Origin: Eledone cirrhosa
Taxonomy: Eukaryota
Length of the DNA stretch: 64,000 bases
Reading direction: 5' to 3'
NCBI GenBank assembly: GCA_964016885.1
Contig: OZ024740.1
Coordinates: 256,370,001-256,434,000 of the forward strand
Shown here: positions 1 through 64,000 of the stretch, piece after piece
Layout of the letters: each line of letters begins with the position of its first letter
How positions within the stretch are numbered: the first letter of the stretch is position 1
Program-made: the position numbers and the translations under genes
The notes under the pieces: model-generated
What the model was told of the DNA's origin: nothing
The model's database searches: none
Seen by the model: only the letters and a program-made list of their open reading frames with translations

Positions 1-13
1 ATATATATATATA

Positions 14-193
14 AATCAGGACGGGTTCAGTTTGAAACTAGTTAGAACATTACTCACCAGAGTACTTGATACTTGGGGTAGTAGAGTATGGTTAAGTTAT
101 AAAGAATCGGGACCCCGACGGCTGAACTCTTGCCGTTTCAACAGCTTTTTGAAACGGCAAGAGCTTAGCCGTCTGGGTCGCGACTCTTTATAA
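14..193 (-). mobile_element. Small palindromic element in (TA)n, diverged relative of the 783-975 family (probably Penelope-derived)
   Basis: Imperfect hairpin 97-193 (GGACCCCGACGGCTG...CCGTTTCAA/TTGAAACGGC...AGCCGTCTGGGTC). Tail GAGTACTTGATACTTGGGGTAGTAGAGT resembles the reverse complement of 903-927. Confidence 0.6.
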
Positions 194-269
194 TATATAT
201 ATATATATATATAAACATATACACACACACACTCACATATATATATACATACACACACACACACACACA

Positions 270-345
<76 letters not shown>

Positions 346-707
346 CATATATATATATATATATAGGTGTGTATGTGTGTGTGTGTTGCAATGATATATA
401 CGCTTTCCAGCTGTGACGACTAACACCAGCATACCGCGTCTCTGTGAATAGACACATAGATGCAGAGATACGCACACACAAATATATATCATATTAATAA
501 AACAAATGAGTCACGTGTAATCGACTTTCTGCAGGACTTGTTTGTTAATTTGAGCTTGTATATGCTTTGATGTCATTCTACTTACCAGGCTCACAGTGTT
601 GGCAAAATGAAGAGCAACAGCAAAGCAGCTATCTAGAGATACCTATGTATTTTCCTGCAAGAGAATTAGTATCTATATATCTATCTATCTATTTTAGTGT
701 TATATAT

Positions 708-782
<75 letters not shown>
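194..782. repeat. (TA)n/(CA)n microsatellite tracts
   Basis: Direct reading; main tracts ~194-385 and ~700-782. Confidence 0.95.
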
Positions 783-785
<3 letters not shown>

Positions 786-972
786 CGAGTAGGACCCCGA
801 CGGCTGAGCTCAAGCAGTTTCGACGGCTAATTCTGGACATAAAATTAGCCGTCGAAACGGCTTGAGCTCAGCCGTCGGGGTCCTACTCGTTCCTATTACC
901 CACTCTACTACCCTAAGTATTGAGTACTTTGGTGCGTTATGGTCCATCTGGTTCTTTACCACATTTCCATCG

Positions 973-975
<3 letters not shown>
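783..975 (+). mobile_element. Palindromic non-autonomous element with the 3' half of a hammerhead motif, embedded in (TA)n
   Basis: Palindrome 783-892 plus a unique tail to ~975. Near-identical copy at 42469-42668 and a fragment at 39516-39577. Contains GAAA-CGGCT-loop-AGCCG-TC. Confidence 0.75.
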
Positions 976-1065
<90 letters not shown>

Positions 1066-1432
1066 TGGTTACACAACAGTTAGTTCACCATACCGTGATA
1101 TTATATTTGATAATATACTGTATATTTATTTTAAAACACTTTGAAGACCATTCGCTATGAGTTTTAAAGTAGTGAATATGTCACTTACTTAGTTTAGGCA
1201 AAAACAACGGGAACCGACAGCTGTTTCTCGCTCGTTAACGGTTATCAAGATTGCATATCCCTTCGCTTCTGTCGAGACTTACAGAAGCTGGATTCTTATA
1301 GAATTCCAGTAATGTTTAAGAGCTGATTAAGCAGAGCAGTTGCCGGTCCAGCAAAATTATGAATTAGTATCAGTACTATGAAATAACGATGTATGAATGA
1401 AATGTATGTATAGTATATTTGATAATATACGT

Positions 1433-2328
1433 TGTGATCGGTGGAAACTCCAGCTTCCAGCTTGGGTTTGTGCAGGGGAAGAGCGACGACGTCCTTGGGG
1501 AGACTCTGGGTGTCGAGGAAGATCAACTAGCCATTCTTTTCGGGAGAACTTTCGGACCAGGGCCCATGGACAACTTTCAGAAATCCCTGGCCTGGCAGTG
1601 CTACCGGTGAGCGTTGTCAGTTCGGGATGAACTCTACAGGCATGGAAGTCCCACCCGCCTAGGCTGTCCGAGATGCGCGCAGGGCAACGAAACCGCCCTG
1701 CACGCATTCGTCCAGTGTCCGAGCATTGCTGACTTGTGCTTTATGTCGAACATCTGCTGTCACGTGTAGGACGGATCCGGCTATCAGCTGAGTCCATCAT
1801 GAGGATTGCCCCGCTGTCTTCCTTTAGCCAGGAAGGTCAGGCAGTTTTTATCTGTCTGGTGGCCATGGCGAAAGAGATAGTATGGTGGACACGTTTGAAA
1901 GGGCTGAAGACGAGCACTTACCTCTTCGGTGATGCCCTGATTAACTTTTCAAATTTCATTTGAAAAGGAAAATAAGGGTGGAGAGGGAAGTGCTCTTTTC
2001 ACAGCATTTTATTGAAAGATGGGTGAGAGAGGATAGCATGGCCCGAATGAATGGGCTTGCTGTGAGAATGCGCCTTTAAATTGAAGGCGGAAAACTGGGA
2101 GAGGGCACTTGCCCTGGTGGTCAGGGTCACCGTGGCTTTTTTAATGGGCTTTCTCCAGGAATGTCCCTCGGAAGTCTCCCCCTTATTAGGGAATTTTCCT
2201 TTGTTTCTTTGTAGTCATTTTTTTGTTTTTTACTTTACACGCAGGAATGACCATTTGACAATCCTGTACCGTCCTGTGTTGTCCTTAAAGTTATACTTTA
2301 TGTCACCCCTCGTGGTTAATAAAGAAAA

Positions 2329-2368
<40 letters not shown>
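1433..2368 (+). mobile_element. Tx1/L1 LINE copy 1, 5'-truncated and frameshifted
   Basis: Matches the ORF2 C-terminus of copy 2 (GKSDDVLGETLG, DNFQKSLAWQCYR, MAKEIVWWTRLK); 3' UTR, AATAAA and (ATT)n tail at ~2329-2368. Confidence 0.93.
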
Positions 2369-2581
2369 GAATGCCATGGTTGACGGAGGCTCGGCTCTGT
2401 AAGGTATAGTAATTTTTAACCGTTAAAACAATTGTAAATTGTTTAAAACTTGAACCAAATTGTTGATAAAGACACCCTCCTCCTCGTGAGAGGGGTCTTT
2501 CTGTCCGTTATTTGGCCCTTCGGGGTTAAATAGCCAGTTATTGGGGTTTTGTACCCAAAATTTCATTTTAAACAAAAAAAC

Positions 2582-4681
2582 ATGGCTACCAAAAAAAAAA
2601 AATTTCATACGTCACTCCCACTCATTCCGTCTTCTTCTTCCTCAATCATCACTACAGGAGAGAGAAGATTGTCTCTCTCCCTCCCTTCTTTAAATGTGTC
2701 TCTCTCCCTACCTTCTCTTTCGCAAGCGACGAAAGAAAAGAAAAGTCTCGTGCAAAGCGTGCAAGGTTTCTCCACGACGACGACGACAGCGACGAAACAG
2801 GTGTGCGGGAAATACGAAAACCCAGTTCATTCGTCTGACGTCAGGAATAATAGCAGTAGCAGCCGTAATAACAACAGCAACAGTGACAATGAAAACAACA
2901 GTAGCAGCCGCAACAGCATCACCAGCAGCATAAACAACAACACCATTAGCAGCAGCAACACCAACAACAACCACAGCAACAGCGGCGGAGGCAGTAGTCG
3001 TAGTACCTGCAGCAACAACAAAAGTACCAGCAGCTCTGACGACAACAACAACAGCAGAGAAAAACCAATCTCATTTGCAGGTATTGCGAAAAACCTGGAA
3101 ACAATCCTCATAACAAATGAGGAATTAGAGGAAGCGAAGAAGATGGTGACAAAGAACGGACACCGAGCAATCTGCAAGGCAGCGAAAAATTTTTTCGAAA
3201 CCCAAGAGCACTGTACGGTCACGTACCGTACAGTAAGTACAAAATCCCGTAGGGTGGAAAGAGCCACAGAGGCCCAAATACAAAAAGCCTTGGGGTCTGT
3301 GTGGCAGAGGAAAACGCACATCACCCGAGGCAAAAAATACGCCACCGTAGACGTACTTTTTGCCACACCCCAGGAGGCAAAGGCCCAATCAGTAGTGACC
3401 CTAAGGAGCGAGGAAATGGTGTTGGTGCCCTCCTACTGCGGGCAAAAAATTGTGAGGGTCAAACTGACCCACGTCCCCCCCGGAATGACCCCTTCTTGGC
3501 TGGCCGCGTCTGTCCTCGTCGGAATCGAGGACAAAACAACTGTACTGCAAGTACAGAAAAAAGTAAGAGAAGATTGGGTCGGCTCCTCCATTGAGATGCT
3601 AATACAAACCAACCAGGAGTGCATCGAAGCTATCCCGGATGTGATAGACTTCGATAACGGCACTCAACTGCCCATAAGTGTTGAGGGCAAACGCCCGAAA
3701 TGCTTTCGCTGTGGATCGAAGACTCACCTCAGGGCCTTCTGCAACGAGAAGACCCTGAGAAAGGAGAAAACCCCCCTCCTCCCGAATCCGGTTCCACGGC
3801 TACCAGCAACAGGACAAGCGGCAACCAGGAACGATAGGTCCGTGGCACCCATACCCACTCCACGGAAATCAAAGACAGCAGCAGCAGTGGAAATATTAAC
3901 AACAACAACAGCAATACCAAATGCAGCTGCAACAGAGACTCCAGTGCAAACATCACCAACAACAACAAGTGAAAGAGTGGAGCTGGTACCCCTCCCCGAC
4001 CTTACAGAATCAGACATGGAGTGTGAGGTGGGAGAGGGATGGCAAAAGGTCTCAAGAAGGCACAAACGCAGAAGCAGCGCATCGTCGCCTTTGAAAAGGG
4101 AGGAAAGAAATGAGAAAAGGGTAAAGTCTACTGCAAAGAGACCCACAGCAGCAACACCACCAACACCATCACCACCCACACCAGCACCACCATCACCACC
4201 GGCGACAACCCCACCGCCAACAACACCTTCAACACCACCACCACAAGCACCAACATCGCAAACACAACAACAAAACACACACACCCAGCAACAACGACAA
4301 GAAAATAGCAGAACCACACCCCACCCCCAGAAAAACAAATGCACGGCAATAAACACACACAACAAGAAACTAATGACTTACATAATTGAACACACAGACA
4401 TTTCACAACAGGACTACATAATACCAGCACCAATCAAAACGCCAACTAACATAAGACTGCTAAAAATAGCACAGAAACAATACACAAACATTAAAACGAA
4501 ATTTCCCAACGCAGTTGGTGATTTCAGGGACCTAGGAGGAACCATTAATCGAAGAGTATATTCAGACATTCTCTTAGAAGAGCCGACGACCAGCCGAAGG
4601 GACGATTCAACGGTCCCTTCACCAGACGATCAAGTGAAAAGGGATGTAAAAACCATCCCTCCTCTACCAAAAATACGGTAA
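2582..4681 (+). CDS. LINE ORF1p (gag-like nucleic-acid-binding protein with CCHC zinc knuckle)
   Basis: First ATG at 2582 (the track start at 2549 is a TTG). CFRCGSKTHLRAFC fits CX2CX4HX4C; Asn/Ser-rich N-terminal and Pro/Thr-rich C-terminal low-complexity regions; homologous ORFs in copies 3, 5 and 6. Confidence 0.9.
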   Translation: MATKKKKFHTSLPLIPSSSSSIITTGERRLSLSLPSLNVSLSLPSLSQATKEKKSLVQSVQGFSTTTTTATKQVCGKYENPVHSSDVRNNSSSSRNNNSNSDNENNSSSRNSITSSINNNTISSSNTNNNHSNSGGGSSRSTCSNNKSTSSSDDNNNSREKPISFAGIAKNLETILITNEELEEAKKMVTKNGHRAICKAAKNFFETQEHCTVTYRTVSTKSRRVERATEAQIQKALGSVWQRKTHITRGKKYATVDVLFATPQEAKAQSVVTLRSEEMVLVPSYCGQKIVRVKLTHVPPGMTPSWLAASVLVGIEDKTTVLQVQKKVREDWVGSSIEMLIQTNQECIEAIPDVIDFDNGTQLPISVEGKRPKCFRCGSKTHLRAFCNEKTLRKEKTPLLPNPVPRLPATGQAATRNDRSVAPIPTPRKSKTAAAVEILTTTTAIPNAAATETPVQTSPTTTSERVELVPLPDLTESDMECEVGEGWQKVSRRHKRRSSASSPLKREERNEKRVKSTAKRPTAATPPTPSPPTPAPPSPPATTPPPTTPSTPPPQAPTSQTQQQNTHTQQQRQENSRTTPHPQKNKCTAINTHNKKLMTYIIEHTDISQQDYIIPAPIKTPTNIRLLKIAQKQYTNIKTKFPNAVGDFRDLGGTINRRVYSDILLEEPTTSRRDDSTVPSPDDQVKRDVKTIPPLPKIR

Positions 4682-4716
4682 GTGGTCTTTCCCATCTTTT
4701 CCACTCTATTTTAAAC

Positions 4717-7700
4717 ATGACCTCACTCAGAATAGGCAGCATAAATGCGCGTGGCTTGGGGTCGTCATGGAAGCAGGGTCACCTGCTCAACGACCTCAGG
4801 TCACTAAACATAGATGTAGTGGCCATCAGCGAGACCAGAATCTCCGAAGCACGGGCCTTCGCACCGATCTTCGGCGGCTACGATGTGTACGCATCTCCCA
4901 GCCGTCCTGGATCCGGTGGAGGAGTTGCTGTACTTTTTCGGAGAGGTTTGGATCTCGCCATACGGGCCATCTTCCTGGACCCAGAGGGTAAGCTGGTGGT
5001 GCTGGACGTGACCAGCGGAGACGGGCAAGCTTTCAGGCTAGTGGCCGTCTATGCCCCGACAGGAGCAGGGCGGCCTGATTTCTTCCGGCGTCTGGAGACC
5101 TTTCTTGGAACGTCCCGCTCTTTAGTGTTAGTGGGCGACTGGAACGGGATCTTAGATGCACGCTGGGACTGTGTGGGATTAGCGGATAGGGGTGGAGGGT
5201 GCAAGAGCCTCACCAACCTGCTCAGGCGTTTTGAACTGTCTGACAGGTACCGATTGGATTTCCCGAATGTGCCAATGTGGACTTGGACAAACCGCATAGG
5301 GTCATCCAGATCATATCTAGATAGAGTATTTTGTAGGGAAATAGATAGGTCTAGCATAGGCTGTCCACAATTCAAGATAGTCAGCTACACGGACCACAAA
5401 TTCGTGATCTGTGTGCTTGACTTAGATAGGCTTCATAGACGAGGACCCGGCTACTGGAAGCTAAACGCGTCCTTACCAGCGCGCAAGGCCTACAGAGACC
5501 GGATTAGCGAACTAGTTAAGCGGGCGTTGACGGGGGCCATCGTCAACAACAAGTGGTGGTTTGCTCTGAAAAGAGCGATTAGAATAGAATCGATTAGGTT
5601 TAGTAAGGCTTTAGCAATAGAGAAAAATAGAGCAGAGGGAGAACTAGTTAGAAAATTAGACGAGGCGCTTAGCAAAGGCATTGCGACCGACGTGCTTGCG
5701 GCGAAATTGGCCCTTGACCAATTCTTCAATGCAAAGCACGAAGGCTGCGTTGTCAGAGCTAGGGTGCGTGCTCTCAGACACGAGGGGACGAAAGCCGTTC
5801 AATGGGCCCGAGTGGCGGAGGCGCGTCGTGGCAACAAAGCCACGATCCGGTCTTTGGTGGACCACGACGGGCGCATGCTACTCGATCCCGGGCAAATGTG
5901 TGAAACTTTTCAGCGACACTTCGCTCAGCTGTTCGGGGGCAGCGGGGGGCCGGGTAGAGGGATGGACTTTAGTGTCTACCTCGACGGGCTGCCGCGGCTC
6001 TCGGCCACTGAGGCGAGGTGTTGCGAAAAGCCGATAACAGCCGCTGAAGTACGGGAGGCAATGACTGGCTGCACAAGGGGTAAATCGCCTGGTTTGGATG
6101 GTCTGCCCTATGAACTTTACGTACAGATGCCAGACTTGTTCGGAGGCCTCTTGGCGGACGTCTACTGCAACTGGCAACAGAACGGGAGAATTCCCAGTTC
6201 TGTGAGCCGAGGAGCGGTGGCACTGCTGAGAAAGGATCCGAACAAGGGGGATAACATAGACAATTTCCGGCCCATAACTCTGCTAAACACAGAGTTTAAG
6301 ATTTTGGCCAAGGTGCTAGCAAAGAGGTTGGCGCTTGTCGTTGGTGGTCTGGTGGGAGAGGCGCAGACATGCGCCATTCCCGACAGATCCATCCACGACA
6401 ACCTCCACCTCATGCGATACATCGTAGAGAGGGTAGCTAGGGAACCTGGCACGGGTGGGTCCTTGATCAATTTAGATCAGTCGAAAGCTTTCGATAGGGT
6501 CGACCATCGTTACCTAGCGGCAGTCCTGAGGGCGGCTGGCTTTGGGCCCGTCTTCAGAGGCTGGATCGCTGCCATGCACAGCGACATCTGCTCTGTGGTG
6601 AGAGTGAACGGTCACCTGTCGGAACCGTTCAACATCATGCGCTCGGTCCGCCAAGGATGTCCCCTCTCGTCCCTCTTGTACGTATTGACTCTCGAGCCAT
6701 TACTGCACAAACTGGAGACGTTGAGGGGAGTCCCGCGCGAACTAGGATGCGGAAGATCCGTGTCAGCATATGCGGACGATGTCACCGTAGTGGTGTCGAA
6801 CGCCAAACACATCGAGGCGATCGGCACTACACTAAGAGAATACGAAGCGGTGACAGGAGCAATGATCAACCAGGAAAAGTCAGTGGGCCTGCAGCTCGGC
6901 ACCTGGAGAGGCAGGTCCATGCCGTCCAACAGCGTCGTCGGGCGCTGGACGGACGGACCGGTTAAATTGCTAGGGGTCTGGTTCGGTCCGGACCTCCAGA
7001 CGGACAAAAACTGGGACGAGGTGACGAGCAGGGTGGCTTCTCTCACCCAGAAATGGGCGGAGAGGAAGCTATCCCTGAAAGGTCGAGCGGAGGTGGCTAA
7101 CGCGTACATCGCGTCTGTCATCTGCTACCGCCTAACCGTCGTACCTTGTCCTAAGCCTCGCCTGACTGCGCTGGAGCGTTTGCTCTTTCGCTTTTTGTGG
7201 AAGGGACGTGCTCCGATGGTCAGGCGGTCCATCTGTTGTCAACACCCGCTACGTGGAGGGCTGGGCATGCCGTGGCTGATGATGCGCAGGCACGCGCTCA
7301 GGCTACGACATCTCCACCTCTTCCTCGACGGTGATCAGGTGTGGTCGCCGTTTGCTAGACGCGTTTTTCCCCAGCTCGTTTCCTTGACGGAGCTGCAGTC
7401 CTGGGTCAAGCGAAGACCGAGAGGGAGCGCCTGGAGACTGGAATGTCTTCAGGCGCTCACAGCCCTCGACCAATCGGGCAATGTGATCGGTGGAAACTCC
7501 ACCTCGGCGTTCTATAGAGGATTAGTGGAGGGGAAGAGCGACGACGTACTTGGGGAAACTCTAGGCGTCGACGAAAATCAACTAGCCAATCTCTTCGGAA
7601 GAACTTTCGGGCCAGGGCCTATGGACAACTTCCAGAAATCTCTGGCCTGGCAGTGCTACCGAGGAGCCTTGCCAGTTCGGGATAAACTCTACAGGCATGG

Positions 7701-8136
7701 AGGTGCCGTCAGCCGGGCATGTCCGAGATGCGCGCAGGGCGACGAAACCGTCCTGCACGCACTCGTCCAGTGTCCGAAAATTGCTGACTTGTGGGTTTAT
7801 GTCGAACACCTGCTGTCGCGTTTAGGACGGATCCAGCTATCATCTGAGTCCATCGTGAGGATTGCCCCGCCCTCCTCCTTTAGCCGGGAAGGGCAGGCAG
7901 TTTTTATCTGTCTGGTGGCCATGGCGAAAGAGATAGTATGGTGGACACGTTTGAAAGGGCTGAAGACGAGCACTTACCTCTTCGGTGATGCTCTGATTGA
8001 CTTTTTCAAATTTCATTTGAAAAGGAAAATCAGAGTAGAGAGGGAAGTGCTCTCTTCCCAGCATTTTGTTGAAAGATGGGTGAGAGAAGCAAGAATGGCC
8101 CGAGTGAATGGGCCGACTCTGAGTATATATCTGTAA
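4717..8136 (+). CDS. LINE ORF2p: APE endonuclease + reverse transcriptase + C-terminal Cys/His finger (L1/Tx1 clade)
   Basis: APE motifs SINARG, ISET, VYAP, GDWN, LDRV, TDH. RT motifs KSPGLDG, FRPITLLN, DQSKAFDRV, VRQGCPLS, YADD. C-terminal CPRC..ETVLHALVQC. Confidence 0.97.
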   Translation: MTSLRIGSINARGLGSSWKQGHLLNDLRSLNIDVVAISETRISEARAFAPIFGGYDVYASPSRPGSGGGVAVLFRRGLDLAIRAIFLDPEGKLVVLDVTSGDGQAFRLVAVYAPTGAGRPDFFRRLETFLGTSRSLVLVGDWNGILDARWDCVGLADRGGGCKSLTNLLRRFELSDRYRLDFPNVPMWTWTNRIGSSRSYLDRVFCREIDRSSIGCPQFKIVSYTDHKFVICVLDLDRLHRRGPGYWKLNASLPARKAYRDRISELVKRALTGAIVNNKWWFALKRAIRIESIRFSKALAIEKNRAEGELVRKLDEALSKGIATDVLAAKLALDQFFNAKHEGCVVRARVRALRHEGTKAVQWARVAEARRGNKATIRSLVDHDGRMLLDPGQMCETFQRHFAQLFGGSGGPGRGMDFSVYLDGLPRLSATEARCCEKPITAAEVREAMTGCTRGKSPGLDGLPYELYVQMPDLFGGLLADVYCNWQQNGRIPSSVSRGAVALLRKDPNKGDNIDNFRPITLLNTEFKILAKVLAKRLALVVGGLVGEAQTCAIPDRSIHDNLHLMRYIVERVAREPGTGGSLINLDQSKAFDRVDHRYLAAVLRAAGFGPVFRGWIAAMHSDICSVVRVNGHLSEPFNIMRSVRQGCPLSSLLYVLTLEPLLHKLETLRGVPRELGCGRSVSAYADDVTVVVSNAKHIEAIGTTLREYEAVTGAMINQEKSVGLQLGTWRGRSMPSNSVVGRWTDGPVKLLGVWFGPDLQTDKNWDEVTSRVASLTQKWAERKLSLKGRAEVANAYIASVICYRLTVVPCPKPRLTALERLLFRFLWKGRAPMVRRSICCQHPLRGGLGMPWLMMRRHALRLRHLHLFLDGDQVWSPFARRVFPQLVSLTELQSWVKRRPRGSAWRLECLQALTALDQSGNVIGGNSTSAFYRGLVEGKSDDVLGETLGVDENQLANLFGRTFGPGPMDNFQKSLAWQCYRGALPVRDKLYRHGGAVSRACPRCAQGDETVLHALVQCPKIADLWVYVEHLLSRLGRIQLSSESIVRIAPPSSFSREGQAVFICLVAMAKEIVWWTRLKGLKTSTYLFGDALIDFFKFHLKRKIRVEREVLSSQHFVERWVREARMARVNGPTLSIYL

Positions 8137-8396
8137 ACTAAAGGTGGAAAACTGGGAGAGGGCACTTGCCTTGGTGGTCAGGGTCATTGTGGCTTTTTAC
8201 TGGGCTTTCTCCACAAATGTCCCTCCGAAGTCTCCCCCCTATTGGGGAATTTTTCATTGTTATTTTCATTGTTATTTTTGTTACATCCTCTGTTTTTGTT
8301 TTTTTACACGCAGAAATGCCCATTTGTACCGTCCTGCATTGTCCTGCACTGTCCTTAATGTCTACTTTATGTAAACCCTTGTGGTTAATAAAGAAA

Positions 8397-8700
<304 letters not shown>

Positions 8701-11700
8701 GGAAGGTGAAGCAACTCTTCTTATCGGCTCCAGTTTTTTTCAACAGTATTCATCGATTTCAACCGTTCTTAACCTTTTATTCAAGTTTTAAACTTGATAA
8801 AGGTTTAGAAGAAGTGACCCACCTAATACAGGGGTTCACTTGTAAATAATACGGCACCCCTTTACGGGGTGTCGTATTATGTAAAAATTATTTGAAAGAC
8901 ATTTTTTCTTTCAAAAATGGATAACACAAAAAAGAGAGAGAGCGCTGTCAGACACACAGAGAGAGGGAGACTTTGTCAACATATCAACAAGACAGCGTTC
9001 CAGCGGAGGTAAATATAAAGAAAATATTACGAAGGAAAAGAGGAACAATATCATTTTTAATCATATTGTTACAGATTTAAAATTACCAAATATTTCTAAA
9101 ACAAACAACACCAACAATAACACCAACAACAACACCAACAACAACACCAACAATAACACCAACAAAAACACCATCAATAACAACAGCAACAACAAAAATA
9201 ACAGCGGTAAGGTCGAGAACGACAATAACAATGACAATAATAACAGCCACAACAACAATAATAGTAGGAACAGTATCAACAAAAACAACAATAATAACAA
9301 CAGCCACAATAACAGTAACAACAGCAACAGTATCAACGAAAACAACAACAATGACAACAATAACAGCAACAACAGTATCAACGAAAATAACAACAATGAC
9401 AACAATAACAGCAACAACAGTACCAACGAAAACATCAACAATGACATCGATACCTGTAACAGCGATCTCAGCACCAACAGCAAGACCAGTAGCGGCAGCA
9501 ATAGTGGTGCCGCTGAAAAAGGGACCACTTCTTTTACAGGTGTGGTCAGAAATATCGAGACAGTGTTAGTCACAGAGGAGGAGATGGCAGTCGCAAGGGA
9601 CATGGTGACAAGAAACGCCAATAGAGTTTCCCTGAAACCTCCACCCGATTTTTTCAAGGACCAGCAGTTACGGACGGTAACTTACGGCAATGTAAACAAA
9701 ATATCACGTCCAGTGGAGAGAGCCACGGAGGCTCAAATCCAAAAGGCCTTGGCGTGCGTCTGGGTGCGCAAAACCCACATCACCTGAGGAAAAAAATATG
9801 CCACGGTAGATGCACTTTTTGGCACCCCACAGGAGGCGAAGTCTCACTCTTAGGTAACCCTAAAGAGTGAGGAGATAGTTTTGGTGCCCTCCTACTGTGG
9901 GCAAAAAATTGTGAGGGTCAACGTGACCCAGGTCCCACCCGACGTGGCTATACCTTGACTGGCCGCGTCTGTCCTTGCTGGAATCGAGGACAGAACGACC
10001 ATGCTGCAAGTAGAGAAAATAGGGAGAGAGAACTGGTCAGGTATAGGCATGCAAATACTAATACAAACTGACCGGGAGTGTATCGAGGTTATCCCCGATA
10101 TCATAGACCTCAGGGAAGGACTCCAACTCCCTATGAGCGTGGAAGGAAGGCGCCCAAAATGCTATCTCTGTGGAACAAAGGGTCACCTCAGTGTCTTTTG
10201 TCCGCAGAAGACAGCGAAGAAGAAGGCCCCCCTCCTTACTATGCCTGGTCTGCTGCTACCAAGAGCAGGGCAGGCAACAAACGCAGAAGACTCTTCCACT
10301 GTGAGTAGGAGGGCAACGTCCGTGGCACCCATACAAAGGCCACGGACAACTAAAACAGCAGCAGCAGTGGCGGCAACACCAATAGCTACATTTGCAGTAT
10401 CTGCAGCAACAACAAAATAGCCGCAAAGGACTCCACTACCACCAAAGGCTGTAGAGCACATACCCCTCCCAGATGCCACGGAATCCGACATGGAGTCTGA
10501 GGCGGGAGTGAAGTGGCAAACGGTCTGCGACAAAAAAGAAAAAAGAAAAAAGAAAAAAGAAAAAAGAAAAAAGAAAAAAGAAAAAAGAAAAAAAGAAAAA
10601 AGAAAAAAGAAAAAAGAAAAAACCCCTTAGCGAAGGCAAACAAAGAGGGGTAAAGGCTGCAAGGTAACTCGCAGCAACGCCACTACCATCACCACCAACA
10701 ACCACCACCACAAACGTAGAATAGGCAGCATAAATGTACGTGGCCTGGGGTCATCTTGGAAGCAGGGCCACCTGCTTAACGATCTCAGGTCACTAAACAT
10801 AGATGTGGTGGCCATCAGCGAGACCAGAATTTCCGAAGCACGAGACTTCGCACCGACCCTCGGCGGTTACGATGTATACGCATCTCCCAGCCGCCTGGGA
10901 GCGGGGGCCTGAGTTGCTGTGCTTTTTCGGAGAGGCTTGGATCTTGCCATACGGGCCATTTTCCTGGACCTAGAAGGTAAGTCGGTTGTACCGGATGTGA
11001 CAGGCAGCGAAGGCAATGCTTTCAGGTTAGTAGCCGTCTACTACGTCCCAACAGGGGTAGGACGGCCAGATTTCTTCAGGCGTCTAGAGACCTTTCTTGG
11101 AACGTCCCGCTCTTTAGTATTAGTGGGTGACTGGAACGGTATCTTAGATGCACGTTGGGATTATGTGGGGAAGTAAATAATGGAGGAGGATGTAAAAGCC
11201 TCACCAACCTGCTCAGACGTTTTCAAATGTCTGACAGGTATCAACTGGATTATCCGAATGTGCCAATGTGGAAATGGGCAAACCGCAACGGGTCATCCAG
11301 ATCGTTTCTAGATAGGGTATTGTGTAGGGAAACAGATAAGGCTAGCGTAGGTTGTCCACAATTTAAAGTAGTCGGCTACTCGGACCACATATTTGTGATC
11401 TGTGATGTCGACTTAGATAGATTTCATAGGCAAGGATCTGGTTACTGGAAGCTGAACGCGTCTTTCCCGGCAAGCAAAGCTTACAGACACCGGATAAGTG
11501 AATTAGTTGAGCGTGCGTTGACGGGTGCGATCGTAAACAGCAGGTGATGGTTTACGCTGAAAAGGGCAATTAGAATAGAATCAATAAGGTTTAACAAAGG
11601 AGTAAAGATAGAGGTAAATAGATTAGAAAGCTAGAAGAGGCGTTTAGGACAGGCATCGCAACCGACGTGCTTGCGGCGAGATTGGCACTCGACCAATTCT

Positions 11701-14316
11701 TCAATGCAATGACAGAAGGTTGCGTTGTCAGAGCTAGAACGCGTGCACTGAGTGAAGAGGGGACAAAAGCTGTCCAATGGGCCCAGGTGGTAGAGGCGTG
11801 ACGTGGTAACAAAGCCACAATTCAATTCTTGCTTGACCAAAACGGGCACATGTTACTCGAACCCGAGCAGATGTGTGAGGCTTTTCAGCAGCATTTTGCT
11901 CAACTGTTTGGGAGAGGTGGCGGGCCAGTGCATACCTCGAGGGACTGTCGCAGCTCTCGACGACCGCAGTGCAGTATTGCGAAAAGCCGATAACAGCAGG
12001 TGAAATACGGGAAGCGATGTCTGACTTCCCGAGGAGTAAATCGCCAGGTTTGGATGGTCTGCCCTACGAGCTTTATGCGTACATGCCAGACTTATTCGGC
12101 GACTTCTTGCCAGATGTCTATTGCAACTGGCAGCAGAACGGGAGCATTCCAAGTTTTGTGAGCCGAGGAGCGGTGGCGCTGTTGAGAAAAGACCCGAAGA
12201 AAAGGGACGTTATAGACAACTTCAGACCCATAACTTTGGCCAAGGTGTTAGCAAATAGACTGGCGCTTGTCGTCGGTAATCTGATAGGAGACATGCACCT
12301 TTCCAGACAGATCCAATCACGACCACCTCCACCTCATGCGATACATCATAGAGAGAGAGTGGTTAAGGAACCTGGTACGGGTGGATCCCTGATCAACTTA
12401 GATCTATCTAAGACATTTAATAGGGTCGACCATCGGTACCTGGCGGCAGTCCTCGAAGCGGTTGGTTTTGGGCCCATTTTCAGGGGTTGGATCACTGGGA
12501 TGCATAGCGACATCTGCGCAGTTCATCTGTCACAGCCGTTCAGCATCATGCGCTCGGTCTGCCAGATTTGTCCCCTCTCGTCGCTCTTGTACGTATTGAC
12601 CCTCGAGCCGTTACTTCACAAATTGGAGGCGATGAGAGACGGCCCACGCGAACTGGGATGTGTGAGATCCGTATCGGCTCTCGCCGACGACGTCACCGTG
12701 GTGGTGTCAAGCACCGGAAATGTCCAGATGCTCGGCACCGCTCCCAAGGAATATGAAGCAGTGACAAGAGCAAAGTTAAACCAGGAAAAGTCGGTGGGCT
12801 TGCAGCTCGGCACCTGGAGAGGCAAGTACATTCCACGTGACAGAGTCGTGGGGGCATGGACGGAAGGACCGGTTAAATTGCTCGGTATCTGGTTCGGTCC
12901 GGACCTCCAGATGGAGAAAAGCTGGAGCGAGCTGACGAACAGGATGGCTTCTCTCACCCAGAAATGGGCCGAGAGGAAGCTGTTCCTGAACGGTCGGGCA
13001 GAGGTGGCGAATGCGTTCATCGCATCCGTTATCTGCTACCGCCTAAACTTTATGCCCTGCCCCGACCCAACTCTGACAAAAATAGAGCGCCTCTTCTTCC
13101 GCTTTTTATGGAAGGCACATGCTCCCAAGGTCAGACGATCCATCTGCTGTCAACACCCGTTGCGTGGAGGGCTGGGCGTGCCGTGGCTGATGATGCGTAA
13201 ACACGCGCTGAGGCTGCGACATCTCTGGTGCTCCTTGGAGGTGAACAGGTCTGGTCACCGTTTGCCAGACATGCTTTTCCCCAGCTCGTCTCATTAACGG
13301 AGCTGCAATCCTGGATGAGGAAAAACCGAGGAATAGCGCTTGGAAGCTGGAATGTCTCCAAGCACTCATAGCCTTCTACCAGCTGGGCACCAGTATCGGT
13401 GGAACATCCACCTCGGCGTTCTATAGAGGACTAGTGGAGGGGAAGTGTGACGACGTTCTCTGGGAAACCGTGGGCGTCGAAGACGATCAGCTGTTCGCTC
13501 TATTTCAAGAGAACTTTTATCCCGGGGCCTCTGGACAACTTCCAAAAATCCCTGTCCTGGCAGTGCTACCGGGGAGCGCTGCCGGTTCAAGATAAGCTCT
13601 ACAGGCGAACTACTGCTGTCAGCCGAACCTGTCCAAGATGCCACAGAGCGAAGAAACCATTGTGCACACACTCGTTCAGTGTCCGAGCATTGCTGACTTG
13701 TGGAGCTATGTTGAACATTTGCTGTCCCGTGTAGGTCGGATCCGGTTATCGACTGAATCCATTGTGCAGATAGCCCCGCCGTCCTCCTTTAAGGAGGAGG
13801 AATGGCAGGCAGTTTTTATTTGCCTGGTGGCGATGGCGAAAGAGATTATATGGTGGACAAGGATGAAAGGATTGAAGCCGGACACTATCCTCTTTGCGCG
13901 AATCCCTGATTAACTTTTTCAAGTGTCACTTGAAGAGGAAAATCAGAGTGTAGAGACAAGTGCTGTCTTCTAGTAAGTTTGTTGGAATGTGGGTAAAAGT
14001 GGCGAGTCTGGTCCGAGTGAACGGGCCCGCTCTGAGTATGCGCCTGTATACTGAGGATGGAAAACTGAGAGAGGGCGCTTGCCCTGGTGGTCAGGGTGGC
14101 CGTGGTCTTTTGTGTGCCACGAGTGATCCTTGGAAGATTCCCCTCTATTGGCGAATTTTTGTTGTTTGAATTTTTTTAAATATTCCTATCTTCTTGTTAT
14201 AATCTTTTTTACACGGCTAAAACCCTCATTGTATCGTCCTGTACCGTTCTGTGCCGTCTCTAATGTTTTTCTTCATGTTAGCTGATGTTGCCAATAAAGA
14301 AACCATTATTATTATT
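8701..14316 (+). mobile_element. Tx1/L1 LINE copy 3, near full length, decayed, ORF1 3' end and spacer missing
   Basis: Fragmented ORF1 (VERATEAQIQKAL, CYLCGTKGHLSVFC) and ORF2 (GDWN, KSPGLDG, LADDV); AATAAA plus (ATT)n at ~14293-14316. Confidence 0.93.
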
Positions 14317-14322
14317 CTCTCT

Positions 14323-14393
14323 AAATAAAGTACCAGTAATACACTGGGATAATTGCTGGCCTTGTGCCAAAAGTAGAAACAATTATTATTATT
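14323..14393 (+). mobile_element. 5'-truncated SINE with 18-bp target-site duplication
   Basis: Matches the 3' part of the 8499 SINE. ATTATTATTATTCTCTCT occurs at 14305-14322 and 14382-14399. Confidence 0.85.
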
Positions 14394-16139
14394 CTCTCTT
14401 CCCTTCTGTTCGTATTGACTCTCGACCCATTACTGCGGAAGCTGGAGCTTTTGCAGGGCATCCCGCTAGAACCGGGACGTGGAAAGGTGGTGTCGGCTTA
14501 TGCGGACGACATCACCGTGATGGCGTCGGACACCTCAGAAATCGAGGTGGTCGGCACCTTATTGAAGGAATTTGAAAGGTTAACAGGAGCCAAACTTAAC
14601 CCGGAAAAGTCGGCCGGCTTGCAGCTCGGAACCCGGAGAGACAAGCCCATGCCGTCCAACAACGTCGTGGGGCGCTGGACGGAAGGACCGGTAAATTCAT
14701 CGGGGTTTGATCGGACCAGACCTCCAGGTGGATAAGGATTGGGATGAGGTAACGAGCAGGGTAGCCAGTCTCACCAAAGGATGGGCTGGGAGGAAGCTAT
14801 CACTGAAATGTCGCGCGGAGGTGGCAAATGCATACGTCGCGTCCGTCATATACTACCGCCTCACAGTCGTGACTTGACCCCGTCTGCACCTCGTCAAGTT
14901 GGAACGGCTCCTCTTCAAATTCTTGTGGAGAGGACAAGTTCCGTTGGTGAGGTGGTCCATCTGCTGCCAGCAACCCTCTACGCTGAGGGTTGGGCATGCC
15001 GTGGCTAATGATGCGCAGACATGCGCTGAGGCTGCGACATCTCCAGATATTCTGCCTAAACGGTGAACAGGTGTGTTCGCCGTTTATCAGACGGGCCTTT
15101 CCGCCGCTCGTTTCTTTGACTGAGCTGCAGTCCTGGGTCAAGAAGCGACCGAGACTGGGTGACTGGCACCTAGAGTGTTGCCAGGCACTCACTGCCCTCT
15201 TCCAAGCAGGCAATGCGATCAGTGGAACTGCCACTCTCGAGTTCTATAGAGGATTAGTGGTGGACAAGTGGTGGACGCATTCGGAGGAGCTTTGGGCCTT
15301 GACGAAGTCGAACTGACCAGTCTGTTCCGGAAGACTTTCGAGCCGGGGACGAGAGTCAATTTCTAGAAATCCCTCGCTTTACAGTGCTACCGGGGGACAC
15401 TGCCGGTTCGGAATAAACTCTACAGGCACGGAAGTGCTGTCAGACGGACCTGCTCAAGATGCGCATAGAGCGACGAAAGCGTTCTGCACACACTCGTCCA
15501 ATGTTCGTGCATTACTGACTTGTGGAGATATGTCGAACAGCTACTGTCGCGTGTGAAACGGATCCGGCTTTCGACCGCGTCCATAGTGAAGATCGACCCG
15601 CCGCCTTCCTTTGGCCAGGAATGGCAGGCAATTTTCCTCTGTCTGATGGCAGTTGCGAAAGAGGTTATATGGTGGACCAGATTGAAAGGACTGAAGACAG
15701 ACACTTTTCTCTTCGGCCAATCCCTCATCAACTTCTTCAAGTTTCACCTGGAAAAGAAGGTGAGGGTGGAAAGAGAAGTGCTGCCCCCAGTACATTTGCT
15801 AAAAGGTGGATGAATGTGGCGTGAGTGGCCCGTGTGAATGGGCCTACTCTGACCAGGCTAGCTAACTTGAGGAGAGGGGGTCCTCTCCTTGGGTGCCCTA
15901 GAAGCGCAGGGTGGTTCAGGATTGGTGGGGTACATGAGCCTCCCCTGGGTCGTACCCCCCTATAGGGGAATTTATTTCGTTATATCTATGCGTATTTTAT
16001 TTTATATTTTTTATATCTTCATTGTTAAATTAGTCTTGCCTAATTGTAAACACCCATTGTCTCTGTCTTTGTATTGTCCTCTACATGCCGGCCCTTGTGG
16101 CCAATAAATTAAATCGTTATTATTATTATTATTATTATT
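14394..16139 (+). mobile_element. Tx1/L1 LINE copy 4, 5'-truncated within RT, same subfamily as copy 7
   Basis: AYADDITVM, LRHLQIFCLNGEQV and KIDPPPSFGQE are shared with copy 7; (ATT)n tail 16117-16139. Confidence 0.92.
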
Positions 16140-19100
16140 GGCGACCTACGTAGTAAATCGTATCATTGTGAGCTCGGCAAAGGTTTGTTATTTTCAGTTG
16201 TTCAAAATTGCCATTCATGGAAAATGTTATTGTTAATTGTATATAAGTGCACATACATTGTTATCTGAAAAGGACACCCAAAAAGATTGGGGCCTTGAGC
16301 CCAAAATTTAAACTTTTATAATTATCAAACAAAAAATTTTTCTTTGAAACATCATGGCTGACTCAGAGTCACTCCTTTCTCACAAACTAAAACCTCACAC
16401 CGACACCACCATTGTAAATATTACTACGTTTGCAACACTAAAAAAAATATAAGCAGTAGCAATATTTTAAATTTGTCTCAGGCAGACATTCATTTCCCGC
16501 CATTACCAATGACTGCAGGTGTTAAAGCCGCCACCACCACCAGCGCGATAACCGCCACCCGCACCACCACCACGACAACAGAAACAAAAGAAAAAAATAA
16601 ATTAACTCGTGATATCGAAATGAATTCAACCAAAATGAACTCTTCCACACCGAACACCACTGACGCCACCACCACCACAACTGAAGCTAAAATTAATAAT
16701 AACAAAAATAACGATAACAACAACAGCAACAATGACATTAAGAAAACCACCCTGAGTTTTGCCAGAGTAGCAAAACAGTGCGAAGCGAAGCATTTCAGGT
16801 AACTCAGGAGGGATTAGAAGAAGCCAAAAAAATGGTAAAGAAAGATGGGTACAGGGTCAGCCCCCCCCCCCACACACACCTAATAAAATGGAGCATCAGC
16901 GCCTATGCACCGTGTCTTATCGAACAATTAATATAAAATCGCGCCCAGTGGAACGGGCATCCGAGTCCCAAATCCCAAAAGCTTTGGGACATGTGTGGGC
17001 AAAAAGACCCCACATCAGACGTGGGCAGAAGTATGGAACCGTGGACGTGTTCTTTGAAACACCACAGGAGGCTAGAGAACACTCCATGGCCCCATTAAGA
17101 AGTGACGGCTTCACACTCGTCCCAAGCTATTGTGGCCAGAGACTCGTAAAGATCAGGGTCACCCACGTACCACCGGCCATCGAAATTTCCTGGTTAATAG
17201 CTGCCGTCCTCGCCGGCATCGAAGCCAACACCATCATAATCGAAATAGCGAAAGAAAAGCTGGAGAACTGGTCCGGATCTGGGATGGAGCTCCTGATCCA
17301 AGCGGACCAAAAAAGCATTGAGGAGATCCCAGAGGTAATAGACCTCACTGACGGCAGCCACCTCACCGTAACTGTCGAGAGCAGAAGGCCTAGGTGTGTC
17401 GTTTGTGGTGAAGGAACACACATAAGGGCTTTCTGCTCTGAGGCTAAAAGGTTGAAGCCACCTCTCCTACCCATCCCAGTGACTCAACCATCAACACCAC
17501 CAGCAGCAGAGATGGCAGCAACAACTGTAGCAGCAACAACAGAAGCAAATGTAACAGCAACAATCCCAGCAACAGTAGCAAAACCAACACCACCACCACC
17601 CAACGCGCCAGAACTAGCACCAGCCCCTACACCATCCACCACGCCACAACCAAAACTAACGCCTGTGGAAGATTTTCCACTCCCCGGCCTATCACAACTG
17701 GGGACAGATTGTGACGACGAGGAGTGGGAAACGGTATCAGGAAAAAAGAAAAAAAGAAACTAAAAAAGAAAGAAATTCTCTTCCTCCCTTTCCAAAAACA
17801 AAATACAGAGGGAAAAATATAAACTATCAAACAAAAAAGTTAGGACAGATATGCCACCATCCACACCAACCCCATCACGCCAAACACCAACACCATCACC
17901 ATCATTAACCCCAACAACACCATCACCAACACCAAAAAAGCGAAACAGAAAGAAACCCATAACAAACGCAAACAAAACAAAACAGCCAAAACGATACACA
18001 CTACACAGCATTAAATTTGAACAACAACCAATTATTACACTACATCCAACACAACACCAGCATCACAGAAAAAGACTACACAACAACCCAAAAGTTCACA
18101 CCATCTCCACACATACAAATCACTCGCATCACACAGAAAACGTACATGGCACTAAAACAAAAATTCCCCAAAGACATCGGAGACTTCCGACAAGCACTCT
18201 CCAGGAGGATTTATAAGGACATCCTTCCTGGGGAGGCCACAAGCAGTGAAAAGGATGGAGAAACCGTCTTTCCTCTACGAGAAGAAAGGTAAGTGGTCTT
18301 TCCCATCTTTTCCACTCCATTTCAACATGACCTCACTCAGAATAGGCAGCATAAATGCGCGTGGCTTGGGGTCGTCATGGAAACAGGGCCACCTGCTCAA
18401 CGAACTCAGGTCACTAAACATAAATGTAGTGGCCATCAACGAGACCAGAATCTCCGAAGCACGGGCCTTCGCACAGATCTTCGGCGGCTACGATGTGTAC
18501 GCATCTCCCAGCCGTCCGGGATCGGGGGGAGGAGTTGATGTGCTTTTTCGGAGATGTTTGGATCTCGCCATATGAGCCATCTTCCTAGACCCAGAAGGTA
18601 AGTTGGTGCTGCTGGACGTGACCAGCGGAGACGGGCAAGCTTTCAGGCTAGTGGCCGTCTATGCCCCGACAGGAGCAGGGCGGCCTGATTTCTTCCGGCG
18701 TCTGGAGACCTTTCTTGGAACGTCCCGCTCTTTAGTGTTAGTGGGCGACTGGAACGGGATCTTAGATGCACGCTGGGACTGTGTGGGGCTAGTGGGTAGG
18801 GGAGGAGGGTGCAATAGTCTCACCAACCTGCTCATGCGTTTTGAACTGTCTGACAGGTACCGATTGGATTTCCCGAATGTGCCAATGTGGACTTGGACAA
18901 ATCGCATAGGGTCATCCAGATCATATCTAGATAGAGTATTTTGTAGGGAAATAGATAGGTCTAGCATAGGCTGTCCACAATTCAAGATAGTCAGCTACAC
19001 GGACCACAAATTCGTGATCTGTGTGCTTGACTTAGATAGGCTTCATAGACGAGACCCCGGCTACTGGAAGCTAAACGCGTCATTGCCAGCGCGCAAGGCC

Positions 19101-21933
19101 TACAGAGACCGGATTAGCGAACTAGTTAAGCGGGCGTTGTGGGGGCCATCGTCAACAACAAGTGGTGGTTTGCTCTGAAAAGAGCAATTAGAATAGAGTA
19201 CATTAGATTTAATAGGTTTAGCAATAGAGAAAAATACAGCAGAGGGAGAATTAGTTAGAAAATTAGGCGAGGCGCTTAGCAAAGGCATCGCAACCGACGT
19301 ACTTGCGGCGAAATTGGCCCTTGACCAATTCTTCAATGCAAAGCACGAAGGCTGCGTTGTCAGAGCTAGGGTGCGTGCTCTCAGACACGAGTGGACGAAA
19401 GCCGTTCAATGGGCCCGATTGGCGGAGGCGCGTCGTGGCAACAAAGCCACGATCCGGTCTTTGGTGGACTACGACGGGCGCATGCTACTCGATCCCGGGA
19501 AAATGTGTAAAGCTTTCTAGCGACACTTCGCCCAGCTGTTCGGGGGCAGTGGCGGGCCGGATCGAGGGATGAACTTTAGTGTCTACCTCGATGGACTGCC
19601 GCGGCTCTCGCCCACTGAGGCGGAGTGTTGCGAAAAGCCGATAACAACCGCTGAAGTACAGGAGGCAATGACTGGCTGCACAAGGGGTAAATCGCCTGGT
19701 TTCGATGGTCTGCCCCATGAACTTTACGTACAGACGCGCTACTGGTTAGGAGGCCTCTTGGCGGACGTCTAATGCAACTGGCAACAGAACGGGAGCCGAG
19801 GAGCTGTGGCGCTGCTGAGAAAGGATCCGAACAAGGGGGATAACATAGATAATTTCAGGCTCATAACTCTGCTAAACACAGAGTTGAAGATTTTGGCCAA
19901 GGTGCAAGCAAATAGGTTGGCGATTGTCGTTGGTGATCTGGTAGGAGAGGCGCAGACATGCACCATTCCCGACAGATCCATCCACGACATCCTCCACCTC
20001 ATGCGATACATCGTAGAGAGGGTAGCTAGGGAACCTGGCACGGGTGGGTCCTTGATCAATTTAGATCAGTCGAAAGCTTTAGATAGGGTCCACCATCGTT
20101 ACCTAGCGGTAGTCCTGAGGGCGGCTGGCTTTGGGCCCGTCTTCAGAGGCTGGATCGCTGCCATGCACAGCGACATCTGCTCTGTGGTTAGAGTGAACGG
20201 TCACCTTTCGGAACCGTTCAACATCATGCGCTCGGTCCGCCAAGGATGTCCCCTCTCGTCCCTCTTGTACGTATTGACTCTCGAGCCATTACTGCACACA
20301 CTGGAGACGTTGAGGGGGGTCCCGCGCGAACTTCCCGCGTGGAAGATCCGTGTCAGCATATGCGGACGTTGTCACCGTAGTGGTGTCGAACGCCAAACAC
20401 ATCGAGGCGATCGGCACTACACTAAGAGAATACGAAGCTGTGACAGGAGCAATGATCAACCAGTAAAAGTCAGTGGGCCTGCAGCTCGGCACCTGGAGAG
20501 GCATGTCCATGCCGTCCAACAGCATTGTCGGGCGCTGGACGGACGGACCGGTTAAATTGCTAGGTTCTGGTTCGGTCCGGACCTCCAGACGGACAAAAAC
20601 TGGGACGAGGTGACGAGCAGGGTGGCTTCCCTCACCCAGAAATGGGCGTAGAAGAAGCTATCCCTGAATGGTCTTGCGGAGGTGGCTAACGCGTACATCG
20701 GGTCCGTCATCTACTACTGTCTGACCGTCGTACCTTGTCCTAAGCCCCGCCTGACTGCGCTGGAGCGTTTGCTCTTTCGCTTTTTGTGGAAGGGACGCGC
20801 TCCGATGGTCAGGCGGTCCATCTGCTGTCAACACCCGCTACGGAGGGCTGGGCATGCCGTGGCTGATGATGCAGAGACACGCGCTCAGGCTACGACATCT
20901 CCACCTCTTCCTCGACGCTGATCAGGTGTGGTCGCCGTTTGCTAGACACGTCTTTCTCCAGCTCGTCTCCTTGGCGGAGCTGCAGTCCTGGGTCAAGCGA
21001 AGACCGAGAGGGGGCGTTTGTCGACTGGAATGTGACCGGTGGAAAGTCCACCTTGGCGTTCTATAGAGGATTAGTGGAGGGGAAGAGCGACGACGTACTT
21101 GGAGAATCTCTAGGCGTCGACGAAAATCAACTAGCCAATCTCTTCGGAAGGACTTTCGGGCCGGGGCCTATGGACAACTTCCAGAAATCCCTGTCCTGGC
21201 AGTGCTACCGAGGAACTTTGCCAGTTCGGGATAAACTCTACAGGCATGGAGGTGCCGTCAGCCGGGCATGTCCGAGATGCGCGCAGGGCGACGAAACTGT
21301 CCTGCGCGCACTCGTCCAGTGTCCGAGCATTGCTGAAATGTGTGTTTATGTCGAACACCTTCTGTCACGTGTAGGACGGACCCAGCTATCAGCTGAGTCC
21401 ATCGTGAGGATTGTCCCGCCCTCTTCCTTTAGCCGGGAAGGGCAGGCAGTTTTTATCTGTCTGGTGGCCATGGCGAAAGAGATAGTATGGTGGACACGTT
21501 TGAAAAGGCTGAAGACGAGCACTTACCTCTTCGGTGATGCCCTGATGAACTTTTTCAAATTTCATTTGAAAAGGAAAATCAGGGTAGAGAGGGAAGTGCT
21601 CTCTTCCCAGCATTTTGTTGAAATATGGGTGAGAGAAGCAAGTATGGCCCGAGTGAATAGGCTTACTTTGTGTATGTGTCTGTAAATTAAAGGTGGAAAA
21701 CTGGGAGAGGATACTTGCCGTGTTGGTCAGGGTCACTGTGGCCTTTTAATGGGCTTTCTCCACAAATGTCCCTCGGAAGTCTCCCCCTATTGGGGAATTT
21801 TTCATTGTTATTTTTTTATTACATCCTCTGTTTTTTTTACACGCATAAATGCCCATTTGTACCGTCCTGTATTGTCCTGTACTGTCCCTAATGTCTACTT
21901 TATGCAAACCCTTGTGGTTAATAAAGAAAGCAT
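16140..21933 (+). mobile_element. Tx1/L1 LINE copy 5, full length, decayed; ORF2 very close to copy 2 but ORF1 divergent
   Basis: ORF1 pieces 16473-18292 (CVVCGEGTHIRAFC); spacer and ORF2 DNA nearly identical by eye to 4678-8136, with scattered stops and frameshifts; AATAAA ~21920. Confidence 0.94.
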
Positions 21934-24900
21934 TTTTTTTCAACGTTTTACCTCATTTTCAACCGTTCTTAACCTTTTAAAGTTTTTAAATTTGATAAAA
22001 GTTTAGAAGAAGTGCCCACCTAATACAGGGGTTCACTCGTAAATAATACGGCACCCCTTTACGGGGTGTCGTATTTGTGTAAAAATATTTAAAAAAAAAA
22101 AATGTTCAACATGGATAACACAAGAAAGAGAGAGAGCGCTGTCAGACAGCACACAGAGAGAGGGAGACTTTATCAGCATGTCAACAAGACAGCGTTTTCG
22201 CGGAGGTAAATATAAACGAAAATATTACAAAGGAAAAGAGGATAGTTGCAGATTTAAAATTACCAAATATTTCTAACACAAACAACACCAACAACAACAC
22301 CAACAACACCACCATCAATAACAACAGCAACAACAAAAATAACAGCGGTAAAGTCGAGAACAACAATAACAAAAATAACAGCGGTAAGGTCGAGAACGAC
22401 AATAAAAATGACAATAACAACAGCCACAACAACAATAATAGTAGGAACAGTATCAACAAAAACAACAATAATAACAACAGCCACAATAACAGTAACAACA
22501 GCAACAACCACAACAGTACCAACGAAAACATCAACAATGACATCGATACCTGTAACAGCGATCGCTGCACCACCAGCAAGACCAGTAGCAGCTTTAGCGG
22601 CAGCAATGGTGGTGCTGCTGAAAAAGGGACCACTTCTTTTGCAGGTGTCGCCCGAAATATCTAAACAGTGTTAGTCACAGAGGAAGAGATGGCAGTTGCA
22701 AGGGCTATGGCGACAAGAAGCGCCAATAGAGTCTCCCTGAAACCTCCACCCGATTTTTTCAAGGACCAGCAGCTACGGACGGTGACTTACTGCACCGTAA
22801 GCAAGATGTCACATCGGGTGGAGAGATCCACGGAGGCTCAAATCCGAAAGGCCTTGGGGTGCGTCTGGGCACGCAAAATCCACATCACCCGAGGCAGAAA
22901 GTACGCCGCAGTAGACGTACTTTTCGCCACCCACCAAGAAGCGAAGTCTCACTCCTTGGAAACCCTAAAGAGTGAGTAGATAATCTTTGTGCCCTCCTTC
23001 AGCGAGCAGAACATTGTGAGTCTGCCACAAAAAACAAAAAAGGAAAAACCCCTTAGCTTCACCCTCCAAAAGCGAAAGCACACAAACAGTGGTAAAGGCA
23101 GCAAGGAAACTTGCAGCAACACCAGCACCATCACCATCACCACCACAAGCACCACCGCCAACAACAACCACACCACCACCAGCATCACCAAAAACACCAA
23201 CAACGCAAACAAAACAAAACACACACACCAAAGAGCAATAAGAAGAAAACAGCAATAAAATCACCCCTCCCCCCAAAACATGGCAAAAACAGCCATAAAC
23301 ATGGCAAAAAAAAGAACTCATACAATATATAAAGCAGCACACAGACATCACAAAAAAAAAACTACTACACCCCACCAACTCTCCCGACAAACATAAGCAT
23401 CATTGAAATCTCAATAGAACAGTACACACTTTTAAAACAAAAATTCCCCAACGAAGTTGGAGACTTCAGAGCGTCGGTTACCAAGAGGATATACTCTGAT
23501 ATCCTCTTGGAAACATCCATGACCAGCCAAAGGGATGGTTCTACTGTCCCTTCACCACACGATCAAGGTAAGTGACTCTTTCTCACTTGCCCCGTTTCTC
23601 ATCCAACATGGGCGTACTCAGAATATGCACTATAAATGCACGTGGCCTGGGGTCATCTTGGAAGCGGGGTCACCTGCTCAACGACCTCAGTTCACTAAAT
23701 ATAGATATCGTGGCCATCAACGAGACCAGAATCTCCGAAGTACAAGCTTTCGCACCGATCTTCGGCGGCTACGATGTATACGCATCTCCCAGCCGTCCAG
23801 GATCGGGGGGAGGGGTTGCCGTCATTTTTCGGAGAGGCTTGGATCTCGCCATACGGGCCATCTTCCTAGACCCAGAAGGTAAATCGGCGGTGCTGGACGT
23901 GACCGGCAGCGAAGGCAATGCTTTCAGGCTAGTAGCCGTCTACGCCCCAACAGTGGCAGGGCGGCCAGATTTCTTCAGACGTCTAGAAAGCTTTCTTGGA
24001 ACGTCCCGCTCTTTAGTGTTAGTGGGCGACTGGAACGGTATCTTGGATGCACGCTGGGATTTTGTGGGGCTAGTGGATAGGGGAGGAGGGTGCAAGAGCC
24101 TTACCAACCTGCTCAGACGTTTTGAACTGTCTGACAGGTATCGACTGGATCACCCGAATGTGCCAATGTGGACATGGACAAACCGCATCGGGTCATCCAG
24201 ATAGTATCTCGATAGGGTTTTCTGCAGAGAACTAGATAAGGCAAGTATAAGTTGTCCACAATTTAAAATAGTCGACTACACACACCACAGATTTGTGATC
24301 TGTGAGATCGACATAGACAGACTTCATAGACAAGGGCCCGGTTACTGGAAGATGAACGTGTCTTTCCCGGCGCGCAAAGCCTACAGAGACCGGATTAGCG
24401 TATTAGTTAAGCGGGCGGTGACGGGAGAGGTCGTCAACAACAGGTGGTGGTTAGCCCTGAAAAGGGCAATTAAAGTAGAGTCGATTAGGTTTAGCAAAGG
24501 ACTAGTGATAGAGGTAAATAGAGTAGAGGGAGAGCTAGTCAGAAAGCTAGAAGAAGCGTTTAGGACAGGCATCGCCACCGACGTGCTTGCGGCGAGATTG
24601 GCACTCGACCAATTCTTCAACGTAAAACACGTAGACTGCGTTGTCAGAGCTAGAGCGCGTGCTCTGAAACACGAGGGGACAAAAGCCGTCCAATGGGCTC
24701 GGGTGGCAGAGGCGCGACGTGGCAACAAAGCAACAATTCGGTCTTTGTCTGAACAAAACGGGTGCGTGTTGCTCGAACCCGAGCAAATGTGTGAAGCTTT
24801 CAGCAGCACTTTGCTGAACTGTTCGGGAGCAGCGGCGGGCCGGAACGGGGCATGGACTTCAGTGCATACTTCGACGGACTGCCTCGGCTCTCGACGACCG

Positions 24901-27147
24901 CAGCACAGTGTTGCGAAAAGCCAATAACAGCCGCTGAAATACGGAAAGCGATGGCTAACTGTACGAGGGGTAAATCGCCAGGTTTGGATGGTCTGCCCTA
25001 CGAGCTTTATGTATTTATGACAAACTTGTTCGGTGACATCTTGGCAGACATCTACTGCAACTGGCAGCAGAACGGGAGCATTCTCAGTTTTGTGAGCCGG
25101 GGAGTGGTGGCGCTGCTGAGAATAGATCCGAACAAGGGGGATGTTATCGATAATTTCAGGCCATTAACCCTTCTAAACGCAGAGTACATGATTTTGGACA
25201 AGGTGTTAGCAACGAGGTTGGCGTTTGTCGTCAAGGGTCTGGTGGGAGAGGAGCAGACATGCGCCATTCCGGACAGATCCATACACGTCAACTTACACCT
25301 CATGCGATACATCATAGAGAGGGTGGTTAAGGTACCTGGCAAGGGTGGGGCCCTGATCAACTTGGATGAATTCAAATCGGTACCTGGCGGCGGTCCTCGA
25401 GGCAGCCGGTTTCGGGCCCGTTTTCAGGGTTTGGATCGCTGCAATGTACAGCCTCATCTGCTCAGTTGTGAGGGTGAACGGTCACCTGTCGCAGCCGTTC
25501 AGCATCTTGCGTTCGGTCCGCCAGGGTTGTCCCCTCTCGTCCCGCTTGTACGTTCTGGCTCTCGTGCCGTTACAGCACAAACTGGAGGCGATGAAGGGCG
25601 TCCCACGCGAACTAGGATGCGGGAAATCCGAGCCGGCTTACGCCGACGACGTGACCGTGGTGGTGTAGAACACCAGACTCGTCCACATGCTCGGCACCGC
25701 TCTCAAACAATACGAAGCAGTGACAGGAGCAGATGAACCAGGAAATGTCGGTAGGCTTGCAGCTCGCCCCCTGGAGAGACAAGTCCATACCGTCCGACAG
25801 CATCGTGGGGCGTTGGACGGACGGACCGGTTAAATTCCTCGGGGTCTGGTTCGGACGGGACCTCCAGATGGAGAAAAGCTGGAGTGAGGTGACGAGCAAG
25901 GTGGCCGTCATCTGCTACCACCCCACCGTCGTCATTGCCCCGGCCCAACTCCCACCAAAATGGAGCGCCTTCTCTTCCGCTTTTTGTGGAAGGGACGCGC
26001 TCCCATGTTCGGACGATCCATCTGCTGTCAACACCCGTTGCGTGGAGGACTGGGCATGCCATGGCTGATGATGCGCAAACATGCGCTGAGGCTGCGACAT
26101 CTCTGGTGCTTCCTTGACAGTGAACAGGTGTGGTCGCCGTTCGCCAGGCACCTTTTCCCACAGCTCGTCTCCTTGCAGTCCTGGGTCAGGAAAAGACCGA
26201 GAGATAGCGCTTGGAAACTGAAATGTCTGCAGGCGCTCACTGCTCTCTGCCAGCTGGGCACCAGTATCGGTGGAACATCCACCTCGGCGTTCTATAGAGG
26301 ACTAGTGGAGGGGAAGAACGACGACGTTCTCGGAGAGATCCTGGGCGTCGAAGAAGATCAGCTGTTTGCTCTCTTCCGGAGAACTTTCAGCCAAGGACTT
26401 ATGGATAACTTCCAGAAATCCCTGGCCTGGCAGTGCTACCGGGGACCGTTGCCGGTTCGAGATAAGCTCTACAGGAACGGAAGTGCCGTTAGTCGAGTCT
26501 GTCCGAGATGCGCGCAGAGCGACGAAACCGTCGTGCATGCACTCGTTCAGTGCCCGAACATTGCTGACTTGTCGAGCTATGTCGAACAGTTGCTGTCGCG
26601 TGTAGGACTGATCCGGTTATCGACTGAGTCCATTGTGCAGATGGTCTCGCCGTCTTCCTTCGAGGAGGAAGGGCAGACACTTTCCACTTCGGCGAATCCC
26701 TAATTAACTTTTTGAAGTTTCACTTGAAGAGGAAAATCAGGGTAGAGGGGCAAGTGCTGCTTTCTAACAATTTGTTGAAAGGTGGGTGAATGTAGCGAGA
26801 ATGGTCCGAGTGAACGGGACCACTCTGAATATACGTCTGTAATTTGAGAAATGGAAAAATTGAGACAGGGCGCTTGCCCTGGTGGTCAGGGTGGCCGTGG
26901 TCTTTTGTTTGGTTTTCGGCACGAGTAACCCTCGGAGGTTTCCCCCTATTGGGGAATTTTTCATTGTTTCCATTTTCAGTTTTATTGTTTATATATATAT
27001 ATGTTTCTGTCTTTTTTTTTTTTTCTTATATAAATAATAAAAATATTTACACGCACAAAACCCACATCGTACCGTTCTGTACCGTCTGTAATGTTTTTCT
27101 TGATGTCAGCCCTTGTGGCCAATAAAGAAATCATTATTATTATTATT
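21934..27147 (+). mobile_element. Tx1/L1 LINE copy 6, decayed, same subfamily as copy 3, internal ORF1 deletion
   Basis: 5' UTR and ORF1 start match 8733-9900; ORF2 GSEGNAFRL and LQMEKSWSE are shared with copy 3; tail 27133-27147. Confidence 0.93.
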
Positions 27148-30100
27148 GGTCTAAGCGGACGTACTTTTCTCGCTCAGAGTCAGTCGCTTTATTTGCCTGT
27201 TAAAATTATTTGTTTTTAAATATTTCTTGTTGTGTAAAGGATATAACCCCTTAGACTTTGCCCCGTGAAAGGGAAAGTATAATATTTGAACTTTATTTTT
27301 ACATGTTAAAAAATTTACGAAGAAAAATAAACATGGCCGAGCCCCCCCCCCCCCCCCCCCGCGATATATCGGCTGTCGTGCGACAACGACGTAGAAGTTG
27401 AGAGCAGCGCTACAGCGAAATTAACACGCATAGATAACACAAACACCACCACAAACAAGGTAAACAAAGACACCAATGATCCCAATAAGAACTCTAATTT
27501 TGAAATAAATGACAGTAACAGCGACAACGAAAATACAGATAACAAAAAAAAAAATAACAAATACAACAACAATATCAACACCACTAACATGAAAACAAAT
27601 ATCGACAACACCAACAGCAACAATACCAACTGCAACGAGAACAACGGTGGCAACAAAGACAACAATGATAACAGCGACAGCGCTAACAACAACACCAACA
27701 AGAACAACGACAACAACACCCCCAACGAAAACTAGAAGAACACTTTCGCTGTGGCAGCAGCAAAAAAGAGGCCATGCTTCAACATGGACCTCTCAAACAA
27801 AGATGAAAAGTTGGCCCAGGCATGGAAGCTCATCAAGCAAGAGCAAACTTGGGCCAACTTATCAGACCCAAGAATGTGAAGACAATCCCGGACCACATCG
27901 CCTTCAGAATGGGACGGTCATTCACATTATGACCGAAGGCAAAAGGCCGCAGTGTTTTGTTTGTGGGGAAAAACCCATTTGCGAGCCTTCTGCCCTCAAC
28001 TGCTGAAAGAGGCAAGGGGTCGAAAGGCTCCACTACTGCCGACTCCGGGGTGAGGACCGCAACCAACACCAACACCGGCAAAACCACCAACAACAACACC
28101 AATAGAAAGACCACCACCAACATTGACCACCCAGTGGGGAAACGAGGAAAGCTGTCAAATTCCCCCCCCCCCCAAATACACGTACCAATAAAACCATAAA
28201 CATACATACAGACACACTTACAGACACAGACCCCTCATCTACCAGTAGTGAAGATGAGGGAAAACCCAAATCCCCCAAAATACAAAAAAGTAAACACAAA
28301 AAGAAAAAAAAAACTCAACAAAGCACAAAAGCACCCACAATAAAAAACGCAGAAACCACCCACGCAAACATCTCTCCAATAACACCAACATCAACACCAC
28401 CATCACCATCACCAGAATCCCCCAAACGCAAACAACCGAAACAGAGGCAAGAACAAATATACACATAAACATCTGAAACCACAGACACCACACTCACAAC
28501 AAACACAGATACAACCGAAACAACACTACCCAAACCATCACCACTACAGCCACGCAAACAAATAAAATCACACCAACAAAACATAGAAAACGTCGCGCTC
28601 GTCAGGAGGGCCAACAAGGAACTGATGGCACTCGTAGCACGAAGTGAAAATATACAAAAAGAGGTGAAATTTTTAAATCGAGCACATTTCGCGTGCCGGA
28701 AGATTTGGTTCTGGTGCGAATGTCGCTCGACATATTCAAAGAAATACGAGACAGCTTTCCTCGGGACGTGGGAACCCCGAATCTAAAACCCACTTCAAAA
28801 CTTTTAAAGGGGTTCTCAAAAGAAACCCCACTAAATATGGAGGTCGAACAACCCGACCTTCACAAGAGCCCGGAAGGTAAGTAAACCTTCCTCTCTCTCT
28901 GTTTAACCTGCCAACATGGCCGTATTAAACAGCCTGCTCAACGACCTCAGATCTATAGAAATGGATGTAATTGCAGTCAGCGAGACCAGGATTTCTGACA
29001 CGCGCGCACTAGCACCCATTTTCGACGACTATCAGATCTTTGCAGCTGTTAGCCGGCCGGGAATGGGAAGCGGGGTGGCAGTGCTGTTTAGGAAAGGCCT
29101 GGATCTCGAGGTAAGGTCGATCTTATGGGACCCGGACGGGAAGTTGGTCGTCCTGGACGTGAACAATAATGAACCTCTCGCCCTTTACTGTTAGCGAGGG
29201 ACTGGAACGGCATCTTAGACGCACGCTGGGATTGTGTGGGAGTATCCGATAGGAACGGGGGATGCAAAAGCCTCAAGAACCTGATCAGCCAGTTCCAACT
29301 GTCTGACAGGTACCGACTAGATTTCCCTAATGCGCCAGTGTGGACCTGGGCTAACCGCATAGGGTCATCTAGATCGTATATCGACAGGATATTCATTAGG
29401 AAAATAGACAGAAATAGTGTAAGCTGTCCACGTTTTGAAACGGTCACCTATTCAGATCACCAGTTTGTGATCTGTATGGTCGACCTAGATAAGACGCGTA
29501 GGTTAGGACCTGGTTACTAGAAGCTAAACATGTCATTTCCGGCACGTAAGGCTTACAGGGACCAGGTCAACAATTTAGTTAAGAAAAAGTTGACAGGAGG
29601 AATCGTCAACAATAGATGGTGGGGGGCTCTCAAAAGAGAGATTAGAGTAATGTCGATAGAGATTAGCAAAGAAGTAGCATTAGAGAAAAATAGAAAGGAG
29701 GGTAGTTGGTAGATAAGTTAGACGAGGCTATTGGTAGTGGCATTGCAACTGACGTGCTAGCGGCGAGAATGGCATTAGACCATTTCTTCAATGCGAAAAC
29801 GAAGGTTGCATTGTCAGAGCTAAGGCGCGTGCTCTGAGAAACGAGGGAACCAAAGCTGTTCGATGGGCCCGCGTGGCAGAGGCGCAGCGTGGTAATAAAA
29901 CCACGATTCGGTCTTTGACGGACCGAGACGGGCACAAGCTGAGCGATTCCGAGAGGATGTGTGAGGCCTTTCGCCAACTTTTTGCTCGGTTGTTCGGGGG
30001 AAGTGGCGGGTCAGAGGTGGTGGCGGACTTCAGTCCTTACCTCGATGGCTTGCCGCAACTCTCGACGGCTGACGCTGGGCGCTGCGAAAGGCCAATTACT

Positions 30101-32460
30101 TCAGCCGAAATTAGGATGCCCTTGTCGGCTGCATTAGTGGCAAGTCAGCCGGTTTGGATGGTCTGCCCTACGAGCTTTACGTAAATATGCCAAACTTGTT
30201 CTCCAATCTCCTCGAAGCCCTCTACTACAACTGGCAGCAAAACGGGAGTATTCCCAGTTCTGTGACGTAGTGACGCTGATAAGGAAAGACGAGAACAAGA
30301 GGGACACATTAGACAATTTCAGGCCCATAACTCTGCTCAACACAGAGTTTAAGATTTTGGCAAGGTTGTTAGCGACGAGGTTGGCGCTTGTCGTGGGGGA
30401 TTTGGTTGGAGAGGCGCAAACTTGCGCAATCTCAACCAGGCTCATACACGACAACCTCCACCTAATCGATACATCATAGAGAGGTTAGGGTGTAAACCTG
30501 GCTTCGGTGGGGCTCTGATCAATTTAGATCAATCGAAAGCATTCGATAGGGTCGAACATCGGTAACTGGAGGCTGTCCTCAAGGCGGCTGGCTTCGGCCC
30601 CTCTTCAGAGGCTGGATCGCTGCAATGCACAGCGGCACCTGCTCGATGATCAAAATTAATGGCCACCTCTCGGAACCGTTTCAGGTCTCCCGATCGGTCC
30701 GTCAAGGGTGCCCTCTCTCCTCTCTTCTGTACGTATTGACTCTCGAGCCTTTACTGCGGAAGCTGGAGCTGTTGAAGGGCATCCCGCTCGAACCGAGACG
30801 CGGAAAGGCTGTGTCGGCTTATGCGGACGACATCACCGTGATGGTGTCGGATACCTCAGAAATCGAGGTGGTCGGCAACTTATTGGAGCAATATGAAAGG
30901 TTGACGGGAGCAAAACTTAACCCGGAAAAGTCAGTGGGCTTGCAACTCGGCACCTGGAGAGGCAAGTCCATGCCGTCCAGCAGCGTAGTTAGGCGCTGGA
31001 CGGACGGACCGGTAAAGTTGCTAGGGGTTTGGTTCGGGCCAGACCTCCAGTTGGATAAAAATTGGGACGAGGTGACGGGCAGGGTAGTCAGTCTCACCTA
31101 GAAATTGGCTGGGATGAAGCTATCACTGAAAGGTCGGGCGGAGGTGGCGAACGCGTACATCGCGTCCGTCATCTACTACCGTCTGACTGTCATCCCTTGC
31201 CCCCGTTCGTGCCTCGCCATCTTGGAGCGGCTCCTCTTCAAATTCTTGTGCAGGGGTCAGGTTCCGCTGGTGAGGCGGTCCATCTGCTGCTAGCACCCTC
31301 TACGTGGAGGGTTGGGCATGCCGTTTCTAATGGTGCGCAGGCACGCGCTGAGGCTGCGGCATCTCCAGATATTCTGCCTAAACGGTGAACAGGTGTGGTC
31401 GCCGTTTGTCAGACGGGCCTTTCCGCAGCTCGTTTCTTTGACTGAGTTGCAGTCCTGGGTCAAGAAGAGACCGATACTTGGTGACTGGCATCTGGAATGT
31501 TGCCAGGCACTCACTGCCCTCTACCAGGGGGGCAATGCGGTCAGTGGAACTTCCACTCTCGAGTTCTATAGAGGATTAGTGGTGGGCAAGCGCGACGACG
31601 CACTCGGAGAGGCTCTGGGAGTCAACGAAGTCGAACTAACCAGTCTGTACCGGAGGACTTTCGAGCCGGGGACGATGGATAATTTCCAAAAATCTCTCGC
31701 TTGGCAGTGTTACCGGGGGTCACTGCCGGTTCGAGATAAACTCTACAGGCACGGAAGTGCTGTCAGACGGACCTGCCCGAGATGCGCGCAGAGCGACGAA
31801 ACCGTTCTGCACGCACTCGTCCAGTGTCCGTGCATTACTGACTTGTGGAGTTATGTTGAACAGCTGTTGTCGCGTGTAGAACGGATCCGGCTAACGGCCG
31901 CGTCCATAATGAAGATCGACCCGCCGCCTTCTTTTGGCCAGGAAGGGCAGGCAATTTTCCTCTGTCTGGTGGCAGTAGCGAAAGAGGTTGTATGGTGGAC
32001 GAGGTTGAAAGGACTGAAGACAGTCTCTTTTCTCTTCGGCCAATCCCTCATCAACTTTTTCAAGTTTCACTTGGAAAGGAATATGAGGGTGGAGAGAGAA
32101 GTGCCCCCCCCCCCCAGTCCATTTGCAGAAAGGTGGGTGAATATGGCGAAAATGGCCCGTGTGAGTGGGCGTACTCTGGTCATGCGGCTGTAGGTAGGTA
32201 AATTTGAAGAGGAGAGGGGTGCCCTTCCAGGGTGCTCTCGAAGCGTCGGGTCTTTCAGGATTGGTGGGGTACCTGAGCGAACCCTGGGTGGTCATCCCCC
32301 CCCACCAATTGGGGAATATTTCTTGTTGGATTTTCTTCTTATTTTTTTTATTGTTATTCATATTGTTTACTCGATTTTTCTGTAAAACCCCACTGTCCAA
32401 GTCTTTTGTATTGTCCCCTATATGTCGGCCCTTGTGGCCAATAAATGAAATCATTATTAT
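27148..32460 (+). mobile_element. Tx1/L1 LINE copy 7, decayed, divergent subfamily
   Basis: ORF1 remnant (EGKRPQCFVCGEK), APE and RT fragments (VRQGCPLS, AYADD), C-terminal finger, AATAAA and a short ATT tail. Confidence 0.92.
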
Positions 32461-33030
32461 TTTTGTTCTTTGAGTCTCAGTCATTGATGTTATTTAACCG
32501 GAAAGTTTAATGAAATGAATATCAAGCCACTACCTGCAGCCTCAGACATTCAGGACATATCGGAGGGTTCTTGCTGTTCCCAGCAAGCATACCATTTGAA
32601 GTGTTCCAAAAAGCGGGACTGGACTAAACTTCTTTAACCATCCTTGGAAACTCTTTGAGATAGTACCTAGTGTGCCTATGACAATCGGGACGACCTTGAT
32701 TTCATGGCAGTTCAAAATCCTTTTTAACTCCCACTTTAAATCCTGGTATCGGTTAATCTTCTCCCTCTCCTTTTCTTGCACTCTCGTGTCAAATGGGCAA
32801 TCTACATCTACAATCAGGCACCATCTTTTTCCTTGTCCAAAACCACCAGGTCAGGCCTATTGTGTTCCAGTTTCTTGTCCGTCTGTATCCTAAAATCCCA
32901 CAGCACCTTCACCTGATCGTTTTCTATCACCGACTCTGGCTTATGCTCATACCACTTCTCAGAATGTGGTAAATTGTTTGCCTATCACATCATGTCTTTA
33001 TAGTGAGTCTGGGCTAGGGGTTTACACTCG
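32461..33030 (-). mobile_element. R4/Dong-clade LINE 3' fragment (restriction-like endonuclease)
   Basis: KINRYQDLKWEL..IKVVPIVIGTLG..LLGTARTLRYVL, homologous to the C-terminus of 36753-37427. Confidence 0.8.
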
Positions 33031-33039
33031 GATTAGCTT

Positions 33040-34295
33040 TTTAACCTGTTCCATGTCTGTGGATCTCTAAATTCAGTTTTCCTAAAGAACGTGCTATGAA
33101 GGGATTTTTAATGAAGGTTGCTCTTCCTCCTTGCTATTATTTCCTTCTTGGACATCCCCTGGTCTATTGTATTCTCCTTCAATTTTCTACGAAAATTAAG
33201 ATGGCGTACAACAATATTGCGTCTGCTAAACATAATGGCGGGCTGTCCATAGAGGGGAACACCCAACATTCTGAAAACAATAACAGCAGCAGCAGCAATA
33301 GCAAAAAGAGCAGTAGCAGCAGCAGCAGTGACCAAAGTTCATATAGTGAAAACAAAGTGGACTTTCCAGCTCTGCCAATGTTTACCACGCTGAATGCCAT
33401 CACACCTACCACAACGACCGTAGGCATGGTCAACACCACAGACAATAGCAACCCCACCACCACCACGCTACCACCACAACGGAAACAACGGAAACTAAAA
33501 ACGAAATGAAAACACACGGCAGCAACAACATAAATGATAACAAGACCACCATCACCATTACCACCACCACAACAACAACTGAAACAAAAAATAATAACAA
33601 GAACAACAACAGCAACAATGAGAATAACAACAACACCAACACCAGCGTAAAACCTAATATGTCTTTTGCGAAAGCGGTGAACAAGAACGAAACGATTGAG
33701 GTAAGCCAGGGACAACTTGGGCCAGGCGAATGGTGAAGAAAAATGGCTACAGGGTCAGCTTCACTCCTCCCTCAAACACTTTGGAACATCGGCGGCTATC
33801 TACGGTATCATATAATTAGCACAAAAACACGCCGAGCTGCCGCACGGTAATCGTTGGAGGTAGAAAGCCAAGGTGCATCGTTTCTGGCGATGGAACCCAC
33901 TTAAAGGCCTTCTGCCCCCAGGGGATGGCTAGAAAATTAAAGCAACCTCTCCTGCCTACCCCACTGTCTCAACCAGAAAAAAAACAACAGCAACAACTGT
34001 AACAGCCACGATAGCAAGATCACCACCAACAAAGCGCCAGAAGTAGCATTAGTCCCCACACTATCCCCCACGTCACAACCAACATTAACGCCTATGGAGG
34101 ATATTCCATTCCCCGACCTCTCACAACTGGAGATGGATTGCGACGAGGAGGAGGAGGGGGGGGGGGGCTGTATTTATCTTTTTTCATTTTTTTGTTACAT
34201 ATTTTTTTTTAATATGTATGTTTACACGCAGAATGCCTATTTGTACCTTCCTGTACCGTCCTGTACTGTCCTTAATATTATACTTTATGTCAACT
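33040..34295 (+). mobile_element. Tx1 remnant: copy-5-type ORF1 pieces joined to a Tx1 3' UTR, no ORF2
   Basis: SFAKAV, EHRRLSTVSY and EDIPFPDLSQLEMDCDEEE match copy 5 ORF1; 34210-34292 matches the 3' UTR (TTTACACGCAG...TACTTTATGTCA). Confidence 0.75.
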
Positions 34296-34755
34296 TTCTT
34301 GCTCGAGGTCTACCTCTGAGTCTCCGGCCGGTTGGTTTTGCCTGTAAAATCTGTCCAGCGGTTCTTTACTGAGACATTCTAACCATATGCCCATAGTATC
34401 GGAGCTGTGATCTCTCAATACGGAGAAGTAACGGCTCTATCAGGAGTGACTCTCTGGTCTCTGAACTATGCACCTTTTCGACTAAAGTTACTCCAAAGAC
34501 CCTTTCGAGGAACCTCATTTCGGCCGCTTGTATTTATAACCGTATTATTTCGGTCATTACTCCAGATACATGACACTAAGTAAGTGTTCTCAGGAATACC
34601 AGGAAGACAGCGAGTTTGGCTTTTAGACCTACATGCCTTCTGATTACCGAATGCTGAAGCTGGCGCATTACTGCATCAGCTTTTGCAATTCTTGCACTTA
34701 ATTCAGCCTCCTGCCTTCCATCACTCGTGAATACGGTCCTGAGATACTTGAACTA
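34296..34755 (-). mobile_element. RTE-clade LINE 3' fragment
   Basis: Minus strand reads YLRTVFTSDG..RIAKA..IQAAEMRFL..SQLRYYGHMVRM..GRPR, typical of the RTE C-terminus. Confidence 0.75.
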
Positions 34756-35004
34756 CTTTAACTGCTTCAGTAGAAATCCATTCACATGTATATGAATTTG
34801 AGCGATTTCTTTCCATCCGTTCGTCACACAATGTGTGTTTGTGTGAATGTATGTGTGTGTAAAAGGAAGGAATGGGATACACACATATATGTCTCTAACA
34901 TATAAATGGTGACACACACACACATATATATATATAACAAACACGTCACTAATTTAAGAACGCTGATAATCTCACACGCGCGCACATACACACACTGTCC
35001 TATT

Positions 35005-35630
35005 ACCACTTAAGAGCTTTGGCCCAAGCAAACATCCCCTCAATTTTAGAACCGTCTGGGTTGTCCAGAATTGATACGAAAAGGGCTGACGGTCTTACTC
35101 TGTGCCCCTGGTCAAGAGGCGGGTGCCTTATCTGGGACGTCACAGTTAGTGACTGCTTTGCTTTTTCCTTGATCCTAGATGCAGCGATAAGGGCAAGAGC
35201 TAGAGCATCTGCAGCCGAACGATATAAAATCCTAAAATACCAAGATCAATCGGCTAACTTCATTTTCCAGCCTGTTGCGTTCGAGACGAATGGGGACGTC
35301 GGCCACTGACTGCGAGGTTATCTTCACTGGTGGCTCGCCTAACCAAGGTAACTGGTGATGCTCATGAGAGCGCTTGGTTGTTCCAGCACTTCAGCCTCGC
35401 TTTTACCCGAAGTAACGCTGCAAGCTTGCTGGCTTGCCTAAAAAATTATTAGAGAGGTTTCCCAGTGCTCCTCGCGATATTGTTATCTTATAGCGGCTCG
35501 TTTGTTCACCCCTTTCGCTTGCCTTTTGTTGTACGTGGGCTTAGATGTGTGTTTTCTCTTTCTTTTTTCCTCTCCCTGTCCTTTGTATTATATTTGTTTT
35601 TGTTGATAAGAATAAGTAAATAAAAAGTTA
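35005..35630 (+). mobile_element. RLE-type (CRE-like) LINE 3' fragment
   Basis: EPSGL..RADGLTLCPWSRGGCLIWDVT..AERYKILKY..FQPVAFETNG restriction-like endonuclease signature; A-rich end ~35610-35627. Confidence 0.7.
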
Positions 35631-35869
35631 TACTTCATTTTACCCTCCTATTTCCAAATGTATCGAACGCTGTTATCATGACTGTATGTGTATGTGTGTG
35701 TTTGTGTAAATGTATGTATATGCACATACGCACACACACACATTCAAATACACATACACATACGCACACACATACATATACACGTACAGGTCAGCGCGTT
35801 GAAAAACATCCTAATCTCTTCATCGTTCTCTTTCACACACACACACTCTCTCTCTCTCTCTCTCTCTCG

Positions 35870-35945
<76 letters not shown>

Positions 35946-35946
<1 letters not shown>

Positions 35947-36042
35947 TGTTTCTACTCTTTTGGCACAAGGCCAGAAATAATCCAGTGTATTACTGGCACT
36001 TTATTTTATCGACCCCGTAAGGATGAAAGGCAAAGTTAACCT
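35946..36042 (-). mobile_element. SINE 3' half flanked by (AAT)n
   Basis: Reverse complement of the 8595-8690 region. Confidence 0.85.
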
Positions 36043-36091
<49 letters not shown>

Positions 36092-36094
<3 letters not shown>

Positions 36095-37594
36095 CTTACA
36101 AATATCTAGGTGTTTGTGAAGGAGACGGAATGAAGCACTCGACAATGAAGGAAAGGATAAGGAAGGAATGTTACCGCAGAGTAAGAGCAATCTTAAGAAC
36201 GGAATTGAATGCAAGTAATAGGATCGATGCCATAAACACGCTTGCCATACCAGTAGTAACCTACAGTTACAATGTCATCAACTGGTCAAGCACAGAGATC
36301 CGTAGGCTCGATACAAAAATTAGAAAATTCTTAACCATTCACAGAATGCATCACCCTAAGGCAGATACAGATAGAATATATCTCCCTAGGAAAGAAGGAG
36401 GACGTGGGTTAATCCAGTTAGACATTGCGTTGAAAACTGCAACAATTGGATTATCTATATATCTAAGGGAATCACATGATTGGATGATCAAACTCGTTTT
36501 GAAACACGAAAGCATCAAAAGATCATACTCCATTACAAAAGATGCACAAAGATACAGTAATGGACTACAAATTTCAGAAGTCCCATTTACTGCTGAAATG
36601 GAAAACAGAAAAAAGCAAAGCAGGTAAAAGTAACTGCAAAGAAAGAACTGCTACAGAAACTGGCTAAGAAATGGCAAGAAAAGCCTCTGCATGGAAAATA
36701 CCCAGAACGACCCAACACTCCTGATGTTGACAAAACTTTAACCCATCAGTGGTTGGCATTCTCTGGACTGAAATCGGAGACTGAAGGACTGATTATATCA
36801 GCACAAGATCAGTGTCTGCCAACAAAAAATTACCAAGCCAACATAATAAAAAATGGATGCAGCCCATTATGCCGTGTATGTAAAAAACAACCAGAGACCA
36901 TTGACCATATAATTTCAATGTGCAGTTCTATAGCTCCAACCGAATACCTAAACAGGCATGACAGAGCTGCACAATACATACATTGGATAATGTGTAAGCA
37001 TTTTGACCTGCCCCATCAAAAGAATTGGTGGGAGCATCAACCACCTCCCATACTTGAAAAAGATCACATCTCAATCTTGTGGAACTTTAGCATCCAAACA
37101 GACCGAAAAATAGATGCAAATAGACCTGATATAATATTGAAGGACTTCAAAAAGAGGGTATGCCTGCTAATTGATATGTCCGTTCCAATAGACAAGAATG
37201 TATCTATAAAAACATTTGAAAAATTGAGCAAGTATAAGGACCTGGAGATAGAAATTGGAAAAATGTGGAAATTGAGAACTAAAACAATACCAGTGGTTGT
37301 AGGCGCTCTAGGAATGATACCTAAGGGGTCTAATGATTACTTATCGCATATGCTGCGTATAGGAGAAATACAAAAGATAGTACTAATGGGAACTGCGCAT
37401 ATACTAAGGAAGATTCTATCAATATAAGTACATCACAAGTCTAAACACCTAAAGATGCATGTGTGAGTATGTATGTTCTTTCTTGAACATGGCGGACCTT
37501 GTTGTCTCTTGAGGTCACTGGTTGTGACTTGGTGATAACTCGTATGAACATAAAGCAAGATAAATGCAGCTATAATAATAATAATAATAATAAT
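36092..37594 (+). mobile_element. R4/Dong-clade LINE, 5'-truncated, flanked by (TAA)n on both sides
   Basis: KYLG, HHPKADTDRIYLPRKEGGRGL, CRVC..ETIDHIISMC, RHD, RPDII..LIDMSVP..KLSKYKDL; (AAT)n at 36047-36091 and 37574-37594. Confidence 0.88.
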
Positions 37595-37737
37595 CTGGCG
37601 ATATACCAGAAGTGTTGAAATTTGAAACTTTTAATAGAAGTGAATCTTGAAATAAGCAATGAAATTATTCATATTTAATCAGGAGTTACGAAATTTAGTA
37701 CATACATTATATAATATTCATTTATTATTTATTCAAC

Positions 37738-37912
37738 CTATCGATAGAGGGTCGGACGCCATGCTTTCCAGCATAGTTACGTCCCTTTACGATCTGAGTT
37801 CAAATCCCGCCGAGGTTAACTTTGCCTTTCATCCTTACGGGGTCGATAAAATAAAGTACCAGTAATGCACTGGGTAATTACTGGTCTTGTGCCTAAAGTA
37901 GAAACAATTATT
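37738..37912 (+). mobile_element. tRNA-SINE, slightly 5'-truncated
   Basis: B box GAGTTCAAATCC and the same core and tail as the 8499 SINE. Confidence 0.85.
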
Positions 37913-38029
37913 TATTCAACCAAAAGTAGAAACAATTATTTATTCAAAGTAATCCAACTTATTTTACCAGGATAAAAAAATATATTCAGAACACAGTCGC
38001 GCACATATTATATTATGATTATTATTATT

Positions 38030-38670
38030 ATGTTACTTCGTTTGCCTCGGTTCGATTTCTCTATTGTCTGATTCAGGCTTTGAACCTAGGGCAATAGATG
38101 TTTTAATCATACAGAGAGAACTCGTCTGAGAATGTGTGTTTTTCCTAGTAGATCCATCTTCTGTAGCTCATATTTGCTGATCTTGCAGGGAAGGACGCAA
38201 AAGATAATGTTTGTGGTCATCTTCCACATGCGATTGTTCTCTATTTCCAAGTCTTTGTATCTTGTCAGTTTTTCCATTGCTTTTATATTCTTGTCAGCTG
38301 GTTCGGAAATATCTATAAGGCTACATGTACGAACTGTTTTAATTTTTAGGAGGATATCTGGTCTGTTGGCAGCGATTTATCGTTCGGTTGTCACAGGCAT
38401 ATCCCACAAGATGTATATGTTGCCCTTTGTCAGAAATTTGGATGTCATGAGAGCGGCAGGGTATCCTGTGCACATATTTGGCAATGCAGTTGCGTCTTTC
38501 TATATAGTCAGTTCTTGAAAGCTCTGGTGGAAACCCGGAGATAACATGATCTACCGTTTCTTCGTATTTATAGCATATTCTGCACAGAGAGCTATTGAAA
38601 GAAACAGTTGTAGTATTGTAGAAGTCATTTCTATAAAGATGCTTATACTCTACTAACGGGAATCTACCCA
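38030..38670 (-). mobile_element. R4/Dong-clade LINE 3' fragment, decayed
   Basis: LCRICYKYEETVDHVISG..IAKYVH; ATT-rich tract at the 3' end (38006-38031). Confidence 0.75.
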
Positions 38671-38695
38671 TAATTATATATATATATATATATAT

Positions 38696-38755
<60 letters not shown>

Positions 38756-39433
38756 ATGTGTGTATAAGAATAAAGGAACAAAGAATCAGTGTTGCATCAT
38801 AACGTATATAATAACATATTACATATGTTTCACTGTCGATCAGCTCGAGGAACGATCTATTATTATCGAACCTGACTCTGGAATCAAAAGATACTCAGAT
38901 ACGCTTCAGTATGTAAGCTCTTCCCTGATCATTATACTTAGTATACTCTGCTCTGCCTGATCATCGAGTGCTCACCCTGCATACATTCTACGGACGCAAT
39001 TGTTTTGCACCTATACACCTATATATATATATATATAATGTTTGTGTCTACGTGTTCATGTCAATATCTATGCATAGATATATTTTAATGGTAGTTTATA
39101 TTATGCAAATACACATAAAACTCTTTAAATATAACAACACACACTCTCTCTCACTCTTTCTCTCACTCTTTCTCTCTCTTTCTTTCTCTCACATCCCACA
39201 CGTGTATAATGGCAGTAACATAATTCATATGTATAGTTATTAAAATAAATACCCGTATGAGACTCCATAAATATCAATTTGGTGTCTTATACGAATGTTT
39301 ATTATTTTAATATCTGTACATATAAAATATTTTAATATCTCTACATATAAATTATTTTAATATCTGTTCATATAAATTACGTTGTTTCTAGTATATATAG
39401 ATATTTAACTGTGCACATATTTTAATTATTTCT

Positions 39434-39510
<77 letters not shown>

Positions 39511-39515
39511 TATAT

Positions 39516-39577
39516 CGAGTCCAGAAATAGCCGTCGAAACGGCTTGAGCTCTGCCGTCGGGGTCATACTTGTTCCTA
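39516..39577 (+). mobile_element. Fragment of the 783/42469 element family in (TA)n
   Basis: TAGCCGTCGAAACGGCTTGAGCTCTGCCGTCGGGGTC. Confidence 0.75.
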
Positions 39578-40234
39578 TATAAATATATATATATATATTT
39601 ATATATATCGAACACTGCTGTGATATAAACAATCATATATCAATCATAAATCAATCGAATCAATCATTCGGTCTCCTCTTATTTTTACATAAATTTTGAC
39701 TTTTAATACCTGGTCTTCAACATTTGTAGTAGTTAGAGGTAGTAGACATTGGAATATAATCCGGTAAAATGTTTGATCTAGAGTTTCATTTGCAGTGTCA
39801 CGGCTGAATGAGATAGTTGTTTTTGCTTTTAACACAAGGCCAGCAATTTGGTGTTTGTAGGACTTATCCGCACCTCGGTCGGTTCTGTCTTAGAGATCAC
39901 TCCATATATATCACTGTCTTAGAGATCACCCTGTTTTGTTCCGTGGAAGCATAGACAATTTTGTTTATTTTATTAATAAATTCTTTCCAGCAGTTTTTAC
40001 ATTTGTTGTTCCATTTACATCGTTTTTCTGGTGACTAGCTTGTTAGATTCTATGGCTTAGATGCTTTAGATAGCAACATTTTATTTCACATAGATGTTTA
40101 AAGGGAACAAAAAAAAAATGAAAAGAAGAAAAAGAAAGAATTAAACAATGAAAGAAAGAGAGACGAGACGGAGAGGGATAGAAACTACACCCCAGTTTGA
40201 GCGATGTTTCAGCAGCGCCCCGCGAACAAAATAC

Positions 40235-40600
40235 CAAAGGCATTACCGCGGTGGTTATGGTGAAAGAAGTTGTATGGTAAACGCAATGGAAATGACCTAA
40301 GCCAGGCAATCTCCTTTTTGCCGACGCCCTCATTGACTTTTTAAAAATTCCTCTTGTAGAGAAAGGTGATGGTGGAGAGGGAGATATTGTCGTTCATTTA
40401 AATTTGTTAGTTTTGGCGGGACCGGCGAACATGACCCTGACGAATGGACCTACTCTTAGCATGAGCATATAGATCAAGGCATGACAGCTAAGAGAGGGTG
40501 TTTACATTTGATAGTCAGGGCAATACTGGATCTAATGGGGTTCTTTTATTGGCTTTAGATAGCATTCTTTTTCATGGGACATTATCCTGTTTTGTATAAT
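40235..40600 (+). mobile_element. Highly decayed Tx1 3' end
   Basis: ATGGTGAAAGAAGTTGTATGG..GACGCCCTCATTGACTTTTT..GTGGAGAGGGAG..GAATGGACCTACTCT align by eye to the ORF2 C-terminus and 3' UTR. Confidence 0.65.
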
Positions 40601-41202
40601 GTATACTGTCACTTTTCATTTTATTTTATTACATCAAATTTCAATATAAACCAAAGATCGGCGCTACAATTAGTATAACTAGGCAGTTATCTATGGGCGC
40701 AGATCACAGAGAAGCACACATTACAGAATTTGTACAATTAAATAGAATATAAATGATAATATGCCGCGATCAATAAATTAATTGTTACATTTTTTGCTGT
40801 ATAGGAGCTTTATGTAAATATCGAAAGCGGTGGAGGGGGTCGTATGGCATTCTAACCTGACACATGATTTGGTGTGGGTGTGTGTGATCTGTGTTGTAGA
40901 AACTGCAGGCTTATAATTTTCTTAATGCGGTTAGAGCAATTGTGTCAAAAATTTTGTTTGTCAGCTTGCCAAACTTGTTAAAATTATTTCATTTGAGAGA
41001 GAGTGAGGCATAACTTTATACATGTGCTGATTATGTATCAACCCATACACTTTATACTATTTCTGTAATGTTTCTTCCTCTTTTTCGCTTCTACCATGTT
41101 ATTATAACCATCCTCCTGTTCTTCTCATTATTATTAGGGTTTTTACAGCTGACATTTGTTTAATTTCAATAGTTTTCATTATGTTTTAATTGTATAGCCT
41201 GT

Positions 41203-41320
41203 AAATTGGCAAAGTCGTTAGAGCCTCGAAATTTGCAGTCTGAATTCAAATTCTACCGTGGTCAGCTTTAACATTCACCCTTTTGGGGTAGATAAATCAA
41301 AAGTACCTGTCCAAGTTCGT
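41203..41320 (+). mobile_element. Diverged tRNA-SINE
   Basis: TGGCAAAGTCG A box-like, GAATTCAAATTC B box-like, core TTCACCCTTTTGGGGTAGATAAA..AGTACC. Confidence 0.6.
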
Positions 41321-41789
41321 TGGATTGATGGAATTGGTAAAAATTAAGAGAAGATTTGCAATATCTTTTCTGGCACTCTGCGTTCCGAGTTCAAATCTCG
41401 CACCTTTCTTCCAAGGATTACAATCAGCAGTGAGACGTCTGCCAGAAATTGGAACTCATAGATAGAATCAGCAATGGAAAGATCAATGGAAATACAGTTT
41501 CCTCGCGTCAATCTGACGATCGGTTTCATTCCTTTCTTCTGCTAGGAGTTGCGACCAGCAGATAGTATCAGCAATGGAAACATAGTTTCCTCGGTCCAAT
41601 CTGATGATACGTTACTTTTCTTTTCCTTTTTAGTTGTATTCTGTAGTTTATTGACAGTAAGTGAAATATTTAGGAGAAAAATAACTTGCTTTCTGGTTTT
41701 GTTGTTTAGGTAGAGATAAAAATCAATTGAAATACCGAATCTCCACCTCCTCTCTCTTACACTTTCTCTCTCCCACTCTCTCCGCGCAA

Positions 41790-42035
41790 TCACACACACA
41801 CACACACACACATACATATGTATGTGTGTATATGTATGTATTTATGTATGTTCATATATATATATACACGTATAAATATATATGTATGAATATACATATA
41901 AGCCTATATATATATATAAATTTTTGTATATGTATATATATATATAAATTTTTGTATATGTATATATATATATATACATATATATGTATATATGTATATA
42001 TATATATATACATATATATGTATATATGTATATAT

Positions 42036-42114
<79 letters not shown>

Positions 42115-42139
42115 CATATATATATACACACACACACAA

Positions 42140-42187
<48 letters not shown>

Positions 42188-42416
42188 CCTCATCTATCTC
42201 TCTCTTTGCCTCTTACTCTACTATATACGTCTTTATCACCTCTTTCCCTATACACCTCGTCTCTCTCTACTTCCCGTTTCTATCAAGCAATAAAGAAGAA
42301 ATAAAAAGCGAAAGCAAAACGAATACCGACATATTAGAGGAGCCTCCATATAAAAGGTGAGCAGCAAGCCACACGAAACTTCACATAGATACCATATATT
42401 TCAATATATATCTATA

Positions 42417-42468
<52 letters not shown>
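41790..42468. repeat. (TA)/(CA)/(TATG) compound microsatellites
   Basis: Direct reading. Confidence 0.9.
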
Positions 42469-42470
<2 letters not shown>

Positions 42471-42668
42471 AACGAGTAGGACCCCGACGGCTGACTCAAA
42501 CCGTTTCGACGGCTAATTCTGGACTAAAATCCAGAATTAGCTGTCGAAACGGTTTGAGCTCAGCCGTCGGGGTCCTACTCGTTCCTATTACCCACTCTAC
42601 TACCCTACCTATTGAGTACTTTGGTGCGTTATGGTCCATCTGGTTCCTTACCACATTTCCTTCGTTAT
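42469..42668 (+). mobile_element. Second copy of the palindromic half-hammerhead element
   Basis: Near-identical to 783-975; palindrome 42466-42588 centred on TGGA-CTAAAA-TCCA. Confidence 0.8.
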
Positions 42669-42905
42669 ATATATTTGTTTTGAGAGGTTTTTGATATGAA
42701 ATCGTGTGTCGAAACAAATATAGTTATACTTGGGGAGGGTCATATTGTTGTAATAATATTGCCAGAATTAATAACAGAACACACTCACTGTTTGGTTGGT
42801 TTTCGCGTCTGTATCGTTTATATCTCCATAGTTAATTCATTTGGCCATCAATGTTTATCACTGACTGACCAACGTTCAAAAAGACAGATATAAATACATA
42901 TATAT

Positions 42906-42954
42906 AGTCTAACAAATTCTTTCGTTGCACATCTGCAACATCATCAGTGGTACT
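42906..42954 (-). ncRNA. Minimal hammerhead ribozyme (degenerate) at the Penelope 3' end
   Basis: Minus strand: AGTACCA-CTGATGA-T-GTTGCA-GATG-TGCAAC-GAAA-GAATT-TGTTAGACT. Perfect stem II; stems I and III eroded. Confidence 0.6.
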
Positions 42955-44316
42955 ATTATCATGTTTCCCCTACTGTATTGTATGTATTATAATGTTTACG
43001 CCTTTTTTTATTTTATCTATTTATTTATTTATTTTTGTCTTCGTCTCTGCGCTTGCGTTTGCGTGTGTGTATAATGTTTGGTATGTGTGTTCGCGTTTGG
43101 GCGACTGTGTTTTGATTATTGTATTCTATCTGTGTTTATTAGTGTGTGTTTATATGTGTTTGTTGTTATTGCGCTTGTGTATATATTTCTTTATTTATTT
43201 ATATTTCTCTTAAGTCAGTAGTGTTTGTTTGGGTGTTGTTGTTATTCCATTCATTTTTTTCTGTTTAGCTTTGGCCTTCTAAGCTCTATTTCGCTTGCTT
43301 GTCTGATTTGACTACCTGTTGGGTCATTTCTGTGTTTAGATATTATTTTAATTTCTATGATGTCTATGTTACAGTGATTTTGTTGTCTGGCGTGTTCGTA
43401 TAGTACTGAACCGTTTTTTTTTGTGCCTTTAGTCCCCCCCCCCCCAGTGTTAGTCCATTCTTTCTCCTATGCTTCAAGCTGTCTCACCTATGTATGTTGT
43501 TGTCATGTTTCTGCAAGTACCTTCTGTATATCTTATGCTATAGAGTACATTTCTAGTTTTACAGTTTATCTGGGGGTTTACTTTACATATAACACATTTC
43601 TTATCAGTACAGTGGGTTTTCTTAAAAGGGTATGTTTTGCTGATCAGGGATTTTATGGTAGTTCCTGGCTTTTCTACCACTTTAATCTTTAAGTGGGTCT
43701 TTCTTAGGGCCTTTCTACATTGGTTAGCTAATTTCCCTCCATGGGTACCATCCACGAACCTGACACTCTGGTATCTCTCGTTGTCGTATCATGGGGTAGC
43801 TTTCCCTATCTTATGTTTAGTCCTATCTAAGCTATTCCACGGTTTGCTCCTGTATAATGGGAAAATTCCTTTCATGTCCAGTTCTATGAGGGTCTTATAC
43901 TTCTCCGTGGCTCCTTTGCATACGATGATTCTGTCTCTTTTGTTGTAGCCAGAGAACTGCATGCAGTTGATGAAGTGTTGGATGTGTCTTTCCATTTCTG
44001 TTGGGTCGCACATGTGGGACACATTCTTCATCACTCGTACCAAGTCTGCGATCAGAATATTAAACTTAGCACTACTGGACATTGCTGAGCTTTTGAGTAT
44101 CAGGTATTTGGAGGCCATGGGTTTAGCGTAGTGTGAGTGGAGAAATTTGGGCCTTCTCGTCTATAGTGTTAATCCGGAGTTCCGTGTCTACTATAGGTAA
44201 TCTATTGTTAGGGAGTTTGGAAGGGTAGTCAATAGTTACAGTTATACCATTGTGCTATATTCTAAATGATGTTCGTTAGTACTCTCTTGTGGGGGTGTCA
44301 TTATTACTATATTAAT

Positions 44317-44506
44317 TGTTTCTACTTTTTGGCACAAGGCCAGCAATTACCCAGTACATTACTGGTACTTTATTTTATCGACCCCGTAAGGATGAAAGGC
44401 AAAGTTAACCTCGGCGGGATTTGAACTCAGATTGGCAAGGGCCGTAACTCTATGCGTCAAAGCATGGCGTCCGACCCTCTATCGATACTGCCAATTCACC
44501 GCCCTT
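44317..44506 (-). mobile_element. Full-length tRNA-SINE inserted in the Penelope RT with a 17-bp TSD
   Basis: Reverse complement of the 8499 SINE; ATTATTACTATATTAAT at 44300-44316 and 44507-44523. Confidence 0.9.
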
Positions 44507-44751
44507 ATTATTACTATATTAATATCGTCTACGTAACGAGAGTACATGATGAGGTCTATGGAGCTCTCTTTAAGGAGTTCTTTGAATCTCCTTTCCCACC
44601 ATACCATAAAAAGGTTGGCAACATCACCAGTTGTGCTGAGGCCAATGGCTGCTCCCTCATTTGGGGTGTAGATCTTTTCATTGAATTTGAATATATGGCC
44701 CTTTAGGGTAATTTTAATACTAGCCCCTATTGCATGCACGACCATGATGAG

Positions 44752-44798
44752 GTCTACAGGACTAGAACTGTTTCATTCGGTAGAAATCATCAGGAAGC
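44752..44798 (-). ncRNA. Possible hammerhead core
   Basis: Minus strand: CTGATGA-TTTCTACCGAAT-GAAA-CAG-loop-CTG-TA; stem I poorly supported. Confidence 0.4.
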
Positions 44799-45168
44799 AG
44801 CTGTCCAAGTAACATGGTGGTATTTATATACATATACATACATACACATATACACACATACATACATATATACACACATACATACATATATGCACTCACA
44901 CATACATACATATATACACATATACATATATACATATATACACACATACACACATATATACACTCACACACACACACATATATATATATACATATACACA
45001 TATATACACATATATACACATATATACACATATACAGTATATACATAATCATATACATATATACACACACATATCTATATATACATACACACACATACAT
45101 ACATATTTACATATAAACATACACATATATATATACATACATATATATGTACATACATACATATATAT

Positions 45169-45670
45169 ATAAAATTGAGGTAAGCGGAGCAAGCAAATTC
45201 AAACAATTTTTTAAAATAAATAAAAAAATATAATTTAAATATTTACCTATTCCAATTGCTTTTACCGAACGGTTTCACTTCACAAAAGATTGGAGATCCC
45301 TAGGAATTTCCAATAGAAAAGTTTAAATCATCAGAAAGCATTTTCCTTTCCTAGTAAAAGTCCCGGGAACGGCAAAATATATTGCCATCTGCCAGCTAGC
45401 ACAGGATCGAATGGGGCCGAAAATTTGACCTATGCATGAACCAGCCCTTAGTAGAAGCGGAAGTAAAGATAGACGTGTTGTCTATCTCGCCACTAAAAAT
45501 AGCAGCTAAATAGAACAGATTTGTTCTCTACATAACGGAGAATATTAAAAGAAGTTAATATACGCCACAGGTACTGTGGCGATTGGAATAGGTAAATATT
45601 TAAATTATATTTTTTAATTTATTTTAAAAAATTGTTTGAATTTTGCTTGCTCCGCTTACCTCAATTTTAT
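45169..45670 (-). mobile_element. ~500-bp element with ~90-bp inverted arms and an internal hammerhead
   Basis: 45169-45259 is the imperfect reverse complement of 45579-45670. Confidence 0.8.
45257..45340 (-). ncRNA. Type I hammerhead ribozyme
   Basis: Minus strand: TGCTTT-CTGATGA-(long stem II)-GAAA-CCG-TT-CGG-TA^AAAGCA; 6-bp stem I; GUA cleavage triplet. Confidence 0.75.
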
Positions 45671-46223
45671 AATTCTGGTATGTCAAATTAATACCATTGA
45701 ACAACCATTGTATCATAGACACCCTATATATTTCCAGGGGTACTTAGTACTTGTGACGATATTAACTTCTTTTACATATATATATATATATAGATATATA
45801 CACACATACATATATGTATATATGCATATATACATTATATTGAAAAGGTAACCTTTTCACATATTGTATTTTAAAGAGCTCAGGATTCCTTTTCCTTTGA
45901 GCACAGTATTGACAGGGAATAACGAGAGTCTATGGCTCCGTTAATTTATCGTGATATATATATATATATATATATGAATATATATATATCAACTAGAAAT
46001 TGATTGATATATATATATTTGAAATAAACACATGAAACAATCACAGGGGCTAATTGGAAAGTGTGTAATATATATGTCAATCAATTTCTAGTTGATATAA
46101 AATGCTCGGATCTATTCATTGGAATCTTTGAGCTTATTCTACGGTGGATATGGCGCATGTCTCGGACATGACTCGCTTAATTTAATTTAATTTAATTAAT
46201 TTTGGATATATATGTATATATAT

Positions 46224-46328
46224 ATACAGATAAAATATAGAGTTATTAACTCATATTGATACCCTGCAATTAACCCTGTTAATTGCAGGGTATCAATATG
46301 AGTTAATAACTCTATATTTTATTTGTAT
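46224..46328. repeat. Near-perfect 51-bp-arm hairpin
   Basis: ATACAGATAAAATATAGAG...GCAATTAAC-CCT-GTTAATTGC...CTCTATATTTTATTTGTAT. Confidence 0.92.
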
Positions 46329-46481
46329 TTCGGCTCCCTATCTAGGTGAGCTTATAAGATGAGTGTAATTAGGCTATTATTTCTAGCATAACCACTCACA
46401 CCTCGGATAGCTTTCAACCCACGAGGTACATTATTTACTTCTGTGAGTTCTTGTTAGATGTGTTTTGTTTCATTTAATCTA

Positions 46482-46571
46482 ATCTCTCGCTGATGAAATG
46501 CCTAAAGATTATCTGTTACAAACACAATTTTCAGGGCGAAACAGATTAAATCTTTAGTCTGTCCGAGAGAT
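46482..46571 (+). ncRNA. Type I hammerhead ribozyme
   Basis: ATCTCTCG-CTGATGA-AAT-GCCT..GGGC-GAAA-CAGATTAAA-TC-TTTAGTCTG-TC^CGAGAGAT; 8-bp stem I, 9-bp stem III extension, GUC triplet. Confidence 0.82.
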
Positions 46572-46770
46572 GAAATCGTTATTGATACGGTATGTATAGG
46601 AAATCTTGTATCTTACTGTATGCTTCAGTTTAAATATATAAAACATTTGTGGCATAACCTACCCTCGTAATTTTAGATGCAGAATTTACTGTGTTTATTT
46701 CTACATATATTAATATATAAAATAAAGTTAAATAAAAAGTCAAATGTTTAAAATTTAGCTTCGTTTATTG

Positions 46771-46823
46771 CTGCTATATATATTTCAGTGACAGCCATCT
46801 TTGGCTGTGACCTCTTCAGGCAG
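46771..46823 (-). ncRNA. Minimal hammerhead ribozyme (mirror copy)
   Basis: Reverse complement of 47056-47108. Confidence 0.75.
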
Positions 46824-47055
46824 TCCGAATTAGTGTGGTATAGACAAGTACATATGTTGTTGAGGTGTATAATATTGTCAATACTCTGATATGCCCAGTT
46901 CCTGGTTGGGTTGTTATTTCACTGAGGAACTGGAATCATATGATTCCAGTTCCTCAGTGAAATAACAACCCAACCAGGAACTGGGCATATCAGAGTATTG
47001 ACAATATTATACACCTCAACAACATATGTACTTGTCTATACCACACTAATTCGGA

Positions 47056-47108
47056 CTGCCTGAAGAGGTCACAGCCAAAGATGGCTGTCACTGAAATATA
47101 TATAGCAG
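47056..47108 (+). ncRNA. Minimal hammerhead ribozyme with palindromic stem III
   Basis: CTGC-CTGAAGA-GGTCACAGCCA-AAGA-TGGCTGTCACT-GAAA-TATATA-TA^GCAG. Confidence 0.78.
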
Positions 47109-47507
47109 CAATAAACGAAGCTAAATTTTAAACATTTGACTTTTATTTAACATTATTTTACATTACTCCGGAGTAACCAAACCAACCTGCGCACTCCGTC
47201 GAGTGCTCCAGACTGCATACTGAGGTGTGGTATACAACCAACATATACTCAAAATCTATATTAATATATATATATATATATACATATACACATACACACA
47301 TATACATATATATACACACACATATACACATATACACACACATACACATATATACACATATATATACACATACAATCATATATATACATATACATATATA
47401 TACACGCTTACATACACACATATATACACATGTATACATACATATATATATACATATACATATATATATACACGCTTACATACACACATATATACACATA
47501 TATACAT

Positions 47508-47546
<39 letters not shown>

Positions 47547-47802
47547 CACATACATACACATATAAATACATACACATATACACATGTTACGCAAACATGA
47601 AGTGTACACATACATACACATACACACGTATACATACATATCAATATACCGACATGCATATATACATATATACATATATATATTTTCTTTTTCTTTATTT
47701 TTATCATAAAGAATTTTAAAGAATTCCCTTTTCTTTAAACCCATCAACCAATGACCTCTACCCATCCCAATCACCACCCTCTCCTACCACCAGAAAAGAT
47801 AT

Positions 47803-47987
47803 AAATCGAAAATGCAACTGGAGTCTTTTTAAGAATATCTATTTGTTTTGTTTACCGGTTTCACAGTTCTTATGCTTTTCAAAAGTAGAATTGAGATGGA
47901 GGGTTTGTGTTTTATCTCGCATATGCGAGAACCGGTAAAGGAAACAAATAAATATTCTTAAAAATACTACAGTTGCATTTTCGATTT
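47803..47987. repeat. Element with ~58-bp imperfect inverted arms
   Basis: 47803-47860 versus 47930-47987; inner ends at ACCGGT. Confidence 0.8.
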
Positions 47988-48009
47988 CTTTTCCTTATAT
48001 ATAACTTAT

Positions 48010-48119
48010 GTTTATTGCACTGGTCTTATTTAGCCCATGGATCGCTTGCCAGCATGACTCGGAATTTGCGTTACGTTTCGCTTTTTTTACCCGCTGACAT
48101 GCGATTCTCACTGAATTTA

Positions 48120-48176
<57 letters not shown>

Positions 48177-48274
48177 TCAGTAAAAAAGCAAAACGTAAAA
48201 AAAGCGAAACGTAACGCAAATTCCGAGTCATGCTGGCAAGCGCTCCATGGCTAAAAAAGACCAGAGCAATAAAC
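48010..48274. repeat. ~105-bp inverted repeats flanking (TA)n
   Basis: GCTTGCCAGCATGACTCGGAATTTGCGTTACGTTTCGC and its reverse complement at ~48204-48241. Confidence 0.88.
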
Positions 48275-48370
48275 AAGGCCATACAAACTGAGAAGGCGTT
48301 CAAGAAACCATTAACCACCTAAGCCAAAAAACAAGTCAAGCTAAACAGGTCGGACAAAATAAATGTCATA

Positions 48371-48443
<73 letters not shown>

Positions 48444-48536
48444 ATAATAATAAATTAGAAGACTAAAATCCAAAGGGTGTTAAGGGTGAAAGCAGCGATT
48501 CTTTGCTTAAACTTTAATCTGTTATTTTAATAAATA

Positions 48537-48645
<109 letters not shown>

Positions 48646-48689
48646 AAGTATGTTTTGAAACAGTGAGCAGGTTTGAAATTAGAAAATAG

Positions 48690-48880
48690 AATACCTTTCA
48701 CCGTATTTTTGACTAAAGGAATTTTAGCCTGATAATGGGGTTTAGAACCCTCAGATAAATGGAAAAAGATGAGTATTGACGTACATGTACGTCAATACTC
48801 ATCTTTTTCCATTTATATGAGGGTTCTAAACCCCATTATCAAGCTAAAATTCCTTTAGTCAAAAATACGGTGAAAGCTAT

Positions 48881-48881
<1 letters not shown>
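48690..48881. repeat. 192-bp spacerless palindrome
   Basis: Centre GACGTACATGTACGTC at 48785/48786; few mismatches. Confidence 0.93.
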
Positions 48882-48966
<85 letters not shown>

Positions 48967-49377
48967 TTACATATATATATAACAAACCCGGCCCTTTGGA
49001 ATTAATGGTAAAATCCCGTACAGGGTTTCTGTGACACCTAAATCAATAATACTGTCTGCTTAAAACAATAAGCTTTTGGTATAATGATCGAACGAGGGAT
49101 ATCACGTTATCAACAGGTATTTTGTTCTGCGCCAGTGTTGTGGATGACACAGTGTTTTGTAAAAGAACATGCGTAACTCACAGGGGAAAACCCCCAGATT
49201 TTGGCAAATGAATTCAGTATGTGTAAATCCATGTAAAAAATTGCATAAGTAGCACAAATCGAATAAACACTCCACCGGCTAGTTTTTAAAATAAACTTAT
49301 GCAATTAATCTGTCAATAGAATTATTAACAGGTTAATTGTAAGACTCGGGAGATTAATACAAATATATATATATATA

Positions 49378-49858
49378 TTATTGAGCAAAGTGACAAGAGG
49401 CTGGACTGGTGAAATTCCTTAAACACTATGCACATTTCAAATACCGGGTTCTGTAGGGACCCGATGACGTCATCAGGGGTTACGAAATGTATCTAATAAA
49501 GTAATATAATAATGGTAGTCACAATCCAAGGGGCTGAAAAGTAGAGAGAAATGTTTAAGACCCGAAGGCGGCCAGAGCCAGTAGTTGCCAGTCTGGATGG
49601 CCGCCTTCAAATGAGGAATCAACTTAATTTCACCTTGGCGGTCTGGTCAGGGGGTGCCACTACTACCGCGCTGTCACCCACAGCCAAACGGACATATTCT
49701 AGTACTTTTGACCAACGCCAACGAAAAATGTTTCTTGTATGTAACCTGATGCCTAGCATGTGTCCGTTTGCCTGTGGTCATTGAAATGTGCATAGTGTTT
49801 GTAATAAATCTTTAAGGAATTTCACCAGTCCCGCCTCCTGTCATTTTACTCAATAATA
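49378..49858 (-). mobile_element. ~480-bp element with inverted arms and an internal hammerhead
   Basis: 49378-49440 versus 49781-49858 (one insertion). Confidence 0.75.
49422..49481 (-). ncRNA. Minimal hammerhead ribozyme, somewhat decayed
   Basis: Minus strand: AACCC-CTGATGA-CGTC-ATCGGGTCC-CTACA-GAACCCGGT-ATTT-GAAA-TGTGCA-TA^GTGTT. Confidence 0.6.
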
Positions 49859-50255
49859 ACTAACTCCATTCTCGCACCACCAACAAGATTCAACATAAAC
49901 GAAGATGGATGAGTTGCATAACGTCGAGTGCTTTTCCTATTAATACATCACGGTTAACTATACGAAATGACAAGTTCTATCTAGTGGTGAACCAATAAAT
50001 CTAAATGTATATATATATATGTATGTGTCTGTGTGCGTGTGTGTGCGCGCGCGCGCGCGTGTGTGTGTGAATTTTGTATATCTAAATTCTAATTCTAATA
50101 CTATTTTAAGTTGGGCCAACTTATACAGCTTCATATGCAAATGAGATTAATCACCTAATTTACACAGACGAAACAATTATATATTTTCGCCTGTTTCAAA
50201 GTCCGGTAGTAGCCAGCGGAAAACATCGTTACAAAGGAGAACCATTTATATAACC

Positions 50256-50316
50256 ATGAATATAACACTGGCCGTCAGCGCCGCGGAGCGGCGCTGACGG
50301 CCAGTGTTATATTCAT
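50256..50316. repeat. Perfect 29-bp-arm hairpin
   Basis: ATGAATATAACACTGGCCGTCAGCGCCGC-GGA-GCGGCGCTGACGGCCAGTGTTATATTCAT. Confidence 0.95.
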
Positions 50317-50422
50317 AACTATGGCTTTCAGAATGTTTATTCATAAACACATCGTATTTCTTTAGATATACATTCACATACATATTTGTATACAGCTATT
50401 TAGGGAGCTAAATTCTAATAAT

Positions 50423-50584
<162 letters not shown>

Positions 50585-51284
50585 GTGTGTATTCCAACAC
50601 CAGTAGAAAGGTAATATCAATTAGAAAAAATTATTTTCAACTGCAAATATTTTTTTTTCATCAAAGAAAAAATATTTCCTAAAAAAGGTTATTTTAGATA
50701 ATTTACAAATATATTAATATCTTATATGATAACACAATCTGTTCGTTTCTCTTTCTTTCTCTTTTTCTCTCTTTCTTTTTTCTCTCGCTCTCTTTCTTTT
50801 TCTTTCTCTCTCTCACTCTCTCTCTCTCTTTCTCTCTCTCTCAAACACGCTACACCCCCAAACACACCCATACCCACGTATATGAACATATATACATATA
50901 CATACATATTTATATACATATGAACAAAGCTGTTGACTTAAGAAAAGCATTGGGGAAACTTGAAAAGGGAAATGTGTGCCTACCAAAGCAAATGACAATA
51001 ATATTAGTCGACGGCTATAAATAATACTTGAGAAAATCAAGTAAAGCCCCACTGAAGACGGGAAATACGTAGTCATAGGCGCCTGAAAGGAATTGCACCT
51101 CGAATATCTCGGATTCCGAGTGGGTGCAGTGACTACGTTAAAGAACCACTTGTCACAAATTCTGACCTTTTTGAAATTATTAAGCTTGTAACTAGAAGTG
51201 TAAACAAAGCGGTTGACTTAAGAAGTTGCAGGTGACTTCCATGTCTGAAAAGTGTGGGTCCTGATAGAAATGACCATAATGATT

Positions 51285-51465
51285 TCTGATTTAGGCCAAC
51301 AATTTTGGAAGAGGGACAAGTCAATAAAATTGGTCCCTGTGCATTACTGGTACCCTATTTTATTGACCCCGTAAGGATGAAAGTCAAAGCTAACCTCAGC
51401 GCGATTTTAACTCAGAACGTAAAGGGACATAACTATATAACGCAAAGCATGTTGTCCGTCGGAAT
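51285..51465 (-). mobile_element. tRNA-SINE
   Basis: Reverse-complement core CTGGTAC..GACCCCGTAAGGATGAAAG..AACCTC..AACTCAGA. Confidence 0.75.
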
Positions 51466-51704
51466 TGGTGTCTAGTAGCTTTTTAACGCATTCGTCCGCC
51501 ATTCGATAGATAATGGGGTCCATTCTTCGCAGGCGTCCATATCAACAAAACCCATAACAACAACAACCACCATAATAACAATAGTAATAGTAACAAGCAT
51601 TAAAACAATAACAGCAACAACAACAATAACAACAGTAATAACAACAACAACAACAACAATAACAACAAGAGTAATAACAACAACAACAACAACAATAATA
51701 ATTT

Positions 51705-51830
51705 CGACTTAAGTTCCGCAATTTTGTGAGGAAGGATGAGTCTACTATATCGACCCAGTTCCTGACTGGTACTTTATTTTATCGACCTCGAAAGAATGAA
51801 AGATATAGTTGACCTCGGTGGGATTTGGAT
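51705..51830 (-). mobile_element. SINE 3' part
   Basis: CTGGTACTTTATTTTATCGACC..GAATGAAAG..GTTGACCTCGG. Confidence 0.7.
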
Positions 51831-51934
51831 AATTAAATACCGTTTAAACGGCATTTTATTGATATCATATGAAGTTATGTACCAAACAAATTGATGCCCA
51901 ACGCGTAGAATTGAAGCTAATGAATTGTCGGAAT

Positions 51935-52090
51935 GTCGGGCGAATTGCCGAATTGGTAGAGTCGTTAGATCGTCGGATAGAATGCTTTGTGGTTTTCTGC
52001 ACTCTGAATTCGAATCCCGTCAACTTTGACTTTTATTTTTTCAAAGTCGATAAAAAAAATGTACCAGTCTAGTACTGGGGTCAATTCTTG
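51935..52090 (+). mobile_element. Diverged tRNA-SINE
   Basis: TGGTAGAGTCG A box-like, GAATTCGAATCCC B box, GTCGATAAAA..GTACCAG core. Confidence 0.65.
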
Positions 52091-52752
52091 CTCTATACCT
52101 CTTTGCCATTTCCATTCTATCACTCTCTCTATCCTCCTCTGGAAGAAATATGCTGTATTCAGGCTTGGAGATGAGATGGGCTACGCCAGGCTTTAAAATG
52201 CCCCAGGAAATGCCATATATCAACATGGCGTCTCTACTTCTTCGGGAGTTAGGGGTTTATACATTATACATATAAATATCAGGACTGAAATCCAATGTAA
52301 ATAAAACATGGAACCGTCGGCCATAGGAACACAACTTCGGTAATAAAGACAAACTGTAAAGTTGAGACAATTGTAAGGGGTAGTGAATAAATGTAGGTTT
52401 TATTATTAACTAGCAGAATGGCCCGGCGTTGCTCGGGATTTGCTCTAGGTTTCTTATATATTTGATATATATTTATCCTTCTCGAGGCTCGTGAAGTAAA
52501 TACGTTTATTTATATTTTGTCATTGTGTATGCAAAAATATCTGTACACGAATATATAAATAACAGTACAAAGAAGTACGGAATACCTCGGTCTCAGGTTG
52601 GTGTCTACATTTTGTGCTTATAAAAAAAAAAATCGACGTAGATTACCAGGGTTTTTTTCCGTTCGAAGAAAATCAATACTTTATCGCGAAATAAATACTT
52701 TTGTTTATATGTGTATGCAAAAATATCTGTACACGAATATATATATATATAT

Positions 52753-52924
52753 AGTTTCAGAAGATCCTGTTAAGGGTGAAAGCAGCGATTCTTTGCTTAA
52801 ACTTTAATCTGTTATTTTAATAAATATATATATACACATACACATACATATATATATTAAAATAACAGAATAAAGTTTAAGCAAAGAATTGCTGCTTTCA
52901 CCCTTAACAGGATCTTCTGAAACT
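52753..52924. repeat. Convergent ~68-bp inverted repeats around a TA/CA tract, each with a hammerhead-like fold
   Basis: 52753-52821 versus 52857-52924; AGTTT-CAGAAGA-TCCTGTTAAGGGT-GAAA-GCA..TGC-TT-AAACT; third partial copy at 48478-48535. Confidence 0.8.
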
Positions 52925-52974
52925 AAAATTAAAAATCTATGAACGCAGAAGTAAATATTTCGAAAAACGTTACA

Positions 52975-53010
<36 letters not shown>

Positions 53011-53029
53011 GCGCGAGTAGTGTACAGCA

Positions 53030-53425
53030 AAGATAGAGAGACGGCTGAACGCTTTCCACCAGCCGTGCCTGCGAAAGATCCTTCGTGTGTCCTGGCGTGA
53101 CCGATGCGAAACGAGGAGATCCTGCGGAGAGCCGAGTCGTGGACGCTACAGAGAGTGGTCACGGAGCGTCGGTGCCGTCTGGCTGGCCATATTCTGCGTC
53201 TTCCAAATGAATGGCATTCGAAAACAACGATGAACTGGACACCGCTTGGCTGTAAACGGAGGCGGGGTTGCCCAAGGATCACCTGGCGACGAACGTTCCA
53301 GAAGGACCTGATGGCAGCCAACATCACCTGGCACGGTCTCGAAAAAGTTGCGGCTGGTCGTGACCGTTGGCGAGTACCTACTGCTCGATGTGCCGAACGG
53401 CGCGGAAGAATCTAAGACTAAGACA
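53030..53425 (+). mobile_element. RTE-clade LINE 3' fragment
   Basis: RLNAFHQPCLRKIL.V.W.D.MRNEEIL..LAGHILRL..GKR/RRGCPRITW..DR.RW pattern; ends in CTAAGACTAAGAC. Confidence 0.8.
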
Positions 53426-53452
53426 CACTATATATACACACACACACACGCA

Positions 53453-53527
<75 letters not shown>

Positions 53528-53676
53528 ACGCGTCATAATGACGTAATGCAGACATACAGGCATACAGACTATATTATAAAGGCGCAACGTTATATCAATG
53601 TATCTATCTAAAAAGAGTAAGTTCATCATTGTCTTATTTCTATTTTAATTTTTTTCAAATATCAATGTGTCGAATT

Positions 53677-56600
53677 AACAACAACAACAACAATCACAAT
53701 ACCCAAAACAACAACAACAACAGCAATCACAATACCCAAAACAACAACAACAACAGCAATCACAATAACCACAACAACAACAACAGCAATCACAATACCC
53801 ACAACAACAACAACAACAACAACAGCAATCACAATACCCACAACAACAACAACAACAACAATCACAATACCCACAACAACAACAACAACAGCAATCACAA
53901 TACCCACAACAACAACAACAACAGCAATCACAATACCCACAACAACAACAACAACAGCAATCACAATACCCACAACAACAACAACAACAGCAATCACAAT
54001 ACCCACAACAACAACAACAACAGCAATCACAATACCCACAACAACAACAACAACAGCAATCACAATACCCACAACAACAACAACAACAGCAATCACAATA
54101 CCCACAACAACAACAACAACAGCAATCACAATACCCACAACAACAACAACAACAGCAATCACAATACCCACAACAACAACAACAACAGCAATCACAATAC
54201 CCACAACAACAACAACAACAGCAATCACAATACCCACAACAACAACAACAACAGCAATCACAATACCCACAACAACAACAACAGCAGCAATCACAATACC
54301 CACAACAACAACAACAGCAATCACAATACCCACAACAACAACAACAGCAGCAATCACAATACCCACAACAACAACAACAACAGCAATCACAATACCCACA
54401 ACAACAACAACAGCAGCAATCACAATACCCACAACAACAACAACAGCAATCACAATACCCACAACAACAACAACAGCAGCAATCACAATACCCACAACAA
54501 CAACAACAACAGCAATCACAATACCCACAACAACAACAACAGCAGCAATCACAATACCCACAACAACAACAACAGCAATCACAATACCCACAACAACAAC
54601 AACAGCAGCAATCACAATACCCACAACAACAACAACAACAGCAATCACAATACCCACAACAACAACAACAACAGCAATCACAATACCCACAACAACAACA
54701 ACAACAGCAATCACAATACCCACAACAACAACAACAGCAGCAATCACAATACCCACAACAACAACAACAACAGCAATCACAATACCCACAACAACAACAA
54801 CAGCAGCAATCACAATACCCACAACAACAACAACAGCAATCACAATACCCACAACAACAACAACAACAGCAATCACAATACCCACAACAACAACAACAAC
54901 AGCAATCACAATACCCACAACAACAACAACAGCAGCAATCACAATACCCACAACAACAACAACAACAGCAATCACAATACCCACAACAACAACAACAGCA
55001 GCAATCACAATACCCACAACAACAACAACAACAACAATCACAATACCCACAACAACAACAACAACAGCAATCACAATACCCACAACAACAACAACAGCAG
55101 CAATCACAATACCCACAACAACAACAACAACAACAATCACAATACCCACAACAACAACAACAACAGCAATCACAATACCCACAACAACAACAACAACAAC
55201 AATCACAATACCCACAACAACAACAACAACAGCAATCACAATACCCACAACAACAACAACAGCAGCAATCACAATACCCACAACAACAACAACAACAACA
55301 ATCACAATACCCACAACAACAACAACAACAGCAATCACAATACCCACAACAACAACAACAACAGCAATCACAATACCCACAACAACAACAACAGCAGCAA
55401 TCACAATACCCACAACAACAACAACAACAGCAATCACAATACCCACAACAACAACAACAACAGCAATCACAATACCCACAACAACAACAACAACAGCAAT
55501 CACAATACCCACAACAACAACAACAGCAGCAATCACAATACCCACAACAACAACAACAACAGCAATCACAATACCCACAACAACAACAACAGCAGCAATC
55601 ACAATACCCACAACAACAACAACAACAACAATCACAATACCCACAACAACAACAACAACAGCAATCACAATACCCACAACAACAACAACAGCAGCAATCA
55701 CAATACCCACAACAACAACAACAGCAATCACAATACCCACAACAACAACAACAGCAGCAATCACAATACCCACAACAACAACAACAACAGCAATCACAAT
55801 ACCCACAACAACAACAACAGCAGCAATCACAATACCCACAACAACAACAACAGCAATCACAATACCCACAACAACAACAACAGCAGCAATCACAATACCC
55901 ACAACAACAACAACAACAGCAATCACAATACCCACAACAACAACAACAACAACAGCAATCACAATACCCACAACAACAACAACAACAGCAATCACAATAC
56001 CCACAACAACAACAACAGCAATCACAATACCCACAACAACAACAACAACAGCAATCACAATACCCACAACAACAACAACAGCAGCAATCACAATACCCAC
56101 AACAACAACAACAGCAATCACAATACCCACAACAACAACAACAGCAATCACAATACCCACAACAACAACAACAACAGCAATCACAATACCCACAACAACA
56201 ACAACAGCAATCACAATACCCACAACAACAACAACAACAGCAATCACAATACCCACAACAACAACAACAGCAGCAATCACAATACCCACAACAACAACAA
56301 CAGCAATCACAATACCCACAACAACAACAACAACAGCAATCACAATACCCACAACAACAACAACAACAGCAATCACAATACCCACAACAACAACAACAAC
56401 GGCAATCACAATACCCACAACAACAACAACAACAGCAATCACAATACCCACAACAACAACAACAGCAATCACAATACCCACAACAACAACAACAACAGCA
56501 ATCACAATACCCACAACAACAACAACAACGGCAATCACAATACCCACAACAACAACAACAACAGCAATCACAATACCCACAACAACAACAACAACAGCAA

Positions 56601-59600
56601 TCACAATACCCACAACAACAACAACAACGGCAATCACAATACCCACAACAACAACAACAACAGCAATCACAATACCCACAACAACAACAACAGCAATCAC
56701 AATACCCACAACAACAACAACAACAGCAATCACAATACCCACAACAACAACAACAGCAATCACAATACCCACAACAACAACAACAACAGCAATCACAATA
56801 CCCACAACAACAACAACAACAGCAATCACAATACCCACAACAACAACAACAACAGCAATCACAATACCCACAACAACAACAACAACAGCAATCACAATAC
56901 CCACAACAACAACAACAGCAATCACAATACCCACAACAACAACAACAGCAATCACAATACCCACAACAACAACAACAACAGCAATCACAATACCCACAAC
57001 AACAACAACAGCAATCACAATACCCACAACAACAACAACAACAGCAATCACAATACCCACAACAACAACAACAACAGCAATCACAATACCCACAACAACA
57101 ACAACAGCAATCACAATACCCACAACAACAACAACAACAGCAATCACAATACCCACAACAACAACAACAGCAATCACAATACCCACAACAACAACAACAG
57201 CAATCACAATACCCACAACAACAACAACAACAGCAATCACAATACCCACAACAACAACAACAGCAATCACAATACCCACAACAACAACAACAGCAATCAC
57301 AATACCCACAACAACAACAACAACAGCAATCACAATACCCACAACAACAACAACAACAGCAATCACAATACCCACAACAACAACAACAACAGCAATCACA
57401 ATACCCACAACAACAACAACAACAGCAATCACAATACCCACAACAACAACAACAGCAATCACAATACCCACAACAACAACAACAACAGCAATCACAATAC
57501 CCACAACAACAACAACAACAGCAATCACAATACCCACAACAACAACAACAACAGCAATCACAATACCCACAACAACAACAACAGCAATCACAATACCCAC
57601 AACAACAACAACAACAGCAATCACAATACCCACAACAACAACAACAACAGCAATCACAATACCCACAACAACAACAACAGCAATCACAATACCCACAACA
57701 ACAACAACAACAGCAATCACAATACCCACAACAACAACAACAACAGCAATCACAATACCCACAACAACAACAACAGCAATCACAATACCCACAACAACAA
57801 CAACAACAGCAATCACAATACCCACAACAACAACAACAGCAATCACAATACCCACAACAACAACAACAGCAATCACAATACCCACAACAACAACAACAAC
57901 AGCAATCACAATACCCACAACAACAACAACAGCAATCACAATACCCACAACAACAACAACAGCAATCACAATACCCACAACAACAACAACAACAGCAATC
58001 ACAATACCCACAACAACAACAACAGCAATCACAATACCCACAACAACAACAACAGCAATCACAATACCCACAACAACAACAACAGCAATCACAATACCCA
58101 CAACAACAACAACAACGGCAATCACAATACCCACAACAACAACAACAACAGCAATCACAATACCCAAACAACAACAACAGCAATCACAATACCCACAACA
58201 ACAACAACAACGGCAATCACAATACCCACAACAACAACAACAACAGCAATCACAATACCCACAACAACAACAACAGCAATCACAATACCACAACAACAAC
58301 AACAACAGCAATCACAATACCCACAACAACAACAACAGCAATCACAATACCCACAACAACAACAACAGCAATCACAATACCCACAACAACAACAACAACA
58401 GCAATCACAATACCCACAACAACAACAACAACAGCAATCACAATACCCACAACAACAACAACAGCAATCACAATACCCACAACAACAACAACAACAGCAA
58501 TCACAATACCCACAACAACAACAACAGCAATCACAATACCCACAACAACAACAACAGCAATCACAATACCCACAACAACAACAACAACAGCAATCACAAT
58601 ACCCACAACAACAACAACAGCAATCACAATACCCACAACAACAACAACAGCAATCACAATACCCACAACAACAACAACAACAGCAATCACAATACCCACA
58701 ACAACAACAACAACAGCAATCACAATACCCACAACAACAACAACAACAGCAATCACAATACCCACAACAACAACAACAACAGCAATCACAATACCCACAA
58801 CAACAACAACAACAGCAATCACAATACCCACAACAACAACAACAACAGCAATCACAATACCCACAACAACAACAACAGCAATCACAATACCCACAACAAC
58901 AACAACAACAGCAATCACAATACCCACAACATCAACAACAACAGCAATCACAATACCCACAACAACAACAACAGCAATCACAATACCCACAACAACAACA
59001 ACAACAGCAATCACAATACCCACAACAACAACAACAACAGCAATCACAATACCCACAACAACAACAAACAGCAATCACAATACCCACAACAACAACAACA
59101 GCAATCACAATACCCACAACAACAACAACAACAGCAATCACAATACCCACAACAACAACAACAGCAATCACAATACCCACAACAACAACAACAGCAATCA
59201 CAATACCCACAACAACAACAACAACAGCAATCACAATACCCACAACAACAACAACAACAGCAATCACAATACCCACAACAACAACAACAGCAATCACAAT
59301 ACCCACAACAACAACAGCAATCACAATCCCACAACAACAACAACAGCAACAACAACAACAACAGCAATCACAATACCACACAACAACAACAACAGCAATC
59401 ACAATACCCACAACAACAACAACAGCAATCACAATACCACACAACAACAACAACAGCAATCACAATACCACAACAACAACAACAACAGCAATCACAATAC
59501 CCACAACAACAACAACAGCAATCACAATACCCACAACAACAACAACAGCAATCACAATACCCACAACAACAACAACAACAGCAATCACAATACCCACAAC

Positions 59601-61725
59601 AACAACAACAACAGCAATCACAATACCCACAACAACAACAACAACAGCAATCACAATACCCACAACAACAACAACAACAGCAATCACAATACCCACAACA
59701 ACAACAACAACAGCAATCACAATACCCACAACAACAACAACAACAGCAATCACAATACCCACAACAACAACAACAACAGCAATCACAATACCCACAACAA
59801 CAACAACAACAGCAATCACAATACCCACAACAACAACAACAACAGCAATCACAATACCCACAACAACAACAACAACAGCAATCACAATACCCACAACAAC
59901 AACAACAACAGCAATCACAATACCCACAACAACAACAACAACAGCAATCACAATACCCACAACAACAACAACAACAGCAATCACAATACCCACAACAACA
60001 ACAACAACAGCAATCACAATACCCACAACAACAACAACAACAGCAATCACAATACCCACAACAACAACAACAACAGCAATCACAATACCCACAACAACAA
60101 CAACAACAGCAATCACAATACCCACAACAACAACAACAACAGCAATCACAATACCCACAACAACAACAACAACAGCAATCACAATACCCACAACAACAAC
60201 AACAACAGCAATCACAATACCCACAACAACAACAACAACAGCAATCACAATACCCACAACAACAACAACAACAGCAATCACAATACCCACAACAACAACA
60301 ACAACAGCAATCACAATACCCACAACAACAACAACAACAGCAATCACAATACCCACAACAACAACAACAACAGCAATCACAATACCCACAACAACAACAA
60401 CAACAGCAATCACAATACCCACAACAACAACAACAGCAATCACAATACCCACAACAACAACAACAGCAATCACAATACCCACAACAACAACAACAACAGC
60501 AATCACAATACCCACAACAACAACAACAGCAATCACAATACCCACAACAACAACAACAGCAATCACAATACCACAACAACAACAACAACAGCAATCACAA
60601 TACCCACAACAACAACAACAGCAATCACAATACCCACAACAACAACAACAGCAATCACAATACCACAACAACAACAACAACAGCAATCACAATACCCACA
60701 ACAACAACAACAGCAATCACAATACCCACAACAACAACAACAACAGCAATCACAATACCCACAACAACAACAACAACAGCAATCACAATACCCACAACAA
60801 CAACAACAACAGCAATCACAATACCCACAACAACAACAACAACAGCAATCACAATACCCACAACAACAACAACAACAGCAATCACAATACCCACAACAAC
60901 AACAACAACAGCAATCACAATACCCACAACAACAACAACAACATCAATCACAATACCCACAACAACAACAACAACAGCAATCACAATACCCACAACAACA
61001 ACAACAACAGCAATCACAATACCCACAACAACAACAACAACAGCAATCACAATACCCACAACAACAACAACAACAGCAATCACAATACCCACAACAACAA
61101 CAACAGCAATCACAATACCCACAACAACAACAACAGCAATCACAATACCCACAACAACAACAACAACAGCAATCACAATACCCACAACAACAACAACAAC
61201 AGCAATCACAATACCCACAACAACAACAACAACAGCAATCACAATACCCACAACAACAACAACAACAGCAATCACAATACCCACAACAACAACAACAACA
61301 GCAATCACAATACCCACAACAACAACAACAACAGCAATCACAATACCCACAACAACAACAACAACAGCAATCACAATACCCACAACAACAACAACAGCAA
61401 TCACAATACCCACAACAACAACAACAGCAATCACAATACCCACAACAACAACAACAACAGCAATCACAATACCCACAACAACAACAACAACAGCAATCAC
61501 AATACCCACAACAACAACAACAACAGCAATCACAATACCCACAACAACAACAACAACAGCAATCACAATACCCACAACAACAACAACAACAGCAATCACA
61601 ATACCCACAACAACAACAACAACAGCAATCACAATACCCACAACAACAACAACAACAGCAATCACAATACCCACAACAACAACAACAGCAATCACAATAC
61701 CCACAACAACAACAACCAATACCCA
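53677..61725. repeat. 8-kb minisatellite, unit AATCACAATACCCAC(AAC)4-5AGC (30/33 bp)
   Basis: Direct reading; roughly 250 units. Confidence 0.97.
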
Positions 61726-61839
61726 ATAACCACCATAACACCAATCTAATTTTGGGGTTGATCTCTATGGAACGAAATTTAGTTTTTTTGATGACAACGA
61801 CTGTAATGATGATGAGGGAGTGGTAATAGTTGAGGTGTC

Positions 61840-63405
61840 GATGATGATGATGGTAGTAATATAGTGATGATGGTGGTGATTGTGGTGATGATGGTGGTGA
61901 TTGTGGTGATGATGATGGTGGTGATTGTGGTGGTGATGATGGTGGTGATTGTGGTGATGATGGTGGTGATTGTGGTGATGATGATGGTGGTGATTGTGTT
62001 GATGATGGTGGTGATTGTGGTGGTGATGGTGGTGATTGTGGTGGTGATGGTGGTGATTGTGGTGGTGATGATGGTGGTGATTGTGGTGATGATGGTGGTG
62101 ATTATGGTGGTGATGGTGGTGATTGTGGTGGTGATGGTGGTGATTGTGGTGGTGATGATGGTGGTGATTGTGTTGATGATGGTGGTGATTGTGGTGGTGA
62201 TGGTGGTGATTGTGGTGGTGATGATGGTGGTGATTGTGGTGATGATGGTGGTGATTATGGTGGTGATGGTGGTGATTGTGGTGGTGATGGTGGTGATTGT
62301 GGTGGTGATGATGGTGGTGATTGTGGTGATGATGATGGTGGTGATTGTGGTGATGATGGTGGTGGTGATTGTGGTGGTGATGATGGTGGTGATTGTGGTG
62401 GTGATGGTGGTGGTGATTGTGGTGGTGATGATGGTGGTGATTGTGGTGGTGATGGTGGTGGTGATTGTGGTGGTGATGATGGTGGTGATTGTGGTGGTGA
62501 TGGTGGTGGTGATTGTGGTGATGATGATGGTGGTGATTGTGGTGATGATGGTGGTGATTATGGTGGTGATGGTGGTGGTGATTGTGGTGATGATGATGGT
62601 GGTGATTGTGGTGATGGTGGTGGTGATTATGGTGGTGATGGTGGTGGTGATTGTGGTGATGATGATGGTGGTGATTGTGTTGATGATGGTGGTGATTGTG
62701 GTGGTGATGGTGGTGATTGTGGTGGTGATGGTGGTGATTGTGGTGGTGATGATGGTGGTGATTGTGGTGATGATGATGGTGGTGATTGTGGTGATGATGG
62801 TGGTGGTGATTGTGGTGGTGATGATGGTGGTGATTGTGGTGGTGATGGTGGTGGTGATTGTGGTGGTGATGATGGTGGTGATTGTGGTGGTGATGGTGGT
62901 GGTGATTGTGGTGGTGATGATGGTGGTGATTGTGGTGGTGATGATGGTGGTGATTGTGGTGATGATGATGGTGATTGTGGTGGTGATGATGGTGGTGATC
63001 GTGGTGATGATGGTGGTGGTGATTGTGGTGGTGATGGTGGTGGTGATTGTGGTGGTGATGATGGTGGTGATTGTGGTGATGATGATGGTGATTGTGGTGG
63101 TGATGATGGTGGTGATCGTGGTGATGATGGTGGTGGTGATTGTGGTGGTGATGGTGGTGGTGATTGTGGTGGTGATGATGGTGGTGATCGTGGTGATGAT
63201 GGTGGTGGTGATTGTGGTGGTGATGATGGTGATTGTGGTGGTGATGATGATGGTGGTGATTGTGGTGATGATGGTGGTGGTGATTGTGGTGGTGGTGATG
63301 ATGGTGGTGATTGTGGTGGTGATGGTGGTGGTGATTGTGGTGGTGATGGTGGTGGTGATTGTGGTGGTGATGATGGTGGTGATTGTGGTGGTGATGATGG
63401 TGGTG
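61840..63405. repeat. GTG/ATG/ATT compound trinucleotide satellite (~18-24 bp units)
   Basis: GTGGTGATTGTGGTG(GTG/ATG)ATG units. Confidence 0.95.
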
Positions 63406-63509
63406 TTCGAGGACGATGATAATAGCTGTGGTGATGGTGATGGCAGAGATGATGAGAATGAGGATGGTGATGGTGAGGAGGATGATTATGATTATGAAGA
63501 TAATCGATA

Positions 63510-63636
63510 GTAAATAATATCAACCAACAATAATAATAGTGATAACAACAACAATAACTGAAACAATAACGATAACAACATCATTGGTAACAGCAATAAT
63601 CCTAATAATGATAACAACAACAACTATAACAGCAAC

Positions 63637-63692
<56 letters not shown>

Positions 63693-63712
63693 CTATAGCA
63701 ACAACAACAACA
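63510..63712. repeat. AAC/AAT low-complexity tract with pure (AAT)n
   Basis: Direct reading; (AAT)n ~63639-63690. Confidence 0.9.
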
Positions 63713-64000
63713 GTTAGCAAATTCGATCAGGACAAGGTAGTTTTAAACAAAGTTTTTCTTCCTTTTCAATTGACCTTTCCGATTGAGTTCTCTGCTTGAC
63801 CTCTCCTAAAATGACCTTCCACACCGAACTTTTATGATTGATTAGACTGAGTGTTTCTTATTTATGTCCCTCCCTCTGACAATATCAGTGGATATTTATG
63901 ATTCTCATTGGCTAAGGTCAATAGAAGTTTGGCACACATAGAACGTAAAACGTCTGTTAAATGTTTGCTTCACGTTCTGCTTCTGCTGAATGGTTGGTAC

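Follow-up and report, generated by a model that had tools for sequence, protein, structure and literature searches.

A mosaic L1/Tx1-type LINE of Eledone cirrhosa with a doubled ORF1-end unit and a seam on splice signals

LINE mosaics and splice-captured 5′ ends are already known. LINE lineages repeatedly swap promoter and ORF1 and keep ORF2; the mechanism is usually inferred, and the breakpoints are traceless. According to the available parts of the respective papers, mouse L1 Tf and Gf (PMC3600994) and tobacco SolRTE (bioRxiv 2022.11.04.512097) carry the 5′ UTR and ORF1 of one lineage on the ORF2 of another, repeatedly and in active elements, as does the element described here. Their breakpoints, in ORF2 or in a UTR, are ascribed to DNA recombination, heteroduplex or template switch, the three routes proposed for the mouse L1 mosaics (PMC3600994). 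The term splicing was absent from both texts in a word search. The older seam of the present element, copy 2 of a LINE array, differs from those of mouse L1 and SolRTE in being out of register, in doubling a structured unit and in lying on splice signals.

The SVA_F1 and pt_SVA_D6 subfamilies are described as founded by splicing (PMC6139936), and in mammalian mRNA/LINE-1 chimeras the 5′ exons are reported to stop precisely at donors, with acceptors that are weak or in some cases not recognisable (PMC13174262). In both cases, as far as the accessible text goes, a donor marks the exact end of the 5′ module and the product goes on to amplify, as proposed here. However, the captured part is a host first exon or promoter in those systems, whereas here it would be the promoter and whole ORF1 of another LINE, with the donor built in. 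SpIREs, as summarised in PMC5860796, arise from LINE RNA spliced before retrotransposition, which is also proposed here, but they are shortened internally and for the most part dead ends. In contrast, the junction of copy 2 gains 43 nt, joins two lineages and belongs to an intact multi-copy family. Octopus L1-Tx1 elements, with 13 recently active families in O. vulgaris (PMC13282606), and the Tx1 clade (PMC4494074) likewise have two ORFs, APE, RT and zf-RVT domains and an RRM/CCHC ORF1. Unlike copy 2, they are described in the sections available without an ORF1-end hairpin, donor or chimeric junction.

The window is a 64-kb stretch of E. cirrhosa DNA, and its first 34 kb are a head-to-tail, same-strand LINE array (Table 1). 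Only copy 2 has both frames open. Most array copies terminate in AATAAA and an (ATT)n tail, and at this one locus several begin directly after the tail of the preceding copy. Copy 2 is flanked upstream by (ATT)n at 2332-2368, while its own tail reaches 8497. LINE insertion may have been repeat-targeted, which would be in line with octopus L1-Tx1 and Tx1 elements. Many deletions with short or absent microhomology were found in the array copies. A tRNA gene search found none.

Table 1. Positions of the array elements and junction features in the window.
Feature	Position	Strand	Description
Copy 1	3′ part, to about 2332		LINE array
Copy 2	2369-8398	+	Intact L1/Tx1-type LINE, (ATT)n runs on both sides
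ORF1 of copy 2	2582-4681	+	699 aa, single open frame; low-complexity N-terminus, RRM-RRM-CCHC core (ZCCHC3-like), C-terminal domain; nearest to copies 3 and 6
Unit A	4592-4634	+	Copy-6-type ORF1 end; CAG before it at 4591-4593; predicted hairpin 4596-4620; ends at the copy 6 donor position
Unit B	4635-4677	+	Copy-5-type ORF1 end with one additional base; predicted hairpin stem 4640-4660
GGTAAGT	4677-4683	+	5′ splice-site consensus holding the ORF1 stop; likely second, more recent breakpoint versus copy 5
Inter-ORF spacer	4678-4716	+	39 nt, pyrimidine-rich; 39/41 identity to copy 5 (ATG included)
ORF2 of copy 2	4717-8136	+	1139 aa, single open frame; APE endonuclease, reverse transcriptase, zf-RVT; 95% identity to copy 5
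T-rich acceptor-like site	8289-8313	+	3′ UTR, candidate donor partner; YAG not kept in all copies
Copy 3	8701-14305		LINE array; ORF1 end lost
Copy 4	14394-16116		5′ truncated
Copy 5	16140-21930		LINE array
Copy 5 ORF1 end	18244-18294	+	CAG 18244-18246, 42-nt unit, predicted hairpin 18251-18271, AAG/GTAAGT; proxy for the 3′ parent
Copy 6	21931-27133		LINE array
Copy 6 ORF1 end	23524-23576	+	CAG, unit, predicted hairpin 23530-23552, AAG/GTAAGT then stop; proxy for the 5′ parent; donor predicted in a second 9-bp hairpin
Copy 7	27148-32453		LINE array
Copy 7 ORF1 end	28834-28885	+	Most distant unit, predicted hairpin 28838-28862, three double-compensatory pairs versus copy 6, AAG/GTAAGT
Copy 8	about 33000-34300		Broken element

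ORF2 of copy 2 matches the Pfam families PF03372 (3e-14), PF00078 (1e-28) and PF13966 (7e-8), covering APE, RT and the C-terminal zinc-binding region. A Pfam search of ORF1 gave no match; its Atlas features match CCHC and ZCCHC3 RRM clusters (0.91-0.93), and a C-x2-C-x4-H-x4-C motif is visible. We take this RRM/CCHC ORF1 to be of Tx1 type. Based on its architecture and the available account of octopus elements (PMC13282606), copy 2 is assigned to the L1/Tx1-type LINEs, its ORF2 homologues carrying no family names. Four of the six ORF1 relatives checked are named, from Octopus sinensis, O. vulgaris, O. bimaculoides and Argonauta hians. ORF1 word-index searches yielded no match, and neither viral contigs nor bacterial genome contigs matched the LINE; metagenome contigs contained 80 related loci, every one distant or partial.

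Comparison of copy 2 with copy 5 yielded identities of 59% for the ORF1 core and 95% for ORF2, whereas the values for copies 3 and 6 are 70 and 67% (ORF1 core, DNA) and 80 and 83% (ORF2). Copy 2 is certainly a mosaic of different ORF1 and ORF2 lineages. The sequence-only reading had described its spacer and ORF2 as nearly identical to copy 5, which holds (39/41 and 95%), and its ORF1 as resembling copies 3 and 6. The latter are indeed the nearest relatives, but at only 67-70% DNA identity over the core (the range for copy 6 over ORF1 is 67-73%), and the 5′ UTRs, at about 50%, are unalignable. Preference at informative sites flips from copy 6 to copy 5 at the boundary between units A and B: sites at which copy 2 equals copy 6 versus copy 5 number 15 versus 1 in unit A, 3 versus 9 in unit B, 0 versus 14 in the spacer and 102 versus 482 in ORF2.

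Congruence of the ORF1 and ORF2 trees had been suggested as a check, and for the array copies the answer is partial. In the ORF2 tree, copies 2 and 5 form a pair with support of 100/100, and the ORF1 tree favours copy 2 with copy 3, although the grouping of copy 2 with copy 5 is not rejected (AU p 0.10). The long ORF1 branch belongs to copy 5. Copy 8 joins a copy-5-like ORF1 piece to a 3′ UTR of the group of copies 1, 2 and 5 (77-79% versus 52-61% to others). The direction of the mosaicism, with copy 2 as the probable recombinant, is read provisionally, given the AU value, from unit B and the broken copy 8.

The most characteristic feature of copy 2 is a 43-nt ORF1-end unit present twice, which bears out the earlier description of a doubled C-terminal motif. 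Unit A agrees with 23525-23567 of copy 6 in 37/43 positions, and copy 6 goes on with GTAAGT at 23568. Unit B agrees with 18247-18288 of copy 5 in 32/43 positions, with one additional base in B. The similarity to copy 6 up to 4634 and the match to copy 5 from 18247 onwards, directly after its CAG, thus lie where they had been placed before. For unit B versus copy 6 and for unit A versus unit B, the value is 25/43 each. All unit pairs exceed 3000 shuffles (p<=0.0003 for B with copy 5 and A with copy 6). The extra base had been named as a G that keeps ORF1 open. There is one extra base, but the gain is only about 11 codons, and in the structure-based alignment an extra A is equally likely.

In the proxy copies, the seam between A and B coincides exactly with a donor and a YAG, as had been claimed: it is the AG/GTAAGT boundary of copy 6 and falls directly after the CAG of copy 5. 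The microhomology at the seam is only 2 nt (AG). Since no further YAG separates this CAG from the start of ORF2 in copies 5 and 6, and its position is homologous in copies 2, 5 and 6, the doubled piece is the exact CAG-to-donor interval. As in splice-captured 5′ modules, the module ends exactly at a donor, here by proxy, with GTAAGT in copy 6 at the homologous base. Near the seam, the 5-nt word AGTGA is shared out of register, and the longest word common to the lineages is an in-register 10-mer at the donor.

Simple tandem duplication had been named as the reading to be checked, and it fits badly, B being nearer to copy 5 than to A. A more elaborate version is that the CAG-to-donor unit was duplicated within one lineage, by DNA slippage at AG or by repetition of the unit as an exon, that B diverged and that an in-register crossover later transferred B, spacer and ORF2 to the copy-5 lineage, so that the ORF1 recombinant would be copy 5 and not copy 2. 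AG stands on both sides of the unit in copy 2 (4592-4593 and 4633-4634), the GGG/CCC stem core is common to B, A and copy 6, and the distances between copies 2 and 6 (ORF2 83%, ORF1 67-73%) could reflect vertical descent, with copy 5 on a long ORF1 branch. However, B resembles copy 5 in loop, linker length and 5′ flank as well as in identity (32/43 against 25/43 to A), the excess divergence of B is left to explain, and copy 8, albeit broken, carries its copy-5-like ORF1 on a 3′ UTR of the type of copies 1, 2 and 5. We regard this version as unlikely.

The junction is not confined to the window. At least half of the sampled words of copy 2 were found in 11 of 24 public sequencing runs (8 organisms, 7 studies), and four of those runs were compared with positions 4340-8400. 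In run X1, a 1412-nt contig with a depth of 77.7 spans 4340-4743, including A, B, donor and spacer, with one difference and no gap, and its depth is similar to that of near-identical ORF2 contigs (91-114). Run X7, from a different organism and study, covers A and B with substitutions of its own; no bridging contig was among the matches listed. For these runs, the comparison covered 15 of 2248 joints, 18 of 5697 loose ends and 40 of 808 differences. Copy 2 is the consensus of a multi-copy mosaic family, and the junction is a family trait. We read the swap event as ancestral to this family and copies 5 and 6 as only proxies for the parents. Repeat arrays are prone to misassembly, and the organism whose runs match best (organism A) may be the source of the window itself, so an assembly artefact or a one-off decayed copy also has to be weighed; because of the depth-78 contig spanning the junction with one difference, the coverage of both units in a second organism and study, the open state of both ORFs and the compensatory changes in B, this reading is largely refuted and appears extremely improbable. 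A second X1 contig (depth 22.2) was considered as a copy-5 subfamily by its G at 4673 and a gap at 4709, but G at 4673 is also the majority letter in the copy-2-type contigs of run X2, and the contig was therefore left out as evidence for such a subfamily. The coverage of run X1 is strongly 3′-biased, like that of RNA; its type is unrecorded, and it is not taken as expression.

A single seam at 4634 had been assumed, but the sharp breakpoint between copies 2 and 5 lies at 4677: near-identity to copy 5 begins there, at the donor. Mismatches between the two copies number 10/42 in unit B (9 with the X2/X7 majority letter at 4673) and 2/41 in the spacer. Four-fold sites of ORF2 differ by 7.1%, and the excess in B has a P of 0.0006-0.002. 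The score of B is above those of all 19 ORF1 windows (21-29 of 42) and below that of every indel-free downstream window (>=35; 84/88 windows). A double-compensatory pair in B retains the state of A and copy 6. Because B is far more diverged from copy 5 than spacer and ORF2 are, a second event is inferred, likely a later in-register exchange at GGTAAGT between the copy 2 and copy 5 lineages. The simplest reading of unit B is descent from an older member of the ORF1 lineage of copy 5. By ORF1 codon position, the differences of B from copy 5 number 6, 4 and 0 (positions 1, 2 and 3, counted by hand), and the absence of third-position changes would also fit a single event followed by fast change in B. 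Recursive splicing at AG/GT was rejected for this second seam, copy 2 having CG/GT and no pyrimidine tract.

For the old seam between A and B, RNA splicing appears to be the best single explanation, with a probability that we place slightly short of even. It is favoured because the seam is exact on both sides, only AG is shared, as at every splice join, the CAG is the last YAG and the probability under a null model is low. In a crude post hoc null, a random out-of-register join gives this junction in 3-6 of 10,000 cases, and the donor side alone in 1.6-2.5%. Several observations speak against splicing. The copy 5 acceptor is weak (35% pyrimidine, rank 152 of 188 YAG sites, AG dinucleotides directly upstream), stronger acceptor sites lie inside the would-be intron, and read-through would have to cross AATAAA. 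The X1 contig passes the donor unbroken, and the two parents are represented by proxies that are only 76-86% alike over the units. No GT-AG was found among the gaps of at least 15 nt in the array copies (0/34 as aligned, several being alignment noise), nor among the 15 listed of 2248 public-contig joints. Identity of the junction with a SpIRE was rejected, as it adds a unit and 0/34 array gaps are GT-AG.

In the proposed first, old step, a read-through RNA of two tandem elements, or two LINE RNAs by trans-splicing, would have been spliced so that the ORF1-end donor of one lineage met the last CAG preceding ORF2 in the other. The product would carry 5′ UTR, ORF1 and unit A upstream of unit B, spacer and ORF2, and the ORF2 protein encoded by the spliced RNA would have copied this RNA back into the genome. 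A one-base gain would afterwards have fixed the ORF1 stop. In a second step, which a divergence of about 5% marks as recent, a template switch guided by homology at the donor motif would have given the copy 2 and copy 5 lineages their common spacer, ORF2 and 3′ UTR. Cis read-through and trans-splicing are indistinguishable from the sequence here. The more specific claim of a splice between two array neighbours is not supported: copies 3 and 6 are distant cousins (copy 6 ORF1 about 67%), the junction is also present in other runs, and read-through between these neighbours would require copy 6 to precede copy 5, whereas in the array it follows it.

Alternatively, reverse transcriptase may have copied a copy-5-type RNA as far as the 5′ edge of unit B and then jumped to a copy-6-type RNA, using the shared AG, an RNA end left at the donor, or AGTGA with a five-base slippage loss. 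Template jumping is the favoured route for mouse L1 mosaics in the part of PMC3600994 available and is proposed for 5′ switches of tobacco RTE elements in that of 10.1101/2022.11.04.512097. It requires neither a functional acceptor nor read-through, and the in-register seam at 4677 suggests that such swaps happen here. However, the best shared word, the in-register 10-mer at the donor, would yield no duplication, a jump via AG needs the coincidence of 3-6 in 10,000, and one via AGTGA, which takes up to 1-4% of the out-of-register weight if microhomology is favoured, requires an additional exact 5-nt deletion. A template jump is the main rival of splicing for the old seam and must be taken seriously, although we consider it somewhat less probable. 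The same positional coincidence as for the AG jump, plus two intact neighbours, would be needed if a DNA deletion between adjacent full-length array elements had fused a 5′ half to the next 3′ half and the fusion had become the source element. Head-to-tail near-full-length elements do exist in the array, and its copies have many deletions with short or no microhomology, but deletion was judged unlikely for mouse L1 (PMC3600994, available text), and for copy 2 it is, in our view, quite improbable. The seam of copy 2 leaves a trace in the form of a doubled, exactly bounded unit, so that splicing versus template jumping is testable in octopus genomes with RNA data.

Folding predicted a hairpin in each of the five units, with compensatory pairs in 5/5. 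In an ungapped alignment of the units, 37/40 cells of an 8-pair stem are paired, and 4/8 pairs changed on both sides. The hairpin score was reached in 6/500 shuffles, and every slid register scored lower; this counts as good though not conclusive evidence, as it comes from five related sequences from which the structure itself was derived. Between the end of the stem and GGTAAGT lie 14-15 nt in copies 2 (B), 5, 6 and 7; in unit A, 14 nt separate the stem from the seam. GGTAAGT, the 5′ splice-site consensus that pairs with U1, is present at the ORF1 end in 4/4 intact junctions (copies 2, 5, 6 and 7), where it encodes G-K-stop in one frame (copies 6 and 7) and R-stop in another (copies 2 and 5). 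Because two reading frames are used, it appears to be kept as nucleotides, in agreement with the conserved donor of the sequence-only reading. Structure prediction places the candidate donor entirely within paired bases in copy 6 and partly so in copies 7, 2 and 5; this could mean masking or a role other than splicing.

The hairpin with GGTAAGT is likely a cis-acting RNA element, serving U1 binding and/or ORF2 translation and selected in both A and B. A covarying hairpin together with a frame-independent donor consensus at the ORF1 stop points to a putative RNA control element that probably serves ORF2 expression or RNA processing. Going further, a built-in RNA switch at the ORF1 end, consisting of the covarying hairpin and a predicted hairpin-masked 5′ splice site, might turn promoter and ORF1 into an exchangeable exon, and in head-to-tail arrays on (ATT)n tails the spliceosome might act as a recombinase founding new active LINE families; we offer this only as a speculative possibility. 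A full-text literature search by title and start of abstract, with most subscription journals and Repbase reports outside its scope, found no LINE-to-LINE ORF1 swap by splicing and no hairpin-donor element. SART1, the L1 spacer and calicivirus TURBS, as presented in the accessible part of PMC5972666, likewise have structured RNA by the ORF1 stop with the ORF2 start nearby. The SART1 hairpin lies downstream of the stop (same source), whereas that of copy 2 lies upstream and is coupled to a 5′ splice-site consensus.

Other candidates for the function of this region were tried and rejected. A TURBS is at odds with the position of GGGA in the stem, where it is preceded by A and not by the U of motif 1, and with its absence from copies 5 and 7. 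A spliced-leader RNA gene was dropped, as there was no Rfam match over the unit; the Rfam search of 1-36000 gave 16 matches with E<=1, all under the gathering score and all outside the units. Splicing of an ORF1-only mRNA to the 3′ UTR site at 8313 would require a CAG that copies 1, 2 and 8 have and the remaining five lack. Fusion of the two ORFs by removal of a 53-nt intron would be in frame in copies 2 and 5 but not in copy 6.

The hairpin and donor element looks clade-specific, distant non-octopod relatives showing neither. Of the 80 distant metagenome loci, 24 include an ORF2 start, and 4/24 have GTAAG or GTGAG within 100 nt upstream of it, about the background of 0.13 per 100 nt, and the hairpin model found nothing below an E of 0.27 on 18 of the 80 loci. 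Among the ORF1 relatives with the C-terminal motif (n=8), six are without an end of the DQGK/EGKS type and two have it. At the protein level only, two distant ORF1 proteins, one of them from Argonauta, end in DQGK and EGKS, which would fit the same letters. Within the array, GGTAAGT was counted six times against 1.6 expected, four of these at the ORF1-end position.

The LINE array keeps an unusual number of element starts. The 5′ UTR and the start of ORF1 are retained in five of the eight head-to-tail copies (starts at 2369, 8701, 16140, 21931 and 27148), and retention in so many copies is unusual among LINE insertions. Four unrelated 5′ UTR types are represented among these five members. Taken together, the pattern is suggestive of repeat-targeted stacking or a silencing cluster. 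Copies 3 (8701–14305) and 6 (21931–27133) are 84% alike in the 5′ UTR, ORF1 and ORF2 alike, but only 72% in the 3′ UTR. Judged from these identities, the discrepancy possibly reflects another module exchange.

A SINE-like repeat lies between array copies, and further repeats occur elsewhere in the window (see table). The repeat between copies 2 and 3, with its (ATT)n tail, is probably a SINE. The fragment between copies 3 and 4 matches it with 94% identity over 71 nt and is enclosed by an 18-nt direct repeat, which looks like a target-site duplication.

Repeats other than the LINE copies in the window
Feature	Position	Location
SINE-like piece, (ATT)n tail	8498–8700	between copies 2 and 3
3′ fragment of the SINE-like piece	14323–14393	between copies 3 and 4
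Other retroelement fragment	32542–32850	
Other retroelement fragment	36040–37427	
Other retroelement fragment	43474–44160	
8-kb array, 30–36-nt unit	53670–61750	
1.7-kb array, triplet-derived units	61800–63500	

The three other retroelement fragments are presumably Dong/R4-like and Penelope-like; their sole domain match was a weak one to zf-RVT at 36597–37424 (E 0.001). The two arrays are simple satellites in which reading frames extend for up to 2700 codons without a stop; any coding role of these frames would be hypothetical.

The hairpin predicted for the 42–43-nt units at the ORF1 end contains an ATG in copy 5 (region 18255–18329, including the spacer), in good context and, given the 38-nt spacer, in frame with ORF2. 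The frame from this ATG to ORF2 stays open across the spacer, whereas in copy 2 a stop directly follows the equivalent ATG. The next-best match to the hairpin model was located in the 3′ part of ORF2 of copy 2 (7733–7757, E 0.05). Weaker matches occupy the corresponding positions of copies 5 (21282), 1 (1678) and 7 (31787), while homologues in the 26471 region were not among the matches listed. The site may be due to chance or mark a second structured site.

A strong, T-rich acceptor-like site was observed in the 3′ UTR of copy 2 (8289–8313), shortly upstream of AATAAA. Copies 1 and 8 have counterparts of this site, and its CAG is conserved in three of the eight copies. Splicing of the ORF1 donor (GGTAAGT) to this candidate acceptor would yield an ORF1-only mRNA.

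Across 4340–8400, the public sequencing run X1 had a depth of 78 in ORF1 that climbed to 10,290 by the final bin, a profile that differs from those of runs X2 and X7. The X1 profile looks like RNA or many short 3′-end copies.

Follow-up and report, generated by a model that had tools for sequence, protein, structure and literature searches.

A conserved, probably U1-recognised donor motif at the ORF1/ORF2 boundary of L1/Tx1-like LINEs in Eledone cirrhosa

The window, a stretch of 64,000 nucleotides of Eledone cirrhosa contig OZ024740.1 (assembly GCA_964016885.1, forward-strand positions 256,370,001 to 256,434,000), contains a series of LINE copies, of which copy 2, on the plus strand, serves as reference. 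Its ORF1 (2582..4681; 699 aa) has a central RNA-binding-like region, a CCHC knuckle and a Pro/Thr-rich linker. Although hmmscan gave no Pfam match for this ORF1, it carries the pattern CX2CX4HX4C, and its look-alikes in the Atlas have zf-CCHC and ZCCHC3 RNA-binding domains at 0.90-0.93. A pyrimidine-rich spacer (4682..4716, plus strand; 24/30 pyrimidines), with no AG upstream of the ORF2 ATG, leads into an intact ORF2 (4717..8136, plus strand; 1139 aa), whose APE endonuclease, RT and C-terminal zinc-binding region are matched by PF03372, PF00078 and PF13966 and whose best solved relative is human L1 ORF2p (E 7e-53). The ORF2 ATG and its surrounding context are conserved. The element ends in an AATAAA signal and an (ATT)33 tail (8387..8498, plus strand), and AATAAA plus ATT tails are found at 5 of 6 listed 3' ends. 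Copy 4 is 5'-truncated, beginning within the RT. The ORF2 domains, the nucleic-acid-binding ORF1, the tails and the 5' truncation place the window elements in the L1/Tx1 group. The copies cluster head to tail, and copy 2 lies between (TAT)13 and (ATT)33, an arrangement in which one window cannot separate tails from targets. An exact-sequence look-up in a protein collection found neither the window ORF1 nor ORF2, neither the window nor four loci of a second host described below matched an Rfam family, and a first metagenome scan and a viral scan returned no relatives.

A sequence-only reading of this DNA had placed the motif G/GTAAGT (the slash standing ahead of the GT) at the ORF1 end of four copies, and all four sites are there: ACG/GTAAGT in copy 2 (4675..4683; GT at 4678), overlapping the ORF1 stop, and AAG/GTAAGT in copies 5 (18286..18294; GT at 18289), 6 (23565..23573; GT at 23568) and 7 (28874..28882; GT at 28877), all on the plus strand. 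The site at 4678 matches the consensus 5' splice site of a U2-type GT-AG intron. An intron starting at these sites would be in phase 2 in copies 2 and 5 and in phase 1 in copies 6 and 7, whose ORF1 ends in Q-G-K-stop and E-G-K-stop, respectively. Only in copies 2 and 5 is the TAA within the motif the ORF1 stop (4679-4681 in copy 2); copies 6 and 7 carry it in another frame. Copy 7 has also lost the start of ORF2 to a deletion just past codon 5.

GGTAAGT is not enriched across the window, with 10 matches against 7.7 expected, a number that 25 of 100 shuffles reach. What lies above chance is its position, 38-40 nt upstream of the ORF2 ATG at all four intact window junctions, against a background chance of about 0.13% per 60-nt stretch. 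These junctions represent three subfamilies, between which the donor-to-3'-end stretches are 72-81% identical. When four families are anchored on the GT, a comparison in which +1..+6 is 100% identical by construction, identity is 83% at -3..-1 but 30% at -30..-4 and 33% at +7..+30, so that the island of conservation fits the -3..+6 donor window with flanks at random level. A donor-like GGTAAG produced by Gly-Lys codons within ORF2 (4985..4993, plus strand) provides a control; copies 3 and 5 alone have the complete GTAAGT there, and the site is degenerate in copies 2 and 7, two of the four copies read. Taken together, GTAAGT at the ORF1/ORF2 boundary is a conserved site that U1 probably recognises.

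Relatives with 41% ORF2 identity occur on contigs of eukaryotic origin that had been wrongly assigned to a bacterial MAG, and their ORF1 is homologous to that of copy 2 (23% over 189 aa). In this second host, AAG/GTAAGT directly follows the ORF1 stop, and is thus non-coding, at 48 of 50 ORF1/ORF2 junctions. It lies 13 nt upstream of the ORF2 ATG, and the earliest AG is just 33 or 45 nt away, leaving no usable local acceptor. A further donor, GTRAGT, is found at all 45 ORF2 ends of the main family, where only A/G at +3 varies within the motif and the flanks are variable; at the ORF2 end of loci L089 and L106, its TAA is the true stop. The distant L116 family, of the same clade, has CAG/GTAAGT 41 nt past the ORF2 stop. 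The second-host 3' UTR also contains an acceptor-like TAG behind a pyrimidine tract at 40 of 40 loci, all unspliced, 237-263 nt past the ORF2-end donor and 178-209 nt ahead of AATAAA; in locus L094 it is the top-scoring AG of 4.2 kb. These 3' UTRs are 82% alike, so the conservation of the acceptor within the main family is weak evidence. Their consensus fold has an invariant 11-bp stem but double changes in only 2 of 45 pairs. No spliced genomic copy was found at the 40 acceptor places, and the 3.1-kb units of G001:C9, considered as spliced copies, were rejected as 5'-truncated units, which occur in this host as well. Among more distant L1/Tx1 loci, GTRAGT is present in the 60 nt ahead of ORF2 in 0 of 40 and after the ORF2 stop in 0 of 23. 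The clade has an SH-aLRT support of 92 in a quick tree with an unresolved base, built from unnamed loci only and leaving out copies 6 and 7 and four loci with short RT segments; given that tree, convergence could account for the ORF1-end donors of both hosts.

Acceptors are less uniform in the window. The top-scoring candidate in copy 2 is a T tract with CAG at 8311-8313 (8293..8313, plus strand), and splicing to it would add 20 codons, with a stop ahead of AATAAA. The AG is present in copies 1, 2 and 8 and missing in copies 3, 5, 6 and 7, including copy 5, which is 95% identical to copy 2; at 3/7 copies it was rejected as a universal acceptor of the window families. No ORF2-end donor was found in copies 1, 2, 3, 5 and 6. 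The 3' UTR begins with a covarying multi-stem RNA structure (8158..8247, plus strand), in which 8 of 21 pairs are changed on both sides (0/500 shuffles) and which may have a role in RT recognition. Two rearranged copies were considered as spliced copies and rejected. Copy 3 has an internal deletion that brings the linker of ORF1 up against codon Arg5 of ORF2 (10700..10730, plus strand); it keeps the AG and is out of the ORF1 frame, and is therefore not a splice product, and copy 6 has no GT at the matching place. Copy 8 joins an ORF1 piece to a 3' end at a junction that does not lie at the donor.

We favor, with a probability of roughly 40%, a reading in which the donor splices part of the transcripts to a distant acceptor, skipping ORF2 and yielding an ORF1-only mRNA. 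GTAAGT at the ORF1 stop would pair with U1, and the share of transcripts spliced from it would provide surplus ORF1 protein. The unspliced RNA would serve as template, so that genomic copies retain the motif, and the spliced RNA would not be retrotransposed, having no RT in cis and having lost the structured 3' UTR element. In the second host as well as in three window subfamilies, the motif is observed at the ORF1 stop or directly behind it, it is indifferent to frame, and the genomic copies are unspliced; the second host adds a donor at the ORF2 stop and the acceptor-like site in the 3' UTR. As in short-Gag-like splicing, the donor lies at the end of the structural ORF. A candidate downstream acceptor, whose use would remove the enzyme ORF, is present in the second host but not shared among the window copies. 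If the donor's job is to end ORF1, any phase would be tolerated. Nonsense-mediated decay is governed by a 50-55 nt rule, and all donors lie no more than 41 nt from a stop, as expected if junctions must avoid this decay. Skipping would also remove the covarying 3' UTR structure, which may explain the absence of spliced copies. Tentatively, and with slightly less confidence, this lineage of invertebrate LINEs may have a copia- or retrovirus-like program, in which ORF1- and ORF2-stop donors splice to the 3' UTR acceptor to give subgenomic mRNAs and only the unspliced RNA, with its structured RT-recognition element, is retrotransposed.

Several observations count against the ORF2-skipping reading. 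The window families share no acceptor, the L116 family mostly lacks an ORF1-end donor (present at 2 of 50 junctions), and the five window copies named above have no ORF2-end donor. RNA spliced at the ORF2-end donor encodes RT and so, by cis preference, should leave spliced copies, which the second host does not show. The possible convergence of the two hosts' ORF1-end donors weighs in the same direction, as does human L1, which largely escapes splicing despite its conserved sites (PMC5860796).

The main rival is binding of U1 without productive splicing, in which the sites would influence how the unspliced bicistronic RNA is transcribed, how the nucleus handles it or which poly(A) site it uses, and would lie near stops because these are the first non-coding places. 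This account, which we regard as doubtful though credible, explains why donors are conserved where acceptors are not and why the genomic copies examined are unspliced. It also suits the second-host ORF2-end donor, which lies about 430-470 nt upstream of the first AATAAA in elements that end near a later one. However, neither AATAAA nor ATTAAA occurs in the 3.4 kb of ORF2 that follow the ORF1-end donor position in copy 2, L100 and L116, which leaves U1 hardly anything to mask, and the second-host main family and L116 have a strong acceptor-like site.

It is unlikely that the motif is kept for a reason other than splicing, such as a termination/reinitiation context, multi-frame stops or protein binding, or that it is partly convergent, with ORF2 translated by termination-reinitiation or from an IRES-like spacer. 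GTAAG and GTGAG do carry TAA or TGA followed by G, a strong stop context, and the motif's TAA is a real stop in copies 2 and 5 and at two second-host ORF2 ends. Gly-Lys codons yield the same motif within ORF2, and the constant spacing between pyrimidine tract and ATG would fit a translation signal; in mouse L1, each of the two ORFs is preceded by an IRES (PMC3592465). Yet the motif persists intact at sites whose TAA does not terminate the ORF, as in copies 6 and 7, the second-host junction and the L116 3' UTR. Since the TAA is out of frame in the first two and non-coding in the second host, stop-codon context cannot explain the motif. Furthermore, -2A/-1G and +5G/+6T are kept, with only A/G at +3 varying, and the site made by coding is degenerate in half of the copies read.

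The remaining alternatives invoke a local intron. In copy 2, the earliest AG downstream of the ORF2 ATG is at 4729-4730 (plus strand), the first two bases of the ORF2 Arg5 codon, and the sequence-only reading had proposed that a micro-intron of 52-53 nt ends there and fuses ORF1 to ORF2. This AG is weak: on a home-made score, 39 of 263 downstream AGs in copy 2 outscore it. Neither a conserved YAG with an adjoining pyrimidine tract nor a conserved fusion-giving phase is found for 4678-4730. The literature matches listed for octopus intron length gave no lower limit. No RNA run was among the matches listed for 4300-5200. Contigs (7,292) from four runs of unrecorded kind were aligned to 4300-5300 only, where a joint to a distant acceptor would be visible only as a loose end; neither the 15 best-supported of 100 joints nor the 12 of 14 indels listed include an intron-less joint from 4677 to 4731, and none of the 17 of 537 loose ends listed falls at 4677.

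Local splicing of a 52-56 nt intron might instead act as an off switch, removing the ORF2 start and adding a few residues to ORF1 in most subfamilies. We consider this improbable. All four window junctions do have the GT, a pyrimidine tract and no AG before the Arg5 codon, human introns of 56 nt exist (PMC8363638), and intron-less copies would not be expected in phase-1 families, as the spliced RNA makes no RT. Against this, the tract stops about 20 nt short of a low-scoring AG, one family in the contigs has AAG at the acceptor place, the switch is inapplicable to the second host, where the 45-nt alternative ends in GAG, and copies 2 and 5 would obtain an ORF fusion rather than ORF2 silencing.

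That fusion, as the source of RT, is the least probable mechanism of those considered. Removing 4678-4730 (53 nt) from copy 2 does join the frames as claimed, in phase 2 with 1135 codons read into ORF2 (1833 aa in all), keeping ORF2 from residue 5, where similarity to the human L1 endonuclease begins, and copy 5 has the same arrangement (18289 to 18340, 52 nt) before a decay stop after 78 codons. As the same reading had itself conceded, the phase-1 donors of copies 6 and 7 put the fusion out of frame (in copy 6, an AG at 54 nt gives a stop after 4 codons), and it is impossible in the second host. With cis preference (PMC5860796), fused RNA would seed intron-less copies, whereas all four intact window junctions keep the spacer and no intron-less joint is among the 15 best-supported of the 100 contig joints. 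The conserved ORF2 ATG and context also argue against fusion. An N-terminal ORF1 extension is not evident among 9 ORF2 matches, and no fused or C-terminally extended ORF1 appears in longer or near-length proteins, both searches being weak negatives. A lineage-wide fusion is thus largely refuted; of the proposal that splicing or U1 acts at this boundary, the conserved donor is supported and the fusing micro-intron is not.

LINEs are treated as unspliced bicistronic RNAs, and any splicing of them as accidental or as a defence by the host. An ORF1-stop donor kept at only 41% ORF2 identity suggests purposeful use of U1 or the spliceosome by one lineage. If true, its simplest role would be to set the ratio of ORF1 to ORF2 protein and to keep message and template apart. 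For annotation, a caution is that host gene models can be captured by LINE-derived donors of this family.

Thirteen recently active L1-Tx1 families are listed for Octopus vulgaris, and Kibi, Koshi and Tx1 are L1-Tx1 examples (PMC4494074, PMC13282606). Like the window elements, L1-Tx1 elements have two ORFs, an ORF1 CCHC, APE, RT and a zinc-binding tail, and head-to-tail clusters at a microsatellite; the passages of these two sources that describe them mention no ORF1-stop donor, and none of the 40 more distant loci carries it. Human L1 likewise has functional splice sites that are conserved, while most of its transcripts remain unspliced, but the sites that generate SpIREs lie in the 5' UTR and at the ORF1 start, are called detrimental and account for about 2% spliced genomic copies (PMC5860796). 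The window donor, in contrast, coincides with the ORF1 stop, and none of the copies examined is spliced. HAL1 elements are ORF1-only. These half-L1s are shortened L1 derivatives (PMC8535693), comparable to window copy 8, which is a deletion and not a spliced copy. Intron-retaining Penelope-like elements also keep spliceosomal signals through retrotransposition, although they belong to another class of RT and endonuclease and retention is ascribed to their replication mechanism (PMC3846280). A parallel to ORF2 skipping is offered by EVADE and BARE1, Ty1/copia elements with a spliced short-Gag RNA. Splicing from a donor close to where their structural ORF ends produces a subgenomic RNA that encodes the structural protein, and the full-length RNA serves as template (PMC12786077). 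These are LTR elements with a single Gag-Pol frame and proven splicing, whereas the window element is a bicistronic LINE whose splicing is inferred.

The splice-donor motif GGTAAGT is not enriched across the window (10 found against 7.7 expected), and it stands 38-40 nt upstream of the ORF2 ATG in 4/4 intact LINE junctions, drawn from three subfamilies that are 72-81% identical to one another. The GT lies at 4678 in copy 2, an intact element, and at 18289, 23568 and 28877 in copies 5, 6 and 7. On re-check, the coordinates and phases of the sequence-only reading were all correct, as was the in-frame removal of 4678-4730 from copy 2, which leaves an open frame of 1833 aa. In contigs of the largest run, positions 4668, 4670, 4673 and 4676 differ in 74, 47, 98 and 42% of depth, and none of the 40 variants listed of 261 falls at 4677-4706. 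This low variation shows that the spacer start as a whole, and not the donor alone, is stable within the copy 2 subfamily. Codons can create the motif within ORF2, as at an internal Gly-Lys site (4985..4993) used as control, and there it decays at silent positions. The Octopus sinensis tectonic-3-like model P0009 has residues 41-101 from the window LINE's endonuclease, a stretch that stops at about this internal site; exonisation or an annotation artefact is possible.

Searching with an ORF2 alignment recovered full-length relatives, arranged in tandem on contigs binned in a bacterial MAG, evidently mis-binned DNA of a second eukaryotic host. These relatives are distant from copy 2 (ORF2 41% identical; ORF1 23% over 189 aa) and form one clade with the window copies (10 of 90 tree rows, SH-aLRT 92, in a quick tree with an unresolved base). 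In 48 of the 50 distinct junctions within the loci examined (the genome search gave 72 endonuclease matches), AAG/GTAAGT directly follows the ORF1 stop and precedes the ORF2 ATG by 13 nt; both exceptions belong to a divergent family, L116. With copies 2, 6, 7 and second-host locus L100 anchored on GT, identity is 83% at -3 to -1 against 30% at -30 to -4 and 33% at +7 to +30, so the site stands out from its flanks. GTRAGT is absent from the 60 nt upstream of ORF2 in 40 more distant L1/Tx1 loci (39 of 80 metagenome loci plus L120, those with a match reaching the ORF2 start; no ATG was located in 4) and from the sequence after the ORF2 stop in the 23 distant loci with complete ORF2.

The second-host arrays (G001 contigs C3-C19, L081-L155) are long and head-to-tail, with intact LINEs of several subfamilies; some units are 5'-truncated, from which it follows that the arrays arose by retrotransposition. 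The G001 MAG is bacterial in GTDB, and all of its LINE units share one end point, as a target-specific or telomere-type element would. L1/Tx1-like ORF2 on other GTDB MAG contigs (L120, L121, L123 and L124) is probably further eukaryotic contamination.

Judged from sequence, the motif at the ORF1 stop likely pairs with U1 (probability roughly 0.8), as it persists in places whose TAA does not end the ORF, and its only variation is of a kind that donors allow. Donors at both stops, each within 41 nt of its stop, together with a 3' UTR acceptor, are consistent with alternative donor use, by which either ORF1 alone or both ORFs would be encoded in a message that escapes nonsense-mediated decay at its last stop. 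Such decay follows a 50-55 nt rule. That the donor yields an ORF1-only mRNA is the tentatively preferred reading, at somewhat under even odds. In the main second-host family, GTRAGT marks the ORF2 end in 45/45 places, either overlapping the stop or 15 nt beyond it, with A/G variation at +3 and variable flanks, and L116 has CAG/GTAAGT 41 nt after the ORF2 stop. Beyond the ORF2-end donor, at a distance of 237-263 nt (in L116, 144 nt), comes a pyrimidine tract that ends in TAG; AATAAA lies a further 178-251 nt downstream. The evidence is weaker in the window: in copy 2 the highest score goes to a CAG in the 3' UTR, at 8311-8313, splicing to which would add 20 codons to ORF1 with a stop before AATAAA, but this CAG is found in only 3/7 window copies, and the only match to an ORF2-end donor, a weaker one, is in copy 7. 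From the ORF2 stop to the T tract of that CAG, the seven window 3' UTRs have in common a covarying multi-stem RNA structure (8158-8247, + strand, with homologues in copies 1, 3, 4, 5, 6 and 7), in which 8 of 21 pairs are changed on both sides (0/500 shuffles, kinship uncontrolled); it is a candidate RT-recognition element.

No spliced copies were found in the second host, where 40/40 places located by sequence 3' of the TAG keep the preceding tract. U1 binding at the donor without splicing would account for this and for the lack of a shared acceptor, but ORF2 of copy 2, L100 and L116 contains no AATAAA or ATTAAA to mask, and we regard this alternative as unlikely. Slightly less likely again is a role of the motif in translation or stop context, or convergence.

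The sequence-only reading had proposed that removal of a 53-nt micro-intron, 4678-4730, fuses ORF1 and ORF2. Copies 2 and 5 have the donor in phase 2, whereas it is in phase 1 in copies 6 and 7, and the fused frame of copy 6 hits a stop after 4 codons. Phase 1 probably did not arise by decay peculiar to copy 6, to judge from the segment just upstream of its donor, which recurs at the same length inside the duplicated ORF1 end of copy 2. That end (4588-4677) comprises two related segments of ~45 nt in tandem, one resembling the copy 6 end and the other the copy 5 end, which suggests out-of-register recombination between subfamilies. The AG at 4729-4730 is the first two bases of the Arg5 codon of ORF2, and on a home-made acceptor score it is outranked by 39 of 263 AGs lying 3' of the copy 2 donor. 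A further family has TTAAG at the acceptor place (loose end, 21 contigs, agreement 0.69). In run X2, a loose end before 4714 represents a further subfamily's pyrimidine-rich spacer (4 contigs, agreement 0.72), with a CAG a few bases 5' of the ORF2 ATG that could be the acceptor for an upstream donor. A micro-intron is impossible in the second host, as the first AG is only 33 or 45 nt from the donor. Length does not exclude a 53-nt intron: published abstracts put the threshold in human at 65 nt, with an exception of 56 nt.

L1-type proteins act in cis, according to the available text of PMC5860796, and a fused RNA that makes RT should therefore leave intron-less copies. None occurs within the window, no 4677-to-4731 joint is among the best 15 of 100 contig joints (the weakest listed has a depth of 11.1, against a summed depth of ~110,000 at 4677/4731), and no indel matches among the 12 of 14 listed. 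Three runs include long contigs that span the donor in unspliced form. Rare intron-less copies may exist beyond the joints and indels listed. At 10532-10730, copy 3 has an expanded (AAAAAAG)13 array and has lost the stretch between its ORF1 linker and codon 5 of ORF2; this internal deletion was rejected as a splice product, since it ends at the acceptor AG but keeps the AG and is out of frame. Local splicing of the micro-intron as an off switch is improbable, and fusion of the two ORFs highly so. Mammalian L1 ORF2 is made by termination-reinitiation.

The elements themselves, ~8 copies on the + strand, lie head-to-tail over the window's first 34 kb, with ATT tails and short repeats between them. 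Copy 2 has intact ORF1 (2582-4681) and ORF2 (4717-8136), both on the + strand, the latter with APE endonuclease, RT and zinc-binding tail. The 5' ends of the LINEs come after runs of ATT, a possible target. Short-repeat pieces with ATT tails lie between copies (8499-8700, 14320-14390 and 35960-36045) and are presumably the common octopus tRNA-derived SINE. Copy 8 (33200-34310) lacks ORF2: a piece of decayed ORF1 meets the T-rich 3' end at a run of Gs. From 53540 to 63700, arrays of simple repeats with strong skew span ~10 kb, switch strand near 61,800 and yield frames that stay open for as many as 2735 codons. By domains, tails and clustering the LINEs are L1/Tx1-like, with traits of the Tx1 clade taken from the accessible text of PMC4494074. 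The best representative protein match to window ORF2 is an Argonauta protein, and a piece of copy 2 ORF2, 64% identical, lies within an O. sinensis gene model. For O. vulgaris, the available part of PMC13282606 describes 13 recently active L1-Tx1 families, and its repeat library supplements may bear on family names. These three lines point to an octopus as the probable host of the window LINEs.

Titles and abstract openings, outside subscription journals, Repbase and supplements, described no Tx1-like LINE that conserves a donor at its ORF1 stop. Of the original idea of splicing or U1 binding at the boundary, the feature itself endures as a lineage-wide donor, while the fusion intron is unsupported; as a putative U1 site, it is a new form of LINE anatomy. 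As far as the accessible text of each source goes, it differs from the splice sites of human L1 (PMC5860796) and the window LINEs differ from intron-retaining Penelope elements (PMC3846280); HAL1 elements offer a further comparison (PMC8535693). The working analogy for an ORF1-only mRNA is the spliced short-Gag RNA of EVADE and BARE1, as described in the available portion of PMC12786077.
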